Below are positions 1-64,000 of a stretch of 64,000 nucleotides of DNA, piece by piece. The position numbers were made by a program, and so were the translations under genes. The notes beneath the pieces were generated by a model, which was not told the DNA's origin, did not search any database, and saw only the letters and a program-made list of their open reading frames with translations. Where the stretch lies: the NCBI GenBank assembly GCA_964355675.1, contig CAYHEC010000014.1, positions 1,110 to 65,109 on the forward strand. Reading direction: 5' to 3'. Numbering within the stretch: the first letter of the stretch is position 1; every line of letters starts with the position of its first letter. The stretch comes from an uncultured Caldithrix sp. GTDB lineage: Bacteria > Electryoneota > AABM5-125-24 > Hatepunaeales > Hatepunaeaceae.

Positions 1-2
1 CT

Positions 3-2660
3 ATGCTCGATCAGTATGCGGCAATCAAAAGCAAGTTTGCCGACGCCATACTGTTTTACCGTATGGGAGATTTTTACGAGATGTTTTACGATGATGCGAA
101 AGCCGCCTCGGAGATTCTCGGTCTTCGTTTGACCTCCCGCGCACACGGCAAAGGCTCGAATGTTCCCCTTGCTGGATTCCCTTATCACCAACTCGATTCC
201 TACCTGAACAAGATGGTCGAAGCAGGTCGTCGCGTCGTTATTGTCGAGCAGGTCGAAGATCCTAAGAAAGCCAAAGGTCTGGTAAAACGAGACGTCGTCA
301 AGATTGTCACAGCCGGGACAAATCCCGCCATGATCGATAGCGACAATCCCAGATCAAGCCGGATTATCGGCTTAATTAAACATGATAGCCGCTGGGGACT
401 TGCCTGGGCAGACATAGGTTCAGGAGAATTTGCCGCCGGTGAATTCGACCATGCCGGCTTAAGAGAAGTTCTCGGACGCATCGATCCGATTGAGATTGTT
501 GTCCCTGCCGGTTCCCCGGAAATAGGGCCAACTCCTGCTGGAGGAAGCCTGCCCCAGGTGATTAGCAAGCAGGAAGATTGGATATGGGAGACCGCATTTG
601 CAAATCGAACATTGCTCGATCATTTCGGAACGGTCGGCTTAAAGGGCTTCGGTATCGATGGGTTGCCTCTGGCGGTTTCTGCGGCGGGGGGCCTGCTATA
701 TTATCTCAAACAAAACCTCAAGAGCCACCCAGCTCACATTACCCGCTTGGCGCTGGAAGAAGCAGGCGGCAAATTGCAGATGGAAAAGGCGATCCGGAAA
801 AATCTTGAGCTTGTCGATTCGCTTTCCGGTAATCATCGCGCCACTCTCTTTTCCTACTGCGACCGAAATGTAACCCAATCCGGAAGACGGCTTCTTCATA
901 ATAGATTGATTGAGCCACTGGCGAACAAAAATCTGATCGATGAACGGCTCGATGCCGTAGCAGAGCTTGTACAGAAGAAAAACCTTCGTGATAAAGTTCG
1001 AGTCCAACTTCGCGAGGCGGGAGATCTGAGTCGCGGATTGGCACGATTGGCCACCGGTCGTGGATCAGCGCGAGATTTGGTTGCTCTACGGGAAACACTG
1101 GCTCTCTTGCCCAAGATTCAAGCAACGTGTGGCTCATCAGACTCACCACTCACCCAATGCTGGGTGAGCCGAATTGCTCTCCTGCCAGAATTGGCTGAAA
1201 AACTTAAAGTGGCGTTGTTGGATGATCCTCCGCTTGCCACCAATGAGGGTGGAATGATTCGAGCCGGGTACGATGCTCAAGTTGACGATTTGCGCGATAT
1301 CCGGTCGGGAGGACAATCATGGCTCGAGCAGTACGAGCGAACCCAACGAGCCGAGACCGGCATTTCCAACCTCAAGATCGCCTACAACCGGGTCTTTAAC
1401 TACTACATCGAGATCACCAAAAGCCACCTCGATAAGGCTCCAGCCACTTACATTCGCCGCCAGACGCTTGTTAATGCTGAGCGTTACACCACCCCTGAAC
1501 TTCAGGCTTACGAAGAAAAACTCATTTCTTCTGAAGAACTTGTCACAGCCCGCGAGTCTGAAATTTTCGCTGAATTGGCGAGTGAAACCCTTACTCATTC
1601 AAAATTAATTCAAGAAACCGCTCAAGCACTGGCCGAGATCGACTTCCTTTCCGGCTTGGCTCAACTTGCCGCTGAAGAGAATCTCCATCGACCAGAACTT
1701 GTGGAAGGGGACACTCTAATTCTTAAAGGCTCTCGCCACCCGGTCGTCGAAAAACTGTTGCCACCCGGGGAGTTGTTCGTTCCCAACGACCTGAACGTCG
1801 GCGGCGATTCTGCTCGCATTCTGATCATCACCGGTCCCAATATGGCAGGCAAGTCAACCTATCTCCGTCAAGTCGCCCTGACTGTAGTGATGGCGCAAGC
1901 CGGATCGTTTGTCCCAGCCGACAAGGCAGTGATCGGCGTCGTCGATAAACTATTCACTCGCATCGGCGCGATGGATAACCTTGCCGGAGGGGAGTCAACC
2001 TTCCTTGTCGAGATGCAAGAGACTGCCTCGATCCTGAACAACGCCACCCGCCGGTCACTGGTGCTATTCGATGAAGTCGGCCGAGGCACTTCGACCTTCG
2101 ACGGACTCAGCCTTGCCTGGGCGATTGTCGAATATCTGCACGAGACCGACCGGCTCAAACCCCGCACTCTTTTCGCCACCCACTTCCACGAAATGGTCGA
2201 TCTGGAGAACATCCTTGCCGGGGTGAAGAACTTCAACGTCGCGGTCCGGGAGGTGGGGGATAAGATAGTCTTCTTGAGGAAGATTGTCCCGGGAGGCTCT
2301 GACCACAGCTTTGGAATTCACGTTGCCCAGATGGCGGGCATTCCCGCTGAGGTGACCAGCCGGGCACGCGAAATTCTTGCCAACCTTGAAGCCAACGACT
2401 TAAATCCAGTTGCCGCCGATCCCGTAGGACGGGCGTCCCTGCCCGTCGATTCAGGAGGATGGGCGTCCCTGTCCGTCGAGGAGGATTCTCCTCGCTCTCG
2501 CCGTCGCTCACCGCAGAAGCACATCGCGCAGTTGTCGTTCTTCGATCCGATTGAGCGCAGGCTTCGTGACCGGCTGGAGGGCGTCGATCCCGACAAGCTG
2601 ACCCCGCTCGAGGCGCTGAAGCTGGTAGTAGAACTGAAGAAATTAGATGGGGGCGCGTAG
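3..2660 (+). CDS. mutS: DNA mismatch repair protein MutS (N-terminus cut by window edge)
   Basis: 885-aa ORF entering from the window edge. Mismatch-binding motif GDFYEMF, Walker A GPNMAGKST, MutS signature STFLVEMQE/DEVGRGTSTFDG. Two in-frame hairpin-repeat copies lie at 2424-2477 in the C-terminal linker. Confidence 0.97.
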   Translation: MLDQYAAIKSKFADAILFYRMGDFYEMFYDDAKAASEILGLRLTSRAHGKGSNVPLAGFPYHQLDSYLNKMVEAGRRVVIVEQVEDPKKAKGLVKRDVVKIVTAGTNPAMIDSDNPRSSRIIGLIKHDSRWGLAWADIGSGEFAAGEFDHAGLREVLGRIDPIEIVVPAGSPEIGPTPAGGSLPQVISKQEDWIWETAFANRTLLDHFGTVGLKGFGIDGLPLAVSAAGGLLYYLKQNLKSHPAHITRLALEEAGGKLQMEKAIRKNLELVDSLSGNHRATLFSYCDRNVTQSGRRLLHNRLIEPLANKNLIDERLDAVAELVQKKNLRDKVRVQLREAGDLSRGLARLATGRGSARDLVALRETLALLPKIQATCGSSDSPLTQCWVSRIALLPELAEKLKVALLDDPPLATNEGGMIRAGYDAQVDDLRDIRSGGQSWLEQYERTQRAETGISNLKIAYNRVFNYYIEITKSHLDKAPATYIRRQTLVNAERYTTPELQAYEEKLISSEELVTARESEIFAELASETLTHSKLIQETAQALAEIDFLSGLAQLAAEENLHRPELVEGDTLILKGSRHPVVEKLLPPGELFVPNDLNVGGDSARILIITGPNMAGKSTYLRQVALTVVMAQAGSFVPADKAVIGVVDKLFTRIGAMDNLAGGESTFLVEMQETASILNNATRRSLVLFDEVGRGTSTFDGLSLAWAIVEYLHETDRLKPRTLFATHFHEMVDLENILAGVKNFNVAVREVGDKIVFLRKIVPGGSDHSFGIHVAQMAGIPAEVTSRAREILANLEANDLNPVAADPVGRASLPVDSGGWASLSVEEDSPRSRRRSPQKHIAQLSFFDPIERRLRDRLEGVDPDKLTPLEALKLVVELKKLDGGA

Positions 2661-2754
2661 GGCGGATTTCCAAATCCGCCACTCCCCCCGCTTGCGGGGG
2701 GAATAAAAGGGGGGTGTCTTCTTCTTCTTCCGTACAACAGGCGTCCCTGCCTGT
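2657..2754. repeat. Three REP-like GC-rich hairpins directly after the mutS stop
   Basis: GTAG-GGCGGATTT-cc-AAATCCGCC (2657-2680; the mutS TAG stop is inside the GTAG head), CCCCCCGCTTGCGGGGGG (2684-2701) and GTAC-AACAGGCGTCCCTGCCTGT (2732-2754). Each type recurs elsewhere in the window. Confidence 0.8.
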
Positions 2755-2846
2755 CACTTGCCCACTTACCCACTTGTCCACTTACCCACTTGCCCACTTG
2801 TCCACTTACCCACTTGCCCACTTGCCCACTTGCCTACTTGCCCACC
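2755..2846. repeat. Tandem octamer array, 11 units of CACTTRYC
   Basis: Perfectly phased 8-bp units run from 2755 to 2842 (cacttgcc/cacttacc/cacttgtc variants) plus a partial unit. The array ends about 25 nt upstream of a sigma70-like -35 box. Confidence 0.9.
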
Positions 2847-2871
2847 TTCGTAATAATTACCCAACAAATCC

Positions 2872-2900
2872 TTGACTTCTTCAAAATAACGTCGTATATT
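2872..2900 (+). promoter_or_regulatory. Sigma70-like promoter candidate (TTGACT-N17-TATATT)
   Basis: TTGACT at 2872-2877, a 17-nt spacer, TATATT at 2895-2900. It lies 52 nt upstream of the 2952 start codon. Confidence 0.45.
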
Positions 2901-2951
2901 ATGTACATTACTTTTAATCACAAAACCAACTTCACATGAAAAAGCTCTCTT

Positions 2952-4202
2952 ATGGAACTATCTGATAATTTTAATATTGACGACGTCTCTAACCTCGAAA
3001 TCTACGCCTCGCATCTCCTCCGTGCCGGGAGACCTTATGTCGAATATGTACAATCATCGCCCGAATCCGGCTGGCTTTGCAATGACAATGGCAAGCTGAG
3101 ACTTTGCCGCACCCTTTCCATCGCCGGTCGGCAGATCCAGCCGAGACACGGACTCTCCCGCTTGATCGCTTCCGGAGTCATCTCTTCCCCCGCGACAGCC
3201 GATGACAGCCACTCCCTTGACGACCTTTTCGAAGCCGTTCGCGACTGGCTCGCCACCCTTGTCGCCTTTGAGTGCGATTATCACTACACCGCCGCCGCGG
3301 CTTATGTCGTCATTACTTGGTTCGACTTTCTTTACGATGCATTGCCCTACCTTCGCTTTTTGGGCGATTTCGGTTCCGGCAAAACCACCGCTCTCCGCGC
3401 CATGAGTCAACTCTGCTATCGTGCTTTCGCCATATCCGGAGTCGTCAACCCGGCGCCGCTTTTCCGCATAATCCAGGGTGCGAAAGGCACTCTCGCTATC
3501 GACGAAGCCGACCTGAGGACCGGTGAAGTTGCCCGCCTCCTCACAAAAATCCTCAACCACGGCTACACGCGAGGCATTTCGGTTATCCGCCTCTCGTCCC
3601 GTCGCGAAACGGAGGTTTTCGATCCGTTCGGTCCCAAGCTGATCGCCGCGCGCCGTGAGTTTTCCGACGAGGCTCTGGAGAGCCGTTTTCTAACCGTAAG
3701 AATGAAGTCTCGCAAAGACTCGCTTGTGCCATTGTCGGATTCTGACACGATGAAGCGCGCCGCTTTGATTCGCAACGGCTTACTTTTCTGGAGGATGAAT
3801 TATTCTTGTGTTAAGACCGGGCTGAGCCTTTTTCGTCATGGATCGGCGGTTGTGAGGGATGGTTATGAGCCAAGGCTTGCGCAGATTGCGAAGCCGCTTT
3901 TCGACTGTACGCCGGCGTCGCGTCAGAGGGAGTTGGATCAGTTCTTTGAGGTGTTGAATGTGCGGATGGTCGAGATGCGTGCGGGCGGTCTTGAGGCGTA
4001 TCTCAAGGGGATTATAAGACGGGCAAACGAGATTGGAACTTACACACTGCACTTCAACCAGATTTACATGAGCCTAAGTCCCAATTTGCGGCGTCTATAT
4101 TCGAAGCGTCATGTATCTCGAGTGCTGGAGATTCTCGGCTGCGAGCGCCGCCACGGCCGCGACGGCACTTACGTCACCTGGAGTAGCGATGCTCTTGCGT
4201 AG
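2952..4202 (+). CDS. P-loop NTPase, DUF3631-like (primase/integrative-element associated family)
   Basis: 416-aa ORF. Walker A GDFGSGKTT, Walker B-like GTLAIDEAD, then ILNHGYTRG. The order and spacing recall DUF3631 proteins (recognised from memory, not searched). The TAG stop lies inside the GTAG head of the first downstream repeat. Confidence 0.5.
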   Translation: MELSDNFNIDDVSNLEIYASHLLRAGRPYVEYVQSSPESGWLCNDNGKLRLCRTLSIAGRQIQPRHGLSRLIASGVISSPATADDSHSLDDLFEAVRDWLATLVAFECDYHYTAAAAYVVITWFDFLYDALPYLRFLGDFGSGKTTALRAMSQLCYRAFAISGVVNPAPLFRIIQGAKGTLAIDEADLRTGEVARLLTKILNHGYTRGISVIRLSSRRETEVFDPFGPKLIAARREFSDEALESRFLTVRMKSRKDSLVPLSDSDTMKRAALIRNGLLFWRMNYSCVKTGLSLFRHGSAVVRDGYEPRLAQIAKPLFDCTPASRQRELDQFFEVLNVRMVEMRAGGLEAYLKGIIRRANEIGTYTLHFNQIYMSLSPNLRRLYSKRHVSRVLEILGCERRHGRDGTYVTWSSDALA

Positions 4203-4765
4203 GGGCCGGTTTACCGAGCCCAACTCTCGCGCAGGGCCGGTTTACCGAGCCCAACTCTCGCGTAGGGGCCGGTTTACCGAGCCCAACAAATCCCCCTCCG
4301 TAGGTCGGGCCGCCGAGCCCGACAACCGGTACGACAGACTTTAGTCTGTCACCTTATTCTTTTTGGATTGGGCGATAGCGAGCATCATTCTGTTTGGATC
4401 GGGCGATGGCGAGCATCGCCCGTACGGGCGAACCTTGTGTTCGCCCTCTCTATTTACGCGGCAATCCCCGTACAACAGGCGTCCCCGCCTGTCTCCTCAT
4501 CATCCCGGCGCACACCGGTAAGGCCGACAGTTGTCGGCCTCCCAATTTCTAAAAGGCAGGGCGGATAGTTATCCGCCTCGGCGCTAAAGGCGCGCCATCT
4601 CCCCCCGCTTGCGGGGTGCGACTCCATTGAATGGAGTCGCGAAAAGGATGCACTTGAAATGGTTTCGTTCAAAGGGGGGTGTCATAAGCTGTCAACCCTC
4701 TGGGGTTGACATCGGCCGGAGGCTCCGCCGTCACCGCCCTGTCGGTGACGGTACTGCGGGGCTCC
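4197..4765. repeat. About 570-bp ORF-free stack of roughly 17 consecutive GC-rich hairpins of different sequence
   Basis: Three copies of GTAGGGGCCGGTTTACCGAGCCCAAC (4199-4287). GTAG-GTCGGGC..GCCCGAC (4300-4323). GTAC-GACAGAC-ttta-GTCTGTC (4329-4351). GGGCGATG..CATCGCCC-GTAC-GGGCGAAC..GTTCGCCC (4401-4447). GTAC-AACAGGCGTCCCCGCCTGT (4469-4492). GGCCGACAgtTGTCGGCC (4522-4539). GCGGATAgtTATCCGC (4561-4576). CCCCGCTTGCGGGG (4603-4616). GCGACTCCATtgaATGGAGTCGC (4618-4640). GTCAACCCtctgGGGTTGAC (4691-4710). CCGTCACCG..CGGTGACGG (4728-4751). Confidence 0.85.
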
Positions 4766-4860
4766 GTACCCGTTAGATTCATCCTGAACGCAGTGAAGGA
4801 TCTCTATTTCATAGTCATTCTGGCAAAATTGATACTACGATCCTGTGAAATCATTCTTTT

Positions 4861-5118
4861 TCAGCGAACAAATTTTGAAAAGCGACTATCGATAGACAAG
4901 GGCGTGGAATGCTCGATATCAGGGTCACCAACAGCCTCCTCAATGGCAGTTCGCATTACAATGCTCTGTGCCGCACCCAACCCTGCTTGTAGTCCCTTCT
5001 TAACAGCATGGAGTTCGTCCGCCGTAAGCGTCCTGCCAATTCTCTCCAACGCCTCAGCTTGTGCGTCCATGACTTGGACGAGATAGAGGGACGATTTCGG
5101 TGAGAATTCATTGCTCAT
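4861..5118 (-). CDS. Hypothetical 85-aa protein, third gene of the R-M operon strand
   Basis: ORF begins 20 nt downstream of the nuclease stop on the same strand, with AAGG 11 nt upstream of the ATG. Helical-looking sequence with no recognisable motif. Confidence 0.4.
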   Translation of the reverse strand: MSNEFSPKSSLYLVQVMDAQAEALERIGRTLTADELHAVKKGLQAGLGAAQSIVMRTAIEEAVGDPDIEHSTPLSIDSRFSKFVR

Positions 5119-5137
5119 AATTCATGTACCTTATAGT

Positions 5138-6193
5138 TCAGATGAATCTCAACTGGAAGTTGTTCGAATGAGCTTCTTCAATCAGTTTATTATATAGTTG
5201 TCGTTGACTCGCAGATAGATTTATCACGTTAAAACCGAGAGCAGTTGACAGTTTAAGTACCGGAATTACTGCATATTCTCTATGACCGATGAACACGCAG
5301 TGAAGATTTGTAAAAAGCACCATTTTAATAATGCCGTCCTTAATGTCATCCTCTGACGGCATGGCTCCATGCTTTGTGTGTTTTGCTTCAATAAGCCTAA
5401 CGTCAGAACCTGTGATTTCACATTCATCTAATGTCAGGCTATATTCACCTCCGAGATAGTTGATCACTGTGATCGATGCCTTTTGACCTTCCACAGATTC
5501 TTTGGGTTGAAGAGTCACTATTTCACGCTGTTGTGCGCTACGAGCAAGAAATCTGGATCTTGCAAGAAAAGTCTCACGGCTCATATAAATCTCTTCAAGT
5601 TTACGCACGGCGGATTTTCTGTTGTGCATTGAGATTCCTAAACTGGCCCCAATTCTATCGTAGAATTGAAGAGATTTTTGGCATACCGATTCCAAGCGAT
5701 TTGGATCGGTCTGCTCAATATTCCAATGCAGTGCATCAGACTGGCAATCCATTAGATTGGATAGTTGTTGACGGATATATTCCATATTGAATTGCTGATG
5801 AGATATTTTCCCTTGATATCGAGTGCTTGCGATTGCGTTGTCATAGTATGCAATGATAACGTTCACGCCGAGCAAACTCATCAAGCAAATTGTATCCCAT
5901 TGGAGGAAATCCCGATCACCTTCTCCACCTTCGTCTTTCATAACGGGGATTATTGTGACCTTCTTCCCTGTAAAACCGTAAGTGTTGTATACGCGAGCAT
6001 ACGGATAAGAGCGGGTTCTTTTCGGTGATACCCACCTACTTACCGCAATTTTCCCTTTTACTCCAAAATCGAGAAGAAACGATGCATCTCGCGATTCGAA
6101 GGCCTGCACCATTGACTCAATGAGATAGGTGTGTAGATCGTTACACATCAAAGGACGATATATAACACTCTTAATTTTGCCCGTAACTTCCAT
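5138..6193 (-). CDS. Putative type II restriction endonuclease (PD-(D/E)xK)
   Basis: The start is placed at the internal ATG 6193 (MEVTGK...), which has GGAGG 9 nt upstream and overlaps the methyltransferase 3' end by 23 nt. C-terminal motif LDECEI...VRLIEAKH fits D-Xn-E-x-K. AT-rich like its partner. Confidence 0.6.
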   Translation of the reverse strand: MEVTGKIKSVIYRPLMCNDLHTYLIESMVQAFESRDASFLLDFGVKGKIAVSRWVSPKRTRSYPYARVYNTYGFTGKKVTIIPVMKDEGGEGDRDFLQWDTICLMSLLGVNVIIAYYDNAIASTRYQGKISHQQFNMEYIRQQLSNLMDCQSDALHWNIEQTDPNRLESVCQKSLQFYDRIGASLGISMHNRKSAVRKLEEIYMSRETFLARSRFLARSAQQREIVTLQPKESVEGQKASITVINYLGGEYSLTLDECEITGSDVRLIEAKHTKHGAMPSEDDIKDGIIKMVLFTNLHCVFIGHREYAVIPVLKLSTALGFNVINLSASQRQLYNKLIEEAHSNNFQLRFI

Positions 6194-7082
6194 GTCGGAT
6201 ATCCTCCAGTAAAGATTTAAACTGTTCTTTCGACAACCTCCTATCCAAATCACGAGACAGGTCTCGCGTTCTCACGTCAACGGCGAAAAAATCGCTGTTA
6301 CTCATTAGATCAGGCAAACCGACTTTCTTTCGAATTATTTCTTGAAGTTCCGATTTTATTTCAAATCCGACACTATTACGTCCGAGCAAACGTGCTACTT
6401 TCATCGTAGTTCCGCTTCCTGCAAATGGATCTAGAACTATTTCTCCAGTATATGAGTAGAGCTTTATTAGGCGATAGGGCAACTCTTCCGGAAATGCTGC
6501 TACGTTTTTCTCTAGAACAGCTCCAGGAAGCACGTTTGTCATTTCCCAGAGAGTCATGTACCATTTTTTCTGTTGGAATTCTGCTTTATCTATCATAGAT
6601 GATATGCGGACATCCTGCGGAATAGACTTGTATTCGAATTTTCCCTTTTGAAAAATAATTATACTCTCCAGCAGATTATCTGGATAAAAGTACATCGGAT
6701 AGGGATTTTGGAGAATAACTCCACTTCTGCGACTAATCCGAAGATAACCGTCTGGCTTCTTCCATATAAGCCTATCCCTGTAACGAAAGCCTGCTCGCTG
6801 AAAAATTTTCGTTGCATCAGCAGTGATTGGGAATTTCTCTCCTTTTACTAACATATCATCGATATTAAGAGCTACGATCCGTCCGGGCTGTAACACCCGA
6901 TAGACCTCTTGCGCTACATTGTACAAGACTTCTAAATAATGGTCATACGTATCATACAGTCCCTCGTAATCGAAAGGAGCATTGAAGTACGGCGGAGATG
7001 TGACCATCAAATGCACGCTCTCGTTTTCAAGCTCTTGCATTGACTGACAATCACCGATAATCAATTTATGTGATGTTCCCAA
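6171..7082 (-). CDS. Beta-class N4/N6 DNA methyltransferase (SPPY type, possibly m4C)
   Basis: 303 aa. Motif IV TSPPY is near the N-terminus and motif I DPFAGSGTT near the C-terminus (beta-class order). TTG start with AGGAAA upstream. Confidence 0.85.
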   Translation of the reverse strand: MGTSHKLIIGDCQSMQELENESVHLMVTSPPYFNAPFDYEGLYDTYDHYLEVLYNVAQEVYRVLQPGRIVALNIDDMLVKGEKFPITADATKIFQRAGFRYRDRLIWKKPDGYLRISRRSGVILQNPYPMYFYPDNLLESIIIFQKGKFEYKSIPQDVRISSMIDKAEFQQKKWYMTLWEMTNVLPGAVLEKNVAAFPEELPYRLIKLYSYTGEIVLDPFAGSGTTMKVARLLGRNSVGFEIKSELQEIIRKKVGLPDLMSNSDFFAVDVRTRDLSRDLDRRLSKEQFKSLLEDIRHGSYGQN

Positions 7083-7787
7083 TTCTATTCTATTTCCTTA
7101 AATTTGAATTTAATGATACCTTTTCTTCCGGTGAGGCTTTCTTATTAGCCTCAAGCCACCCAGCCGCTGGTTTTCCCATTAAAGGTCAGATCGTTCCCCA
7201 ACACGACGATATTCTTCGCAGTGTCAGCGACAATCTCTATATGGCTCGTGTCAAGGTTGAACTTTCGCGCCGCCAACCGATTGGCTTCAAGCATTGATTA
7301 CTGAATTCTCCGATTGTTTAATCTCCCCGCCCCAATTTATTGTATAAATGTCGCGAGGATACGTCTATCTTATTTTTTTTCGCTTTAGCGGGAAAGTTAT
7401 GGGTTCACGTCGTTTTCAACCTGTTAGTGTGAAAATGCCTATTGCGAACGTCAGCACTTCTACCTCTACCGCCCGACCGCCTCGCCTCGCCTTCGGCGAA
7501 ACGCCCGTTCTACCGACAATACCAATCTATTCCAAAATCTGCCCCAAGTCAATAGCAAACAGAAGCGGCGTCAGACAAGGACATCTGACGCCACTTAAAT
7601 TATTCAGTAGGGCAGGTCGGGACGCCCTGCCCTACTGAGATTGCTTGCTACACTCGCAGTGATCGATCTCATAAAATTACCAGTCCGATCACGAATCGAT
7701 CACAGAGTTTCTCATTGTAGCGCAACAAAATACGCCGCTCTGTGACTCAGTGATCGATTTTTGACCCCTCACTACTCTAAGTTCACC

Positions 7788-7813
7788 GCCCGGTCTTATC
7801 CGGGCTTTTTCTT
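7788..7813 (+). terminator. Rho-independent terminator with no upstream ORF
   Basis: GCCCGG-tcttat-CCGGGC followed by TTTTTCTTT. It lies 77 nt upstream of the valS start and downstream of an ORF-free structured region. Confidence 0.6.
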
Positions 7814-7889
7814 TGCTACCAAGCCCTGATTTCAGTATATTAACAGGTTAAGTCATTCCAAAATCCAAATTCCAAAATCCAAAACTATA

Positions 7890-10658
7890 ATGTCCGAAAT
7901 TCCAAAGAGCTACGATCCGACCTCCGTCGAGCCGAAGTGGTACAAATTCTGGGAAGAGAACGACCTCTTCCGCACCGATCCGAACTCCGGCAAGGAGCCG
8001 TACTGCATCATGATGCCTCCGCCGAACGTCACCGGCGAACTTCACATGGGGCACGGCTTGCAAGACTCCCTGCAGGATATGCTGATCCGCATGAAGCGGA
8101 TGCAGGGCTTCGAGGCGCACTGGCAAGCCGGAACCGATCACGCCGGCATCGCTACCCAGAACGTCGTCGAGAAAGCGCTCGCCAAGGAAGGCGTGTCGCG
8201 CCACAGCCTCGGCCGGGAGAAGTTCATCGAGAAGGTCTGGGAGTGGAAAGCCAAGTACGGGGACAGGATACTCCAGCAGAAGCGGCTCTTAGGTGACTCG
8301 CCGGACTGGAGCCGCGAACGGTTCACCTTCGATCCGGGGCTTTCCAAAGCCGTGGCGAAGGTGTTCGTGCATCTCTATGACAAGGGGCTGGTGTATCGGG
8401 GGAATTACATCGTCAACTGGTGTCCGCGCTGTCACACGGCGATCTCTGACGAGGAAGTCGATCATAAGGACGAAGCGACGCATTTGTGGTATTTCAGGTA
8501 TCCGATTTTAAATGATTCTTCCGTCGCCGCCCCGTCGGCGATGGATACTGATACACCTGCTGCCACCCACAGGGGGGTGGCAGAAGAGGGACACTACGTG
8601 ACTGTGGCGACGACGCGCCCTGAGACGATGCTGGGCGATACGGCGGTGGCGATCAATCCCAAAGACGAACGATTGCAGCATCTTCGCGGGAGGAGCGTGC
8701 AGCTCCCATTGGTGGATAGAGTTATCCCGATCATTGAAGACGAGTTCGTCGATCCGGCTTTTGGGACGGGGCAGGTGAAAGTGACGCCTGCTCATGATCC
8801 GAACGACTTTGAGATGGGGAAGCGCCACAGCCTCGGATCCATCACAGTGATGGACGAGCATGGGGTAATGAATGATAACGCTGGTCGTTTCAAAGGATTG
8901 GATAGGTTCAAGGCGCGTGAGGCGATTGTGGAGGCGATGGGGGAGGCGGGGTTGTTGGAGAAGATAGAGGATTATACTACCTCCATTGGCCACTGCTCGC
9001 GGTGCAAGACGGTCATCGAGCCGTACCTCTCTCTGCAGTGGTTCGTGAAGATGAAGCCACTCGCCGAGCCTGCCCTTGAGGCTGTTCGTGACGGGCGGAT
9101 CAAGTTCTATCCGGGACGTTGGGAGAAGGTCTATTACTCATGGCTGGAGAACGTGCGGGACTGGTGCATCTCGCGGCAGCTTTGGTGGGGGCATCGGATA
9201 CCGGTGTGGTACTGCCAGGCTTGCGGGGAGGTGATTGTCAGGGAAGAGGAGCCTGATACTTGTCCGAAGTGCCACTCGAACAGTCTCAGGCAGGATGAGG
9301 ATGTGCTCGATACGTGGTTTAGTAGCTGGCTCTGGCCATTTTCAACCTTGGGGTGGCCCGAAGAGACGCCTGAGCTTAAAAAATGGTATCCGACGCAGTT
9401 GCTCGTTTCGGGCTATGACATCATCTTCTTCTGGATCGCGCGGATGATTATGGCGGGGCTGGAATTCATGGGCGACATCCCGTTCAGCGACATCTTCATT
9501 ACGGGCATGATTAAGGACGAGCAGGGGCGGTGGATGTCGAAGTCGCTCGGCAATGGCATCGACCCGGAGGCGATGGTCAAGCAGTACGGGGCCGACGCGG
9601 TGCGGTTCACTATGATAACGCTGGCGACGGAGGGGCAGGACATCAAGCTAACGCCGTCGCGGTTTGAGGGAGGGAGGAATTTTGCCAATAAACTGTGGAA
9701 TGCGTACCGGTTTCTGATGACTCATGTGGAGAAACTGCCTGAGGAAAATAGGAGCCAAATTGGCAAGTATCCAATCACTGAGATGCCTTCCGATGCTCCC
9801 CTCGTGGATCGGTGGATTGTCTCACGACTGGCGGCGACGGTCGAACAGGTTCATGCGTCGGCGGAGAAGTACCGGTTGTTTGAGTGTCTTAACGCCCAGT
9901 ATGATTTCCTCTGGAAGGAGTTCTGTGACTGGTATCTGGAGCTTATTAAAAACCGGTTGACGCCTGAGACTCCGGCATTTGACCGTCAGTTGACGCTTGA
10001 GGTCGCGTTGCAGGTATTCGAAGCGGCGATGCGGCTGTTGCATCCGGCGATGCCGTTTGTGACGGAAGAGATTTGGCAGGGAGTTTCAGCACAAGTAGCG
10101 TTGACAATTGTCAACGCTACTGCAACTCAGAAGTCGATTATGGTGGCGGAATATCCGAAGCCGGGGGAATATCCAAGGGACTTGAAGGCTGAGGAGCAGA
10201 TCGAGTTGTTCCAGCGTGTCGTTGCGGCAGTCAGGAACATTCGTGGCGAAATGCATGTTCCACCCGACCGGAGGGCAGTACTGGTAGTGTCGGGCGTGAA
10301 AGATGAAGGGAAGAAGATGTTATTTGAGCGGCTGTCAAGTGATATTTGTCGTCTCGCAAACTTGTCGGAAATCAGCTTTGGCAACTCTCGCCCGGCACAC
10401 TCAGCTTCGGCAATGATAGATGATTTCGAGCTGTTTGTGCCGTTGGAAGGCTTGATCGACATCACGGTAGAACAAGGGAGACTCGACAAGGAGATTGCGA
10501 GACTTGAAGGCTCGATCAAAGGCGCTGAGGCAAGGCTTGCTTCGCCAAACTTCACTGACAAGGCTCCGGCGAATGTGGTGGAGTTTGAGCGGCAGAAGTT
10601 GGTGGAGTCGAAGGCACAGCTTGAGGCGGTGAAAAGGAATAGGGAGGCGTTGGAATGA
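7890..10658 (+). CDS. valS: Valine--tRNA ligase
   Basis: 922 aa. HIGH motif (PPNVTGELHMGH), KMSKS motif (WMSKSLGN), ValRS segment ATTRPETMLGDTAV, C-terminal coiled coil. Carries an in-frame hairpin-containing insertion at about 8520-8600. Confidence 0.97.
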   Translation: MSEIPKSYDPTSVEPKWYKFWEENDLFRTDPNSGKEPYCIMMPPPNVTGELHMGHGLQDSLQDMLIRMKRMQGFEAHWQAGTDHAGIATQNVVEKALAKEGVSRHSLGREKFIEKVWEWKAKYGDRILQQKRLLGDSPDWSRERFTFDPGLSKAVAKVFVHLYDKGLVYRGNYIVNWCPRCHTAISDEEVDHKDEATHLWYFRYPILNDSSVAAPSAMDTDTPAATHRGVAEEGHYVTVATTRPETMLGDTAVAINPKDERLQHLRGRSVQLPLVDRVIPIIEDEFVDPAFGTGQVKVTPAHDPNDFEMGKRHSLGSITVMDEHGVMNDNAGRFKGLDRFKAREAIVEAMGEAGLLEKIEDYTTSIGHCSRCKTVIEPYLSLQWFVKMKPLAEPALEAVRDGRIKFYPGRWEKVYYSWLENVRDWCISRQLWWGHRIPVWYCQACGEVIVREEEPDTCPKCHSNSLRQDEDVLDTWFSSWLWPFSTLGWPEETPELKKWYPTQLLVSGYDIIFFWIARMIMAGLEFMGDIPFSDIFITGMIKDEQGRWMSKSLGNGIDPEAMVKQYGADAVRFTMITLATEGQDIKLTPSRFEGGRNFANKLWNAYRFLMTHVEKLPEENRSQIGKYPITEMPSDAPLVDRWIVSRLAATVEQVHASAEKYRLFECLNAQYDFLWKEFCDWYLELIKNRLTPETPAFDRQLTLEVALQVFEAAMRLLHPAMPFVTEEIWQGVSAQVALTIVNATATQKSIMVAEYPKPGEYPRDLKAEEQIELFQRVVAAVRNIRGEMHVPPDRRAVLVVSGVKDEGKKMLFERLSSDICRLANLSEISFGNSRPAHSASAMIDDFELFVPLEGLIDITVEQGRLDKEIARLEGSIKGAEARLASPNFTDKAPANVVEFERQKLVESKAQLEAVKRNREALE

Positions 10659-12271
10659 TTATGCCAGAACTTCAAACAAATGTCCTCTACTACGGGGATA
10701 ATCTTGAGGTCTTGAGAGATCAAATTCCTAATGAATCAATTGATCTCATATACCTTGACCCTCCGTTCAATTCTAAGCAGTCATACAGTGTCCTATTCCG
10801 CGAATCGTCGGGAGCTGCAAGTGAAGCTCAAATCGAAGCATTCGAGGATACTTGGCAATGGACTATAGACGGCCAGGCACCCAAAGCCTACGACGCTATC
10901 ATGACCGGGCCGAGGCAGGACGTTGCGAGCTTGTTAGGCGCTATGGTGCAAGGACTTGGTCGCAATCAAGTTACATCCTATCTCTGCATGATGACGGTCA
11001 GACTGGTGGAACTGCACCGTGTTCTGAAAGCGACGGGGAGCCTTTACCTTCATTGTGATCCAACCGCTGGAGCCTATCTTCGAGTTATTCTCGACGCGAT
11101 TTTTGAGCCAGTCAACTTTCGCAACGAGATCATTTGGAAGCGAACATCGGCTCACAACGACCCAAGGAAATACGGAGCGAATATTGACGTAATCTGGTAT
11201 TACGTGAAGAGTAGTAAGAACACTTGGAATGATGTTTTCACTGAGCATCGTGAAGAGTATCTCAAGCGATTCACTCATAGAGACTCAGATGGTCGAGCAT
11301 GGCAAGACGGCCCGCTGACAGCAAAGGGACTGACTGGCGGAGGATATACCTATGAGTATAAAGGTATTAAAGGATTCTGGCGCTGTCCTCTGGCAACAAT
11401 GGAAAGGTATGACAAAGAAGGGCTCTTGCACATCACAAATAGGAATGGAATACGGATAAAGCGCTATCTTGATGAAACTGAAGGTGTGATACTTCAATCA
11501 CTCTGGACAGACATCCCACCTGTAAATTCACAAGCTAAGGAGCGATTGGGTTACAATACTCAAAAGCCTCAAGCCTTGCTCGAGAGAATAGTTTCAGTTT
11601 CATCCAATCCCGGTGATATCGTCCTTGATCCATTTTGCGGTTGTGGTACCGCACTTCACGCCGCCCACAAGCTTGACCGTAAATGGATAGGAATTGACGT
11701 AACTTATCTCGCAATCAACCTTATCGAACGAAGAATGCGTGATGCTTTTCCTGGCGTCCCGATTCATGTCGATGGTGCTCCAGCTGATACAGCCAGTGCT
11801 CACGATCTTGCTCGCAGAGACAAGTATCAATTTCAATGGTGGGCACTCGCCAAGATCGACGCTCAACCAGTATCAGGCAAGAAGAAAAAGGGTGCGGACA
11901 AGGGCAAAGACGGAGTTATTCCTGTTTTTATGGATGCTGAAATCAGTTATAGGAACGCGATAGTTTCCGTTAAGGGCGGCGCAGATCGCGACGTAAGTGA
12001 TATAAGGGACTTGAACGGAACTATGTTGAGAGAAAACACACCGTTTGGTGTTCTTATTACGTTGTTTCCGCCAACCAAACCAATGATAACTGAAGCGGCA
12101 TCGGCGGGACTCTATGAAAGTGAATTCTGGGGTAGAAAATTTCCTAGGATTCAAATTCTATCAGTCGAAGAGATCTTTCAAGGGAAACGTCCGAATCTTC
12201 CCAAAGGCAAATCGCCTTATGCAAAAGCTCCGGTTGAAAAAACGGTCAATGGAAATCTCAATTTAGATTGA
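10655..12271 (+). CDS. Beta-class DNA methyltransferase fused to a C-terminal Mrr-like PD-(D/E)xK domain
   Basis: 538 aa. Motif IV LDPPF (N-terminal) and motif I DPFCGCGTA. The C-terminal ~150 aa carry GADKGKDGVI...VSVKGG, resembling the Mrr catalytic core (D-G-x-D ... x-K). The start ATG overlaps the valS TGA (ATGA). Confidence 0.7.
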   Translation: MIMPELQTNVLYYGDNLEVLRDQIPNESIDLIYLDPPFNSKQSYSVLFRESSGAASEAQIEAFEDTWQWTIDGQAPKAYDAIMTGPRQDVASLLGAMVQGLGRNQVTSYLCMMTVRLVELHRVLKATGSLYLHCDPTAGAYLRVILDAIFEPVNFRNEIIWKRTSAHNDPRKYGANIDVIWYYVKSSKNTWNDVFTEHREEYLKRFTHRDSDGRAWQDGPLTAKGLTGGGYTYEYKGIKGFWRCPLATMERYDKEGLLHITNRNGIRIKRYLDETEGVILQSLWTDIPPVNSQAKERLGYNTQKPQALLERIVSVSSNPGDIVLDPFCGCGTALHAAHKLDRKWIGIDVTYLAINLIERRMRDAFPGVPIHVDGAPADTASAHDLARRDKYQFQWWALAKIDAQPVSGKKKKGADKGKDGVIPVFMDAEISYRNAIVSVKGGADRDVSDIRDLNGTMLRENTPFGVLITLFPPTKPMITEAASAGLYESEFWGRKFPRIQILSVEEIFQGKRPNLPKGKSPYAKAPVEKTVNGNLNLD

Positions 12272-12311
12272 GAGGTAAAAGAAGCTGTCAAAACATTGTC
12301 AGCAAAAACGA

Positions 12312-12644
12312 ATGAGGCCGAAGATGGAGGAGTTAACAAAGGACAGGTTCGGGAATCCGAACGAGGTGCTGGATATTCGGGGGTCGAGGATGTACTGGCA
12401 CCCGGAGTACGCTCTCCAGCCGATAAGCCTGGCACTGGACGAGGAGGTCGAAGCGGCATACGGGAAGGAAGCGCTGGCAATCTGGATGAAACTGACAATC
12501 GACGAGAAGCTGGAGATGGAGAGACTTCTGGAGAAGGCGGAGGAGATGTCGGGGACACAGGAAGCAATCGACGACGTGATGAGCCGGGTGCAGGATTGGA
12601 TAACGAATCCACGAAGTGACGAGGACGAGGAAGCGGAAGACTAA
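12312..12644 (+). CDS. Hypothetical strongly acidic 110-aa protein
   Basis: ORF 41 nt downstream of the methyltransferase-nuclease fusion. It has 29 Asp/Glu against 13 Lys/Arg and an acidic tail SDEDEEAED. Confidence 0.4.
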   Translation: MRPKMEELTKDRFGNPNEVLDIRGSRMYWHPEYALQPISLALDEEVEAAYGKEALAIWMKLTIDEKLEMERLLEKAEEMSGTQEAIDDVMSRVQDWITNPRSDEDEEAED

Positions 12645-12692
12645 ACTACCTCCCTCCGTTTCTACAATCTTAACGGTGAACGATCGGTACCG

Positions 12693-12980
12693 ATGTTGGA
12701 AGGGGCGATCCTTTTCGGTCAGGATCTTATCAGCGCCTACCCCAACCCCTTCAACGACAGAGCGACGATCCGCATCAACCTGCCCTCCTCAGCGCCGATG
12801 CAACTGGTGCTGTTTGACCTCTCGGGAAGGCGGTTCGGGGAGTGGAATTTGTCTGCTCAGTTGCCAGAGAGTCAAAGTCGGTTTATATTAGATGGGAACA
12901 CGTTGCCGTCAGGGGCGTTTTATTTGAAAGCGTCGTCGGGGGAACGTTCGGAGTGCTTGCCGATGATGCATTTGAAGTAA
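12693..12980 (+). CDS. Stand-alone T9SS-type C-terminal sorting domain ORF (possible gene remnant)
   Basis: 95 aa consisting only of a Por/T9SS CTD-like sequence (AYPNPFNDRATIRINL...LPSGAFYLKASSG). No signal peptide and no cargo domain. Confidence 0.4.
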   Translation: MLEGAILFGQDLISAYPNPFNDRATIRINLPSSAPMQLVLFDLSGRRFGEWNLSAQLPESQSRFILDGNTLPSGAFYLKASSGERSECLPMMHLK

Positions 12981-13001
12981 GTGCGATACGTGCAAGAACG
13001 T

Positions 13002-13245
13002 GGGGGCTCGTAAACGGCCCCTACGCGACGAAGGGAGGGCATGTAAACGGGAGGGCTCGTAAACGGCCCCTACGCGACGAAGGGAGGGCATGTAAACGGG
13101 AGGGCATGTAAACGGAGGGCACGTAAACGGCCCCTACGCGACGAAGGGAGGGCATGTAAACGGGGGGCTCGTAAACGGGGGGCACGTAAACGGCCCCTAC
13201 GCGGGATGACGAATAGAGGGGGGGCTCGTAAACGGCCCCTACGCG
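13002..13245 (+). repeat. Tandem array of family-A repeats (GGGGCTCGTAAACGGCCCCTACGCG and truncated variants)
   Basis: About ten GTAAACGG cores in 244 bp. The full unit is a bulged hairpin GGGGC(T)CG-TAAA-CG-GCCCC followed by CTAC (a GTAG head on the other strand). Confidence 0.9.
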
Positions 13246-13269
13246 GGGATGAAACTCACAATAAATTGA

Positions 13270-14652
13270 ATGGTACCAATGCCAACAAAACTATCACTTG
13301 CGTCAGCGCTTCTGCTAAGCTCCATTTTCCATTTTCCATCTTCCATTAAAGCCGAAGTCGCCGTTACCATTTACAACCAGAACCTCGCCCTCGTCCGCGA
13401 GGTGCGCCAGCTTGACTTCCCCAAGGGCGTCGGCCAACTCCGCTTCACCGACGTCGCGTCGGAGATTATCCCGACGTCAGTGCACTTCACCAGCGACAAA
13501 GCCGCACTCCTCGAGCAAAACTACGAGTACGACCTCGTGAGTTCGGACAAACTGCTCGAGAAATACATCGATCAACGGGTGGAGATTGTTTCGCTTGACG
13601 GCAAGAGCTTTTTCGGGTCGTTACTATCGTCGGGAGGGGATATTGTGCTAAGGTTAGATGGTGGGACACCCCCCCCTGCCCCCCCCGCAAGCGGGGGGGG
13701 AAAGTCTGGCGAATTGGTCTCGATTACCCGTTCGCAGGTTGCCAATGTCCGGTTCCCTGAGCTACCGGAAGGACTCATCACCCGCCCGACACTAGTCTGG
13801 CTGGTCGATGGCAAGGGCGGCAAGAGCGACGCTGACATCTCCTACCTGACGAGAGGAATCTCGTGGGAATCGGAGTATGTTGCCGTCTCGGACGTAAAGG
13901 ACGAAAACCTCTCACTGACCGGGTGGGTGAACATTACGAATAATTCCGGGGCGACGTACAAGGATGCGCGGTTGAAACTGATGGCAGGGGACGTGAATAT
14001 CGAACAGCCTCGAAGAAAATTCGCACGCGACGAAGTTCAAGAATTGTCAGGCGGATTTAATGCTGAATACGGTTTTCAAGAACAAGCGTTTTACGAGTAC
14101 CACCTCTATACCCTTCAGCGTCCCTCGACCATCGCCGACAAGCAGGTGAAGCAAGTGTCGCTGTTTCCGACGGCTTCAACGCCGGTGAAGAAGGAATTCC
14201 GACTCAAGGCGAACGAGGAAAAGGTTACAGTTGTCCTTGAGTTTGAAAACCGTGAGAAGGTCGGGCTGGGCATACCGCTTCCCAAGGGGAAGGTGCGGGT
14301 CTATAAGCAGGGTCCTGATGGCGGGCAGGAATTCATCGGCGAAGACAACATCGACCATACTCCCAAGGATGAAAAAGTCCGCATCACGACCGGTAAAGCG
14401 TTTGATATTGTTGGCGAGCGGAAATCGATCAACTACGAGCGCCAAGGCAAACAGCGTGAGAATGAGATTGTCGTCCGCAATCATAAGAAGGAGACCATCG
14501 AGGTTGTCATCGAAGACTCGTTCTGGGGGGATTGGAAATTTATCGAAGCGACCGACGGCTGGGAGAAGAAGAATGCCAGCCTCGTTGAGTGGAAAGTGAA
14601 GATCAAGCCGGACGGGGAGGCGAAGGTTAGGTATAAGGTTTATGTTAATTAA
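13270..14652 (+). CDS. Secreted DUF4139/DUF4140-like protein
   Basis: 460 aa with a signal peptide. VTIYNQNLALVRE...LEQNYEYDLVS resembles the DUF4139 family (from memory). The internal low-complexity patch GGTPPPAPPASGGGKSG is encoded by a hairpin repeat at 13681-13698. Confidence 0.55.
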   Translation: MVPMPTKLSLASALLLSSIFHFPSSIKAEVAVTIYNQNLALVREVRQLDFPKGVGQLRFTDVASEIIPTSVHFTSDKAALLEQNYEYDLVSSDKLLEKYIDQRVEIVSLDGKSFFGSLLSSGGDIVLRLDGGTPPPAPPASGGGKSGELVSITRSQVANVRFPELPEGLITRPTLVWLVDGKGGKSDADISYLTRGISWESEYVAVSDVKDENLSLTGWVNITNNSGATYKDARLKLMAGDVNIEQPRRKFARDEVQELSGGFNAEYGFQEQAFYEYHLYTLQRPSTIADKQVKQVSLFPTASTPVKKEFRLKANEEKVTVVLEFENREKVGLGIPLPKGKVRVYKQGPDGGQEFIGEDNIDHTPKDEKVRITTGKAFDIVGERKSINYERQGKQRENEIVVRNHKKETIEVVIEDSFWGDWKFIEATDGWEKKNASLVEWKVKIKPDGEAKVRYKVYVN

Positions 14653-14701
14653 TAATTAATAATTAATAATTAAGAAGTTAAAGTGAGTTGGAAGCTGTGA
14701 A

Positions 14702-16390
14702 ATGAAAGCGGCCAAATACGCGCTCGTAATCGTGCTGTGCTGGTTGTCGATGAGTGCTTGGGCGGAATGGGGGAGGGCGCCTAATGAAGCCATTCGAGCT
14801 CCCGCCGTGGGGCAGACGCTTTGCTCCGATGGTCAGGGCGGCGTCTGGTCGGGAAGCTTGGGATGGTTCTGCCATATCGACCGAAATGGTAATCCGACGT
14901 GGAATGCAGAGCCCTGTTTGCGCGGCTTTCAGAATTTGGGCAGGGATACGTCCAGCTACCCAGCAGACCAACGTACAGCGGTAAATGGCAGATTGGCGCT
15001 TGTCGGTATAAATGATTACATCTGGGGGATTTCGCGGAATGGTCCGCACCCTTGGGAATATATCATTGGCTATAGAGCGTGGGTTCAGCTTGTTTCTATC
15101 GATGGCGAACAGCTCTGGCGCAGAGGGGGAATACCATTGGACAGCGCCTTCGAATGGTCATACGTTTTCGGCGTTTATCCGGGGCCAACGGAGGGGACTT
15201 TTCTCGTTCATTGGGGTAAAGGATTTGAATGGACTGAGGGCAGTTCCGAACCAATGCTCCAACTCGTGAACAGCGATGGGGAGTTTCTTTGGGGTGATTT
15301 TGGAGTAAGACTCGACTGGGACAATTCGAACTCTTATTTCACCAAGTGGGAGGATGATTGCTTTATCGTCGCACAGAATGTCTGGCCGAATCCGACAATC
15401 GCAGTAGTGAAGTATGATTTGGAAGGTGAAGTAGTATGGGAACAGCGATTGCCGACGTTTGCCGAGGGGGTAACATTGTGCTCAATTAACGACATCGAGT
15501 CCGACCGTGCGGGAGGAGCGATCCTGACTTATTCGTTTTTGCGTGAGGTTATCATCGGGGGAAATCCAATCCAGTACGTAGGAGTCAATGTGTTGCGAAT
15601 ATCCGGCGGGGGGGACTCTCTTTGGACGAGGCAGGTATTCGAGCGGAGAAGAAATGGAGCAGAAGAGTTTTGGAGGACTGAACCGATTATTAACTATGGC
15701 GGGGAGGGAACGTATCTGATCGCCTGGAATGATCACGGGCCCAATGAAATGCAGACAGTAGCCCTTGATCTCGATGGTGAATTTCTTTGGGAATCGCCTG
15801 AGGTAATTGTCCTTTCTGCCGGGTATCAAAACCATTTGGCAGGCGTAGATTCGGAAGGTGGAATCTGTTATGTCTGGGCAGACTGGGAGGAGCGCGAGCG
15901 GCCCAGTACGCAAGTCTGGGGTCAGCGAATCAGCAATGAGGGCGAAAGGCTTTGGGGGGATAGAGGCATACCGCTTATCTACGATGACGGAGAAGCATTG
16001 AAAGCTGTTACTGAATGTAATGGTGGAATGATCGTGGCAAACTTGAGGCTGTTGCAAATGGTCAACCGCGACGGTGAAATCGGGGTCGTTTTGCCGGTCG
16101 GAGTGGGTGATGATTACAGTAACGATCCGGCGCTTCCGGGGGCGTTTAGTGTCGAACTCTACCCGAATCCGGTCAATTCTCACTTCAGGATAGTGTTCGA
16201 TGCGGCAGTTCCAAATCAGACATACAGCTACAGCCTCTTTGACGGGGCGGGGAGGTCGGTAGATTCAGGGGAGATTCTGAGTGTCGGTTCATTTGAAGGG
16301 GATCTGTCACAACTGGCGAGCGGGCAGTACTTCCTGAGGCTGAAATCGAAGAAGGCGTCGGTGACGAAAGGGTTCAGTCTGGTCAGGTGA
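14702..16390 (+). CDS. Secreted protein with T9SS C-terminal sorting domain
   Basis: 562 aa. Signal peptide MKAAKYALVIVLCWLSMSAWA. C-terminal LYPNPVNSHFRIVF...GQYFLRLKS...SLVR is typical of Por/T9SS CTDs. Confidence 0.7.
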   Translation: MKAAKYALVIVLCWLSMSAWAEWGRAPNEAIRAPAVGQTLCSDGQGGVWSGSLGWFCHIDRNGNPTWNAEPCLRGFQNLGRDTSSYPADQRTAVNGRLALVGINDYIWGISRNGPHPWEYIIGYRAWVQLVSIDGEQLWRRGGIPLDSAFEWSYVFGVYPGPTEGTFLVHWGKGFEWTEGSSEPMLQLVNSDGEFLWGDFGVRLDWDNSNSYFTKWEDDCFIVAQNVWPNPTIAVVKYDLEGEVVWEQRLPTFAEGVTLCSINDIESDRAGGAILTYSFLREVIIGGNPIQYVGVNVLRISGGGDSLWTRQVFERRRNGAEEFWRTEPIINYGGEGTYLIAWNDHGPNEMQTVALDLDGEFLWESPEVIVLSAGYQNHLAGVDSEGGICYVWADWEERERPSTQVWGQRISNEGERLWGDRGIPLIYDDGEALKAVTECNGGMIVANLRLLQMVNRDGEIGVVLPVGVGDDYSNDPALPGAFSVELYPNPVNSHFRIVFDAAVPNQTYSYSLFDGAGRSVDSGEILSVGSFEGDLSQLASGQYFLRLKSKKASVTKGFSLVR

Positions 16391-16412
16391 AGAAGTGGAC
16401 GAATCGTTAGAA

Positions 16413-16681
16413 GGGGGCTCGTAAACCGGCCCCTACGCGGATGATTGGTTGGTGGTGCATGGCCGGGGCTCGTAAACGGCCCCTACGCGGGTGATTGGTT
16501 GGTGGTGCATGGCGGGGGCTCGTAAACGGACGGGGCTCGTAAACGGACGGGCTCGTAAACGGACGGGCTCGTAAACGGCCCCTACGCGGGTGGCACGTAG
16601 ACAGACGGGGCTCGTAAACGGCCCCTACGCGGATGATTGGTTGGTGGTGTATGGCCGGGGCTCGTAAACGGCCCCTACGCG
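16413..16681 (+). repeat. Second tandem array of family-A repeats
   Basis: About nine GGGGCTCGTAAACGG(CCCCTACGCG) units in the same orientation as the 13002-13245 array, interspersed with a repeated spacer GATGATTGGTTGGTGGTGCATGGCC. Confidence 0.9.
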
Positions 16682-16694
16682 ATTGAGTTGAAAT

Positions 16695-16724
16695 AAGGCG
16701 GGTTTTTGCCCGCCTTCTTTATTA
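16695..16724 (+). terminator. Rho-independent terminator
   Basis: AAGGCGGG-tttttg-CCCGCCTT followed by CTTTATTAT. Downstream of the 14702-16390 gene and its repeat array. Confidence 0.6.
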
Positions 16725-16734
16725 TCTTCAAGGA

Positions 16735-18933
16735 ATGGCAAAATCTAACAACATAGGTGTCAACGGCAGAGCGTTGACAGCTTCCGGGGTCACTGCCACC
16801 CGCAGGGGGGTGGCAGAAGTTCCTGCATCTTCCGTCACCCCCCCGCGGGTGACGGACAAACTCAAATGGAACGACCCCGTCGCTCTGGTAAAAGGGCTTG
16901 GCGAACAGCGCGCCGAATTCCTTGTCTCGCAAGGATATGCCACCATCGGCGATTTGCTGATGCGTGCACCGCTTCGCTACATCGACCGCCGACAATCGCC
17001 ACCATTTTCCACGTTGACGACGCCTTCCGCTGGTGAGATCAGCGCCGTCGGCGTCATCGAAGCAGTCGGCGAGAAAGGGTTCGGTCGAAAAAGGCGACTG
17101 ATCTGCATTATTTCGGATGGGACGGGAATCGTGCAAGGGGTCTGGTTCAAGAATTATCATTTTTACAAGCCGGAATTGACTCCGGGTCGAAAGATTGCCT
17201 TGAGTGGCAGGATTACCATATTCGACGGTCCGCAGATCACTCACCCGAAGGTGACTTACCTTGACGGTGACCGGAATCTGCCTGGTGAAGCGTCGCTGGT
17301 GCCGGTCTATCCTTCGGGTGATGAGTGGGAGAAAGCCGGACTTTCCAAGCAAGTGTGGCCCCGATTGATCGCCAAAGTCATTAAAGATTGGGATGGAGAA
17401 GGTCCGTACCTGCCGGAGAATATCCGTGGTCTCTGCAAATACCCGACACTCCGCGATGCGGTTACTGCATTACATCAACCCAACGGGCTTGAGGATTTCG
17501 ACCGGGGTCTGGAGGCGCTGAAATTCACTGAGCTTTATCATCATCAATTGCTAATGGTTGTTTTGCGCAGGCGAAGAAGGCAGGGCGATGGAATTGTCAT
17601 CGGGTCGCAAGGCGAAAGATTTCCCTTATTCTTGAGACAATTACCGTTTGAACTCTCGCCGAGTCAACAGGAAGTGTTGGGTGAGATTAGTGAAGACTTC
17701 TGCTCGGGTCACCCCATGCATCGATTGTTGCAGGGGGAAGTCGGGTCGGGGAAGACTGTGGTCGCGCTGGCGGCGGCGGTTCATTCGGCTGATTCAGGCT
17801 ATCAGACTGCCATGATGGCTCCGACGGAAATACTTGCCCGGCAACACTATAAGAACGCAATCGAGTATTGCGAACCGGTCGGGATGAAAGCCGTCATGAT
17901 CAGCGGGGGGCGAGACGCCGACGAAAACCGACGAGCGCTTTTCGAGGCGTCGGTCGGTAAGGCTGATATTATTATCGGCACGCATGCCCTGTTTCAAGCT
18001 CGCGTCGAAATGCCTCGCCTCGGTTTGGCGGTGATCGACGAGCAACATCGGTTTGGAGTTCGGCAACGAGCGTTGCTGGTTGGCAAGGGAGTGCGGCCGC
18101 ACGTCCTGTTAATGTCGGCGACGCCTATTCCGAGGACGTTAGCGCTGGCTCATTACGGGGATCTTGAGTTGTCATTTCTGAAGCCTCCCCCCGGCATCGA
18201 AAGGCGCGTAAAAACACGTATCGTCAATGATTCGCGTCGTGATAAAGTATTCGGTTGGTTAAAGGAAGAATTGAAGAAGGGGCGTCAGGGATTTCTCGTT
18301 TTTCCAGTGATCGACGAAAGCGCAACCGGTCTTGAAGCCGCTGAAGCTCGTTATATTCCGTACAGTACGATCGACTTCAAAGGAATTCCGACGGCGCTTA
18401 TTCATGGGCGGATGCCGATCGATGAGCGGGTTAGGGTGATGGATTCGTTCCGTAGGGGGGATGTGAAGCTACTGATGACGACTTCGGTGATCGAAGTCGG
18501 AGTTGACGTGGCGGAAGCAACGATTATGGTTATCGAAAACGGCGAGCGGTTCGGGTTGTCCCAGCTTCATCAACTTCGTGGAAGAGTAGGAAGATCGGGC
18601 AGAACGGGAACGTGTGTAATTATCTCTTCGGAACGAGAGGGGCAGACAGGATTCGAACGAATCCGTAAACTCGAGACGACTTCTGACGGGTTAGAGCTTG
18701 CTGAGGAGGATCTGAGGCAAAGAGGGGCGGGTGACCCGCTTGGAGCGCGACAGAGTGGCTGGGTAAAATTCAAGCTTGCCGATCTGACAATGGATTACAA
18801 ATTATTAGAAAAGGCGCACCTTTCAGCGCTGGAAACGCTGGATACATGGCCAGACCTCGAACCCTTCCCAGAGATAAGAGCCAAATTGAAGCAGGAATAT
18901 CGCAATAGACCGAAGACGATGTTGGCGGGGTGA
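16735..18933 (+). CDS. recG: ATP-dependent DNA helicase RecG
   Basis: Walker A GEVGSGKT, DEQH box VIDEQHRFG, motif VI HQLRGRVGRSG. The first 38 codons are built from three hairpin repeats, so an alternative GTG start at 16849 is plausible. Confidence 0.93.
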   Translation: MAKSNNIGVNGRALTASGVTATRRGVAEVPASSVTPPRVTDKLKWNDPVALVKGLGEQRAEFLVSQGYATIGDLLMRAPLRYIDRRQSPPFSTLTTPSAGEISAVGVIEAVGEKGFGRKRRLICIISDGTGIVQGVWFKNYHFYKPELTPGRKIALSGRITIFDGPQITHPKVTYLDGDRNLPGEASLVPVYPSGDEWEKAGLSKQVWPRLIAKVIKDWDGEGPYLPENIRGLCKYPTLRDAVTALHQPNGLEDFDRGLEALKFTELYHHQLLMVVLRRRRRQGDGIVIGSQGERFPLFLRQLPFELSPSQQEVLGEISEDFCSGHPMHRLLQGEVGSGKTVVALAAAVHSADSGYQTAMMAPTEILARQHYKNAIEYCEPVGMKAVMISGGRDADENRRALFEASVGKADIIIGTHALFQARVEMPRLGLAVIDEQHRFGVRQRALLVGKGVRPHVLLMSATPIPRTLALAHYGDLELSFLKPPPGIERRVKTRIVNDSRRDKVFGWLKEELKKGRQGFLVFPVIDESATGLEAAEARYIPYSTIDFKGIPTALIHGRMPIDERVRVMDSFRRGDVKLLMTTSVIEVGVDVAEATIMVIENGERFGLSQLHQLRGRVGRSGRTGTCVIISSEREGQTGFERIRKLETTSDGLELAEEDLRQRGAGDPLGARQSGWVKFKLADLTMDYKLLEKAHLSALETLDTWPDLEPFPEIRAKLKQEYRNRPKTMLAG

Positions 18934-19061
18934 AACTGAATATGCCGCAGGGTGCGGACACCCTGCGGCAGGTAAACAGACCGAAGACGATGTTGGCGGG
19001 GTGAAAAGGAATATGCCGCAAGGTGCGGACACCCTGCGGCAGGTAAGACGATGCTGGCGGG
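18907..19061 (+). repeat. 71-bp tandem duplication (about 2.2 copies) that includes the last 27 nt of recG
   Basis: The unit AGACCGAAGACGATGTTGGCGGGGTGAAA..ATATGCCGCAGGGTGCGGACACCCTGCGGCAGGTAA starts at 18907 and again at 18978, with a partial third copy to 19061. It contains a 10-bp-stem hairpin CCGCAGGGTG-cgga-CACCCTGCGG. Confidence 0.9.
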
Positions 19062-19220
19062 ATAGAATATTCCACTCCCTCGTAGAATTAAGCAGGAGGA
19101 CATCCTCGTCCGCCTGCTTAAAAGCGAGACTCTTTCGCAGACGAGGATGTCCGTTTAAATATATCCAGTGTCGGATGCGGCGACTGAAGTCGCCGCTACC
19201 CAAACCAGATAGAATTTGGC

Positions 19221-19946
19221 TTATTTGCTTCCGCTCGGAATGCCTACTCCGATGAGCAAACGGATTTTGACTTCGCTTTGCCCCGGATCTGCTTTTCCGA
19301 TCAGAAATGCCGATCCGAGTGAGACCCACAGATGCTCAGTTCCATGAGAGATAGTGGGACCGAAATATGTTTCATCTTCACCGCCGGAGATTTCCGCTCC
19401 AACAGCCATAACTTTGCTTAATTTATAAGCCATTGCCCCGGAATACCCCCAGCCAATTTCCGCTTCGCCTTCCTTCTCCCAGGCGAGTTTTGGATTGAGC
19501 GCCATCAGGTATTTTTCGCCCTGCTTGCCAATTATGGGTTTGAATTCGATCTCTTGTGCCGTGAAGTCCTGATTCGCTTTGTACTCGAAATAGAGGATTG
19601 GTTTTAGCCAGTCGCCGGTTTCATTACCGAGTCGGTAACGGCTACGTAATTTGAAGGCTTTATAGCGATAGTTTCCGGCGGCAGATTGTCCGAATACCTG
19701 ATAGACTGAGAAGTCGAAGCGGGGCGTCATACCCACTTCAAGTTCGAACTGGTGTTCGAAAGCCGTGTTCCGTTCGAACTGATTGCCATGCGGGGTCGAT
19801 AGGGTAGTGTACTGTTCAAATTCGGCTTCACCAGGCATTAAGGTTTGGTATTGATAGGTCCAGACGAAGGCGCGACGGTCAGCCAGCGCATTGCTTGCAA
19901 GGAAAAGACTCAAGGCAAGCGTGAGGATATGTAAAGAGATTCTCAT
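19221..19946 (-). CDS. Putative outer-membrane beta-barrel protein
   Basis: 241 aa. Signal peptide MRISLHILTLALSLFLASNALA, with alternating hydrophobic/aromatic strand pattern throughout. Confidence 0.5.
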   Translation of the reverse strand: MRISLHILTLALSLFLASNALADRRAFVWTYQYQTLMPGEAEFEQYTTLSTPHGNQFERNTAFEHQFELEVGMTPRFDFSVYQVFGQSAAGNYRYKAFKLRSRYRLGNETGDWLKPILYFEYKANQDFTAQEIEFKPIIGKQGEKYLMALNPKLAWEKEGEAEIGWGYSGAMAYKLSKVMAVGAEISGGEDETYFGPTISHGTEHLWVSLGSAFLIGKADPGQSEVKIRLLIGVGIPSGSK

Positions 19947-20098
19947 GAGAGACTCCTGAATTTTGGTGATTGGTTGGAGTCAATTTAGAGAAATTAGACT
20001 AATGAAACAATATTGCATTAGACAAATATATTGCGGGTCACAAAACTTATTATTATTCATTGATCGTTGCTGTCCACTAATGTGTTGTCATGGGATTA

Positions 20099-20347
20099 AT
20101 GATCGGTAGCGCAGCGATTTATCGCGCTCATATTGAGATTGGGACGATAGGCGCGATAAATCGCTGCGCTACCAGCACACCCATAGGCGCGATAAATCGC
20201 TGTGCTACCAGCACTCATAAGCGCGATAAATCGCTGCGCTACCAGCACTCATAGGCGCGATAAATCGTTGTGCTACCAGCACACCCATAGGCGCGATAAA
20301 TCGCTGTGCTACCAGCACCCATAGGCGCGATAAATCGCTGTGCTACC
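20099..20347. repeat. Family-E repeat array (GTAGCGCAGCGATTTATCGCGCC)
   Basis: One forward copy (ATGATCGGTAGCGCAGCGATTTATCGCGC), a 19-nt spacer, then six reverse copies (ATAGGCGCGATAAATCGCTGYGCTACCAGCAC) with a 34-37 bp period. Confidence 0.9.
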
Positions 20348-20445
20348 AGTCAAAAATGTCACAGAAATGTATGGATGCCGGCTTTCGCCGGTATGAGAGC
20401 ATTTCGGGTATATTTCACTTTCTCGGACAGTCTCGAATGTCAGGT

Positions 20446-20745
20446 TTAAATATCAGGTAATCTCTTTTTTCTTTTTGTATTGATGGCGATCAGTGATTTC
20501 GTGACCATTTTGCCTTTATAAAGCGCTTTAAGCACTTGTTTGGCGATGGATTCCTGTTTTTTACTCTTTTTCCGTCCTGCAATTGTTTTTTCGTTGGCTG
20601 GGGCAGGTAACGCGGCGAGTTTTTGCACCAATATTTTAGCGGCGGCAGGGGGTAAAATCAGCACAAAATCTCCCAGTCGGATATAAAATTCGGCGTTATT
20701 ATGACCGACTGAAACGCGCTCAGTGAGGTGGGTTTTTATTGCCAC
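20446..20745 (-). CDS. Hypothetical basic protein
   Basis: The ORF-track entry is 20446-20805. A GTG at 20745 gives a 10-nt overlap with the upstream gene stop. Lys-rich C-terminus, no recognisable motif. Confidence 0.35.
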   Translation of the reverse strand: MAIKTHLTERVSVGHNNAEFYIRLGDFVLILPPAAAKILVQKLAALPAPANEKTIAGRKKSKKQESIAKQVLKALYKGKMVTKSLIAINTKRKKRLPDI

Positions 20746-21563
20746 TTTGTTGTCCTGTTGGCATAAGTTACGCAGTTGTCCAGCGCGGCTTGGATCAATT
20801 CCCACTCCGAATCGACGTCTGCGAGATCGTCTCCGAAAGTCGTTCCATCGCGGGGATTTCCCTCCTCAAATTCGGGCTGAAACCCTGAAACCCAGAAGTG
20901 CCCGTAGCCATATTCGCCGCTGATTACTGCCGCCGATCCGAGCCCATAATACTGGTAATCCACGGTAAATGCCGAGGAGTTAGCCGGAAAGAACTCAGGA
21001 CCTCCCCTATACAATGTCTGATAGCGCAATCCGCGAGCGACAATTCCCGGCGACGGAGTTCGCTCGATTTCGATCATACCATAGTGAGGGTTGGGAAAGA
21101 CTCGCTCGGAAGGATAACGCGTTGTTCCGGAAATAATTCCAATGCCGGGCCAATTACCGGAATCCGATGCGGCGAACGCTCCTCCTGCACCAAAGCCAAT
21201 ATATCCTCCACCGTCGGCGACATAACTTCGAATATATCCTCTACCGACCGGACCGACTAAATCCGAGTATAGGTGAGCGTCCCCACCTGGAAAGAGTATT
21301 ACGGCGAAGCGTTGTAACTTGGAATCGGCTATTTCCTCAAGCCTCAAGGTGTCGCAGGTAAAGCCTGCGAACCTTACCACTGCAAAGCAGGCCTTAACGC
21401 TCTGAGAGAAAGCGCCATCGCCGGTATAGATCCCTACATCGAATAGTGTTTCAGGTTTGGCCGGTTTGGCTGAGTCGTCGCAGGCGACAATTAAAGCGGT
21501 CCCGATCAATAAGACGGGAAAGAAGTTTTTGAAAAGGTAGTTTTGAATCGGCGAAATCCTCAA
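20736..21563 (-). CDS. Lipoprotein with class-I glutamine-amidotransferase-like (BPL_N-like) domain
   Basis: The ORF-track entry extends to 21890 and collides with pgeF. A TTG at 21563 gives a lipoprotein signal FFPVLLIGTALIVAC. ILFPGGDAHLY...YVADGGGYIGFGAGGAFAA resembles BPL_N/GATase-like domains (from memory). Confidence 0.45.
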   Translation of the reverse strand: MRISPIQNYLFKNFFPVLLIGTALIVACDDSAKPAKPETLFDVGIYTGDGAFSQSVKACFAVVRFAGFTCDTLRLEEIADSKLQRFAVILFPGGDAHLYSDLVGPVGRGYIRSYVADGGGYIGFGAGGAFAASDSGNWPGIGIISGTTRYPSERVFPNPHYGMIEIERTPSPGIVARGLRYQTLYRGGPEFFPANSSAFTVDYQYYGLGSAAVISGEYGYGHFWVSGFQPEFEEGNPRDGTTFGDDLADVDSEWELIQAALDNCVTYANRTTKWQ

Positions 21564-21677
21564 CGATGGTAAAGTTGTCAGGCTTGTGCTTGACACTAAT
21601 GGTAAGAAAGGTAGTATTATTACGAGGTGCATAAAATAGTTGCTCTCCAAGAGCGACGAAAAACAAACATTCAAACC

Positions 21678-22430
21678 ATGACAAAAATAACTATGATCGC
21701 CACCGAACGAACTAACTTGATGCGAATTCCTGAGTGGTTTAGAGAAATACGCGTTGCCTTTTCCTTGAAGGCGGACGGACAGATGTCTTTCAAGCGCGCA
21801 AGCGTAGCTGTTGTTGTTGCAAATCGTAGTCGGTTCCTTCAGGCCTGCGGACTGAAGGTCGAGGCGGTTGTCGCGGGGGAGTTGGTTCATGGCTCAAAAG
21901 TTCAGGTTGTCACTTCAATAGATGCCGGAAGGGGTGCAACGGATGCTAACTGGATCGAGGGAGTGGATGGGTTGGTAACCAGTGATCTCAGTCTGCTTTT
22001 ACTCACGACTCATGCTGATTGTGCGCCGGTTGTGATCTACGATTCGTCGCACCGGGTTCTTGGGCAGGCCCATGCAGGGTGGAAGGGTCTTCGCAGTGGT
22101 ATTATCGAAAATCTGATCGATAGCGTCTGTTCCATCAGCGGAACAAAACCCGGATCGTTGAAAGCGTGGATCGGGCCAACCATTCGCCGTTGCTGTTACC
22201 CGGTTGGCGTGGAAGTGGCGAGGCAATTTCCGGCGGAGTGTTCGACACTCATTGGCGATACGGTTGCGCTCGATTTGACGAGGTTCATTGGCCTGGAGTT
22301 CGCTCGGCTTAAGATGGATCCGTTATCAATAACCGATTCAGGGGTATGCACAGCTTGTGATCCAGTGTTCTCGTCTTTCCGGCGCGATGCGGATAAGACG
22401 GTTGCAATGGCTCTGGTGTCGGGGCTGTAA
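21678..22430 (+). CDS. pgeF: Peptidoglycan editing factor PgeF / YfiH-family (DUF152) protein
   Basis: HADCAPV and HAGWKG motifs. The start is set at the ATG 21678 (MTKITM) to avoid overlap with the divergent gene. Confidence 0.8.
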   Translation: MTKITMIATERTNLMRIPEWFREIRVAFSLKADGQMSFKRASVAVVVANRSRFLQACGLKVEAVVAGELVHGSKVQVVTSIDAGRGATDANWIEGVDGLVTSDLSLLLLTTHADCAPVVIYDSSHRVLGQAHAGWKGLRSGIIENLIDSVCSISGTKPGSLKAWIGPTIRRCCYPVGVEVARQFPAECSTLIGDTVALDLTRFIGLEFARLKMDPLSITDSGVCTACDPVFSSFRRDADKTVAMALVSGL

Positions 22431-22470
22431 ATTTTTCCTGATAGAATTAAAAAAAACAAGGAACAAAACA

Positions 22471-22992
22471 ATGACTCCAAATAATTCCGTAAACACACTT
22501 ATCATCGAGCGTATCTTTGACGCTCCTCGCGAAATCGTCTGGAAAGCCTTTACTGAACCGGAACAAATGATGCGCTGGTGGGGTCCGAGAGCCTTCACTT
22601 GCCCGGTATGTAAGATTGATTTTCGGGTTGGTGGTAGATACCACTCCTGCATGAGCGGCGTCATGCCGGACGGTATCAAGGCCGACATCTGGTCAACCGG
22701 CGTTTACCAGGAGATTATCCCCATCGAGAAAATCGTTTGCACCGATTCTTTCGCAGACTCGGAAGGTAATGTCGTCCCGGCGAGTTATTATGGAATGACT
22801 GGCGAATTTCCGTTAGAGATGCAGGTGATTTTCAGTTTCGAAGATCTCGGCGGTAAAACCAAGATGACTCTCCATCATGTCGGAATGCCGGAATATATGA
22901 GTAGTGACGCGAACCATGGCTGGTACGAATCGTTCGACAAGCTTGCGGAAAGCCTTGCTGCCAATTCCGAAGTGACTCAATCAGGTACTTAA
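22471..22992 (+). CDS. SRPBCC / AHSA1-like protein
   Basis: LIIERIFDAPREIVWKAFTEPEQMMRWWGP is typical of the Aha1-like SRPBCC family. The ATG at 22471 follows an A-rich leader. Confidence 0.75.
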   Translation: MTPNNSVNTLIIERIFDAPREIVWKAFTEPEQMMRWWGPRAFTCPVCKIDFRVGGRYHSCMSGVMPDGIKADIWSTGVYQEIIPIEKIVCTDSFADSEGNVVPASYYGMTGEFPLEMQVIFSFEDLGGKTKMTLHHVGMPEYMSSDANHGWYESFDKLAESLAANSEVTQSGT

Positions 22993-23075
22993 TGGTTGAC
23001 TCGATGTTACCGTCGGATGCAAACCTGAAAACGAAAGCCCGCATGTTCTCGGTACGAGAGTATGCGGGCTGTTTG

Positions 23076-23146
23076 CTGGGAGATAGGGATTCGAACCCCA
23101 ATTCCATGGTCCAGAGCCATGTGTCCTGCCGTTGGACGATCTCCCA
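23076..23146 (-). tRNA. tRNA-Gln (anticodon CTG)
   Basis: Folded by hand. Acceptor TGGGAGA/TCTCCCA, D stem GTCC/GGAC, anticodon stem CATGG/CCATG with loop CTCTGGA, T arm TGGGG-TTCGAAT-CCCTA, discriminator G. CCA is not encoded. Confidence 0.9.
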
Positions 23147-23262
23147 AAAATGATGCTTGAAATATAACAGACCAATGCACAGTGCGCAAGAAAAACGCAC
23201 GTCTTGTGACACGATAACCGGAATCCTTCAGTACTCTCTTCTCACAGAATTTCTCCTCGAAC

Positions 23263-24387
23263 TCAATCAGCCAATAATTGCCGATAGCGTTTACCTGTTT
23301 CATTAGCCATGTTTTCTGCCGAGAATCTCACCTCGCTTGAACTACGGGCATTCAGGGAGAGTGAGTGATAAAGCGTTTGGTCAGAAGATAATACATTTAT
23401 CAACCTGACGGCTTCGCCCGGTTTGTCGAGAGGAAATAAAAACCCATTGCGTCCGTCGACAATAAGATCCGTGCTACCGGTAACCTCTGTCGCGATGACT
23501 GGGATCGATCTTACCAATGCCTCAGCTACCGCGAGTCCGAATGATTCCCAGCGGGAAGTCGAAAGGTATAACCACCCGTTATTGATAATCTCAAAAGGGT
23601 TATCGAGAAAGCCGTGCATGACAACTTGTCCAGAGTCGATATATCCTGAAATTGTGTTTTCGAAGGTTTGTCGTCCTTCACCATCACCAACAATGTCGAA
23701 TACGAACGGGCTTTCCGCGCTTTCCGATAGAAGTCCATCGATGATGTCGCATAACAGTTCGGGATTTTTGGCGTAATCGAACCGGGTAACCGTCACAATA
23801 TGATGGCGATTGCCGGTATTCGATTTATTCTCGGTCACTTCGGGGATTTCAATTCCATTTTCGATGACTGTCAACTTTTCAGGCGGGACGATGCAAAGGT
23901 TCTTTAACTGACGCGCCTCACTTGTTGAAACCGCGATAATTCTGTCTGTTACAAACGCCAGAATCCGTTCCAGCCAGAGATACAGCGCTCGATTGATGAC
24001 TCCATATTCACCGATATGCACACCATGAAAGGTATGGACACATTTTCGTTTGGTTAGCAATGCTGACAGGCGTCCATAAATTCCGGCTCCCTTGCCGTGC
24101 GAATGTATGACGTCGATGTCGCGCCGGGCGATTTCTCGAACCAGCCGCCACATGGAAGTGATAGTGAACTGACGATGAGGAATTTCAACAAGGCGATCTG
24201 CGCCAAGGAGTTGCTGGAACCTGCTCCAATAAGGTTGCTCGTTGGGAATGGCGAGATGGATTTCATAATTTGACAGTAGATATTTTGTCAAGAGTTGCAT
24301 GTGAGCCGGACCACCGCCGTGGTCGGCGCGCACGGAAATCATCATGATCCTGGGTTTGATGGAGAGTGATGAATCAGAGCCGGTCAA
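23263..24387 (-). CDS. Glycosyltransferase family 4 (GT-B)
   Basis: 374 aa. C-terminal motif TSRWESFGLAVAEALVRSIPVIATEVTGSTDLI (E-x7-E). Confidence 0.85.
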   Translation of the reverse strand: MTGSDSSLSIKPRIMMISVRADHGGGPAHMQLLTKYLLSNYEIHLAIPNEQPYWSRFQQLLGADRLVEIPHRQFTITSMWRLVREIARRDIDVIHSHGKGAGIYGRLSALLTKRKCVHTFHGVHIGEYGVINRALYLWLERILAFVTDRIIAVSTSEARQLKNLCIVPPEKLTVIENGIEIPEVTENKSNTGNRHHIVTVTRFDYAKNPELLCDIIDGLLSESAESPFVFDIVGDGEGRQTFENTISGYIDSGQVVMHGFLDNPFEIINNGWLYLSTSRWESFGLAVAEALVRSIPVIATEVTGSTDLIVDGRNGFLFPLDKPGEAVRLINVLSSDQTLYHSLSLNARSSSEVRFSAENMANETGKRYRQLLAD

Positions 24388-24399
24388 TATTTGCCTTGG

Positions 24400-24873
24400 T
24401 CATTTGAGGGTTTTTTCCATATAAAGCACTCCTTCCAGCGGATTGCCGTAGTAAGGAGGGATTTCGGTGAAACCCTCCCTAACGTAAAGTGAAATTGCCG
24501 GTATCATCCTGTCACGAATGGTGTCAAGTCTCATAAGATTGTAGCCAAGGCTTTTGGCGGCGGTGATTGATTCTTTGACAAGCTGGTATCCGACTCCTTC
24601 GGTGCGAGCGACGGGCTTGACATAGAGGCGCTTCATTTCACAGGTAGTATTGTCGAATTTTTTGACGCCGACACAGCCGACGAACTCGCCCAATTCGGAT
24701 CTGGCAAGAATCAGCTCACCGGAAGGTGGATTGTAAAGAACAGGGAGTTTTTTCAGTTCTTCATCGAAGCCTTGAAAACAGAGACTGAAGCCGAGAGATT
24801 CGGCATACTCAAGGAAGAGTTGCTTTGCGGCGGAGAACTCTTCAGGAGTTCTGGCTTGGATGAGTTCGATCAT
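24400..24873 (-). CDS. GNAT family N-acetyltransferase
   Basis: 157 aa. Acetyl-CoA binding segment RLYVKPVARTEGVGYQLV. Confidence 0.85.
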   Translation of the reverse strand: MIELIQARTPEEFSAAKQLFLEYAESLGFSLCFQGFDEELKKLPVLYNPPSGELILARSELGEFVGCVGVKKFDNTTCEMKRLYVKPVARTEGVGYQLVKESITAAKSLGYNLMRLDTIRDRMIPAISLYVREGFTEIPPYYGNPLEGVLYMEKTLK

Positions 24874-24897
24874 GTGAAGTCCAAGTTACAAATTTAT

Positions 24898-25010
24898 GAC
24901 AAGCGAGACGCTTATCCTACGCGGCAAGAGCGGCTTGAGATGCCGCTTTATGACAAGCGAGACGCTTATCCTACGCGTGAAGAGCGGACTAAAAGTCCGC
25001 CCTCCAAGAG
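24898..25010 (+). repeat. Two copies of a composite F+D repeat
   Basis: GACAAGCGAGACGCTTATCCTACGCG followed by AGAGCGG(N)CCGC(CCTCCAAGAG), at 24898-24948 and 24952-25010. The same composite recurs at 30746-30805 and 30920-30978. Confidence 0.9.
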
Positions 25011-25061
25011 ACTGCCGCCACACAATAATATAGACTAATATTGCTCATCATTGCAACAGCT

Positions 25062-25101
25062 ACAAAGCCCCAAAAAGCACGGAACCCACACCGCAGTATG
25101 G
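25062..25101. terminator. Bidirectional intrinsic terminator
   Basis: AAAAA-g-CGGAACCCA-(10 nt)-TGGGTTCCG-TTTT. Downstream of the minus-strand gene 25157-25816. Confidence 0.6.
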
Positions 25102-25156
25102 GTTCCGTTTTCGTCTCATTATGGGGAGAGGAGACGATTCGTTTGGTAACCGGACA

Positions 25157-25816
25157 TTAATGACGACCACGAAGCGTGATGGTTACTTCCGTGGCTCGTT
25201 CAGCAACGATAGTAACGCGTTCACGTCCAACTCCGACCCCGCGAATACCAGCGGTGACAACCCAAACTCCTGCCGGGATAGTCTCGATCTCGAGATGCCC
25301 ATCGGCGTCCGTTTCGAGGTTGATCGGGCGAACCCTGTGGCCACGCATTTGCATGCGAGCAGGAACGAGACAAACACGGGCTACACCAGGTTCAACACCA
25401 TCCGGTGGAACGACGTCAATAGTGAGCGAGCCGGTCGGGCGCTCTTCACCACCACCGCCGCCGCCTCGACCTCCGCGGAGTACAAGGTCAACAGGGGTAT
25501 TGCCGTCGTTTTCGACGAGCGCTTCAGCGCGTGCACCGCCGAGTTCGCGGGTCATCGCCGAAACGATGTAACGACCATTAGGGACGTTGGTGACTTCATA
25601 GCTGCCGTCTTCGATTGATTCAGCACGTCCCATGAAAGGACGTTGACCACGATGCATATCGATTCCCATTACCATTATCATTGCTCCGGCGACTGCGCCG
25701 CCATCAGCACTGGATACAGTACCACTGATGGAGCCGAACGCCATTGCTGACTGAGGAGCAAACCCCAGAGTCATGAGAGCGGACGCCATCATTACGAACA
25801 TTACGATTTTCTTCAT
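25157..25816 (-). CDS. Secreted carboxypeptidase-regulatory-like domain protein
   Basis: 219 aa. Signal peptide MKKIVMFVMMASALMTLGFAPQSAMA, two SG.V....G..V.GA-type repeats and a Gly-rich linker. Confidence 0.55.
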   Translation of the reverse strand: MKKIVMFVMMASALMTLGFAPQSAMAFGSISGTVSSADGGAVAGAMIMVMGIDMHRGQRPFMGRAESIEDGSYEVTNVPNGRYIVSAMTRELGGARAEALVENDGNTPVDLVLRGGRGGGGGGEERPTGSLTIDVVPPDGVEPGVARVCLVPARMQMRGHRVRPINLETDADGHLEIETIPAGVWVVTAGIRGVGVGRERVTIVAERATEVTITLRGRH

Positions 25817-26348
25817 TGTTTTGCCTGTTAAGTTGTTAGCGGGATGCTTTACCTACGGTTATCTCATAAGCAATCAATGTGCCAGAAACATCGACATCGT
25901 GAGTATTAGAAATACTGAAAATGTAAATCGATTGTTTGTATTTATATTTCAATAAATTAACTTGTAATTATTGCAGAATTTGATTTACAAGACAATTTAT
26001 CAACAGAATGTCATTAAAGTCGTCAGAGAAAGTGCGAATGATATTCGCAGGTCATTTCCTGATAGACGCAGTTCGAGTAAAAAGTGTTTCTGGATTCAGG
26101 TGAAAGCAATTTGATAGTTGTTCGGACGAAGATCCTACCTTAGTTTTTCCAATTTGCTCATTAACTTGTGATGTTTTGAAAAAAATTCATTTTACATTCG
26201 TATAATGTTTCGATTGGATCGCAAATTGCGATTATAGAATAATCATTACGAATTGATCGTCTTGAATACAAGATGTGGCAGAATCAATGCCATAATGGCA
26301 GTGAGTAGTGTCAATCATCAATCATCAATCACAATTTCAGGGAATTTA

Positions 26349-26675
26349 ATGTCACGCGAAATTACATTAACGGACGAAAGTTTCGAACAAACAATAGCTT
26401 CATCAACTCTTCCTATCCTCGTTGACTTCTGGGCTCCATGGTGCGGACCTTGTCGTTTCATTGCACCGATTCTTTCCGAAATCGCCGAGGAGAAGGCTGA
26501 TTCGATTATCATTGGCAAAATGAACGTCGATGACAATCCGGTGATACCACAAAGATTTGGTATTTCGGGTATCCCAACCATGATTCTCTTCAAGAATGGC
26601 AAAGCGGTAGAAAAAATGGTGGGAGCACTTCCTAAGGCAATGCTTGAAAAAGCACTCGAGCCTCATTTGAAATGA
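26349..26675 (+). CDS. trxA: Thioredoxin
   Basis: WCGPC active site with 108-aa thioredoxin-fold length when started at the ATG 26349. The ORF-track start at 26253 adds a non-homologous extension. Confidence 0.93.
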   Translation: MSREITLTDESFEQTIASSTLPILVDFWAPWCGPCRFIAPILSEIAEEKADSIIIGKMNVDDNPVIPQRFGISGIPTMILFKNGKAVEKMVGALPKAMLEKALEPHLK

Positions 26676-26796
26676 CCATTGCCGGGAGGATAGGAATTTT
26701 TGCTTGTCAATTTCTTTAAGCGACAGACTGGAATGACTATCCTCCCAGCTTTGCTAATCATGTCGTAGAAGAAAGTAGTTATTTTGTATAAATCAC

Positions 26797-26825
26797 TTGA
26801 CCTTGGTGCAATTGAAGCTTATATT
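26797..26825 (+). promoter_or_regulatory. Sigma70-like promoter candidate (TTGACC-N17-TATATT)
   Basis: TTGACC at 26797-26802 and TATATT at 26820-25, 80 nt upstream of rpsU. Confidence 0.4.
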
Positions 26826-26904
26826 TTGGGTTCATTGATCGACGCAATATACTCTGCCGTCTATAAAATGATTCCACTACTAAAAATTTATCTCGAAAGA
26901 TCGT

Positions 26905-27111
26905 ATGCCGAACGTAAAAGTCCGTGATGGCGAGCCGTTTGAGCGAGCGTTCAAGCGTTTCACCAAGTCCTGTGAAAAATGTGGCCTGATGGCAGAAATC
27001 AGGAAGCACCAACGTTTCATCAAGCCCTCAGAGGCGAGCAAAAGAAAGTCCGCCGCCGCACGACGCAAGATGAGGAAAGTTGCGCGTTTGCAGGCGCTTC
27101 TTGGCAGGTAG
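26905..27111 (+). CDS. rpsU: 30S ribosomal protein S21
   Basis: MPNVKVRDGEPFERAFKRFTKSCEKCGLMAEIRKHQRF matches the S21 family pattern. Confidence 0.95.
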   Translation: MPNVKVRDGEPFERAFKRFTKSCEKCGLMAEIRKHQRFIKPSEASKRKSAAARRKMRKVARLQALLGR

Positions 27112-27143
27112 AATCTGCAAGGGAAGATTAACAATTAGGTTTC

Positions 27144-27257
27144 TTCAGCCACGCTGAAGCTGTGAACTCAAACTGGTCGCATTCAGCCACGCTGAAGCTG
27201 TGAACTCAAACTGGTCGCATTCAGACACGCTGAAGCTGTGAACTCAAACTGGTCGCA
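27144..27257 (+). repeat. Three exact-period 38-bp tandem repeats
   Basis: The unit TTCAGCCACGCTGAAGCTGTGAACTCAAACTGGTCGCA occurs at 27144, 27182 and 27220. It contains the hairpin TTCAGC-cac-GCTGAA. Confidence 0.92.
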
Positions 27258-27356
27258 TACTGTCTGTTCTCTGAGAGTTTACGGCGACAAATGTCGTCGC
27301 AAAAGAGTTCGAGTCTATTTAGGTCACGGTAGTAATTCATTTTCTGAGGGGTTATT

Positions 27357-28055
27357 ATGACAAAATATGACTTTGGTATTCTTGCCATACTGCTCATCTT
27401 TTCCCTTCTCGGGTTTCTTCGTGGATTTGTGACCGAGCTGTTTGAGGCGATTGGGATAATAGTAGCCGTTCTTTACGGCAAACTCATCGCGATCAAAATC
27501 GCTCACATCCTTCCTGATTCAGTCCCCGAATATATGAGAGTCCCGCTTACCACGTTTGTACTCTCAGTCCTGTTGATATTTACCATCAAAGCAATTGGCG
27601 GTGCGATTCGAAAGGCTTTCGTAAAGAAGAACCTGAAAGGAGTCGATCACTTTCTTGGTGGCTTCATGGGAGCCGGTAAGGGCGCGGTAGTTGTTGTTTG
27701 CCTTATGGCTGTTCTTACTTTGACGCCGTTTTCCAGATTGTTTGAGATGGAAAAGAAACCTGCTCCGGTAATGCGTTGGGCGATGAAAAATAGCAAGCCT
27801 GTACTGGCGAAATATTCTTCGAAAATTACGGATGTCGCACAGCAGCAGATTCAGGGGGCAGTCTCGAGCGCTATGGCTCCGCAAGGCGGCTCCGTACCAG
27901 CGACTATCTCCAACCTTTCGTCATCACTTTCCAAAACCGACCGTGCCGACATTATAAAACTCCTCAAAGAGCCCGCCATCGCCAGCCTCAACCTCACCGA
28001 AGAAGCCCTTTTGAAGATGGTGCGTACTATGCGTGAAACCCAGGGGAAAAGATAG
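27357..28055 (+). CDS. cvpA: CvpA-family membrane protein
   Basis: 232 aa with four N-terminal hydrophobic helices in the CvpA arrangement and a soluble C-terminal tail. Confidence 0.7.
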   Translation: MTKYDFGILAILLIFSLLGFLRGFVTELFEAIGIIVAVLYGKLIAIKIAHILPDSVPEYMRVPLTTFVLSVLLIFTIKAIGGAIRKAFVKKNLKGVDHFLGGFMGAGKGAVVVVCLMAVLTLTPFSRLFEMEKKPAPVMRWAMKNSKPVLAKYSSKITDVAQQQIQGAVSSAMAPQGGSVPATISNLSSSLSKTDRADIIKLLKEPAIASLNLTEEALLKMVRTMRETQGKR

Positions 28056-28075
28056 GGCTGACCACCCCCTGCCGA

Positions 28076-30457
28076 ATGAATCCACTAACTTACTCTGCCC
28101 TTGAGTTTGACCGCCTGATTTCTCATCTTTCCGGTTATTGCCAGACCGATCAGGGCCGCGAAATTCTTAGCGACCTGAAGCCATCCTTTAACCTCACTCA
28201 GATACAAGCAGAAATTGCCCGCGTGGAAGAAGTGCGCGGACTTTATCGGCGTTCGGGCAGTTTTCCCGCAAGCGGTATATCTGACATCAGATTACACTTG
28301 AAACGGGCAGGCGTTCAGGGCAGTGTTCTGGATGAATCTCAACTTCTTGCCATACTTCACCACCTTCGAGTTCATGCCCAGACTGAAAAGTTGATGCTTA
28401 GGGAGGCTTCGCGTATGCCTCTTACCGCAGTAATCACGGTGGATTTGAAATCGTTGCCTGTGCTTGAGAGCAGGCTCGATAAGGCAATCACTCCCGATGG
28501 AACTGTGCGCGATTCAGCCTCGCCGGAACTGTCTCGAATCCGAAAGTCGATGGGGGTTCAGCTGGAAAGGCTCCGAACTAAGCTGATGGGTATGATTCCC
28601 AAACTCTCTCGTGCCGGGATTCTGAGGGAAGATTCGTTCTCGCTTCGAGATGGAAGGTATGTTCTTCCTGTACGATCAGACTCGATCGGTTCGGTAAAAG
28701 GAATAATACATGATCGGTCGGCGACCGGGGGAACGATATTCATCGAGCCGACGGCGTTGATCGATCTGGGTAACGAACTGCGAACTCTGGAACTTGCTGA
28801 GCGAGATGAAGTCCGACGGATACTGCGCGAGTTGACATCCTATGTTCGAAGCGATATAGTTGTAATCGAAGCTAATTACCGGGTTATTATCCAGCTTGAC
28901 TGCCTTTGGGCAAAGGCAATTCTGGCGGAACGGCTTGAAGCCAATCCTCCCATTATCAACGAATCAGGCGCGCTCCATCTGTATGGCGCGAGACATCCGT
29001 TGTTGGTTCTTTCTGGCGACCGGAAGGTTGTTCCGCTCAATCTTGATCTGGGAGACGACTACGGGATGTTGGTTATTTCGGGGCCTAATGCGGGAGGGAA
29101 AAGCGTGGCTATGAAGACAGTAGGGCTGGTGTCGCTGATGGCGGCTTGCGGGTTGCATGTACCAGCGTTGCCGGGGACGGAAATACCGCTTTATCTTTCT
29201 ATAGAAGCGGATATTGGCGACCAGCAATCGATTGCAGATGACCTCTCGACATTTACTGCCCATGCGACGCGATTAAAAGAGATTCTGGCGACGGCATCTT
29301 CCAGAACCCTTGTGTTGATCGATGAGATCGGAGCTGGAACCGACCCACAGGAAGGGGCGTCTCTGTCGATTGCCACACTTGAAAGACTGATTGCCAACAG
29401 AATCCCGACGATTGTAACGACACATCATGGCGCGCTAAAGGCTTTTGCTCACTCGGCGGACTGGTGCGCCAATGGCTCGATGGAGTTCGACCTCGCTTCA
29501 TTCCGACCGACCTATCGTTTTCGTCCCCATATACCGGGTTCAAGTTATGCCCTCGATATCGCCCGACGTGCCGGGTTACCAGAAGATTTAATCGCGAGAG
29601 CGAGGGAGCTTGTCGGCAGTGAACGGTCGCAGTTAGAAGAGCTTATTGTTAATCTGTCTGAAAAGCTTACCTCTTACAGTACTTTGGTTGCCGATCAGGA
29701 GCAGAAAACCGGATTGATTGCGGCTCAAGAGGCAGATTATCGCCAGAAGTTGGAACGGCTACAGCAAAGAGAGAAACAGCTTAAACAACAAGCGATGCAG
29801 GAAGTCGAAGAGGTTCTTAAGGTTGCCCGCAAGACGGTTGAAACTGTTGTCAAGGATTTACGCGAGCAGGGTGGACGTTCGGACTCAATTAAGATCGCTC
29901 ACCAGACTCTTGCTGATTTGAAGAAAAGCGTGTCGGTAAGGCTTAACGTTCCCACAGTCGATGTGCCTCAACCTACCCGGCATGACATTATTCCTGAATT
30001 CGACACAAAACGCGCCATCGGTATCGATGACTGGGTATCGATAGATGGCGGTTCAAGTGGGCAGGTGACGGCTATTTCGGCGAAAAAGGATCGTGTCTGC
30101 GTCGTAGTAGGAGCGGTTCAACTTTGGGTCACGAAAGACCGAGTTTCGCTAATACAGAGGCCGGATGAGCCTTCGGAATCGGTTCGTACTTATGCGAAAT
30201 TGCCTGAAGTGCCGTTTGAGCTTGATGTGAGAGGACTCGACGCTCCGGAAGCGCTGTTTCGGGTGGAGAGATATGTTTATGATGGCATGTCTAATGGCAG
30301 GACAAAGCTTGGAATTATTCACGGCAAAGGGGCGGGGATACTTGCCAAGTATATCCGTGAGGCTCTGAAGAAAAATAAGCTGGTTGCGTCGTTTCGGTAC
30401 GGGGAGTATGGGGAAGGGGACTATGGCGTGACGATTGTCGATTTGAAGGAAGATTGA
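28076..30457 (+). CDS. mutS2: Endonuclease MutS2
   Basis: 793 aa. Walker A GPNAGGKS, DEIGAGTDP, long coiled coil, C-terminal Smr domain (LDVRGL...IIHGKGAGIL). Confidence 0.95.
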   Translation: MNPLTYSALEFDRLISHLSGYCQTDQGREILSDLKPSFNLTQIQAEIARVEEVRGLYRRSGSFPASGISDIRLHLKRAGVQGSVLDESQLLAILHHLRVHAQTEKLMLREASRMPLTAVITVDLKSLPVLESRLDKAITPDGTVRDSASPELSRIRKSMGVQLERLRTKLMGMIPKLSRAGILREDSFSLRDGRYVLPVRSDSIGSVKGIIHDRSATGGTIFIEPTALIDLGNELRTLELAERDEVRRILRELTSYVRSDIVVIEANYRVIIQLDCLWAKAILAERLEANPPIINESGALHLYGARHPLLVLSGDRKVVPLNLDLGDDYGMLVISGPNAGGKSVAMKTVGLVSLMAACGLHVPALPGTEIPLYLSIEADIGDQQSIADDLSTFTAHATRLKEILATASSRTLVLIDEIGAGTDPQEGASLSIATLERLIANRIPTIVTTHHGALKAFAHSADWCANGSMEFDLASFRPTYRFRPHIPGSSYALDIARRAGLPEDLIARARELVGSERSQLEELIVNLSEKLTSYSTLVADQEQKTGLIAAQEADYRQKLERLQQREKQLKQQAMQEVEEVLKVARKTVETVVKDLREQGGRSDSIKIAHQTLADLKKSVSVRLNVPTVDVPQPTRHDIIPEFDTKRAIGIDDWVSIDGGSSGQVTAISAKKDRVCVVVGAVQLWVTKDRVSLIQRPDEPSESVRTYAKLPEVPFELDVRGLDAPEALFRVERYVYDGMSNGRTKLGIIHGKGAGILAKYIREALKKNKLVASFRYGEYGEGDYGVTIVDLKED

Positions 30458-30522
30458 TTTTCAAGAGATAGCTCATTTGCGACTTGACACTCTGAGGCGA
30501 TTGTCGTAAATTACATAAAATT

Positions 30523-30554
30523 CTTGGAGGGCGGGTTTAAACCCGCCCTCCAAG
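30523..30554. repeat. Perfect 32-nt palindrome of family D (CTTGGAGGGCGGG-tttaaa-CCCGCCCTCCAAG)
   Basis: Read directly from the sequence. It lies 16 nt upstream of tRNA-Gly. Confidence 0.9.
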
Positions 30555-30569
30555 GGTGAAGATCACCGT

Positions 30570-30641
30570 GCGGCTGTGACGCAATGGTAGCGTACCAGCT
30601 TCCCAAGCTGGATGTTGCCGGTTCGAGCCCGGTCAGCCGCT
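30570..30641 (+). tRNA. tRNA-Gly (anticodon CCC)
   Basis: Folded by hand. Acceptor GCGGCTG/CAGCCGC, D stem ACGC/GCGT, anticodon stem CCAGC/GCTGG with loop TTCCCAA, T arm GCCGG-TTCGAGC-CCGGT. Confidence 0.9.
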
Positions 30642-30717
30642 CAACGCACAAACGAGGATGAAGCATCCGGCAAGGATTGGGGTTTCATCCTCGCTTGCGT
30701 TAATACACTTAGACATC

Positions 30718-30978
30718 ATGGAGGGCGGACTTTCAGTCCGCTCTTGACAAGCGGGACGCTTATCCTACGCGAGAAAGGGCGGCTTGAAAAGCCGCCCTCC
30801 AAGAGCTTAGTTTTTGGTGTGTGCGTAGGTGCGGAGCATCCATGGAGTTAAAGTGGGGCGGATTGCAATCCGCCCCACTTACAGGCGCGACGGCGACAGG
30901 TCGAGACGCTTATCCTACTGACAAGCGGGACGCTTATCCTACGCGAGCGAGGGTGGCTTGAAAAGCCGCCCTCCAAGA
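30718..30978. repeat. Dense repeat block between tRNA-Gly and der
   Basis: D hairpin GGAGGGCGGACTTTCAGTCCGC (30720-30741). Composite F+D copies at 30746-30805 and 30920-30978. GGGGCGGATTgcAATCCGCCCC (30855-30876). Partial F copy at 30903-30918. Confidence 0.85.
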
Positions 30979-31002
30979 ACGATTCTCAATAAAGAAAAAA
31001 TT

Positions 31003-32325
31003 ATGTCCTTACCAATCGTCGCTATTGTCGGCAGGCCTAACGTTGGCAAATCGACACTATTCAACCGGATCATCAAACGGCAACAAGCCGTCGTCGATCC
31101 GTCGCCCGGCGTCACTCGCGACCGGCATTATACGACCGCCGAGTGGATCGGAGTGCAATTTACTCTGGTCGATACCGGCGGCTTCATGCACGACGGCGAA
31201 GGCGATAAGCTGAATGCGGCAGTTCGCGAGCAGACACTCATTGCGGCCGAGGAAGCGGATGTTGTACTGCTTTTGACTGATGCGATGGCGGGGGAATCTG
31301 AAGAAGAGTCTGAACTCGCTCGCCTGATTCAGAAACGTCCCGTCAAAGTTCTTTTAGTAGCGAACAAAGTGGATGATCCATCGAAACTGGCGCTCGCCTA
31401 TGAGGGACGAAAGTTTGGATTTGGGGATCCTTTTCCAATCTCGGCTCAGACCGGATTCAATGTGGCAGAAATGCTTGATGAGATCATCAGAATACTGGTC
31501 GAGATGAAGCCAATCATGCCGACGGCAGATCCACACGAGGAACTTTCTCTCGCAGTGATCGGCGCTCCAAACAGTGGGAAGTCATCGTTGATCAATCGTT
31601 TGGTAGGCAAGGAGAGAATGGTTGTCTCTGATATACCGGGCACGACCCGCGATGCTATCGACACGCTGATCAGCTACCATGGCCGCTCAATCAGACTTGT
31701 CGATACGGCGGGGTTGAAACGGAAGCGGTACGGTCAGGAGGGGCTCGAGTTCTTCACCAGTCTTCGCACGCTCAAGGCGCTGGATCGATGCGACGTAGCC
31801 GCGGTGATGATCGACGCCACTTTGGGGATAACCCAGGGCGATGTAAAGCTTGTGCAGACAGCAGTCGATGCAGGGGCAGGGGTTATTTTGGTAATGAACA
31901 AGTGGGACATTATGGAAAAAGGTGAAAAGAAGTCGGAAAAACTGCTTGAAGATTGGAAACGCCGAGCGCCTCAAATGTCTTGGATTCCGATGCTTTATGT
32001 ATCAGCAACGACTGGTCGCAATGCGATCTCGGTGGTTGAAGAGGCGCTTGCCATCAGGGAACTACGCGAACACCGGATTTCAACCTCCGAGATCAATAAT
32101 GAGATCATACCGTTATTGCAAAGGACAGCGCCTCCCGCAATAAAGGGAAGGTTCGTAAAGGTAAAATACGGCGTGCAGGTATCGATAAAGCCACCGAAAT
32201 TTGCCTTCTTTGCCAGCTACGCCAACCTGATTCCGGAACAGTACCGGCGATTTGCCGAGAGGATTCTTCGGGAACGCTACGGTTTTCGAGGCGTTCCGAT
32301 CACGATACAATTCCGAGGAAAGTAA
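31003..32325 (+). CDS. der: Ribosome-associated GTPase Der/EngA
   Basis: Two tandem GTPase domains (GRPNVGKST..DTGG..NKVD and GAPNSGKSS..DTAG..NKWD) plus a KH-like C-terminus. The start is set at the ATG 31003, because the ORF-track TTG at 30958 lies inside a repeat. Confidence 0.95.
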   Translation: MSLPIVAIVGRPNVGKSTLFNRIIKRQQAVVDPSPGVTRDRHYTTAEWIGVQFTLVDTGGFMHDGEGDKLNAAVREQTLIAAEEADVVLLLTDAMAGESEEESELARLIQKRPVKVLLVANKVDDPSKLALAYEGRKFGFGDPFPISAQTGFNVAEMLDEIIRILVEMKPIMPTADPHEELSLAVIGAPNSGKSSLINRLVGKERMVVSDIPGTTRDAIDTLISYHGRSIRLVDTAGLKRKRYGQEGLEFFTSLRTLKALDRCDVAAVMIDATLGITQGDVKLVQTAVDAGAGVILVMNKWDIMEKGEKKSEKLLEDWKRRAPQMSWIPMLYVSATTGRNAISVVEEALAIRELREHRISTSEINNEIIPLLQRTAPPAIKGRFVKVKYGVQVSIKPPKFAFFASYANLIPEQYRRFAERILRERYGFRGVPITIQFRGK

Positions 32326-32332
32326 AGGTCCG

Positions 32333-32497
32333 GTAGAACGGGCGGGACGCCCGTTGTTAGAGCCTGCTACCGACCCGCCGTGGTCGGCGGCATAATTCAG
32401 TGGTATTAACTATTTGGTGTCGGGTGCGGCGACCCGACACCGGCTTGAATCTTCTTACGTACGAGTCATAAGAAAACGGGCGGGACGCCCGTTCTAC
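32333..32497. repeat. Inverted pair of GTAG-AACGGGCGGGACGCCCGTT hairpins bracketing two other hairpins
   Basis: GTAGAACGGGCGGGACGCCCGTT at 32333-32355 with its reverse complement at 32475-32497. Between them lie GCTACCGACCCGCCGTGGTCGGCGGC (32366-32391) and GGTGTCGGGTGCGGCGACCCGACACC (32416-32441). Confidence 0.85.
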
Positions 32498-32614
32498 TGA
32501 TTGCACACAGTTAGAAAAATTTGGCAGAATCCCTCCATAATTATGCCGATTGCAAAATATTTTGCAAAAAACGCGTAACTCCCCAAATTCCATCAAAAAT
32601 ATTTTCCAAATCTC

Positions 32615-32643
32615 TTGACAACAGGAAATCGACTCTATATCTT
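32615..32643 (+). promoter_or_regulatory. Candidate dcw (Pmra-like) promoter
   Basis: TTGACA at 32615-32620, then TATATC (15-nt spacer) or TATCTT (17-nt spacer). About 60 nt upstream of mraZ. Confidence 0.35.
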
Positions 32644-32704
32644 ACGTGGTGAAAAGAGGTACTTTTTCCCATTACAGGACATTTTCATTGCGAAATAGAG
32701 CGTC

Positions 32705-33172
32705 ATGCAGTTCATAGCCGCGGCGACATACACCTTAGACGAAAAGTCAAGGATAGCTCTACCTGCCATCTTCCGAAATGATTGCTATGATGGCGGGCAG
32801 GGTAAATTTGTCGTGACTGTCGGCGATGAATGTCTGCTTGTCTTTTCGGTTAAAGAGTGGGAACGAATTCTTGAAAAGGAAATTTCGCCAGAACTTCTTG
32901 GAATGGATGAAATTACGTTTGCTCGCTACGAGCGCTTCCTCGATAAATATACCGAAGCCGTTAACACCGACCCTCAGGGTCGCATTCGTATCCCGAACGT
33001 ATTGCTTGAGTTTGCCAAGCTTGGCAGAGAAGTACTAATCACTTCCAAAAGAAATGGGTTAGAGCTTTGGAATCAAGCTGAGCACGACAAGTTTATCGGC
33101 CCGATCGAAGATTTCAAGGCGGCTTACAGGCGAAGGCTGTTCAATAAGAGGTCTCACTCGAATGATGAATAG
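32705..33172 (+). CDS. mraZ: Transcriptional regulator MraZ
   Basis: 155 aa. Two SpoVT/AbrB-like halves with DxxxR motifs (DEKSRIALP, DPQGRIRIP). First gene of the dcw cluster. Confidence 0.93.
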   Translation: MQFIAAATYTLDEKSRIALPAIFRNDCYDGGQGKFVVTVGDECLLVFSVKEWERILEKEISPELLGMDEITFARYERFLDKYTEAVNTDPQGRIRIPNVLLEFAKLGREVLITSKRNGLELWNQAEHDKFIGPIEDFKAAYRRRLFNKRSHSNDE

Positions 33173-33212
33173 TCAAGTGTCATTTAATTGGGACTGTTTC
33201 CCAAACTCAAAA

Positions 33213-33299
33213 GCGTGTAGCCTGCACAGCTTTGCTGGGCTGGACGCGGAAATTGTGCTTGAATCCTGCCCGCCCAGCAAAGCTGTGCGGGCTACACGC
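33213..33299. repeat. BIME-like inverted pair of family-G repeats
   Basis: GCGTGTAGCCTGCACAGCTTTGCTGGGC (33213-33240) and GCCCAGCAAAGCTGTGCGGGCTACACGC (33272-33299). These 28-nt arms have one mismatch and a 31-nt spacer. Confidence 0.88.
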
Positions 33300-33377
33300 C
33301 ACGATTTTCATCATTTAGGATGTGGGCAATAACCCTTGATTATTCTTGAACAGTAGGACCAGCGTTGTCGATGAGGA

Positions 33378-34295
33378 TTGACATTGAGTATTCATGTACC
33401 GGTCATGGTCGAGGAGGTTGCGCACTATCTTTTTGATAATAATGGGGTAAAATATCTCGATTGTACTTTTGGGGCTGGTGGACACACTGCTCACTTATTG
33501 GAAAAGGCGTCACGGCCGATCGAAGTATTTGGAATTGATCTCGACATAGACGCCGTTGCATCTGGGAAAGAGCGTTTCAAAGGATTCAAGAATGTGCAGA
33601 TCGAGCATGGTGATTACGGATGTTTAGTAAAATACGCAAAGCAATATGGTCTTCATGATCTTGATGGAATACTTGCCGATTTTGGGCAATCGTCGGATCA
33701 GTTAGCATCAAAGACGGTAGGTATGTCCTATTCAAGCGATTCGAATCTCGATATGAGATATAATCGAACCAGTGGAATAACTGCCGAAGAGTTTCTGAAT
33801 AATATAAACTACGACGACTTAAAGAGGTTACTGAAAGATGTTGGACAAGAGAGTAACGCGGCTCGGTTAAGCAAAGCAATAATTCAGGCGAAGCCGTTGA
33901 AGACGACCAGCGATCTTGAGCGAGCAGTTAGATCGGTAACCTTTTCTCATCAGCAAAATAAAGTTCTTTCCAAAGTTTTTATGGTAGTTAGAGTAGCTGT
34001 CAACGACGAGCTCGGTGCAATCGATAGATTTCTTCTGCAAGCGCCGGCCCTGTTAAAATCAGGCGGAAGGATATTGTGCATTTCTTTTGACTCGAATCAG
34101 GACAGGCGCGTAAAAAACTCATTTCGTTCTCTGGAAAATCCCTGTATTTGTCCGCCCCATCTCCCGGTTTGTGTCTGTAATCGTATTCCAACGATGAAGG
34201 TGCTGACTTCCCATGCCTTGAAACCGACCGACAGTGAAATTGAATTGAACAAGCGTTGTCGAAGCGCCAAGTTGCGAATAGCAGAAAAAATATAA
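33378..34295 (+). CDS. rsmH: 16S rRNA (cytosine1402-N4)-methyltransferase RsmH
   Basis: HVPVM start motif, SAM-binding DCTFGAGGHT, conserved position after mraZ. TTG start. Confidence 0.93.
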   Translation: MTLSIHVPVMVEEVAHYLFDNNGVKYLDCTFGAGGHTAHLLEKASRPIEVFGIDLDIDAVASGKERFKGFKNVQIEHGDYGCLVKYAKQYGLHDLDGILADFGQSSDQLASKTVGMSYSSDSNLDMRYNRTSGITAEEFLNNINYDDLKRLLKDVGQESNAARLSKAIIQAKPLKTTSDLERAVRSVTFSHQQNKVLSKVFMVVRVAVNDELGAIDRFLLQAPALLKSGGRILCISFDSNQDRRVKNSFRSLENPCICPPHLPVCVCNRIPTMKVLTSHALKPTDSEIELNKRCRSAKLRIAEKI

Positions 34296-34455
34296 GACAG
34301 CAGACGATTACTCATTTATGAATCGTCTTTACACGTAACACGGCCGTTCCGGCGGTTCTGAAGCATTGCCGGCGAGAGTCAGCGTTACCGACCTTCTTAT
34401 GGGCGATAAAAAGATCGCCCCTCCCCGGCACTAAACAATTGCATGGAAGAAAGTT

Positions 34456-34863
34456 ATGACCTCTGCATCACTTGCTAACCCTCACCGAAAGATTAATCGC
34501 ATGGCGGCTCCGCCGATATCGCGAACGCTTAAGAGTTTGCTTTGGGCAGTCCTCGTGACGACAGTTGCCATAGTCTGGGTCGCGAAAGGAGCTTGGGCAG
34601 AAAGAGTTTCACACCGTCAACTGACCCTTGAGAGAGAGCTCAAGGAGTTGGTTATCGAAGCGAATAATATAAAACAGCAACTTCTTCAATTATCTGAATT
34701 TGCGCGAGTTGAGACCGAAGCTCGCAGTAGGCTTGGAATGGAATTTCCCGCCAATCCCCCGGACAAAATATGGACTGAAACACCTGTCGAGCAGCCTCTG
34801 TTAGGGACGATGGCATTTTTCTCTCTTATCCAGCGAGAAGCACCATCATTCCGCCAACACTAA
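34456..34863 (+). CDS. ftsL: Cell division protein FtsL-like
   Basis: 135 aa. Single TM helix (LLWAVLVTTVAIVWVA) followed by a coiled coil. Sits between rsmH and ftsI. Confidence 0.65.
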   Translation: MTSASLANPHRKINRMAAPPISRTLKSLLWAVLVTTVAIVWVAKGAWAERVSHRQLTLERELKELVIEANNIKQQLLQLSEFARVETEARSRLGMEFPANPPDKIWTETPVEQPLLGTMAFFSLIQREAPSFRQH

Positions 34864-35078
34864 ACGGAACAGGCGAGGCTGGCCGACGCAGATTATCGCT
34901 CCTTACCGGACTCGTTCTGGTAGGAGCTTTTGCCGTCTTTATCAGGCTTGTCTGGCTACAGGTTGTAATAAGCAGTGATCTTACGCGAATAGCGGATGAT
35001 CAGCACCACGCAAAGATACCAATCGAACCTCGCCGGGGTACAATATTTGATCGTAGTGGCAGACCACTAACCACAGAT

Positions 35079-36950
35079 TTGGGCGATTACGTCACACTGG
35101 GCGTCAATCCTTCCCGCGTATTGAAACGAAAAGAACTTGCTACTGATCTCGCTCACGTAACACATCGCAAGGCAAGTTACTACTTGTCTCGGTTAAATCG
35201 AAACGCTCAGTTTGTTGTGCTGGAACGGAAAGTATCCCTCCAATCAGCGGATAAACTGGACAATAAAGGCTGGAGTCTTGTTCGACAGCCCGACACGAAG
35301 CGTTATTATCCCCATCATCAAATAGCAAGTCAACTTATTGGATTTACCGATATTGATCAGAATGGATTGTCGGGTATCGAACTTTCTTGTGATCCGCTTC
35401 TGAGAGGTGAAGCAGGTTGGCGAGTAGTGCAACTCGATGTGCGAGGGCGATCCCACCTTGATGGAAGCCTTCCTTCTAAGCCTCCTATCGACGGTATCGA
35501 CGTAGCCCTTACAATCGATCTGGCTATGCAAACGATTGCAGGGGAAGAACTGGCGGCAACCTTCAAAGAGTCGAAAGCCGAGTCTGCCTCGGCGTTGATC
35601 CTTGACGTGAGGACGGGAGAGATACTTGCAATGGCAACCATCCCCGGCTACGATCCCAATGAACCGGATGAATCACCCCAGGAACGTCAGAAAGTACGCA
35701 TGGTCAACGATATGTATGAACCTGGAAGTACTTTCAAATTGGTAGGATCAGCGCTCTTGTTAGAGAAGGGGTGGGTAAAACCCACCAGTAGAGTCGATGT
35801 GAGCGCTGGAAGAATAACGGTCGCTAACCATGTTATCAATGATGCGCACAACCATGGTGTGATCGATTTCCGTGAGGTCGTATCTCTATCGTCAAACGTC
35901 GGTATGATAAAATTGACTCAAGACATCGCTCCTCAAGATCTTTATGATATGGTAGCTCGTTTTGGGTTTCTCAGTAAAACTGACATCGAAATCGAGGGTG
36001 AGGCTTCGGGGATACTCTCCAAACCGAAGAATTGGAATGGTCTTACGAAGGCAAATTTGGTAATCGGTCAGGGAATTGCGGTCACAGGCTTGCAGATGGC
36101 GATGGCTTATGGAGCTGTTGCCAATGATGGAGTACTGATGCAACCGACCCTGTTAAAGGGTCGGTATGCGGTTGATCGCACGCTTGTCGAAGAACCGCCT
36201 CTGGAGGTTAGACGGGTAATTTCGAGCGCAACAGCTCATACTTTGACCAGCTTTTTCGTCGATGTGGTGGAAAAGGGAACGGCGCAGCGAGCTAAAATTG
36301 AGGGCGTAAAAGTAGCGGGGAAAACCGGAACAGCGCAGAAAATCAAACCGGATGGAGGTTACTATAAAGATAGATTTGTCAGTAGCTTCATTGGGTATTT
36401 TCCAGCAGAAAATCCGAAATACCTGATCGAAGTAGTTCTGGATGATCCACGCGGCGATAATCATCAAGGCGGCCAGATTGCCGCCCCGGCATTTAAAAAA
36501 ATCGCCGAGAGAATTATTGGTCTTAATCCTCAATTGAGAAAGGGTGGGCGGAAACTGGGAAACGCCTCGAATAGCGCTGATTACGTAGTAGTTCCCGAAG
36601 TGAGAAATGGATCATTAGAGTCTGCTCTAAAGATTCTTGATAAAAAGGGACTTAGCTTTGGAAAGCATGGAACTGGAGAATTGGTCATCGATCAATCTCC
36701 TGTCAGTGGGGTGAAAGCGAAGAAGGGCGATATTGTTGAGCTTATCCTGGGACCATCCAAACGCAACCGTGGCAGTCAGGTAGTCGTCCCTTATTTAACC
36801 GGTTTATCGCTTAGGGAAGCGTTGCGAAAAGGTAGCGAAGCAGGCTTGATCGTTCAGATCAAAGGTTCCGGGCGGGTAGTAAGGCAGGCTCCAGCCTCCG
36901 GATCGCGCGCGGTGGTGGGTGACGTCTTGACATTGATAGCTGAGGGGTGA
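35079..36950 (+). CDS. ftsI: Peptidoglycan D,D-transpeptidase FtsI (class B PBP) with two PASTA repeats; true start lies upstream
   Basis: SxxK (GSTFK), SxN (SSN) and KTG (KTGTA) motifs, with two C-terminal PASTA-like repeats. The same frame is open back to 34779 and encodes the expected membrane anchor RRRLSLLTGLVLVGAFAVFIRLVWLQV and the RGTIFDRSG motif. That stretch contains no ATG, GTG or TTG. Confidence 0.9.
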   Translation: MGDYVTLGVNPSRVLKRKELATDLAHVTHRKASYYLSRLNRNAQFVVLERKVSLQSADKLDNKGWSLVRQPDTKRYYPHHQIASQLIGFTDIDQNGLSGIELSCDPLLRGEAGWRVVQLDVRGRSHLDGSLPSKPPIDGIDVALTIDLAMQTIAGEELAATFKESKAESASALILDVRTGEILAMATIPGYDPNEPDESPQERQKVRMVNDMYEPGSTFKLVGSALLLEKGWVKPTSRVDVSAGRITVANHVINDAHNHGVIDFREVVSLSSNVGMIKLTQDIAPQDLYDMVARFGFLSKTDIEIEGEASGILSKPKNWNGLTKANLVIGQGIAVTGLQMAMAYGAVANDGVLMQPTLLKGRYAVDRTLVEEPPLEVRRVISSATAHTLTSFFVDVVEKGTAQRAKIEGVKVAGKTGTAQKIKPDGGYYKDRFVSSFIGYFPAENPKYLIEVVLDDPRGDNHQGGQIAAPAFKKIAERIIGLNPQLRKGGRKLGNASNSADYVVVPEVRNGSLESALKILDKKGLSFGKHGTGELVIDQSPVSGVKAKKGDIVELILGPSKRNRGSQVVVPYLTGLSLREALRKGSEAGLIVQIKGSGRVVRQAPASGSRAVVGDVLTLIAEG

Positions 36951-36956
36951 CCTAAA

Positions 36957-38453
36957 GTGTCTGGAATTCCAACCATTGAGTTGATCGACAAACTCAGACC
37001 GCTATCAATTTCCGGGGACTTGCCTGCCGCAGTGACAGGAATTACTCAAGACTCCAGACGTGTAAGGAAAGGTTTTATCTTTGCCGCTCGGTTGGGAGGA
37101 AAAGCCGCTGGAATCGATTACCTGAATCAGGCGCGCAATAACGGTGCGGCGATGCTGATGATCGAAGGTGAAGCGCCAATCGACGCCAACATCCCATGGA
37201 TAAAAGTCGATCGATTCCGTTCGGCGCTTGTAACGGCATCAAAAGAAATCTACAGAGATCCATCGAAAAGGCTTGGACTGTACGGGGTCACTGGAACCAA
37301 CGGAAAAACTTCAACGGTTCATCTACTTAGATCGATTTATGAATCTGCGGGCGCAAAGTGTGCGATGCTCTCGACGGTTGGTTACTGGACCGGGGAAGAA
37401 ACTCAAGAAGCGCCCCTGACAACCCCTGATATCGATCAGTCAAGCTCACTTCTTTATGAAGCGGCGAGTACTGGAGCTTTATACGCGACTATGGAAGTAT
37501 CTTCGCATGCTCTTGATCAAGGAAGAGTTAGGGGACTGACATTTGCTGGAGCCGGGTTCACAAATCTCAGCGTCGATCATCTCGACTATCATGGAAATCT
37601 GATCGAATACTCAATTGCCAAGGAACGCCTATTTCGGTCTCTACCGCTCACCTCATCGGCCGCTGTCAATATCGACAGCAGTTGGGGTTGCAGGATGGTA
37701 AGGGCATGTTGGAGTCCAGTGATAACGGTTGGCGGCGGAGATTCGGGCGCGGAATTGCGAGTAAGTTTGATCAATCATTCTGTTACCGGTGGAACCTACC
37801 AAATCGAATGGAACGAAAAGAAATTCGAAATAGAAACGCCGCTTGTCGGCGTTTATCAGGGAGAGAATATAGCGCTCGCCGCGGCAATGGCTTTTACCCA
37901 AGGTATCGACATCGCAACGGTTGTTAGGGGAATTTCGCGGCTTAAAGCTGTTCCGGGTAGAATGGAAGCGGTGACTTGCGGGCAACCATTTTCAGTTTTC
38001 GTCGATTATGCTCATACTCCTGATGCACTCAGGAAGGCAATCACATCCTTGAGACACTTAACCAGTGGTAAAATATTGGTGTTGTTTGGTTGCGGAGGAG
38101 ATCGCGACAGGTCAAAACGACCACAAATGGGGAAGATAGCCGCTGAGGGTGCTGATCGAGTTTTTATTACCAGCGACAACCCCAGAACCGAAGAACCGAC
38201 TGCGATAACATCAGAAATTTTCAATGGAGTAGAAGCGGTTCATGCTCCCAAAGTAACAATTATTGTCGATCGAGGTGAAGCAACTCTCGCCATTATTAAG
38301 GCGGCAAAAGCAGGGGATATCGTCCTGCTGGCTGGGAAGGGTTCTGAATGGTATCAAGAGGTTAATGGCGTGCGTCAAGCTTATGATGATCGTTTGATTG
38401 CCTCGGAAGTCCTGTGGCAACTTGGCTATAAAGAAGGGGACAAGCGATCATGA
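36957..38453 (+). CDS. murE: UDP-N-acetylmuramoyl-L-alanyl-D-glutamate--2,6-diaminopimelate ligase
   Basis: GVTGTNGKTS P-loop and a DNPR motif (meso-DAP-type specificity). GTG start. Confidence 0.95.
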   Translation: MSGIPTIELIDKLRPLSISGDLPAAVTGITQDSRRVRKGFIFAARLGGKAAGIDYLNQARNNGAAMLMIEGEAPIDANIPWIKVDRFRSALVTASKEIYRDPSKRLGLYGVTGTNGKTSTVHLLRSIYESAGAKCAMLSTVGYWTGEETQEAPLTTPDIDQSSSLLYEAASTGALYATMEVSSHALDQGRVRGLTFAGAGFTNLSVDHLDYHGNLIEYSIAKERLFRSLPLTSSAAVNIDSSWGCRMVRACWSPVITVGGGDSGAELRVSLINHSVTGGTYQIEWNEKKFEIETPLVGVYQGENIALAAAMAFTQGIDIATVVRGISRLKAVPGRMEAVTCGQPFSVFVDYAHTPDALRKAITSLRHLTSGKILVLFGCGGDRDRSKRPQMGKIAAEGADRVFITSDNPRTEEPTAITSEIFNGVEAVHAPKVTIIVDRGEATLAIIKAAKAGDIVLLAGKGSEWYQEVNGVRQAYDDRLIASEVLWQLGYKEGDKRS

Positions 38454-39580
38454 TGTACCATCTTCTGGTCCCGTTAAGCGATTTGATTTCAGGATTTAAT
38501 TTATTCAGATACATTACTTTTCGAGCCGGATTGGCGGCGGTTACAGCTTTGTTGGTTTCGTTCTTTGTTGGGCCATTTATCGTCAGGAAGTTGAATCGAA
38601 TGGGTGCGGTCGAGGAGATTCGCACAGATGGCCCCCAGACCCATCTAATCAAAGCCGGAACGCCGACGATGGGTGGTATCATCATCCTGACGTCTCTGTT
38701 GACAGGAACACTTTTATTCGCACGTTTGGATCTTCCGCATATCTGGGTGGTAGTTGGGGCGACCATCTGGATGGGGGTTGTCGGATTTATTGATGACTGG
38801 CTTAAGGCTCGCACCAATAAGAAGGGACTGGTTCCGCGATATAAACTTGCCGGACAACTGAGCTTGGGTCTGATTATAGGAAGTCTGATCCTCTATTACC
38901 CAGAGATGTTTTCGCAACAGATGGCCAATCATAGTACGGAATCGACTCTTCCATTTTTGAAGAACAGCCAGCTTGAATGGGCATTCTTCGGCATCGGATT
39001 ATTCTTTGTTTTGCTGGTAATGCTTATGGTAACGGGTTTTAGTAACGCGGTTAACCTGACCGACGGTCTGGATGGGCTGGCGATTGGTATCGTAGGCATT
39101 ATCGCAGTTGGATTAGGAATCATCGCCTATATCACCGGTCATGCTATCTACAGCAGTTATCTCAACATAATTTATCTTCCAGGCTCGGGGGAGATTGCCG
39201 TGTACTGCGCGGCGTTGGTGGGTGCGGCGCTGGGATTTTTATGGGTAAATGCTCATCCGGCGCAGGTAATTATGGGTGATACCGGCGCATTGGCTCTTGG
39301 TGCGGGGCTGGCAACGGTGGCTATTCTAATAAAGAAAGAGTTGTTTCTACTGATGCTGGGCGGGATTCCCGTGGCCGAAGTTGCATCGGTAATGATCCAA
39401 CGTTATTACTTCAAATATACTCGAATGCGGTTTGGTGAAGGCAGGCGAGTGTTCCGCATGGCTCCGCTTCATCATCATTTCGAACTTAAGGGATGGCCAG
39501 AATCACAGGTAGTTGTCAGATTTTGGATCATTGGTATTCTATTGCTGTTTCTAACTATGACAACATTTAAGGTGCGCTGA
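38450..39580 (+). CDS. mraY: Phospho-N-acetylmuramoyl-pentapeptide-transferase
   Basis: Polytopic membrane protein with NAVNLTDGLDGLA and MGDTGALALG motifs. Overlaps the murE stop by 4 nt. Confidence 0.96.
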   Translation: MMYHLLVPLSDLISGFNLFRYITFRAGLAAVTALLVSFFVGPFIVRKLNRMGAVEEIRTDGPQTHLIKAGTPTMGGIIILTSLLTGTLLFARLDLPHIWVVVGATIWMGVVGFIDDWLKARTNKKGLVPRYKLAGQLSLGLIIGSLILYYPEMFSQQMANHSTESTLPFLKNSQLEWAFFGIGLFFVLLVMLMVTGFSNAVNLTDGLDGLAIGIVGIIAVGLGIIAYITGHAIYSSYLNIIYLPGSGEIAVYCAALVGAALGFLWVNAHPAQVIMGDTGALALGAGLATVAILIKKELFLLMLGGIPVAEVASVMIQRYYFKYTRMRFGEGRRVFRMAPLHHHFELKGWPESQVVVRFWIIGILLLFLTMTTFKVR

Positions 39581-40923
39581 TGAATTCCCGGCGTGCTCAT
39601 GTATTTGGTTTAGGAGTAACCGGACATGCGGTAGTCGATTGGCTTCTGAGGAATGGCTGGATGGTTATCGTCTCAGACGATATGGTTTCTGAAAGGTTAG
39701 AAATCTTAGCCGGCGAATTGAAAGGATTTGGCGCAGAAGTTTTATTGGGAGGCCATCGGGGAGCGCTTCATAGACCGGTCGATTTAGTTGTTCTCAGTCC
39801 TGGCATTTCACCAGCTACTCCGGCGGTACAAGAGCGCATCAGACAGGGTGCTGAAGTGATCGGTGAGATCGAGTTGGGCTGGAGAAATTCACGAGGAACA
39901 TTTGCCGCAATAACGGGGGCTAATGGAAAATCAACGACAACGGCTCTTCTGGGAGAGATATTTCAACAGAGTGGCCGACAGTCATTTACGGTTGGGAATA
40001 TTGGCAAGCCATTGATCGAGATTGCAGAAAGCACAAATGACAACAGTTTGATTTCCTTGGAAGTATCGAGTTATCAACTTGAGACGATTATCAATTTCCG
40101 GCCACAGGTTGCGGCACTTCTAAACATCACTCCCGATCATCTTGAGCGACATGGCAGTTTCGAAGGATACAGCCGTGCGAAATCGAAGATCTGGCAGAAT
40201 CAAACCGAATCAGACTGGCTGGTTTTCAACGCTGACGACCCAACTGTAGTTAAGCTGACGCAGACTGCAAGGTCGGGGAAGGCGCCATTTTCATTAGAAG
40301 GACCCTTAACGTTTGGTGGGTGGATCGAACGGGATGAGTTTGTCTTCAAGCTTTCAGGGCAAGAAATATTCAGGCTGTCGCATGATCTTTCCTCATTGCC
40401 GGGACGCCATAATGAAGCCAATATTCTCGCGGCAGTTTTGATGGCGAAGTTATGTGGAGTGTCAAACGACGCGGTCGCCGAAGGAATAAAGTCGTTTAAA
40501 GGATTAGCACACCGTCTTGAGTTTATCAGGGAGTTGGACGGAGTGACTTATATAAATGACAGCAAAGCGACCAACATCGATGCCGGAAGATGGGCGCTTG
40601 AAGCCACGAAAGCTCCGGTGATACTTCTTGCTGGCGGTCGCCCTAAAAAGGGTGGTTTCAAAGAGATACGCAAATCAATTTCTGGTAAAGTTAAAATAAT
40701 AGTGACGTTTGGGGAGGGAGCCTCTGAAATTGAGCATGATCTGAGTGATCTGGTTGAAACAAAGCAGGCAGAGGATATTGCTTCTGCATTGGCAGTTGCC
40801 CGGCAGAACTCTAACAGGGGCGATACGATATTGTTGTCGCCGCTTTGCGCATCCTTCGATCAGTTCAAGAGTTTCGAACATCGTGGTGATGTCTTTCGAC
40901 AGCTTGTCTGGGACTTGAAATGA
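39580..40923 (+). CDS. murD: UDP-N-acetylmuramoylalanine--D-glutamate ligase
   Basis: N-terminal Rossmann motif GLGVTG and Mur ligase P-loop GANGKSTT. 1-nt overlap with mraY. Confidence 0.95.
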   Translation: MNSRRAHVFGLGVTGHAVVDWLLRNGWMVIVSDDMVSERLEILAGELKGFGAEVLLGGHRGALHRPVDLVVLSPGISPATPAVQERIRQGAEVIGEIELGWRNSRGTFAAITGANGKSTTTALLGEIFQQSGRQSFTVGNIGKPLIEIAESTNDNSLISLEVSSYQLETIINFRPQVAALLNITPDHLERHGSFEGYSRAKSKIWQNQTESDWLVFNADDPTVVKLTQTARSGKAPFSLEGPLTFGGWIERDEFVFKLSGQEIFRLSHDLSSLPGRHNEANILAAVLMAKLCGVSNDAVAEGIKSFKGLAHRLEFIRELDGVTYINDSKATNIDAGRWALEATKAPVILLAGGRPKKGGFKEIRKSISGKVKIIVTFGEGASEIEHDLSDLVETKQAEDIASALAVARQNSNRGDTILLSPLCASFDQFKSFEHRGDVFRQLVWDLK

Positions 40924-42095
40924 GAATGTTCTTAAAACGAAACAATGAAATTACGCCTCTTTATGGATGGAAGGGAAATCCGCGTGAGACAACGGTTCCG
41001 GGCGATCGGGCTCTGTGGTTACTTCCAACTTTTCTAACGTTCTTTGGTTTGGTAATGGTCTATTCGGCAACATTTTATGTTTCTGAAGAAAGACATGCTT
41101 CTGACTGGTACTATTTGGTCAGGCAGACCGGGTTGGTCATTTTGGGCTTCACGGCATTATTCGGTGGAATGATGATCGATGTGCATACGTATCGAAAGTA
41201 TGCTAAAATTGCTATACTTGGCGTAATTATGCTGATGATTTTGCAGTCTGCATTTGCGCCTCTGGTCAAAGCGACTCGGCGTTGGATACCGTTTTTAGGA
41301 TTGACCCTGCAAACTTCGGAATTGGCAAGAATTATTGTCATCATTTTTATAGCCAGATTGCTCTCTGATGACGTCACGTTAGGGCATAGAATAAATGTTC
41401 GATTGATGAAGACACTCATACCGGTTGGGATGGTGGTGGGGCTGACATTTCTGCAGAGAGATCTATCCGGTGCGGCGATGATTGCCGCTTTGGTAGCGCT
41501 GGTGCTCTTTCTTGCAGGGCTCGAAAAGAAACAGTTCTGGGCTATTACGGGTGGTGTAATAGCAGTGACTTTGACAGCGGCGATGATACTCGATTACACT
41601 CGAAAGCGTATCATTGGATTTGTTAATTTTTTCCTCAATTTCGACGCTTCCTCAATCTCAGACGAAAATTACCAAAGTTTTCAGTCGATGATCGGATTTG
41701 GGCGGGGCGGAATATTTGGGGCAGGGCTGGGGCAGGGAAAACAAAAAATGGCATTTCTGCCGGAGCTTCACACCGATTTCATATTTTCGAATGTCGGAGA
41801 AGAGTTAGGTCTTTGGGGCGCGGTTGCTGTACTTATTGCATTTGTAATACTATACCTAAAATCATTGAATATACTTAAACTGCAAACGGATCGATTTTGT
41901 TTCTTATTCGGAAGTGGTTTGATTGCGTCACTGCTCATGTTCGCGCTCGTACACATGGCGGTGACCGTAGGAATTATTCCTGTTACGGGGCTGCCGCTGC
42001 CCTTCATCAGTAACGGGGGATCATCGCTGATTATTTCGCTGTGGAGTATGGGAGTGCTGTGGCAGCTTTCGCGGCGTGTAGCCTCCTTTGAGTAA
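40920..42095 (+). CDS. ftsW: Peptidoglycan glycosyltransferase FtsW (SEDS family)
   Basis: 391 aa with about 10 TM helices. FtsW/RodA pattern (FLPELHTDFIFS, PLPFISNGGSS). Confidence 0.93.
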   Translation: MRMFLKRNNEITPLYGWKGNPRETTVPGDRALWLLPTFLTFFGLVMVYSATFYVSEERHASDWYYLVRQTGLVILGFTALFGGMMIDVHTYRKYAKIAILGVIMLMILQSAFAPLVKATRRWIPFLGLTLQTSELARIIVIIFIARLLSDDVTLGHRINVRLMKTLIPVGMVVGLTFLQRDLSGAAMIAALVALVLFLAGLEKKQFWAITGGVIAVTLTAAMILDYTRKRIIGFVNFFLNFDASSISDENYQSFQSMIGFGRGGIFGAGLGQGKQKMAFLPELHTDFIFSNVGEELGLWGAVAVLIAFVILYLKSLNILKLQTDRFCFLFGSGLIASLLMFALVHMAVTVGIIPVTGLPLPFISNGGSSLIISLWSMGVLWQLSRRVASFE

Positions 42096-43194
42096 GGATT
42101 TTACTGTTGCGCTGTGTGGAGGGGGTACTGGCGGACATGTCATGCCGGCGCTGGCAGTCGGACGAGAAATTCTAAAACAGGCGCCGAATGCAAGGCTTAT
42201 CTACATCGGTAACCGCGAAAGTCTTGAGGAGAGACAAGCAAAATTGGCAGGAATTGATTTTTATCCTGTCTCGATCAAGCCTCTCCGTCGTGGGGTAGTG
42301 TTTCCAAATATAAAAGTGCCTGTGCTGGCGGTGTTATCGATAATTGAAGCGCGTAAAATTCTGAAAAAAAATAATGTAAAAATTGTCTTTGGAAGCGGTG
42401 GATTTTCCTCCTGGCCAGCATGTGCCGCGGCGAGATTTGGAGGGGTGCCCTATTTTCTGACAGATGGTAATGCTTATCCGGGGCTGGTGACAAGGCTTTT
42501 GGGCAGGAATGCTACTCGTATCTATGTCACCTTCGAAGAGACAAAATCTTACTTCAGAAATAATTCGGGGAATTTTCTATTGACGGGATTTCCAGTATCA
42601 GACGCTTTGGGCAAGCTTTCCAAAGAAGATGCACGGATTAGCCTCGGTCTCGACCCAGATAGAATTACCATCCTGACAACCGGTGGAAGTGGAGGGGCTC
42701 GCACGATCAACCAAGCGCTTGCACAGACAAAAGATCGACTTCTCGAAAAGGGTTATAACCTGATTTGGCAGACAGGCAAATTGTGGGACGTCGAAAAGGA
42801 AGTATCAACGGGAATGACGGGAAGGTTAATGATCGAAAAATTTCTCGATCCGGCTCGAATGGCAGTGGCAATCTCAGCCGCCGATCTGGCGATCACTCGT
42901 TGTGGGATCATGACTCTCTCGGAATTAGCTGTTGCGGGTCTTCCGGCAATACTTGTTCCCTTTCCTTACTCGGCAGAGGGACATCAGGAAGCAAATGCTC
43001 TTGCGGTTGAGGGTGGCGGAGGCGGAACTATGATCAGAGACAACGAATTAACATCCGAAAAGTTATTGCAAATAATAGCAGATTCATTAGTGACGTGTCG
43101 ATTGAAATCAATGGCAGAGGGTATAAGGAAGTTTGCCAAGCCAGATGCGACAAGACGAATTGTGACAGATATGCTCGAGACGATAAATGCTTGA
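42088..43194 (+). CDS. murG: Undecaprenyldiphospho-muramoylpentapeptide beta-N-acetylglucosaminyltransferase
   Basis: G-loop GGGTGGHV, C-terminal GT-B region ITRCGIMTLSELAVAGLPAILVPFPYSAEGHQEANA. Confidence 0.95.
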   Translation: MSKDFTVALCGGGTGGHVMPALAVGREILKQAPNARLIYIGNRESLEERQAKLAGIDFYPVSIKPLRRGVVFPNIKVPVLAVLSIIEARKILKKNNVKIVFGSGGFSSWPACAAARFGGVPYFLTDGNAYPGLVTRLLGRNATRIYVTFEETKSYFRNNSGNFLLTGFPVSDALGKLSKEDARISLGLDPDRITILTTGGSGGARTINQALAQTKDRLLEKGYNLIWQTGKLWDVEKEVSTGMTGRLMIEKFLDPARMAVAISAADLAITRCGIMTLSELAVAGLPAILVPFPYSAEGHQEANALAVEGGGGGTMIRDNELTSEKLLQIIADSLVTCRLKSMAEGIRKFAKPDATRRIVTDMLETINA

Positions 43195-44572
43195 TGTACT
43201 CCTCAAACGATTTCGGCGCATCCACATGGTAGGAATCGGCGGTTCAGGGATGTCAGGAATTGCTGAAGTGTTGATCGGAACCGGTTTCCGAGTGACAGGG
43301 AGTGATCAGAGCGAATCGGATTTGACCCGTCGATTGCAGAATTTGGGGGCCGAAGTATATATCGGCCACAGCGCTAATTACGTTGGGGACGCCGAAGCGG
43401 TTGTTTATTCCAGCGCCATCAAACAGGATCATGTGGAGCTTGTAGCGGCGCGAATAAATAAGATACCGTTGATCCCCAGAGCCGAAATGCTGGCGGAATT
43501 GATGCGGATGAAAGCCGGAGTGGCAATCTCTGGGACTCACGGTAAAACGACGACAACATCACTGACTGGAGCCGTGTTGACGGCGGGGAACCTTGATCCG
43601 ACAGTGATTGTGGGTGGGAGGTTGAGACGGTTAGATGATGGCGTCAGGCGTGGCGCAGGCGAGATTTTGGTGGCAGAAGCAGATGAGTTTGATCAATCAT
43701 TTCTAAGGTTAGCTCCTACGTTGGTAGTGATTACCAATATCGATGAAGACCATATCGAGTGTTACGGCAGTTTTGAGGCGCTGGAAGAAGCCTTTATCAG
43801 TTTTGGAAATTCGGTACCGTTTTATGGAAGGGCTATCGTCTGTCTCGATGAGCCTTCCATTCAGAAAGTTTTACCTCGCTTCAATCGTTCAGTACTGACT
43901 TATGGGCTGTCGCCGCAGGCTGATGTGCGCGGCAGTGAAGTCTCCTTCAAGCGGATGGAGACAGTGTTCACAGTATCAGCTAACGGCGGAAAATTAGGTG
44001 AGATTGTCTTGCCCTTGCCGGGTCGTCACAACGTGTTGAATGCTCTCGCATCGATAGCAGTAGCGCTGGAATTAGGCGTTGCTTTTGAGAATATAAAATC
44101 GGCTCTCGAGCAATTCGAAGGAGTCCACCGTAGATTCGAGATTATGGGTGAAATCAACGGCGTCATGGTTGTAGATGATTTTGCCCATCATCCGGCGGAA
44201 ATCGCCGCTACTCTCGCCGCGGCTAAAGCGGGGTGGAATAGGCCTCTGGTAGCGATTTTTCAACCCCATCTGTTCAGCCGTACGCAGAGCCTTGCCAAGG
44301 AATTCGGGAGAGCTTTATTGGCGGCCGAAACGGCGATAATTCTTCCGATTTATCCAGCCCGGGAATCACCGATCGAAGGTGTTACCAATGAGTTGATTGT
44401 TGATGCGGCGCGGGAATTGGGGCACAAGCATGTTATCGGACTTGATGATCGAAGTAAAGTGATTGAGGTCGTTCGCGCGATCATCCAGCCCGGGGATATA
44501 TTACTCACGATCGGAGCTGGAGATGTTTATAAGCTCGCTCCGATGATAATCGAAGGGCTGTCTGGTAGGTAG
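43187..44572 (+). CDS. murC: UDP-N-acetylmuramate--L-alanine ligase
   Basis: GIGGSGMSGIAEVL and GTHGKTTTTS motifs. The TAG stop lies inside a GTAG repeat head. Confidence 0.96.
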   Translation: MLDVLLKRFRRIHMVGIGGSGMSGIAEVLIGTGFRVTGSDQSESDLTRRLQNLGAEVYIGHSANYVGDAEAVVYSSAIKQDHVELVAARINKIPLIPRAEMLAELMRMKAGVAISGTHGKTTTTSLTGAVLTAGNLDPTVIVGGRLRRLDDGVRRGAGEILVAEADEFDQSFLRLAPTLVVITNIDEDHIECYGSFEALEEAFISFGNSVPFYGRAIVCLDEPSIQKVLPRFNRSVLTYGLSPQADVRGSEVSFKRMETVFTVSANGGKLGEIVLPLPGRHNVLNALASIAVALELGVAFENIKSALEQFEGVHRRFEIMGEINGVMVVDDFAHHPAEIAATLAAAKAGWNRPLVAIFQPHLFSRTQSLAKEFGRALLAAETAIILPIYPARESPIEGVTNELIVDAARELGHKHVIGLDDRSKVIEVVRAIIQPGDILLTIGAGDVYKLAPMIIEGLSGR

Positions 44573-44573
44573 A

Positions 44574-44692
44574 GCCGATTCAAATCGGCGGTATTAACGA
44601 AGAAGAATTCAGCACTGCCGATTCAAATCGGTGGTACTAACGAAGAAGAATTCAGTACTGCCGATTTAAATCGGCAGTACTAACGAAGAAAA
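44574..44692 (+). repeat. 43-bp tandem repeat (2.8 copies) filling the murC-murB gap
   Basis: The unit GCCGATTCAAATCGGCGGTATTAACGAAGAAGAATTCAGCACT occurs at 44574, 44617 and 44660. The last copy forms a 28-nt perfect palindrome AGTACTGCCGATTTAAATCGGCAGTACT. Confidence 0.92.
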
Positions 44693-44694
44693 CA

Positions 44695-45705
44695 ATGTCA
44701 AATCTGCTCACGGCAAAGGATCTTGCCGACTATAAACTGATTGGCGAACTGAAACTTAGGATTGAGAAAGAGACCGATAGTCGTTGCCTGATCGATGAAT
44801 CGCTTGCCAAGCATACATCGTGGAGAGTCGGCGGTCCGGCAAGATTGTATGCCTACCCGTCATCGGGTATGGCGCTTGCAAATTTGATTCAATTTTGTAA
44901 CTTCGAAAGACTGGCATTTTTTACAATCGGATATGGAACGAACTTGCTGGTTTCAGACGATGGATTTGCGGGGTGCGTGATCGACCTTGCGGAAGGCGCC
45001 CGAAATATCTCAGTGGGGCGGACAACTGTCCGCCCTACCGCCCCGGACGAAGAACTGAGTGCTGGCGGGGGAGCCTGGCTGGGGGAGGTGGTGCGGATAG
45101 CGGCTGAACACGGGCTTAGCGGAATGGAAAGACTTGCCGGGATACCCGGCGGTGTTGGCGGGGGGATGTCGATGAACGCGGGGGCGTTTGGAATGTCGAT
45201 ATCAGATTGTCTGGTGGAGGCAACGGTAGTCGATAAGAACGGTGTGACAACGGTTATAAAGAAAGATGACGTTGGTTTTGGGTATCGTAGCGCACCAGGA
45301 ATTGCTGGAAAAACGGTTACAGAAACAATTTTCCACCTGAAAAAAGAGCACAAGAGCAGGATTATTCGCACAGTAGAATCGACAATTACTGATCGATTTC
45401 GCCGTAACGTGATGACTTTACCATCGGCGGGGAGCGTCTTCAAGAACCCAATCGGAGGCTTTTCCGCGAAAATGGTCGAAGCTGTAGGCGGAAAAGGGTT
45501 AAGGGAAGGGGGCGTCGAAGTATCGCAGTTGCACGGCAATTTTATCGTCAACACAGGCGCTGGGAATGCATCGGACATCGTGAAGCTCATTAATCGAATT
45601 AGGTCGATGGTTCGCGAACGCTTTGATGTATCGCTCGAGTTGGAAGTGAGAACGCTCGGCTTTGTCGGCGACATTCTCGAAGATTATAAAACCAAGGTTA
45701 TCTAA
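44695..45705 (+). CDS. murB: UDP-N-acetylenolpyruvoylglucosamine reductase
   Basis: FAD-binding PCMH-type N-terminus (GGPARLY, GYGTNLLV), GIPGGVGGGMSMNAGAFG, SAGSVFKNP. Carries an in-frame hairpin repeat at 45021-45048. Confidence 0.94.
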   Translation: MSNLLTAKDLADYKLIGELKLRIEKETDSRCLIDESLAKHTSWRVGGPARLYAYPSSGMALANLIQFCNFERLAFFTIGYGTNLLVSDDGFAGCVIDLAEGARNISVGRTTVRPTAPDEELSAGGGAWLGEVVRIAAEHGLSGMERLAGIPGGVGGGMSMNAGAFGMSISDCLVEATVVDKNGVTTVIKKDDVGFGYRSAPGIAGKTVTETIFHLKKEHKSRIIRTVESTITDRFRRNVMTLPSAGSVFKNPIGGFSAKMVEAVGGKGLREGGVEVSQLHGNFIVNTGAGNASDIVKLINRIRSMVRERFDVSLELEVRTLGFVGDILEDYKTKVI

Positions 45706-45758
45706 TTAACAAACAAGCACATAATCAGCAATTTAAGGCAAAACTGGCGCGTTGGATC

Positions 45759-46469
45759 GTGCTGGGTATGGTTGGCTGCGCTTTGTTGGGGGGCGTTGGG
45801 TTTGGGCTGTGGCAGGCTGGGTGGACGCTTTTAGAAAAGTCGAGCTGGAGTAACTTAGAGACCGTTCAGGTATTTGGTTTGAACCGACTTACTGAGAAGG
45901 AAATAATCACCGGATCACGGCTTAAAAGGAATATGAATATTATGCGGTTGTCGCTCGACCGCATAGCCGACGAGGTTGAGAAAAATCCGGGTGTAGCCAA
46001 AGCTCGCGTTATACGGCGGCTTCCTGGCAGATTGGTGATCAAAATTGAAGAACGAAAACCAGTCGCGGCAATTTATCGAAACAAGCTTTGGCTGGTTGAT
46101 GAAACTGGTGTGATTTTTTCAGCCACCGGCCCGAAGGAAGTGATCGATGTTCCTGTTCTGACTGGAGATTTTGATCTTGGGAAAAATGGATCGGCATCCA
46201 TACGACGTGCCGCAAAACTTGCTGGGACCATCCATGATGGTTTCCCAGTCGTATTCGATCATTTGGCAGAGATATCACTGGTATCAGGCCAATTTCAATT
46301 TCGTTTGCAGGATGGTGGTGCAAGAATTTTGTCTCCTGATCCAGCGAGTCCTGCGGCGTTGTCAAAACTCGAGCACTTTCTCCAGCAAAAAGGAAACGAA
46401 ATCCCTGCTGGTTGTGAATACGTTGACCTTCGCTATCCGGCGATGGTAATTACTGGAACAGAAGGTTAA
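45759..46469 (+). CDS. ftsQ: Cell division protein FtsQ (POTRA)
   Basis: TM helix, then POTRA domain VQVFGLNRLTEKEI...RRLPGRLVIKIEERKPVA. GTG start; the basic N-terminal tail may begin further upstream. Confidence 0.85.
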   Translation: MLGMVGCALLGGVGFGLWQAGWTLLEKSSWSNLETVQVFGLNRLTEKEIITGSRLKRNMNIMRLSLDRIADEVEKNPGVAKARVIRRLPGRLVIKIEERKPVAAIYRNKLWLVDETGVIFSATGPKEVIDVPVLTGDFDLGKNGSASIRRAAKLAGTIHDGFPVVFDHLAEISLVSGQFQFRLQDGGARILSPDPASPAALSKLEHFLQQKGNEIPAGCEYVDLRYPAMVITGTEG

Positions 46470-46524
46470 GGCTAAGGCTAAGGTCAAGGTTAAGGTCAAG
46501 GTTAAGGTTAAGGTTAAGGTTAAG
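46462..46524 (+). repeat. Hexanucleotide microsatellite, 10.5 units of AAGGYY
   Basis: aaggtt aaggct aaggct aaggtc aaggtt aaggtc aaggtt x4 aag. It spans the ftsQ stop and ends 22 nt before the ftsA ATG. Confidence 0.95.
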
Positions 46525-46546
46525 AACAGGAATTCCGGGAGGAATT

Positions 46547-47803
46547 ATGCCAGTGGCAGAAACAGTTGTAGGGCTTGATCTTGGGACGACAAAAATCACC
46601 GCGATAATTGTCGAGGTGAGTGAATCGTCAGAAATGCGTGTCGTGGGCGTCGGAACGACTAAGTCACCCGGTGTGCGAAGAGGAGTAGTGGTTGATATCG
46701 AACAAACTACTGACGCCATTCGAGAGGCGGTTGATCTTGCCGAGCAGATGGCGGGGACCAAGGTGAGAGAAGTTTACGTTGGCGTGGCTGGCGATCATAT
46801 TCGGTCGATTAATAGTCGCGGAGTCATCGCTGTATCACGGACGCAACAAGTCGGCTACGGCAATATCATCTCCCAATTCGATAAGGAACGGGTAATCGAA
46901 CGAGCTCGTGAGGTGGCTCTACCAAGTGACCGCGAGGTTCTTCATGTTCTACCCCAGCATTTTACAGTGGATAATGAGACCAATATTCGCGAACCTGTCG
47001 GTATGACTGGGATGAGACTCGAAGCTGATGTTCACATTATCACAGGTGCAAGAGCATCTTCGCAGAATATTTACCACTGTGTCAAAGGGGCAGGAATGCA
47101 CCTGAAGGAGCTGGTGCTTGAGCCTCTTGCGTCGAGTTATGCTGTTCTCGATGAAGATGAAAAAGACCTCGGAGTAGCCTTAATCGACATCGGCGGAGGG
47201 ACCACCGATATTGTTGTTTTTCTTGAAGGTTCTATCCGTCATACAGCCGTGATTGGGCTGGGTGGAGAAAATGTTACTCGCGACGTAGCTTCGGTTATAG
47301 GCATTGCCAGCGAAACGGCAGAAAAACTGAAGATCGAAAAAGGAGGCGTTTTCCCACCGCTTCCTGAAACCCAAGCTATCAACGTACCGCAACATGGTGA
47401 GTGGAAGGCAAAACAGGTTGATCCAGCAGATCTGAACGCTGTTATCAATGCCCGGATGGATGAGATATTCAGACTGGTGATGCGGGAATTGAAGCGCGTT
47501 GACCTCCTTGACAGGCTTTCGGCAGGTATCGTCCTGACAGGCGGGGCTTCGTTGCTACGCGGAACGACGAAACTTGCGGAAGATATTTTCCATAAGCCAG
47601 TTAGGATCGGTATCCCATGTGGTCTAAACGGGCTCGCTGAGACTATTCAGAGCCCAGCTCACGCGACGGGGGTTGGGTTGGTCCTTTATGCGCTGAGAGA
47701 AGGCGCCGTAACTGCATCGGCTTCTGGTGCGAGAAGTCAGCGTGGCGCTATATCTGGATTATTCAACTCTCTGCGTGGGATATTCGAAGGTCTGGTGACT
47801 TAG
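46547..47803 (+). CDS. ftsA: Cell division protein FtsA
   Basis: Actin-like ATPase motifs DLGTTKI and DIGGGTTD. GGGAGG lies 7 nt upstream of the ATG. Confidence 0.96.
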   Translation: MPVAETVVGLDLGTTKITAIIVEVSESSEMRVVGVGTTKSPGVRRGVVVDIEQTTDAIREAVDLAEQMAGTKVREVYVGVAGDHIRSINSRGVIAVSRTQQVGYGNIISQFDKERVIERAREVALPSDREVLHVLPQHFTVDNETNIREPVGMTGMRLEADVHIITGARASSQNIYHCVKGAGMHLKELVLEPLASSYAVLDEDEKDLGVALIDIGGGTTDIVVFLEGSIRHTAVIGLGGENVTRDVASVIGIASETAEKLKIEKGGVFPPLPETQAINVPQHGEWKAKQVDPADLNAVINARMDEIFRLVMRELKRVDLLDRLSAGIVLTGGASLLRGTTKLAEDIFHKPVRIGIPCGLNGLAETIQSPAHATGVGLVLYALREGAVTASASGARSQRGAISGLFNSLRGIFEGLVT

Positions 47804-47820
47804 GGTGTCGTCATCTGGAT

Positions 47821-48101
47821 ATGATCGGTAGCGCGGCGATTTATCGCGCCATTCGTCCCAAACGGCATTACAGGCGCGATAAATCGCTGCGCTACCGCAA
47901 CCATCAGTTATAGGCGCGATAAATCGCTGCGCTACCGCAACCATCAGTTTTAGGCGCGATAATTCGCTGCGCTACCGCAACCATCAGTTATAGGCGCGAT
48001 AAATCGCTGCGCTACCGCAACCATCAGTTTTAGGCGCGATAATTCGCTGCGCTACCGCAACCATCAGTTACAGGCGCGATAAATCGCTGCGCTACCGCAA
48101 C
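47821..48101. repeat. Family-E repeat array between ftsA and ftsZ
   Basis: One forward copy ATGATCGGTAGCGCGGCGATTTATCGCGCC, a 20-nt spacer, then six reverse copies at an exact 40-bp period (47871 to 48071). They alternate two variants, giving an 80-bp higher-order repeat. Same architecture as 20099-20347. Confidence 0.93.
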
Positions 48102-48257
48102 TGTCAGTGTTGGTGTGACACAACACGAAGGTATTAGGGCAACAAGCCCGAAGTTTGACACCATGAGCGGCTCACATAGAGATTCGAGGCACAACTATCG
48201 ACAAGATAGCGTTATGAAAAATTGTCAAAATCATAAAATTTCTGGAGAAAGAAGGAA

Positions 48258-49574
48258 ATGAGCACTCCCCTCAACTTCGAATTCGCAGACGACAAACAGC
48301 TTACAGCTGTTATGAAAGTCGTTGGGGTCGGCGGAGCCGGCGGTAATGCAGTAGATCGGATGATTCAGTCAGGTTTGACTGGTGTTGAATTTATTTCGAT
48401 CAACACCGACGCGCAGTCGTTGGATCGGACATTAGCGCCCAGAAAACTGCAGATAGGCAGAACATTAACCAAAGGTCTTGGCGCGGGCGCTAACCCAACT
48501 ATTGGTCGCGAAGCGGCTGATCAGGACGTAGAACTGATCACAGAAGCGCTCCGAGGAGCTGACCTTGTTTTCATCTCAGCTGGAATGGGTGGAGGGACCG
48601 GGACTGGAGCGGCTCCGAAAGTGGCTGAAATTGCCCGTTCTCTCGGTGCCTTGACCATCGCAATTATCACCAAGCCATTCCATTTTGAAGGTAACAAGCG
48701 AATGGCAGTTGCCGACCAAGGCGTCAAATTATTGCGTGAACAGGTGGACACTTTGGTTGTTATTCCAAATCAGCGGCTCTTGAGTATCGTCGATGCCGGA
48801 ACCAGTTTCATGGAAGCGTTCAAACGTGCGGATTCTGTTTTGACAGACGCCACGCGCGGCATTTCCGATATTATTTCGATACCCGGCCTCATCAACGTTG
48901 ATTTTGCTGATGTGAGAACAATCATGCAAGGTTCAGGCGATGCGATGATGGGAATCGGCGTCGCCAGCGGAGAGGATCGCGGTAAGAAAGCGGCTTTGAT
49001 GGCTATTCACTCGCCCTTACTGGAAGATGTGAAGATCAACGGCGCGCTGAGTGTATTGGTTAATATAACCGGTTCGCCTGATATGACCCTCTTTGAGATA
49101 GATCAAGCGGCTTGGGAGGTCACCAATGCGGCTGGGGCTAATGCGAATGTAATTTTTGGCGCAGTAGTCGATAGTGCGGCGGGTGATGATATTCGCGTGA
49201 CTGTTATTGCTACCGGATTCAAGAGTCCATCCGTAGATCTGCCTCTGCTTCCAGATCCGAGTTATGATTTTAAAAAACAGCCTCGTCCCGACATCTCAAT
49301 CCCGACAATTACTCGTCGGGAGCAGGAAACAGCGCGATCAGCCGACCCATTCGCCGTTAAAACGAATGGATCGATCAACGGCAACGGCAACGGTAACGGA
49401 AACGGGCATATAAATGGCAATGGCCACTCTGATATCCTTGGAGACAGCGGCGGCCATTCAATTCCCATTAATCCGAATCGCATCCACCTTGAAGTCAATC
49501 TCGACGATGATCCTCCAGTAGATTTCGCAGTTCCGACATTCATGCGGCGAAACGGAAATCACGTCAAACAGTAG
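48258..49574 (+). CDS. ftsZ: Cell division protein FtsZ
   Basis: Tubulin signature [10 protein letters not shown], plus NTDAQ. The C-terminal linker contains an (Asn-Gly)n tract. Confidence 0.97.
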
Positions 49575-49615
49575 ATTAGCAGGGCGGATAGCCATCCACC
49601 CTACGATTCGCCTCG

Positions 49616-50464
49616 GTGTATGAAGGAATGATCATATCTTCAAAAGAGACGGACGAGTCAGCGTCTGAGGGATTATTCGCTGAACAACTTCCGGTAACCA
49701 ACGTCGAACCTTACGATGCGCTGGCGTTATTTTACGACCGGATGATGGCTCATGTCGATTACGGGCATTGGTCGCGATTTACCATCGACCTGTTGTTACG
49801 GCACGGCTTGACTGAAGATATACCCAGCAAGCGGCGTCTTCTCGAAGCGGCTTGTGGAACCGGAACTCTGGCGTTGGCTCTTGCCCGGTTTGATCTTGAG
49901 ATAGATGCTTTTGATCGCTCTGTGGGAATGATCGAGATGGCGCTGAAAAAGTCAGAGAAAATTCCCAATGCTCCAAATTTTTTCGTTGGATCATTCGAGA
50001 ATTTCGAAGCGAAATCATCTTATGATGCAACTATCTGTCTCTACGATTCTATAAATTATCTACTTGAGCCAAAGGATGTCACCCGGTTTCTCCGCAGAAT
50101 CGGAGAAGTGCTCAAACCGGGCGGGATATTCCTGTTCGACATTTGTACCGAGTTGAACTCAATTCTGCATTTCAATGGACGTCGAGAACGAGAGGCAGGT
50201 CCGGGATATCGATACCAACGAGTCATGCGGTACAAACATGCCAATAGAATACAGGAGAATAGCTTCGAAATAGCGTTGGATGGACCACCACCGCAAATAA
50301 TAAAAGAGCATCATAGGCAAAAAATCTACTCACTTGAGGAGATTCGAGGTTTTATAGCTGATGCTGGTTTGTCGTTGGTCGAAGAGTTGGATGGGTATGA
50401 GCGAAAACGTCCCACCAGCCGTTCGTTAAGAGTTCATTTTCTTGTCAGAAAGCCGCTGAGGTAG
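49616..50464 (+). CDS. Class I SAM-dependent methyltransferase
   Basis: Motif I LLEAACGTGTL, motif post-I DAFDRS, and LKPGGIFLFD. Confidence 0.8.
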   Translation: MYEGMIISSKETDESASEGLFAEQLPVTNVEPYDALALFYDRMMAHVDYGHWSRFTIDLLLRHGLTEDIPSKRRLLEAACGTGTLALALARFDLEIDAFDRSVGMIEMALKKSEKIPNAPNFFVGSFENFEAKSSYDATICLYDSINYLLEPKDVTRFLRRIGEVLKPGGIFLFDICTELNSILHFNGRREREAGPGYRYQRVMRYKHANRIQENSFEIALDGPPPQIIKEHHRQKIYSLEEIRGFIADAGLSLVEELDGYERKRPTSRSLRVHFLVRKPLR

Positions 50465-50485
50465 GCCATTCCCAGCAGCAGACGA

Positions 50486-50520
50486 CCCGGCTTTTTACCG
50501 AGAGCCGGGTTTTGTCTTTG
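50486..50520 (+). terminator. Rho-independent terminator
   Basis: CCCGGCT-(10 nt)-AGCCGGG followed by TTTTGTCTTT. Confidence 0.6.
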
Positions 50521-50576
50521 AGAGTGCAATATCCTCACTTATACTAAGTTGCATTCATTGGGACACCATTGTAATT

Positions 50577-50712
50577 GTTTTCAGTACGACAGACATTCTT
50601 GTCTGTCACAAAATACAATACTTTAGACAATCTCTGTTTTCGGAGACAGACAGGAATGTCTGTCGTACTGAAAACAACTTAGTATTAGGACGGACAGGAG
50701 TGTCCGCCCTCC
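50577..50712. repeat. Inverted pair of family-H repeats plus one family-D hairpin
   Basis: GTTTTCAGTACGACAGACATTCTTGTCTGTC (50577-50607) with its reverse complement at 50645-50675 (one mismatch). GGACGGACAGGAGTGTCCGCCCTCC at 50688-50712. Confidence 0.88.
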
Positions 50713-50735
50713 ATGAAGGAAATTCCAAGGTCGAT

Positions 50736-51389
50736 ATGGTAAAACTAATGAATGTCACATACCAACATCAGGGCGGAGGAGGCGTCGATGGCGTGACTCT
50801 CGAAGTCAAAGGCGGGGAATTGATCCTGTTGGTTGGTCGAACCGGGGCTGGCAAAACGACAATTCTCCGGTTGATTTCTCTTGAGTTGAAACCCGACAGT
50901 GGTGAGATTGTCCTCGAACGATTTCGTGCCACTGAGATGAAGCCACATCTGTTACCCCATTGGCGCAGACGACTGGGGATTGTTTACCAAGACCTTAGGC
51001 TACTCTCTGATCGAACGGCACTCGACAATGTGCTTCTCGCCGCGTTATGTGAAAGAAATTTACCGGGTAAGGCCCGTGATCGAGCAATAAGGGCTATTTC
51101 GAACGTCGGACTTGCATCAAAAATTCACAGTTTTCCTCATGAACTTTCTGCTGGCGAGCAACAGCGGGCGGCGCTTGCCAGAGCGATAGTAAACGAACCT
51201 TTCGTACTTCTTGCCGATGAGCCTCTAAGTCATCTTGATGCGGCAACGTCGGAAGATATAGTCGCCCAATTGAAGCGCGTCAATCAGGCGGGTACGGCAG
51301 TACTCGTTGCCACCCATCAACCGGAGCGCTTTGAATCGCTTCGACCACGGATTATTCGTCTCGAAAATGGAAAGGCGAACAGCTTATGA
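50736..51389 (+). CDS. ftsE: Cell division ATP-binding protein FtsE
   Basis: Walker A GRTGAGKTT, signature LSAGEQQRAALARA, Walker B LLADEP. The start is set at the ATG 50736 (AAGG 5 nt upstream), because the ORF-track GTG at 50700 lies inside a repeat. Confidence 0.92.
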   Translation: MVKLMNVTYQHQGGGGVDGVTLEVKGGELILLVGRTGAGKTTILRLISLELKPDSGEIVLERFRATEMKPHLLPHWRRRLGIVYQDLRLLSDRTALDNVLLAALCERNLPGKARDRAIRAISNVGLASKIHSFPHELSAGEQQRAALARAIVNEPFVLLADEPLSHLDAATSEDIVAQLKRVNQAGTAVLVATHQPERFESLRPRIIRLENGKANSL

Positions 51390-52240
51390 TCGGGTTTGCT
51401 TTTTATGAAGGATGGCGAAGTTTTCGTACTCTCGGCATCGGCGGATTATTGACGCTTGCGGCGTTGACGGTTACATTAGCGCTCGGAGCTTTGACTGCCG
51501 AGGGTTTTTTGATGCTACATAACTGGCAGAAAACAGCGCTGGAAAAATTCGAGATCGAGGCATTTTTAGTTGCGGATATAAGCGATAATGGTGCGAAGAG
51601 AGTTATCGACGAAACTGGGAAGATCGATAAAGTTATTGGAGTCAGATATATTTCCAGAGATGAAGCGGCAAAGCGCTTTAGGGAACAAGTTGGAGGGGAC
51701 TTGCTTGACGTCCTCGGCTACAATCCGTTGCCACCTTCTATCATTGTAGCGCTTTCGGGCGCGATATCTCATAAAGAGGCGTGGAAGACTGTCACCAAAG
51801 CATTAGAGGAAATCGATGGGGTGGATGAGGTTGTTTATCAGGGAGATCTTCTTCAAGAGTTGGATGAATTTTACAGTCGTGCCTCAAGAACATTGGCAAT
51901 GTTGATCGGCGGGGCGCTGGTTTTATCGCTGGTCTTCACCGGTCTGACAGTTGCCGCGGCGATACGATCTCGCCATGAGTTCATTCAAATTGTGCTTATG
52001 TGCGGAGGATCGAGGATTATGGCGCGAGGACCTTTTATTGCTTTGGGTGGCTACTACGGAGCTGTTGCGGGAGTAACGGGTGGAGTTCTTACGGCGGTGA
52101 TACTATGGCTCGCCACGTTGGGGTGGGAACTGGACGCCAGATTGCCACTCGAGTGGGCGCCTTTGATGGTAGGCGCTGGAGTGATAATTGGTGGCGTGAC
52201 CGCTGGCTGGGTTGCTGGACAAAAAATTAGAACGGTCTGA
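51386..52240 (+). CDS. ftsX: Cell division permease-like protein FtsX
   Basis: 284 aa. TM1, a periplasmic domain, then three C-terminal TM helices. ATGA overlap with ftsE. Confidence 0.88.
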   Translation: MIGFAFYEGWRSFRTLGIGGLLTLAALTVTLALGALTAEGFLMLHNWQKTALEKFEIEAFLVADISDNGAKRVIDETGKIDKVIGVRYISRDEAAKRFREQVGGDLLDVLGYNPLPPSIIVALSGAISHKEAWKTVTKALEEIDGVDEVVYQGDLLQELDEFYSRASRTLAMLIGGALVLSLVFTGLTVAAAIRSRHEFIQIVLMCGGSRIMARGPFIALGGYYGAVAGVTGGVLTAVILWLATLGWELDARLPLEWAPLMVGAGVIIGGVTAGWVAGQKIRTV

Positions 52241-52243
52241 TCG

Positions 52244-52600
52244 ATGCTCCAATATCGCCTGATTTATGATGATCGATGCGGGCTTTGCCGAGCATGGGTG
52301 GCGTGGGTAAAGGCACGAGATCGAAATAATCTTATTATTCCCGAGCCATGCTCCGAGACCTTCGAAAAGGACGATACAAGGGATAGATGTTGTGATGAAG
52401 TTAAGCTTGTCACCCCGAATGATTTTCAGTACGGGGGAGGACGGGCTATTCCGGAAATATTGAAATGTCTGCCCTGGTACCGTGTGATTGGAAGCGTCCT
52501 GAGTTGGGGGATCATGCGAATTCCATTGGATTGGGGGTATAGGGTACTGGCGCAAAAGAGACTCTTTGTCAGTGCAATGCTTGGAAAAAGAAGGGATTAG
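52244..52600 (+). CDS. DCC1-like thiol-disulfide oxidoreductase (DUF393)
   Basis: N-terminal IYDDRCGLCRAWVAWV motif, with the CxxC in the typical DUF393 position. Confidence 0.7.
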   Translation: MLQYRLIYDDRCGLCRAWVAWVKARDRNNLIIPEPCSETFEKDDTRDRCCDEVKLVTPNDFQYGGGRAIPEILKCLPWYRVIGSVLSWGIMRIPLDWGYRVLAQKRLFVSAMLGKRRD

Positions 52601-52639
52601 GAATTTCTAAGTGGCGTAGAATTATGGTGAATTCACTTA

Positions 52640-52750
52640 GAGGGCGGCTTTTCTTATCAAGCAGACAACAGGGCGGACAAGAGTGTCCGCCCTCCAAGAG
52701 CAAAAGTACTAACAGCGCTAAGGGCGGACTGAAAGTCCGCCCTCCAAGGG
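52640..52750. repeat. Family-D hairpins (GGGCGGAC-N-GTCCGCCCTCCAAG)
   Basis: Full copies at 52671-52700 and 52721-52750, with a partial copy at 52640-52654. Confidence 0.88.
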
Positions 52751-52874
52751 CGTATGTTTTCAGTGCCCAATAAATCAACTTGTCCCCTTAGTATTTACGT
52801 CTTTCCGTCATACCTGCTTGCTAAATCCTTCCGCGCTCGCTAATTTAACTTATTCGATTATCTTGGAGGCCATT

Positions 52875-54554
52875 ATGGAACTGAACAAGGGCGCATCAAG
52901 CGCCATTACCAGCGATTCCCGTCCGCTTGGTGAAATATTGCTTGAAGCCGGGCTGATTTCTGCCGAACAGCTTTCACTTTCACTTGATGAACAGCAAAGT
53001 CATCCAGCATACCTCGGCCAAATACTGATGCGTCACCATTGGATAAATGAGCGGGACTTGCTCCGTCATCTTTCCGTTCAGCGCGGCGTCGAATTCATCG
53101 AAGTTCGAGATCGGGATATTCCATCGGATGTCGTCGATCGATTTCCACAGGATGTAGCGCTCCAACTCTCGGTTCTTCCCATCTCGTATCAGGACGGCGT
53201 ACTACGCGTCGCTATGGAGGACCCGTTCAATGAACGACTTCTCAACATGGTAATGCAAAGCGTCCCGGAACCGTTGAAGCCAGCTTTTTCCACCCGCAAC
53301 GACCTGCATTATGCGATCAATCGCGCCTATAACAACCTTGTTCGTTCTAATCCATTGGTGAGAGACTATTTCGACGGTTTCGCCTACCTGCTCGAACAAG
53401 GCGAATTCGATACGAATAGACTGATCGACCTTAGTCTTGCACTTGCCCATTTGCTCGGATCATCCGACGTGCATTTCTTTTTCGGTGTTAGTGATTTGAG
53501 GATACTGCTTCGAATCGATGGAACGCTCCATAGTATTCCTTTGCCCACGAGGCGTATTCGTGCCGAACAAATTATCCAGCTTCGCAATACACTCAAACTG
53601 AGATGTGGTATCGACGCGTCGCGGAGAGGTACTTTTCAGGAGGGCAGACTTGAGCTTGAAATGGAACAGGGCAGAATCATTGCCTCGGTCTCGATAGTTC
53701 CATTGATCGATGGCGAAAAGGCAGTTCTCCACTTGAGCGGAAGACTCGAATTTCGCGACTTCGATCACCTTGGGCTTGCCAACTCTGAGCGAGCTAAAAT
53801 TCTTCCGTTTTTAATGAGATCGAGCGGACTGATAATAGTTTCTGGGGCCGCTGGGTCTGGCAAAACCACGTCGCTTTATGCTCTTCTCGAGAAAATCCCT
53901 TCAGTTTCCCGGAACATTATCACGATTGAAAACCCCGTTGAGGCGAAATTACCTTTCGCTTCTCAAATACAACTCGACAACGAGAAGGGTTTTACTGCTG
54001 AAGTGGCCGTCTCATCACTATTGCGCCAAGACCCTGATGTGGTTATGATTGGTGAGTTGATCGACAAAGAAGCGGCCTCAATGGCAGTCGAGAGCGCCAT
54101 GACCGGACATTTGGTGCTAACCTCGCTTAACATGGAGAGCGCGGCGTGGGTGATATTACATCTGTTGAATATTGGAGTCAATGCACTTTCGTTGGCGAGC
54201 GCACTCAAGTTGATTATTGCCCAAAGACTTGTTCCTCGAATATGCCGGGATTGCCGATTGCCTCATCCTAACGAGGCGGAGATGATCAACCTATTAAATT
54301 TACAAGCCAATTCCAAACTATTCAGTAGTGTTGGTTGTGCGAAATGTTATTTCTCGGGAAAGAGCGGTAGGGTAGCGATTTTTGAGACGATCTTTATAAC
54401 GGATGCTCTCCGCGATTTGATCACTTCAAAGCCATTAATCTCAGAGCTCGCCGTCCATTCGAAGGGAGCCGGAGCGAAATCTTTCCGTGAAGACGCCCTG
54501 GAGAAGTGCCTCGCCGGGCTGATCGCGCCAGAGGATGTGCTGGCGGTGATGTGA
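52875..54554 (+). CDS. Divergent GspE/PilB-family secretion ATPase with N-terminal MshEN-like domain
   Basis: Walker A GAAGSGKTT, Walker B DPDVVMIGE, tetracysteine CRDC...CAKC. The Asp box reads ENPVE, the post-Walker-B segment reads GELID, and the His box reads TGHLVLTSLNME. The start is set at the ATG 52875 with GGAGG upstream. Confidence 0.75.
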   Translation: MELNKGASSAITSDSRPLGEILLEAGLISAEQLSLSLDEQQSHPAYLGQILMRHHWINERDLLRHLSVQRGVEFIEVRDRDIPSDVVDRFPQDVALQLSVLPISYQDGVLRVAMEDPFNERLLNMVMQSVPEPLKPAFSTRNDLHYAINRAYNNLVRSNPLVRDYFDGFAYLLEQGEFDTNRLIDLSLALAHLLGSSDVHFFFGVSDLRILLRIDGTLHSIPLPTRRIRAEQIIQLRNTLKLRCGIDASRRGTFQEGRLELEMEQGRIIASVSIVPLIDGEKAVLHLSGRLEFRDFDHLGLANSERAKILPFLMRSSGLIIVSGAAGSGKTTSLYALLEKIPSVSRNIITIENPVEAKLPFASQIQLDNEKGFTAEVAVSSLLRQDPDVVMIGELIDKEAASMAVESAMTGHLVLTSLNMESAAWVILHLLNIGVNALSLASALKLIIAQRLVPRICRDCRLPHPNEAEMINLLNLQANSKLFSSVGCAKCYFSGKSGRVAIFETIFITDALRDLITSKPLISELAVHSKGAGAKSFREDALEKCLAGLIAPEDVLAVM

Positions 54555-54557
54555 GAG

Positions 54558-54592
54558 TGGTCGATGGTCAATGGTCGATGGTCGATGCTGAT
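54558..54592 (+). repeat. Heptanucleotide tandem repeat (TGGTCRA x4-5)
   Basis: tggtcga tggtcaa tggtcga tggtcga tgctgat, immediately after the stop codon. Confidence 0.85.
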
Positions 54593-54623
54593 CTGTACAG
54601 GCAAATTTATTCGCCCGATAAAG

Positions 54624-54823
54624 ACGGCGATTGAAATCGCCGGTACTGGTGCGGTTTAGAGGACAAACTGAAGTTTGAACTCTGAACTCAGGTCCGCCCA
54701 GCAAAGCTGTGCGGCTACACGCGGCTGGGGTTTGCTGTCAACCCCAGAGGGTTGACAGCTTGCTGGGAAGCTGTGCGGCTACAAGCAATATTAATTTGCT
54801 ACCGACCACGGCGGGTCGGTAGC
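54624..54823. repeat. Mixed hairpin block (families L, G, M, K)
   Basis: ACGGCGATTGAAATCGCCGGTAC (54624-54646). CCCAGCAAAGCTGTGCGGCTACACGC (54696-54721). GCTGTCAACCCCAGAGGGTTGACAGC (54735-54760), which is the reverse orientation of 4688-4710. GCTACCGACCACGGCGGGTCGGTAGC (54798-54823). Confidence 0.85.
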
Positions 54824-54841
54824 GGAAAACCGGTCTTATAA

Positions 54842-55735
54842 ATGCAATCTTCTCAACACCAAAAATACTTTCGCATCTTCGCCCTGATGAGTCTTGCGCT
54901 CATGGGTGGCTGTGGAGAAAAAAGCCGTCCGAATCCGTCCGGAACGCTCGAAGCAATCGAGATCGAAATCGCTTCCACAATCGGAGGGCGAGTGATTAAA
55001 GCCTCAGCTCAGCTCGGAAGTAAGGTCATGAGTGGCGACACGCTTGTTGTCCTTGACACCGACCTAATCCGGCTTCAACGTGCCCAAGTCGAGAGTGGGC
55101 TGGGTTCAATTGCCGCTCAGCGCACTGTCCTCGCCGACGGTATCTCACAAGCTGAGCGCAACCTCGAGTACCTCGATCTGCAACTTGGCCGCATCGCTGA
55201 ACTGCTTAAATCAGGCTCAATTCAGCAACAACAGCTCGACGAATTCACCACCCGTCGCGACGTCGCCAAAGATCAAGTTTCCGCAGTCAAGCACCAGCTC
55301 GCGGCGCTCGACTCTGAAGAGACAAAGCTAAGCGCTACGCTCGCTGTTTTTGACCGACAGCTTCAAGAAGGCATCATCCTGTCGCCTTTGGATGGGGAAG
55401 TGATTCTGCGCTCCATCGAGCCGGGTGAAGTAGCTACTCCCGGCAAAGTATTATTCCGTCTGGCAAACCTTGAGCGGATGGAGCTTCGCATCTTTATCGG
55501 AGCGCCCGATCTGGACAGAGTGAAAGTTGGATCGACGTCACCGGTTTTGATCGACGCCCTGCCTGGACAGAAGTTCACAGGGATTATTACCTGGGTCAGT
55601 TCCGAAGCCGAATTCACACCAAAGAACGCCCAGACTAAAGACGCGCGCTTGCAACTGGTCTATGCCGTCAAGATCGCCATCGACAACCGGGAGGGATTGT
55701 TGCGCATCGGTATGCCAGCAGAGGCGGGGCTGTGA
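54842..55735 (+). CDS. HlyD-family membrane fusion protein
   Basis: 297 aa. Lipoprotein-like signal (LMGGC), a lipoyl-like hairpin, a coiled coil and beta-barrel segments typical of YbhG/HlyD. Confidence 0.85.
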   Translation: MQSSQHQKYFRIFALMSLALMGGCGEKSRPNPSGTLEAIEIEIASTIGGRVIKASAQLGSKVMSGDTLVVLDTDLIRLQRAQVESGLGSIAAQRTVLADGISQAERNLEYLDLQLGRIAELLKSGSIQQQQLDEFTTRRDVAKDQVSAVKHQLAALDSEETKLSATLAVFDRQLQEGIILSPLDGEVILRSIEPGEVATPGKVLFRLANLERMELRIFIGAPDLDRVKVGSTSPVLIDALPGQKFTGIITWVSSEAEFTPKNAQTKDARLQLVYAVKIAIDNREGLLRIGMPAEAGL

Positions 55736-55825
55736 ATATATTTGAAGCAATTGATTTTGTACGCTAATGCAGAAAACAAATAATCGCATTGCTGACCGCG
55801 GCGGGTCGGCAGTGGATTCTTCAAG

Positions 55826-56806
55826 GTGACCTTCGCCGTTCAAATAGAGAACTTCACTCGCTCCTACGGAGACGTTCAGGCAGCCAAAGAGTTGACTTTT
55901 TCGGTCAGGGAGGGCGAATTATTCGGCTTAATCGGCCCTGATGGTGCGGGTAAAACCACAACGATGCGAGCATTATGCGGGCTCATCACGCGGGACAGCG
56001 GCACAATGTCGATCTTCGGGATCGATCCGGAAGGATACCCTCGCAAAGTTCGTGAGTTAATCGGCTACATGCCTCAACGGTTCAGCCTCTATCCCGACCT
56101 GACCGTCGCTGAAAATTTGCGTTTCTTCGCCGATCTTTATCTTGTGCCGACGGATGAACGCCAACGCCGCGAGGAACGGCTCATGCGATTCTCCCGACTT
56201 GGTCCCTTTCGCGACCGACGAGCCTTGCAATTATCCGGCGGAATGAAGCAAAAGCTCGCCCTCTCCTGTACCCTGATTCATACTCCCAGACTGCTGATAC
56301 TTGACGAACCGACCACAGGCGTCGATCCGGTCAGCCGGCGGGAATTCTGGTCAATACTGAAAGAACTGTCTGCGGAGGGCATCTCAATTGTCGTTTCAAC
56401 GCCCTACATGGACGAGGCTCTTCTTTGCGACCGGACAGCGCTGATGCACAAAGGAAAAACGTTAGTGGTCGGGACTCCATCACAGATCACTGAGCTTTAT
56501 CCCCACATCCTCATCGAGGCAACGGCTGAGAATCTTCAGGATATCCGACAGAAGTTGATCGCCTCAGGAATTGACTCAAATCATTTACATCGATTTGGCG
56601 GCAGACTCCATATCGCCTGCAACAATCCCGGGGAGGCTGAACGAGTATCCACGTTAGTACGAGAGGCTGGCGGACAAGCGTCAAGGGCGTCGCCATCCAT
56701 CGAAGACACTTTTGTGGCAATAGTCGGTAAGCTTGATGATGAAAACCGCGCAGTGGGGCGGACAACTGTCCGCCCCACTGATGACCAAATGGCTTCCTTG
56801 CCGTAA
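55826..56806 (+). CDS. ABC transporter ATP-binding protein (YbhF-like half 1)
   Basis: GPDGAGKTT, LSGGMKQKL, LILDEPT. The C-terminal tail (..AVGRTTVRPTDDQMASLP) is encoded by repeat hairpins. Confidence 0.9.
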   Translation: MTFAVQIENFTRSYGDVQAAKELTFSVREGELFGLIGPDGAGKTTTMRALCGLITRDSGTMSIFGIDPEGYPRKVRELIGYMPQRFSLYPDLTVAENLRFFADLYLVPTDERQRREERLMRFSRLGPFRDRRALQLSGGMKQKLALSCTLIHTPRLLILDEPTTGVDPVSRREFWSILKELSAEGISIVVSTPYMDEALLCDRTALMHKGKTLVVGTPSQITELYPHILIEATAENLQDIRQKLIASGIDSNHLHRFGGRLHIACNNPGEAERVSTLVREAGGQASRASPSIEDTFVAIVGKLDDENRAVGRTTVRPTDDQMASLP

Positions 56807-56872
56807 GGTGTCCTCACCTTGCGGCGATATTGACTTTCACAATTACTTGTCGCAGGGTGAGGACACCCTGCG
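56801..56872. repeat. Inverted pair of family-J hairpins
   Basis: CCGTAAGGTGtcctCACCTTGCGG (56801-56824, contains the TAA stop) and CGCAGGGTGaggaCACCCTGCG (56851-56872). Related to the recG-downstream hairpin. Confidence 0.8.
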
Positions 56873-56893
56873 ACACCGAACAGCCTCCCATCA

Positions 56894-57667
56894 ATGACTC
56901 TAACTCAAAATGAGCTTTCTGGTAAATCTGACTCAGCAGTCGTCGCACGAAATCTGACGAGACGATTCGGGAAATTCATAGCCGTCGATAACCTCGACCT
57001 GAATGTCGAACGCAAGGAGATATTTGGGTTTCTCGGGGCGAACGGAGCCGGCAAAACGACTGCTATCCGAATGTTCTGTGGTTTGTTAAAACCGAGTTCA
57101 GGCGAAGCATGGATCGATGGCTTGCCTATCAGCAGTGATTCGGAAAAAATCAAAGGTCGAATTGGCTACATGAGCCAGCGTTTCAGTCTTTACGATGATT
57201 TGCTGATCGAAGAAAATGTTAATTTTTTTGGAGGAGTTTACGGCTTAAGCCGAAAAGAGATCGAATATCAGAAGGCTGAGCAATTCGAACGACTTGGTCT
57301 TGCTGATCAGAAGAGAACCTTAACGCGAGATTTGCCTTTGGGCTTTAAGCAACGTCTTGCCCTTGCTTGTGCGATGTTGCACCGGCCGAAGCTTCTTTTC
57401 CTTGACGAACCGACTGGCGGAGTCGATCCCATTGCACGGCGTGAATTCTGGAATGTGATTTATGAGACCGCCGAGGCAGGGGCAACAGTTTTCGTAACAA
57501 CTCATTATATGGATGAAGCTGAATACTGTGGCCGGATTTCGATTATGAAGGATGGGAAGATTATCGCCATCGGAGCCCCTGCAGAACTCAAGCGACTACA
57601 CGGCGTTCCGACAATGGAGGGGCTGTTCTTGAAACTGGTTGGACAAAGCGGAGTCACCAACGAGTGA
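56894..57667 (+). CDS. ABC transporter ATP-binding protein (YbhF-like half 2)
   Basis: GANGAGKTT, LPLGFKQRL, LFLDEPT. Confidence 0.92.
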   Translation: MTLTQNELSGKSDSAVVARNLTRRFGKFIAVDNLDLNVERKEIFGFLGANGAGKTTAIRMFCGLLKPSSGEAWIDGLPISSDSEKIKGRIGYMSQRFSLYDDLLIEENVNFFGGVYGLSRKEIEYQKAEQFERLGLADQKRTLTRDLPLGFKQRLALACAMLHRPKLLFLDEPTGGVDPIARREFWNVIYETAEAGATVFVTTHYMDEAEYCGRISIMKDGKIIAIGAPAELKRLHGVPTMEGLFLKLVGQSGVTNE

Positions 57668-58770
57668 AACGCATCCTCGCAGTCGCTCGCAAAGAGACGC
57701 TCCATATCATGCGAGACCCTCGCAGTCTTGCGGTGGCCATCGCCATGCCGCTGATGATGGTGGTGCTTTATGGCTATGCCCTCGATATGGAACTGAGAAG
57801 GCTTACGGTTGCAGTCCTCGATCAGGATCACTCCACGGCTTCGTTCGATCTACAACGCGAAATGACATCGAGTAACTTCATCGTTCCGGTTGAGGCATTA
57901 ATCAACCGAAACGAGATTGAAACCGGCTTCCGGCAAGGACGGTTCCGGGCCGTAGTGATTATTCCGAAAGGGTACAGCGTCAAGCTTGCAAATCGTTTGG
58001 AATCACCAGTCCAGATTCTCGTCGATGGAGCGGATGGCTCGACTGCGGCGGTGGTCGATAACTATATCCAAGCTGTAATTGCGCGTTTCAACCGAAGACT
58101 GGCGAACGAAGCATTCGGGATAAAATCGCTTCCAATTGAGCCTCAAACGCGAGTACTATTCAACCCGCAGTTGGTCAGCGCTCATTTTGTAGTTCCGGGG
58201 CTTGTTGCGTTGGTTCTTGTGATGATCTGCGCGCTGTTAACCTCACTCGCCATTGCCCGCGAACGTGAGACCGGCACGCTCGAACAGATCCTCACTACTC
58301 CGGTTGCTCCATCGCAGGTAATCCTTGGGAAGGTAATTCCCTATATCGCTCTGGGAGCCATCGATGCTACGCTGATACTCGCCACTGGCAGGTTCATCTT
58401 CGGAGTTCCGATGAACGGCTCCTGGTGGGTGCTGTCGGCCTACACGCTTTTGTACATCATAATCTCGTTAGCGCTTGGATTGCTGATTTCAACCTTCGCC
58501 AGGACTCAGCAAGTTGCAATGATCGCGGCGTTGATGGGAACGATGTTGCCCACGCTACTTTTGTCAGGATTCATGTTCTCGATCTCCAGCATGCCGTGGG
58601 TGCTTCAACAAGTGAGTCGTTTTATCCCGGCAACTTACTATCTGCGGATCATTCGGGGAGTCATGTTGAAAGGACAACTTTGGTTCCCCCATGAGGCAGG
58701 GATTCTCGCTTTTCTTTCTGTATTAATATTGACAGTTGCCATCGTACGTTTCAAGGAGCGGTTGGAATAG
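57664..58770 (+). CDS. ABC-2 type transporter permease (YbhS/YbhR-like)
   Basis: 368 aa. N-terminal TM, large periplasmic loop, five C-terminal TM helices. GTGA overlap with the ATPase gene. Confidence 0.88.
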   Translation: MKRILAVARKETLHIMRDPRSLAVAIAMPLMMVVLYGYALDMELRRLTVAVLDQDHSTASFDLQREMTSSNFIVPVEALINRNEIETGFRQGRFRAVVIIPKGYSVKLANRLESPVQILVDGADGSTAAVVDNYIQAVIARFNRRLANEAFGIKSLPIEPQTRVLFNPQLVSAHFVVPGLVALVLVMICALLTSLAIARERETGTLEQILTTPVAPSQVILGKVIPYIALGAIDATLILATGRFIFGVPMNGSWWVLSAYTLLYIIISLALGLLISTFARTQQVAMIAALMGTMLPTLLLSGFMFSISSMPWVLQQVSRFIPATYYLRIIRGVMLKGQLWFPHEAGILAFLSVLILTVAIVRFKERLE

Positions 58771-58840
58771 ATGTCAAAGGACATAAATTTGTAGCGTTAA
58801 GACAGGCGAGCTGTGCTCGGCGAGTGCAATTCAGGTAACT

Positions 58841-59020
58841 CCCGCCCAGCAAAGCTGTGCGGGCTACACACGCTTAGGAGTTTCGAATGCTGTGCGGGCT
58901 ACACGCCCTTAGGGATTTCGAAGCTGTGCGGGCTACACGCCCTTAGGGATTTCGAAGCTGTGCGGGTTACACACGCTTAGGCGTTTCGAATGCTGTGCGG
59001 GCTACACGCGCTTAGGCGTT
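58841..59020 (+). repeat. Five tandem family-G repeats between the two permease genes
   Basis: GCTGTGCGGGCTACACGC(C/G)CTTAGG(N)TTTCGAA units start at 58853, 58889, 58923, 58957 and 58992, with a 34-36 bp period. Confidence 0.9.
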
Positions 59021-59056
59021 TAGTCAGTAGCCTCGAGAAATAGTACGAAAAATTTT

Positions 59057-60184
59057 ATGCGACCAATACTCTATCTCGTTCAAAAAGAATTTCATCAGAT
59101 TCTCCGTGACAAAGCCATGCTACGGATGATAATTGTTGTGCCTATCATTCAACTTTTCATCTTTGCCTATGCAGTGACAACCGACTTGAAAAACGTCCGT
59201 TTGGCGTTTATTGATTCCGACCGTACATTTGAGAGTCGTCGGCTGATCGACGCCTTTTTCACATCAGGATATTTTACGTCTGTCGGAATGGTCGAAAATC
59301 CTTCCGAATTAATGAGTATGTTCATGAAAGGCGAAGTTGATATAACGCTGAACATCCCTAAAGACTATGCAGAATGTATCGCAAGAGGGGAAAGCGCCGA
59401 GGTAGGATTGATGGTTGACGGCCAGAATTCCAGCCTGTCTGGAATGGCCAGGGGTTATGCTGAAGCGATCATAAGGACAGAAGCGGCAAAAATCCTCGAC
59501 GAGATGCGACTCGAGCACCCCGAGCTTGAAATGAGAATGCACCGCATCGTTCCGGTTTCACGGTACTATTACAATCCCGAACTCGAAAGTAGGAGGTACA
59601 TGGTTCCGGGAATTGTGGTGCTGTTGATTACAATAATATCAGGAATGTTGACCGGTATGGCGGTAGTCAAGGAGAAGGAACTTGGAACACTTGAACAACT
59701 TATGGTGACTCCCATCTCGCCGATTCAGTTTATTGCGGGGAAGACCATTCCCTTCATCATCCTTGCCTTCTTCGAACTGACCTTCGCCGCGTCCATCGCC
59801 ATATTCTACTTCAAGATACCATTCGAGGGATCGGTATGGCTGTTAGTCTCGGCGTCGTTACTTTATTTGATGGTGACACTCGGAATGGGCTTGCTCGCCT
59901 CTACCATTTCACACACACAACAGCAGGCGATGTTTGCCGTTTGGTTCGTTCTTATCTTTGGAATACTGATGAGTGGTTTTTTCTATCCAGTTGAGAACAT
60001 GCCGCGAGCGATTTATTTATTGACTTATCTAAACCCATTAAGACACTTCATGGAAATAATCAGAGGGATTTTCTTAAAAGGAGTGACTTTACGCGATATA
60101 CTGCCTCAAATGGGTATGCTTCTGGGATTGGGGACGATTATATTCGGAGTGGCAGTATTGAAGTTCAGTAAGGTGAATAAGTAG
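59057..60184 (+). CDS. ABC-2 type transporter permease (second paralogue)
   Basis: 375 aa with the same topology as the preceding permease. Confidence 0.88.
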   Translation: MRPILYLVQKEFHQILRDKAMLRMIIVVPIIQLFIFAYAVTTDLKNVRLAFIDSDRTFESRRLIDAFFTSGYFTSVGMVENPSELMSMFMKGEVDITLNIPKDYAECIARGESAEVGLMVDGQNSSLSGMARGYAEAIIRTEAAKILDEMRLEHPELEMRMHRIVPVSRYYYNPELESRRYMVPGIVVLLITIISGMLTGMAVVKEKELGTLEQLMVTPISPIQFIAGKTIPFIILAFFELTFAASIAIFYFKIPFEGSVWLLVSASLLYLMVTLGMGLLASTISHTQQQAMFAVWFVLIFGILMSGFFYPVENMPRAIYLLTYLNPLRHFMEIIRGIFLKGVTLRDILPQMGMLLGLGTIIFGVAVLKFSKVNK

Positions 60185-60242
60185 TGTGTTCAGGCGGCAG
60201 ATTTGTTACACCGCACGCAAAGCAAAGAAGTGGATTAAAGGA

Positions 60243-60278
60243 GAAGCACTCCCTCATTGCTGAGCGAGTGCTTCTTTT
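60243..60278 (+). terminator. Rho-independent terminator
   Basis: GAAGCACTC-(14 nt)-GAGTGCTTC followed by TTTTAT. Confidence 0.55.
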
Positions 60279-60314
60279 ATGTTAAGCCCCTTGCGGGGAC
60301 GAGATGGTATGCGG

Positions 60315-62084
60315 TTACTTCAATAAAACGGCTCGGATCATCTTCCTGACTCCACCACTTTCAACACCTACCAGATAAAGTCCGACGGGCAGTCCATCGC
60401 CATTGATCGACAGACGATTCTCGCCTTTTCCTAAAGATGATACGCCTAAATCACGTAATAATTTCCCCGAAACATCGAAAAGTCCGACTTTGACCAATCC
60501 CGCCTCGCTCAATGAGAATGAGACCTCGGCAACTGGGTTGAACGGATTGGGATACAAGCCGAGCAATTGAAATTCTGAAGGTTTAGTCAGGTTGTCAGGC
60601 TTGACTGCATCGGGAGGAGTAGTAGTGAGGGATATCTCCATGAAGGAGTTTGTCATATATACGACTTGCTCGTTTTGGATGGTCATAGCTTCGGTGATCT
60701 CCTCGCTGTCGCCAACAGCATACCAGTAAGTAAAAATCAAAGTGTCACTGTCTCTTGCCCCATCGACGGCCTCGGTCATATCGTCGTCACCCCAGACTGT
60801 CAGCAACAATGTATCGCCCGAAATCACTCCCGCCCCCAAAGGTAATCCTTCCACGGAACTGACGCCTAACTCATCGCCATTGGAAATCTCACCCAGAAGA
60901 CTCCAACTGCTGACCGCGATGGACATCGAACTTCCAGTGTTGGTTCCATTCGAGAATTGGGTCGGCAACGACGGCGCAGTGGGCGGCTCAAGATTACGAT
61001 CAGGTTCAGGCCAGATGAATTCAAATGGCTCATTCGTCACGCTCAATATCTGCAATCCATTACCCGGTAAAATCATCGGTAAATCAGATAAAGCGAGACC
61101 AGGGATGGCAAAGTTGCCCCGCCCGTCACGAACTATGCTCGCTCTATCTCCGATCAGATCCATAACTTGGCTCGGATGGATCGTATCTAAGCGCGGATAG
61201 GAAATCCAGTTCCAGCCGCTCTCTACGGGATAAGAATGTGAGGGATCGACGAACTCGCCGGAGAATTTGATCTCTGCATCTTCAGTAACTTTGATCTGAT
61301 AACTGCTAAACACCATCCAGTTGCCGATCTCGTTCACTCGTTCAGCCGGATTGAAAATTCTTCCGGCGGCGTCACGGAGGACGATAAGCGATCCTGCGTC
61401 GATCAACGGGGCAAAAAGGTTTGCTACCATTATCGAATCGGGAGCTACAGGTGCGGAGATCAAATTCCAGCCGCTTGCAACTGTCACGATTATCGAATCA
61501 GGTGGTGGAGGTGGCGGCGGTGGTTCCGCTTCGGCGAGGGTGCGTTCGGAGCCGTAAATCCGGTCACCGCTACTGTTGTCATTGTTGTTTGCGGCATTCC
61601 CGCAAAAGTAAAATGTAATTTCACCGGTTCCTTCGCGCGGAGCCGTCCAGTCGAAGATCCAGGAGGCGCTGTTGGCTTGCCTTGGGAATGTGCCCGCGCT
61701 ACGGTGTTTCAAGTACTGAGGCTGGTTGTTATTGTTGCTTAGTTGAGTGGCTTGCTGATTGACAACGGCGAGATTGCCGCCGCGGGAATTATTGGAAGTA
61801 AGCGCTGTTAATTCGAATCCCCAGCGTCGAGCGTTTGGGTCGGCTAAAGCCAGAGTGAGACGATAGGTCTCGCCCGGCTGATAACTTTCGGGCAATCCCT
61901 GAAGATTAAGAGTACCTTGTCCGCTATTGAACGCAAAGGACGAGTGGCACTCGGTGCAGTTCTGTTGGTTCGGAGGGCTGTTGGTCAAGCCATCATCGGG
62001 TCCGCCGGAACGAGCCAACAGGAACGAGGGCATGAGTAGCAAGGTAAAAAGCGAAACAAACCGGGTCATTTTATTTTTGGGCAT
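60315..62084 (-). CDS. T9SS-sorted surface protein with one N-terminal CxxCH haem-binding motif
   Basis: 589 aa. Signal peptide, CTECH 20 residues after the predicted cleavage site, an Ig-like region, a PPPPPPPP linker, GWN(L/W)IS repeats, and a C-terminal LYPNPFNPVAEVSF...YLVGVESGG...VLLK sorting domain. Confidence 0.65.
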   Translation of the reverse strand: MPKNKMTRFVSLFTLLLMPSFLLARSGGPDDGLTNSPPNQQNCTECHSSFAFNSGQGTLNLQGLPESYQPGETYRLTLALADPNARRWGFELTALTSNNSRGGNLAVVNQQATQLSNNNNQPQYLKHRSAGTFPRQANSASWIFDWTAPREGTGEITFYFCGNAANNNDNSSGDRIYGSERTLAEAEPPPPPPPPDSIIVTVASGWNLISAPVAPDSIMVANLFAPLIDAGSLIVLRDAAGRIFNPAERVNEIGNWMVFSSYQIKVTEDAEIKFSGEFVDPSHSYPVESGWNWISYPRLDTIHPSQVMDLIGDRASIVRDGRGNFAIPGLALSDLPMILPGNGLQILSVTNEPFEFIWPEPDRNLEPPTAPSLPTQFSNGTNTGSSMSIAVSSWSLLGEISNGDELGVSSVEGLPLGAGVISGDTLLLTVWGDDDMTEAVDGARDSDTLIFTYWYAVGDSEEITEAMTIQNEQVVYMTNSFMEISLTTTPPDAVKPDNLTKPSEFQLLGLYPNPFNPVAEVSFSLSEAGLVKVGLFDVSGKLLRDLGVSSLGKGENRLSINGDGLPVGLYLVGVESGGVRKMIRAVLLK

Positions 62085-62282
62085 TTATAGCTCTTTGAGA
62101 CGGTAATTCGGATCATTAATCTCGATGAGACTAAATTGACTCTATATCTTACGCTCTTATCAATTTTTTGTGGGGATAATTTTCAAATTATAAAGCCTCA
62201 AGCGACGTAAGTCTATTTGTATGACAGTATGCTCTGTCTAACCCGCTAATCGAGCACTAAATTCTTTCCATAGGATCAATTG

Positions 62283-63365
62283 ATGAAATCAATCTCCCAA
62301 TCCCTGCTATTGATAGCAACCATCGTTTTGATAGCGAACGAAGCGGTAGCTATGCCGGAATTTGGCGTTCGATACAATCAGAGTTGCCAACTGTGTCATG
62401 TCGTTCCAACCGGTGGCGGGATGAGAGCCCTCTACGGAGCACAGTTCTTCAGCTACATGGACTTGCCTATGAAAGAGCTTGATGATTTCGCCCTTCTCGA
62501 CTCGATCAATCCGAAAATAGGAAGGCATTTTCAGGTCGGCGTCGATTTTCGTTCGCTTTACTATAGTTCCAATGATACTCTTTCAGGTAACAGTTTTGTG
62601 ACCATGGAAGGGACGCTTTACACCACAATTGCCCCGACAGACCGAACCATGGTTTACCTTTCGCGATCACTGTATGGTTCCAGTGAGGCTTTTGCTCTAA
62701 TACAGGGATTGCCTTACTCCTCGGTATTTAGAGGGGGCCGGTTTATGCCTGCCTATGGTTGGAAGTTTGTCGATCATAACAGCTATGTCAGAAGCCGCCT
62801 TGGCTATGGTCAAGGCAAAGGCGCCGAGGATGGTTTGGAGTACGGATTCTACCCGTTGGAATGGGAGGCGTCCGTTGCCTTGACTAACGGATCGTTGGGG
62901 ATTGTCGATGGCAATCGCGGGAAAGTGTTAACCACAAGGGCTTTGAAGAGATTAGTTGCAGGATATTTCAATATAACCGGGGGTATGAGCTGGCGCTACG
63001 CGGAATTCGATATGGGTAAGGGGTTGGCGACGCCGGGCTTGCAACGATATGGCGGACCGTTTTGGGGAATAAATTGGGGACCAATCACCTATCTCGGAGA
63101 AATAGACTGGATTGTAACCAGCAAGAGAGAACTCGCTTTAACTCATTCGTTAGGATATATGCTGAAGCGAGGAATGTATGTCACGGCGCAGTACGACTTC
63201 TACGACCCAAATCTGGACGTGAAAAATGGTTATGAGTGGCGCGGGAGAGTCGGCGCGGACCTGTTTCCGACGGGTTATCTTGAACTTCTGCCCGGATTTG
63301 TCTGGGAGCGGCGTTCTGGCAAAGAACATGGAACCGGGGAACTTCAACTCCATGTCTGGTTTTAG
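62283..63365 (+). CDS. Candidate fused monohaem cytochrome-porin (Cyc2-like architecture)
   Basis: Signal peptide (..IANEAVA), CQLCH 12 residues into the mature protein, then about 320 aa of amphipathic beta-strand pattern ending in ...LQLHVWF (C-terminal Phe, as in OM barrels). Confidence 0.45.
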   Translation: MKSISQSLLLIATIVLIANEAVAMPEFGVRYNQSCQLCHVVPTGGGMRALYGAQFFSYMDLPMKELDDFALLDSINPKIGRHFQVGVDFRSLYYSSNDTLSGNSFVTMEGTLYTTIAPTDRTMVYLSRSLYGSSEAFALIQGLPYSSVFRGGRFMPAYGWKFVDHNSYVRSRLGYGQGKGAEDGLEYGFYPLEWEASVALTNGSLGIVDGNRGKVLTTRALKRLVAGYFNITGGMSWRYAEFDMGKGLATPGLQRYGGPFWGINWGPITYLGEIDWIVTSKRELALTHSLGYMLKRGMYVTAQYDFYDPNLDVKNGYEWRGRVGADLFPTGYLELLPGFVWERRSGKEHGTGELQLHVWF

Positions 63366-63405
63366 TACAAAAACTGAACCCGGCAAACTTTAATATTGTG
63401 GTACT

Positions 63406-63606
63406 CTTGGAGGGCGGACTTTCAGAGTTCGTTGATTTATTCGCTTGGGACGCCAATTCGGACAAGATTCTCTTGGAGGGGGGGCTTCAGCCCGCCCTTG
63501 TTTGTGCTTGATTGTCCTTTAGGGGGGGCTGAAGCCCCCCCTCCAAGAGGATCAAATCTCTACTCGAACGAATAAATCAACGAACTCTGAAAGTCCGCCC
63601 TCCAAG
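63406..63606. repeat. 201-bp nested palindrome (MITE-like)
   Basis: Perfect 38-nt inverted arms: CTTGGAGGGCGGACTTTCAGAGTTCGTTGATTTATTCG at 63406-63443 with its reverse complement at 63569-63606. They enclose two inner family-D-like hairpins (63471-63500 and 63521-63548). Confidence 0.9.
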
Positions 63607-63650
63607 AAGATTAGATCACACAGGCTAAAACTCTCAAAGGAATAAATAAA

Positions 63651-64000
63651 GTGATAAATTCAATTCGTTCAATTCGGTGGGGCGTGTTAATTGCAGGCTT
63701 CGCACTGATTGCTGGTTGTAGCGACAGCGGAGACAAGACTCCGACAGGTGGGAATAACGCGCCGGTATTACGAGCGGTATGGAGGGGTAATGAAGGGATA
63801 GGTCAGCTCTTGATGCAGAGTTGCACCCCCTGCCACACAGCTCAGAGCCAGAACGGCTTTAATGTTTCCACTCACAACAACATCATGTCAAATGGCGACA
63901 TTATTGCGGGAGATTCGACCGATGCCAGCTACTTTACGAAGAAGTTGACTGGCGATCCCGACGCCGGGGCACGGATGCCTCAAGGCGGGCCATACTTATC
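63651..64000 (+). CDS. Lipoprotein monohaem cytochrome c (PSCyt1-like), 3' end beyond window
   Basis: GTG start. Lipobox LIAGC. CTPCH followed by ...IIAGDSTDASYFTKKL...MPQGGPYL, resembling the planctomycete-type cytochrome c domain. The ORF runs off the window, so it is absent from the ORF track. Confidence 0.6.
   Translation, partial: MINSIRSIRWGVLIAGFALIAGCSDSGDKTPTGGNNAPVLRAVWRGNEGIGQLLMQSCTPCHTAQSQNGFNVSTHNNIMSNGDIIAGDSTDASYFTKKLTGDPDAGARMPQGGPYL

Follow-up and report, generated by a model that had tools for sequence, protein, structure and literature searches.

A dispersed palindromic repeat of about 30 nt lies, in the same reading frame, within two unrelated genes of the 64-kb window (the whole stretch of DNA that was analysed), namely murB and, close to its 3' end, an ABC-transporter ATPase gene, and a further copy is found in the murD gene of a sister organism. 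The insertion relative to orthologues, the identity of the copies at the DNA level, the loop location, the GTAG tags and the family context are all established by the comparisons described below. We consider it likely that the element belongs to the class of GTAG-tagged REPs (repetitive extragenic palindromes), that its intragenic copies are passive, and that it would have been spread by a transposase of the RAYT type.

The core of this repeat is the 25-mer CAGTGGGGCGGACAACTGTCCGCCC, which has two exact copies on the plus strand of the window, at 45011-45035 and 56751-56775, against no match across 100 dinucleotide-preserving shuffles of the same sequence. An earlier sequence-only reading had located the ATPase-gene copy correctly, as an exact search of the window confirmed, and had placed the murB copy 10 nt too high, at 45021-45045. 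It had also reported that both copies encode VGRTTVRP(T), and translation of the murB and ATPase ORFs agrees, giving VGRTTVRPT in the same frame in both genes. The full element is a G+C-rich palindrome of about 30 nt with GTAG/CTAC heads and a consensus of about CAGTRGGGCGGAC-AACT-GTCCGCCCYACYG; its tags are part of a longer palindrome, CAGTAG...CTACTG. The family can be described by the pattern CAGTRGGGCGGACNNNNGTCCGCCCYACYG. Copies of the element have stems of 9-14 bp and loops of 2-4 nt, and the 30-mers fold as single-stranded DNA at -11 to -17 kcal/mol, with z-scores of -5.6 to -7.3 (-5.6 to -7.7 for the DNA folds of the hairpin repeats examined). Within the 64-kb window the family (D17) is represented by the two identical copies and by two diverged ones, of which one is an intergenic, perfect 30-nt palindrome, AAGTGGGGCGGATTGCAATCCGCCCCACTT, at 30851-30880 (no strand assigned), and the other, TAGCAGGGCGGATAGCCATCCACCCTAC, lies just 3' of ftsZ at 49577-49604 on the plus strand. 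The stop codon of ftsZ (TAG, 49572-49574) is itself part of a CAGTAG motif. No flanking direct repeats are visible at 45011-45040 or 56751-56780, and the insertion boundaries given here are approximate, the nearest empty sites being those of organisms with a protein identity of 70-81%.

The murB copy (CAGTGGGGCGGACAACTGTCCGCCCTACCG, 45011-45040, plus strand, with its stem at 45016-45035; DNA fold -11.2 kcal/mol, z -5.6) is embedded in the gene for a UDP-N-acetylenolpyruvoylglucosamine reductase of 336 aa (44695-45705, plus strand), an assignment based on Pfam, homologues, which number in the thousands, and a structural model. This copy departs from the ATPase copy after position 25 (..CCCTACCG) and therefore carries CTAC at 45035-45038, that is, GTAG on the minus strand, as had been remarked from the sequence. 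It encodes (S)VGRTTVRPT(A) at approximately residues 106-116 of MurB, between the limits of the FAD_binding_4 domain (residues 50-185), with the MurB_C domain following at 223-320. When 19 MurB orthologues of 40-74% identity were aligned, the nine residues GRTTVRPTA were absent from all 19, the window protein reading ..NISV[GRTTVRPTA]PDEELSAGGG against ..EIVVD---------GESLTAGGG in the orthologues. A gap of nine residues is likewise seen at this position in the solved MurB structure PDB 4pyt, and the closest syntenic relative, L001, whose dcw genes are arranged in the same order, differs at the DNA level by a single clean gap of 27 nt at the insert. The claim that VGRTTVRPT interrupts the FAD-binding domain thus stands, the segment being conserved neither in the aligned orthologues nor in 4pyt, and on these alignments the murB copy is a lineage-specific in-frame insertion with a net gain of 27 nt or nine residues. 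An AlphaFold2 (AF2) model of the window MurB has a mean pLDDT of 88.7, with values of 77-83 at the insert and 91-92 on both sides of it. Given that residues 108-119 form a coil joining two strands (105-107 and 120-124) in this model, the nine extra residues are predicted to lengthen a β-hairpin turn within the FAD-binding domain. The host itself, an uncultivated bacterium, is probably a relative of the Calditrichota, because the named MurB orthologues come from Calditrichota and KSB1 bacteria. A preference of the element for GTAG target sites was considered and rejected: the empty murB site of L001 reads GTT-GTA-GAT, and the GTAG in it is taken as a coincidence, other MurB orthologues encoding V-N or V-K there and the empty murD sites having no GTAG.

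Two further metagenome assemblies, ERZ4201063 and ERZ4201064, each independent, encode a MurB identical to the 336-aa protein of the window. Across the element their DNA does not differ from that of the window, and over about 12 kb it shows 0 and 3 mismatches. Mis-assembly, which the sequence-only reading had named as a possible source of the shared 25-mer, is therefore excluded by the identical insert in two independent assemblies. More generally, it is extremely improbable that assembly or binning collapsed a repeat read into unrelated genes. The data do come from short-read metagenome assemblies at a low coverage of about 6x, and contigs of this organism often break close to repeats; however, the reading frame is intact, both murB flanks align with orthologues, and L124, a contig from a different project, carries an analogous clean in-frame insert.

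The ATPase-tail copy (CAGTGGGGCGGACAACTGTCCGCCCCACTG, 56751-56780, plus strand) is a perfect 14+2+14 palindrome with the heads GTGG/CCAC, so that GTGG stands in place of GTAG at both ends, and its DNA folds at -16.6 kcal/mol (z -7.2). It encodes (A)VGRTTVRPT(D) and lies 26 nt before the end of the ORF of ATPase 1, an ABC-transporter ATPase of 326 aa (55826-56806, plus strand; ABC_tran at residues 21-164 by Pfam), the last ~18 residues of which (AVGRTTVRPTDDQMASLP) derive from repeats. A second hairpin belonging to another family (D15), TGCCGTAAGGTG-tcct-CACCTTGCGGCG, occupies 56799-56826 on the plus strand, and the TAA stop codon of ATPase 1 (56804-56806) falls within its 5' arm, in agreement with the earlier remark that the next hairpin holds the stop. 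A third, which is of the D15 family like the second, TGTCGCAGGGTG-agga-CACCCTGCGACA, lies at 56848-56875 on the plus strand, in what is a new spacer before ATPase 2. The nearest orthologues of ATPase 1 (P0121-P0123; 68-72% identical and 292-311 aa long) have 10-12 residues after a conserved EDTFVA, as against 24 in the window protein, and ATPase 1 in relatives ends about 12-15 residues earlier. In orthologous loci, where ATPase 1 has 310-311 aa, the stop codon of ATPase 1 overlaps the start codon of ATPase 2, for example as CCATGAGC in L003, whereas in the window the two genes are separated by 87 nt, with the three hairpin repeats spread across 56751-56875. Both the earlier ends and the overlapping stop and start uphold the description of the ATPase tail as a non-homologous extension. 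Furthermore, a different frame at 56871-56897 on the plus strand reads ..RTASHQ*, and its TGA overlaps the ATG of ATPase 2 (56894) just as in the orthologous loci; judging from the sequence, this candidate is probably a relic of the ancestral C-terminus of ATPase 1. We envisage that a block of three REPs, about 125 nt in all, would have entered the last few codons of ATPase 1 and shifted the frame, breaking the ancestral stop/start overlap between the two ATPase genes. The TAA inside the second hairpin would then have become the end of ATPase 1, and the ancestral C-terminus would have been replaced.

Metagenome contigs were scanned for the 20-nt core GGGCGGACAACTGTCCGCCC, yielding 45 stretches. 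One of these, L124, carries the dcw cluster of a sister organism that shares 81% MurD identity with the window, and the murD gene there contains the element in frame (..GGWIE[PVGRTTVRPTDT]PSEFVF.., a net gain of 36 nt), the empty site in both the window and L001 reading ..GGWIERDEFVF... The element found there, CAGTAGGGCGGACAACTGTCCGCCCTACCG, has GTAG and CTAC on both sides and shares 29 of 30 positions with the murB copy, though the neighbouring genes have diverged, and from this comparison it represents a third, independent coding insertion. Across the 45 stretches, GTAG and/or CTAC directly adjoin the core in about 15, the same ...CCCTACCG flank recurs in four, and GACG...CGTC flanks the core in three. 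The ..GTCCGCCCTACCG flank is also present in L141, where it is intergenic, and in L166, both of which come from a metagenome that also contains the ATPase relative L003. Some of the occurrences in other metagenome contigs are plain terminator-like hairpins (A-run ... T-run), and therefore the core alone is not diagnostic of the element, the tags being so instead. Long ORFs running across the core in L147, L153 and L154 were excluded as coding insertions, being spurious-looking antisense ORFs in DNA of 63-65% G+C.

The element is set in a large population of hairpins. A census of perfect hairpins (stem of 8 bp or more, loop of 2-9 nt) found 48 in the window, about 8-fold more than in block shuffles (6.3 on average, with a maximum of 12), and at least 14 of them have GTA[GC] or [GC]TAC at the base of the stem, where 0.35 would be expected. 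Two-thirds of the population (32 of the 48) fall in the ~19% of the window that lies outside ORFs of at least 150 aa. The stem sequences differ while the head (C)AGTA[GC] is repeated, as in TCAGTAGGGCAGG..CCTGCCCTACTGA at 7604 and CAGTACGACAGACA.. at 50588, and REPIN-like inverted pairs of tagged hairpins with a spacer are seen at 32337/32475 and 50588/50645. It should be noted that this extragenic bias is a property of the hairpin population; the murB/ATPase element itself has two coding copies in the window. Hairpins in valS at 8560-8583 and 10094-10121 were considered as further candidate insertions; both lie in loops of variable length among orthologues. The same hairpin families occur in L001 and L124, where they occupy different intergenic sites of the dcw cluster, and thus the repertoire is shared between these organisms while the insertion sites are not. 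The proposed link of the 25-mer to a GTAG-headed family is supported by the tags on the murB copy, on the L124 element, on about 15 of the 45 cores and on the window hairpins.

These observations place the element among the GTAG-tagged REPs: it is a short stable palindrome in the size range of 20-40 nt, GTAG is found at one end (on the minus strand in murB, and on both sides in L124, with GTGG in the ATPase copy), and the window hairpins are mostly extragenic and include inverted pairs. According to the published model (PMC3733652, PMC2817692, PMC3116915), GTAG REPs are non-autonomous and are handled on single-stranded DNA by RAYTs, which are REP-associated Y1/HUH tyrosine transposases whose genes are flanked by their REPs. 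By analogy, the window element may have been spread by a RAYT, catalysis taking place on single-stranded DNA as proposed for GTAG REPs. None of ten small window ORFs scanned against Pfam contained Y1_Tnp, and a tblastn search of the 64-kb window with ten published RAYT/TIRYT sequences gave no match; the same search against the other loci collected matched only L011, plus a weak IS200-type match in L151. L011 belongs to a Bacteroidetes-labelled MAG and came from a scan of genome contigs with the degenerate pattern GTGGGGCGGAN{4,8}TCCGCCCYAC, which, among the matches listed, also retrieved generic G+C-rich hairpins from Actinomycetota, Acidobacteriota and others, the genome of the window not being one of them. 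On either side of its Y1_Tnp gene (PF01797; 37.5 bits, cut-off 23) lies a REP, GTAGGGCGGATTCATGAATCCGCCCTAC, that has the same 10-nt arms (GTAGGGCGGA...TCCGCCCTAC) as the window element and a different loop. A protein search with this RAYT gave two matches, neither of them tied to the window organism, and the only other homologue found is labelled RayT.

These searches, which placed a RAYT neither in the window nor in association with its organism, are what might be expected had the hairpins been spread or homogenised in some other way, by template switching at the replication fork, by gene conversion between hairpins or by an unrelated enzyme. The many different stems having only a short GTAG/GTAC tag in common and the unequal net lengths of the inserts (27 nt in murB and 36 nt in murD) point in the same direction, and we know of no dedicated transposase for CGTC-type REPs. 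Moreover, the mechanisms of REP dissemination are called poorly understood in the literature (PMC8266576). Nevertheless, we regard such a RAYT-independent route as rather unlikely, given that 25-29 nt of identity at unlinked loci in two species argues for the copying of a defined element and not for palindromes arising de novo, and that the GTAG tags, together with the REP-flanked Y1 gene of the sister REP, fit the RAYT model.

Copies of this GTAG-tagged REP have landed in the coding DNA of murB and in the last codons of the ABC ATPase gene, moved, under the preferred reading, by a RAYT. No stop codon interrupts the element in the frame that is used; a GTAG head introduces TAG into one frame and leaves two frames open. 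In surface loops, insertions whose length is divisible by three would be tolerated and kept, as would those at the C-terminus. Given this open frame and these tolerated loop and tail sites, VGRTTVRPT would be a passive translation of the repeat, and we infer that the inserts leave protein function unaffected. The in-frame state requires no special mechanism. This is in keeping with the original suggestion that the shared peptide reflects a repeat at the DNA level without protein-level selection, which is supported by the comparisons of MurB, the ATPase and the MurD of L124.

The three coding copies, in murB, the ATPase gene and the murD of L124, nevertheless share both frame and loop orientation, two of the three hosts are dcw-cluster genes of peptidoglycan synthesis, and the element is more conserved between the two species than the coding DNA around it. 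Extragenic REPs also have published roles in mRNA stabilisation and protein binding (PMC3733652). On these grounds it might be argued that the intragenic copies are kept for a function, as a site of mRNA processing or stability, as a gyrase- or IHF-type site, or through the VGRTTVRPT loop itself; the operons concerned in the proposal of an mRNA site would be dcw and ABC. We hold this to be most improbable. The sharing of one frame out of three by three cases is a coincidence of about 1 in 9, which is statistically too weak to speak of a preference, and TAG closes one of the frames whenever the head is GTAG. The sister species have their insertions in different genes, all other orthologues lack them, and the element sits in a loop and in a tail, where neutral inserts survive; in another organism (L135), a type I methylase-like ORF reads through this core in another frame. 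No Rfam family matched at the murB or the ATPase site. Nor is the element an intrinsic (Rho-independent) terminator: both window copies lack a T-run after the hairpin, and a scan of 44500-45800 does not flag the murB copy. Very unlikely, too, is the bolder proposition that a REP subfamily has become adapted to, or is targeted at, coding DNA, repeatedly entering essential dcw-cluster genes (murB in the window, murD in the sister species) in a preferred frame, with a benign VGRTTVRPT loop as the outcome, and kept near-invariant across species because of a use to itself or to its host. In that case the hairpin or peptide within the gene would act, for example, as a RAYT handle or as an mRNA control point in the cell-division operon.

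Reading the intragenic copies as passive GTAG-tagged REPs has a close precedent. Di Nocera, De Gregorio and Rocco (2013, BMC Genomics 14:522, PMC3733652) divided REPs into the GTAG and CGTC super-families and catalogued GTAG-tagged REPs lying within genes, which lengthen known proteins by 7-30 residues, including the peptides VGPALAAG in Opitutus terrae and VGRASARH.. in the UvrA of Thioalkalivibrio; the sequence-only reading therefore rated the novelty of the present case too high. The window repeats resemble these REPs in being G+C-rich stem-loops of 20-40 nt with a GTAG tag, in forming several families per genome that are mostly intergenic and near the 3' ends of ORFs, in their inverted pairs, and in the ability of GTAG to supply a TAG stop. 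Further likenesses are the units lying wholly within genes, the published peptides that also start with Val-Gly from GTA-GGN, and the sister REP flanking the Y1 transposase gene of L011. They differ in that the host is a probable Calditrichota relative, that the tags lie within the CAGTAG...CTACTG palindrome and the ATPase copy has GTGG heads, and that the RAYT searches of the window gave no cognate RAYT. The only other REP-like motif that we found reported from the Calditrichota, AACCGTTgaAACGGTT of C. abyssi (AACCGTT..AACGGTT), is unrelated (PMC5317091).

Among other repeats that enter genes, the classic family of Rickettsia palindromic elements (RPEs) of Ogata et al. (2000) is about 100-150 bp long (PMC10969869, PMC3733652) and contributes 30-50 residues, and a repeat dimer is inserted in the murB of Rickettsia conorii (PMC3733652). 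As with RPEs, palindromes lie in frame in unrelated housekeeping genes and add conserved extra peptides in surface regions, where these are tolerated. However, the window family has an element of ~30 nt that contributes 9-12 residues (net inserts of 27 and 36 nt, or 9 and 12 residues) and is unrelated to RPEs in sequence, and its host is free-living or environmental in contrast to the obligate intracellular host of the RPEs, Rickettsia. The element works like an RPE, yet is not one. Small dispersed repeats (SDRs) of cyanobacteria, with families of 21-27 nt reportedly described by Elhai et al. in 2008, are said to be similar in forming hairpins of less than 30 nt and in making clean insertions in conserved sequence, with different sequences and hosts; we know of no GTAG tag in them. 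Bacterial MITEs (ERIC, Correia/NEMIS, Nezha and Chunjie, among others) are likewise short and non-autonomous and are found between co-transcribed genes or occasionally in frame, but they measure 70-300 bp and have terminal inverted repeats of 15-30 bp and target-site duplications (PMC3733652), whereas the element is a single hairpin of about 30 nt with no visible flanking direct repeat.

Intragenic REPs having been described before in other bacteria, no new kind of element or mechanism is involved here. What sets the present case apart is the host lineage, the placement of the tags in a longer palindrome, and the pairing of filled with empty sites between sister species. The occurrence of one 30-nt REP in frame in three genes of two sister lineages amounts to a natural experiment with empty sites at hand, which adds a new lineage, in a barely studied phylum, to those with intragenic GTAG REPs, and two of the three host genes encode essential peptidoglycan enzymes. 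In the annotation of MAGs, such elements are likely to give rise to spurious "lineage-specific inserts" and to odd C-termini, and they could be used to study how REPs move and where in proteins they are tolerated.

In the window the murC-murB spacer measures 122 nt and is filled by three tandem 43-nt units (44574-44702), each containing one hairpin (AGTACTGCCGATTtaAATCGGCAGTACT); in L001, the closest syntenic relative, murC and murB are directly adjacent (9999/10001). A 40-nt unit is repeated in tandem about eight times between ftsA and ftsZ (47828-48147), and two further contigs from independent assemblies, L167 and L168, both stop just short of this array. At 49570-49604, ftsZ takes its stop codon from a CAGTAG motif, whose TAG (49572-49574) closes the reading frame; the motif sits immediately 5' of a diverged member of the murB element's family, an arrangement that agrees with the published remark that the GTAG ends of REPs often provide stop codons.

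REPIN-like inverted pairs of tagged hairpins were detected at 32337-32493 and 50588-50664 of the window, and at 574-633 of the sister-organism dcw contig L124. One pair, with the arrangement GTAG-AACGGGCG..CGCCCGTT followed by AACGGGCG..CGCCCGTT-CTAC, is situated upstream of mraZ and is kept in the same place in L124; others are of the CAGTAC-GACAGACA.. type. Elsewhere in the window, the CTAC-tagged GGGGCTCGTAAACGGCCCCTACGCG forms two clusters of 6-7 copies (12984-13245 and 16413-16681), which flank on both sides a two-gene block (13270-16390) whose products are a DUF4139 protein and one that carries a Por_Secre_tail (T9SS) sorting domain. Additional short tandem arrays consist of 8-nt CACTTGCC units (2739-2858), 34-36-nt units ending in GCTACCAGCAC (20147-20349), three 38-nt units (27144-27257) and 34-nt units with an internal GCTGTGCGGGCTACAC (58852-59021).

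Beyond these contigs, a Bacteroidetes-labelled MAG (contig L011, 7101-7940) contains a REPtron, in which a Y1_Tnp/RAYT-like gene (7181-7702, minus strand) is flanked by four REPs of the GTAGGGCGGATTCATGAATCCGCCCTAC type. The same 20-nt core as in the murB element, with its CTAC tag, recurs in a metagenome stretch (L135, about 1203-1222) within a 555-codon ORF that has an NPPF motif and is type I R-M methylase-like; here the core is read in a different frame, as QGGQLSAP. The MurB orthologue P0024 has a 10-residue insert of its own, NARKPGDVHK (columns 264-273 of the orthologue alignment A1, between ..FKNP and FAAK), at a site other than that of the insert in the window's murB.

Palindromes within coding regions are likewise found in valS, where a perfect 28-nt example with GTAG/CTAC heads, AGTAGCGTTGACAATTGTCAACGCTACT (10094-10121), is translated as QVALTIVNAT in the GTA-G.. 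frame, as for the murB element, and is a candidate insertion in a loop C-terminal to ..EEIWQ whose length differs between orthologues. The start of a gene for an N6_N4_Mtase DNA methyltransferase (538 aa, 10655-12271) lies 4 nt upstream of the valS end.

Hairpins of a second family, CTGCCACCC-(a/g)caggg-GGGTGGCAG, comprise one in valS (8560-8583), corresponding to ValRS residues ~224-232 (..AATHRGVAE..) in a loop of variable length, and another at the 5' end of the recG ORF (16793-16816; ..TATRRGVAE..), near which two additional hairpins occur at 16758 and 16831. Together with these two hairpins, the copies in the recG ORF may lie 5' of the true recG start. The valS and recG hairpins of this family are probably the same phenomenon as that found in murB and the ABC ATPase, with a different repeat.

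Follow-up and report, generated by a model that had tools for sequence, protein, structure and literature searches.

The closest described counterparts of the genes examined here are Cyc2 of Acidithiobacillus ferrooxidans and of Mariprofundus ferrooxydans PV-1 and Cyt572 of Leptospirillum, in which a signal peptide and a single N-terminal CxxCH are combined with a 16-strand porin barrel and an aromatic C-terminal residue, and FoxE of Rhodobacter ferrooxidans SW2 (PDB 5MAB), a periplasmic dihaem Fe(II) oxidoreductase encoded in the foxEYZ operon. The porin-cytochrome conduits MtrCAB, MtoAB/PioAB, and Geobacter Pcc follow the same idea of an outer-membrane barrel with periplasmic and surface cytochromes; however, a decahaem or multihaem wire runs through their 20- to 26-strand barrels, and their surface component depends on type II secretion. 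The bacterial choice-of-anchor V proteins (NF041895; MXAN_6652 family) are also relevant, and for their domain our literature search turned up neither a published function nor a haem assignment. Reeler domains of eukaryotes occur in ferric-chelate reductase 1 as well as in F-spondin.

We analysed a stretch of 64,000 nt of DNA from an uncultured Caldithrix sp. (the window), in which three adjacent genes, here genes 1 to 3, each encode one CxxCH motif, and all the ORFs and motifs were found as the first-pass annotation had described them. The chance expectation of CxxCH in the long ORFs of the window is ∼0.0012 per 1000 aa, and in ORFs of 100 aa or more the motif occurs in these three genes and otherwise only as two zinc-knuckle-type motifs in ValRS, which argues that the pattern is not due to chance. 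The motif is kept in the homologues of all three genes alike. Gene 3 is predicted to reside in the periplasm, gene 2 in the outer membrane, and gene 1 at the cell surface. As read from the genes alone, this cluster would differ from the multihaem conduits in having one haem per protein, a barrel haem fused to a 16-strand barrel, and a T9SS signal on its surface component. No ccm or ccs haem maturation genes were found in the 64,000-nt window.

A predicted cytochrome-porin remotely homologous to Cyc2

Gene 2 (62283..63365, + strand) was recognised as a putative fused monohaem cytochrome-porin from its ORF, an AF2 model, Foldseek, and hhalign. Translation gives 360 aa from ATG 62283 or 361 aa from TTG 62280; the ATG start has an AGGA motif 7 nt upstream, and the database protein (P0001) has 360 aa. 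The signal peptide ends in AVA, and CQLCH (residues 36-40; 62385-62399) lies 12 residues into the mature chain, within an N-terminal cytochrome module (62352..62519, + strand; mature residues 25 to ∼80) that reads AMPEFGVRY-NQS-CQLCH-VV-PTGGGMR. The proposed conservation of this CxxCH was borne out by an alignment of 29 diverse family members, in which C36, C39, H40, G45, and R49 are invariant. In other phyla, modules of this type are also encoded on their own, as proteins of 84-200 aa. The beta-barrel (62529..63362, + strand; residues 84-361, ending in HVWF), which had been suspected at first reading, is predicted by the AF2 model with 16 strands (pLDDT 81, pTM 0.79), and the best Foldseek matches of gene 2 were 16- to 18-strand porins (E 4e-10).

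The gene 2 family is large and unnamed, with 2,875 cluster representatives, and its signature has two elements, NPxGGG-x-R following the haem motif and, near the C-terminus, a His at position -4. In gene 2 this is His358 (63351-63353), whose side chain is predicted from the strand alternation to point toward the lumen. As this His is present in 52/56 family members (vs 0/102 Cyc2) and a Met at CH+8 in only 29/56, the distal ligand of the putative barrel haem is uncertain. Many hosts of the family, such as Cellvibrio, Roseateles, and Aliiglaciecola, are ordinary aerobic heterotrophs without known iron oxidation, which counts against a role in it.

In hhalign, the gene 2 family matched Cyc2 with 98.7% (E 2e-16) over 327 columns that cover both the cytochrome and the barrel parts. 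The N-terminal part alone matched the Cyc2 N-terminus with 97.3% (E 2e-11) and the barrel part alone the Cyc2 barrel with 94% (E about 1e-7), whereas reversed-sequence controls gave 0.1-0.3% (0.1% for the reversed barrel). A Cyc2 profile aligned over nearly the full length of two family members (P0102 and P0132; 48-52 bits) and scored only 20.9 bits on the gene 2 protein of the window. One family member falls just under the cut-off of Porin_O_P, the fold used to model Cyc2. The published criteria for Cyc2 are the motifs PxFAR[Q/K][T/Y] and PxL and a length of at least 365 aa; gene 2 has neither motif and is shorter than 365 aa, and it was therefore rejected as a member of the Cyc2 family, so that the function of Cyc2 is not simply transferable to it.

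Both families have the upstream pattern A-x-P-x-F...[T/Y]-x3-CxxCH in common; however, F-G-V-R-Y in gene 2 stands against FAR[Q/K][T/Y] in Cyc2, PxL is replaced by NPxGGG-x-R, the His near the C-terminus is missing from Cyc2, and the median distance from CxxCH to the end is 329 residues against 400 in Cyc2, which is ∼70 residues shorter. The neighbours also differ, being a PSCyt1/FoxE-like cytochrome, YceI, and choice-of-anchor V proteins in the gene 2 family and Cyc1, rusticyanin, or oxidase genes in Cyc2. The locus sets of both families were gathered by motif-based DNA patterns, and counts of those motifs are partly circular; the counts of the C-terminal His, PxL, and neighbours are independent of these patterns. 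In the proposal of a Cyc2-type protein, the architecture and a true remote homology have held up and family membership has not; on its profiles and motifs, the gene 2 family is best placed as a distinct sister family and remote homologue of Cyc2.

Candidate partner proteins and their linkage

Gene 3 (63651..64000, + strand) is predicted from profiles and a family alignment (A6) to be a monohaem c-type cytochrome lipoprotein of PSCyt1/FoxE-like type. It is cut at the window end, where 116 of about 133 codons are present and ∼17 residues lie beyond; its homologues are 133-147 aa long. The lipobox (LIAG followed by Cys23 at 63717-63719), CTPCH (residues 58-62; 63822-63836), and an RMP motif with the predicted distal Met (63975-63977) suggest a lipoprotein with His/Met haem ligands, and the alignment shows no variation in the lipobox Cys, C-x-x-C-H, or M-P. 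The PSCyt1-like lipoprotein of the first-pass annotation agrees with these features; full-length homologues pass the Pfam PSCyt1 cut-off of 22 (29.6 bits), although the fragment in the window, at 16.1 bits, stays below it. The relationship to FoxE is an addition to that interpretation. The profile of the family matched FoxE (5mab; E 1.4e-12) in each of its two haem domains, the alignment starting at CxxCH, taking in the R-M-P methionine, and reaching the C-terminal W-I-x-x-G-A helix. Gene 3 differs from FoxE in having one haem domain, in being a lipoprotein, and in adjoining a porin-cytochrome gene.

Gene 1 (60315..62084, - strand; ORF, NF041895, Por_Secre_tail) encodes a predicted secreted protein of 589 aa comprising, in order, a signal peptide of about 25 residues, a choice-of-anchor V domain with the haem c motif, a poly-proline linker, a middle region, and a T9SS sorting domain. 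The motif is CTECH (residues 43-47; 61944..61958, - strand), recognised by family conservation, and C-x(2-4)-CH occurs at this position in 121/122 family members (104 CxxCH, 10 CX3CH, and 7 CX4CH). Both CX3CH and CX4CH are known variants of haem c attachment. The domain (residues 15-178; 61551..62042, - strand) was delimited by AF2, Foldseek, and profiles; gene 1 scores 119.3 bits against NCBIfam NF041895 (cut-off 42), and the AF2 model (pLDDT 78.6) is a Reeler-like beta-sandwich, with the F-spondin reeler (3coo/2zot; E 3e-9, 24-26% identity) as best Foldseek matches. Weak sequence similarity is also present, as the profile of the domain (A2) matches Spondin-1 (E 1e-5) and several relatives carry Pfam PF02014. 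This Reeler fold, too, is new relative to the first reading; unlike gene 1, eukaryotic Reeler domains have no CxxCH. Among close relatives R87, W88, G89, F90, E91, T93, K126, and H127 are invariant.

The linker (P188-P195; 61500..61523, - strand), read directly from the sequence, is also found in a homologue at another locus (L004). No Pfam or PDB match was found for the middle region, which accounts for the doubled length of gene 1 compared with a typical choice-of-anchor V member (∼285 aa). The T9SS type A C-terminal sorting domain (residues 510-581; 60342..60557, - strand) passes both PF18962 (31.7 bits vs cut-off 27) and TIGR04183 (26.7 vs 23), which upholds the description of a T9SS-sorted protein with CTECH near its mature N-terminus. 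The window contains a second T9SS cargo gene (14702-16390).

The divergent intergenic region between genes 1 and 2 (62085..62282), examined by sequence reading, presumably carries the promoters of the two genes. A perfect palindrome (ATAATTT-TC-AAATTAT) within it is not conserved in relatives, and no convincing Fur box was found there, the best candidate having 12/19 matches. Repeat and folding analysis of the spacer between genes 2 and 3 revealed a nested inverted repeat or giant hairpin (63405..63607) of a 39-nt perfect inverted repeat and an inner 33-nt inverted repeat (-152.6 kcal/mol, z = -17.7), with no Rfam match at threshold. Since the hairpin sits where relatives have yceI, and yceI is absent from the window, the local cluster may have been rearranged. 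Other assemblies of the same organism break at this hairpin.

In 51/71 family loci, compared with 1/101 canonical Cyc2 loci, the barrel gene has a gene 3-type cytochrome no more than 4 kb away, and unbiased neighbour clustering found this cytochrome in 38/47 loci. YceI is near the barrel in 17/71 family loci against 1/101 canonical Cyc2 loci and is a frequent fourth component, absent from the first-pass annotation. A gene 1-type gene occurs at 10/71 family loci, and its linkage to the barrel, confined to FCB-type lineages, was observed in at least six independent contexts; in two of these, from other phyla, the genes form a tight co-directional run. A co-directional run of barrel, YceI, cytochrome, and choice-of-anchor V genes is present in Krumholzibacteriia and a second MAG; searching from gene 1-type proteins of other phyla gave co-directional four-gene runs in two of three loci, both adjoined by a Crp/FNR-type regulator, and the third gene 1-type protein adjoins Alternative Complex III genes. 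The predicted synteny of the three genes is thus found in relatives, including other phyla, where a single co-directional run also holds yceI. As a fixed set of three, however, the proposal needs amendment: the gene 3-type cytochrome is the universal partner of the barrel, and gene 1 is a clade-restricted accessory.

Electron flow and alternative readings

With roughly balanced confidence, we read the three genes as a conserved outer-envelope redox module in which electrons most likely flow inward, by analogy with Cyc2 and FoxE. The architectures, the motif conservation, the remote homology to Cyc2 and FoxE, and the gene linkage are what the analysis shows, and haem attachment, localisation, contacts between partners, substrate, and direction are inferred from them. 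Gene 2 would be an outer-membrane 16-strand porin with an N-terminal c-type haem module working in a Cyc2-like manner, in which small redox-active solutes, with Fe(II)/Fe(III) as the most plausible pair, reach the haem through or at the pore and exchange electrons with it. Gene 3 would be the dedicated partner, a membrane-tethered periplasmic monohaem cytochrome connecting the respiratory chain with the haem of the barrel, and the net effect would be that a donor outside the cell, for example Fe(II), is oxidised. Gene 1, a candidate monohaem Reeler-fold cytochrome matured in the periplasm, exported by T9SS, and displayed on the surface or released, could assist by exchanging electrons with extracellular substrates or delivering them to the pore. 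In most relatives, YceI, of a periplasmic lipid/isoprenoid-binding protein family, would be an additional component. The first-pass annotation had envisaged a minimal trans-envelope conduit of three monohaems, which is physically doubtful: edge-to-edge electron transfer is limited to ∼14 angstroms, so direct tunnelling across the envelope would need more than three single haems. A continuous wire is less realistic than a relay in which substrates diffuse or tethered domains move.

The same module might instead run outward, with gene 3 and the barrel haem passing on electrons received from the quinol pool or from periplasmic cytochromes; the acceptors outside the cell would be, for example, Fe(III) chelates, humic substances, or, as detoxification, oxygen-derived oxidants, and gene 1 would be the terminal reductase. 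We regard this as unlikely. Bis-His ligation tends to give a potential below that suited to oxidising Fe(II) with oxygen, and the C-terminal His of gene 2 (52/56) and the invariant His127 of gene 1 suggest such usually low-potential haems, so a bis-His haem in gene 2, if present, would count against Fe(II) oxidation. An adjoining Alternative Complex III, which is a quinol:cytochrome c oxidoreductase, the Crp/FNR-type regulators of two loci, and the Reeler domain of ferric-chelate reductase 1 would also suit outward flow, as would the Cluster 3 Cyc2 homologues found in iron reducers (FeGenie paper). However, Cyc2 and FoxE, the two relatives that have been solved or characterised, are Fe(II) oxidases, the His/Met pattern of gene 3 is typical of higher-potential class I cytochromes, and the loci are devoid of multihaem cytochromes such as known iron reducers use.

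Metal or haem acquisition or homeostasis, in which a surface and outer-membrane redox step sets the state of a metal (e.g., alters the oxidation state of iron for uptake or exclusion by the porin), appears rather improbable as an alternative to respiration. The occurrence of the gene 2 family is widespread among non-lithotrophic heterotrophs, ECF sigma and anti-sigma genes, typical of cell-surface signalling and uptake, flank 13 and 6 of 47 loci, and a Fur gene lies ∼3 kb upstream in one locus (L008) and MntP and CDF metal exporters nearby in another (L004); yet these metal-related neighbours vary from locus to locus, family loci show no consistent linkage to a TonB-dependent receptor, ABC importer, or FeoB-type transporter, and no Fur box is conserved upstream. 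That the genes share no function, gene 1 being an unrelated protein of the surface, an adhesin or an enzyme, whose Cys-Cys-His site holds a metal or a disulphide, while genes 2 and 3 cooperate or none do, is very unlikely, for although gene 1 is divergently transcribed, infrequent at family loci, variable in motif spacing (CX2-4CH), and uncharacterised in its middle region, the longer spacings are also haem c attachment variants and two of its independent linkages to the barrel were recovered starting from gene 1 itself.

In essence, the inward-directed redox module is our preferred reading, and the three genes fall within a conserved but so far undescribed cluster which, as its parts are distant relatives of two known iron-oxidising proteins of bacteria, probably moves electrons across the cell envelope.

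Architecture of the three monohaem proteins

From our analysis of the window, the three neighbouring ORFs from which the first-pass annotation had proposed a minimal trans-envelope conduit, namely gene 1 (60315-62084, minus strand), gene 2 (62283-63365, plus strand) and gene 3 (63651 to beyond the window end at 64000, plus strand), are all present, each with one CxxCH. The expected rate of this motif in the window is ~0.0012 per 1000 aa and it was observed in all three of these neighbours; the only others are two zinc-knuckle-type motifs, both in ValRS. The rest of the window is housekeeping in content (mutS, valS, recG, the dcw cluster, ftsEX, and an ABC-2 exporter); a search of the 64 kb for genes of haem maturation found none. 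The window RecG (16735-18933) is 87% identical to that of a MAG labelled Caldithrix abyssi (L265), the next best match being 61%. This makes Calditrichota the probable host lineage; Zixibacteria, to which the first named matches of gene 2 had pointed, was rejected on this ground. Two N6/N4 DNA methyltransferase genes flank valS (6171-7082, minus strand; 10655-12271, plus strand), and near them lie ORFs of 371-416 aa without a Pfam match (2952-4202, plus strand; 5138-6253, minus strand); together these may be restriction-modification remnants.

Gene 2, read from the ATG at 62283, encodes 360-361 aa with a signal peptide (...ANEAVA, cleaved after AVA and followed by MPEF), CQLCH (residues 36-40), its sole CxxCH, 12 residues after the start of the mature chain, and a C-terminus reading HVWF; the signal peptide, the place of the haem motif, and the final Phe are as first described. 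The barrel predicted for it was borne out by an AF2 model from 28 homologues (pLDDT 81, pTM 0.79), in which a short helical N-terminal region with the haem motif is followed by 16 beta-strands, and Foldseek matched this model to 16- to 18-strand porins (E down to 4e-10). The haem motif is kept in homologues, as C36, C39, and H40 are invariant in an alignment of 29 sequences with identity down to 22%, together with G45, R49, and a number of glycines and charged residues in the barrel. A word-indexed search with gene 2 returned only 31 relatives; an exhaustive profile search brought in 2,875 cluster representatives with E ≤ 1e-3 (456 of them with E ≤ 1e-30), most being 355-420 aa long, and the cluster members are named 'hypothetical protein' only. 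No model in Pfam or NCBIfam covers this gene 2 family, nor canonical Cyc2.

A genome scan for the family signature CxxCH-x-NP-x-GGG located barrel-fused members in Gammaproteobacteria (Cellvibrio, Roseateles, Aliiglaciecola, and Steroidobacteraceae) and in Bacteroidota, Ignavibacteriota, Chlorobiota, Marinimicrobia, Bdellovibrionota, and Myxococcota. The haem module was also found alone, without a barrel, in proteins of 84-200 aa from Alphaproteobacteria and Chloroflexota. Such modules, with the motif AxPx[FY]AxxTGxxCxxCHxNPxGGG, lie at 5299-5553 of locus L187, 6616-6873 of L165, 1185-1769 of L177, and 2240-2824 of L189; in L177, the Chloroflexota copy scanned, the module is joined to a class I cytochrome c domain. 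Because free-standing and otherwise-fused copies exist, this haem module is a mini-cytochrome domain in its own right. In a related locus, L141, the N-terminus of the barrel gene lies in another frame (6861-7061 and 7001-7960) and the haem motif is lost, so that either the sequence has a frameshift error or the gene is a pseudogene.

Gene 1, described at first as a T9SS-sorted protein with CTECH, is 589 aa long with a signal peptide, CTECH at residues 43-47, and a sorting domain at residues 510-581 that scores above both curated cut-offs (PF18962, 31.7 bits against 27; TIGR04183, 26.7 against 23). Residues 15-178 match the choice-of-anchor V model (NF041895) with 119.3 bits against a cut-off of 42. 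The AF2 model of this domain is a beta-sandwich (pLDDT 78.6) whose best PDB matches are F-spondin Reeler domains (E 3e-9, 24-26% identity); the family profile matched the F-spondin sequence with E 1e-5, and several relatives have Pfam Reeler matches. A C-x(2-4)-C-H stands at the same N-terminal position in 121 of 122 gene 1 relatives, the exception being a truncated fragment, and close relatives all keep K126 and H127. From the Reeler-fold matches and the kept C-x(2-4)-C-H, the domain is most plausibly a Reeler-fold c-type cytochrome with a single haem. It is followed by a poly-Pro linker, an uncharacterised 300-residue region for which no match was found in Pfam or PDB sequences, and the T9SS tail.

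No T9SS machinery genes (such as PorK/L/M/N, SprA, and PorV) were found within the 64-kb window. A second, otherwise unannotated T9SS cargo gene (14702-16390, plus strand; Por_Secre_tail 44 bits), which a gene for a DUF4139 protein (13270-14652, plus strand) adjoins, indicates that the organism uses T9SS sorting signals. In an Eisenbacteria MAG (L263, 1-6918), a divergent choice-of-anchor V gene adjoins Alternative Complex III (ACIII) genes encoding pentahaem ActA, ActB, ActC, and ActD, a neighbourhood that links the domain to respiratory electron transfer.

For gene 3, the lipobox LIAG|C and the CTPCH described earlier were read from 63651 onward. We completed gene 3 from homologues in other loci; as these are 133-147 aa long with one haem domain each, about 17 codons are missing past the window end. 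The PSCyt1-like domain assigned to it is borne out by the homologues, which score 29.6 against the Pfam cut-off of 22; the truncated window copy taken alone, at 16.1 bits, falls below it. In the gene 3 family alignment, the lipobox Cys, C-x-x-C-H (C56, C59, and H60), and R-M-P (M107, P108) are invariant, a pattern which at the sequence level is that of a class I cytochrome c with predicted His/Met ligation. The family profile matched FoxE of Rhodobacter ferrooxidans (PDB 5MAB) with E 1.4e-12, both haem domains being aligned, and the next-best matches were the haem domain of hydrazine synthase alpha and cytochromes c6. FoxE is a dihaem, two-domain, periplasmic Fe(II) oxidoreductase, whereas gene 3 homologues are single-domain.

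Kinship of the gene 2 family with Cyc2

Cyc2 is defined by a signal peptide, one CXXCH, and a 16-strand porin, with AXPXFAR[Q/K][T/Y], described as unique to Cyc2, upstream of the haem motif and PXL downstream; sequences shorter than 365 aa were left out of the Cyc2 data set (Keffer et al., 2021; PMC8406198), and the minimum length in the FeGenie paper is 375. We retrieved a comparison set by back-translating the published motif; the hits, among them Mariprofundus and other Zetaproteobacteria, Acidithiobacillus, Nitrospira defluvii, and Chlorobiaceae, gave 88 full-length ORFs.

The signal peptide, the single N-terminal CXXCH, and the C-terminal 16-strand barrel are common to Cyc2 and gene 2. 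Gene 2, however, falls under 365 aa, reads A-M-P-E-F-G-V-R-Y where Cyc2 has AXPXFAR[Q/K][T/Y], and continues as CH-VV-P-T-G without the PXL. The Cyc2-type assignment in the first-pass annotation therefore stands for architecture and remote homology and fails on FAR[Q/K][T/Y], PXL, and length. When the gene 2 family was compared with the Cyc2 set profile to profile, the probability was 98.7% (E 2e-16, 327 columns), with 97.3% for the cytochrome alone, about 94% for the barrel alone, and 0.1-0.3% for reversed-sequence controls. Against a stand-in Cyc2 profile from the 88 retrieved sequences, scores were modest, with 20.9 bits for gene 2 of the window and up to 52 bits for some family members. 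On these sequence comparisons, we regard the gene 2 family as a genuine, though remote, homologue of Cyc2.

Both locus sets were gathered by motif patterns, so that counts of those motifs are partly circular, and for FAR[Q/K][T/Y] (0/56 in the gene 2 family, 100/102 in canonical Cyc2) only the family count is informative, the Cyc2 set having been retrieved with it. Independent of the retrieval patterns are the sequences from unbiased searches, the counts of downstream PXL (0/56 against 95/102), and those of a His four residues from the C-terminus (52/56 against 0/102). NPxGG follows CH in 49/56 family members and 0/102 canonical Cyc2, Arg occupies CH+9 in 55/56 family members, and the median length from CxxCH to the end is 329 residues in the family and 400 in canonical Cyc2. 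Since the published criteria for Cyc2 membership describe features that it lacks, we file the gene 2 family as a sister family, outside Cyc2 proper.

Gene linkage across relatives

The three-gene synteny that had been anticipated was found in relatives: L004 has the same arrangement of all three genes, its barrel sharing 59% identity with gene 2, and L138 holds a rearranged version plus YceI with a barrel of 37% identity. Barrel, YceI, and gene 3-type cytochrome occur together in L008, L012, L013, L014, and L141, and a dihaem P460-like lipoprotein is added in L006, L008, and L013. Using HMMs, we counted neighbours within 4 kb of the barrel in 71 family loci and 101 canonical Cyc2 loci. A gene 3-type cytochrome was found in 51/71 family against 1/101 Cyc2 loci, YceI in 17/71 against 1/101, choice-of-anchor V in 10/71 against 0/101, and P460-like proteins in 8/71 against 0/101. 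Unbiased neighbour clustering gave the same top partner, the gene 3-type cytochrome, in 38 of 47 loci, and showed ECF sigma and anti-sigma genes to be recurrent near the barrel in a proteobacterial subset. A reverse test took choice-of-anchor V proteins of other phyla as its starting point: in two of the three loci, the barrel, YceI, the gene 3-type cytochrome, and the choice-of-anchor V protein were encoded in one co-directional run with a Crp/FNR-type regulator alongside; the neighbours in the third were Alternative Complex III genes.

This conserved linkage places the three window genes in one conserved system, with the barrel and the gene 3-type cytochrome as its core, YceI as a frequent member, and gene 1 as an accessory of FCB-type lineages. 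The finding is real and richer than first described: the known part is a Cyc2-type fused cytochrome-porin, the new part a distinct partner set.

The P460-like lipoprotein consists of two tandem Cytochrome_P460-like domains and is encoded immediately upstream of the barrel (L008, 6984-7970; L006, 6756-7787; L013, 6989-7972) in some Zixibacteria and Ignavibacteria relatives; none was seen in the window. For a distant family member of 24% identity (L139, 1-2016; L140, 627-2765), the partner is a 712-aa lipoprotein with a PSCyt1-like domain at both ends (CX4CH and CxxCH) and Ig-like domains in between; its gene immediately precedes that of the barrel, which is followed by a PQQ-dehydrogenase-cytochrome gene.

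The window has no yceI. The spacer between gene 2 and gene 3 (63405-63607) carries, where relatives have yceI, a nested perfect inverted repeat with 39-nt outer and 33-nt inner arms, folding at -152.6 kcal/mol (z = -17.7); three other assemblies of the organism end about 90 nt past gene 2, at this hairpin. A search of Rfam gave only sub-threshold, miRNA-like matches that reflect the hairpin shape, and no second copy of the arm sequence turned up elsewhere in the window or among JGI metagenome contigs, giving no support for a MITE. In the divergent promoter between gene 1 and gene 2, a Fur box was rejected with a best match of only 12/19, as was a conserved operator, the local palindrome being missing from relatives.

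A putative envelope redox relay

The minimal conduit of the first-pass annotation, taken as a continuous wire, has to be given up: three isolated haems are too few to bridge the outer membrane and the periplasm by tunnelling. The system also differs from MtrCAB-type conduits, where a 20-26-strand barrel surrounds a multihaem cytochrome, whereas here there are 16 strands and one haem motif per protein. The best-supported reading, drawn by analogy, is an envelope redox relay that would work like Cyc2, for which we infer haem attachment, localisation, and substrate. The porin-embedded haem would exchange electrons with small solutes at the pore, the tethered FoxE-like cytochrome would connect the barrel haem to the respiratory chain, and, in this lineage, the T9SS-exported Reeler-fold cytochrome would act outside the cell. 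Because tunnelling cannot span the distance, the gaps between haems would have to be filled by diffusing substrates or mobile tethered domains.

We favour inward electron flow, that is, Fe(II) oxidation, since the two characterised relatives, Cyc2 and FoxE, both oxidise Fe(II). Against a firm direction, however, the conservation of the C-terminal His is a hint that the barrel haem is bis-His-ligated, Met stands at CH+8 in only 29/56 gene 2 family members, the family is found in ordinary heterotrophs, and one choice-of-anchor V gene adjoins ACIII.

The T9SS tail of gene 1 suggests that folded holo-cytochromes may be T9SS cargo, and the choice-of-anchor V domain, with its Reeler fold, would represent a c-type cytochrome of a new kind. 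In the literature, we found no paper on either point, no description of haem in a bacterial choice-of-anchor V or Reeler-fold domain, and nothing relevant on T9SS with cytochromes or EET, on Cyc2 with YceI, or on PSCyt1 function.

Microbial iron oxidation is inferred from genomes and metagenomes mainly with Cyc2 as the marker gene. The gene 2 family has Cyc2 architecture and kinship, yet it is excluded by published motif and length filters, and it is spread over many phyla with ~2,900 representatives counted at 50% identity. The pairing of barrel and FoxE-like cytochrome unites relatives of two independently discovered Fe(II) oxidases, and as a two-protein system it is open to testing in culture, with Cellvibrio, Roseateles, Aliiglaciecola, and Cyclobacterium relatives among the possible hosts. 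Tentatively, and with rather less than even confidence, we propose a widespread, previously unrecognised outer-envelope electron-exchange system, in which a porin-cytochrome of the Cyc2 sister family is always paired with a FoxE-like lipoprotein cytochrome and is extended in FCB-group bacteria by a YceI carrier and a T9SS-exported Reeler-fold monohaem cytochrome. If true, this would be the first case of a cytochrome delivered by T9SS, would add a new fold to those that bind haem, and would mean that iron-cycling marker-gene surveys overlook thousands of candidate metal-redox loci.
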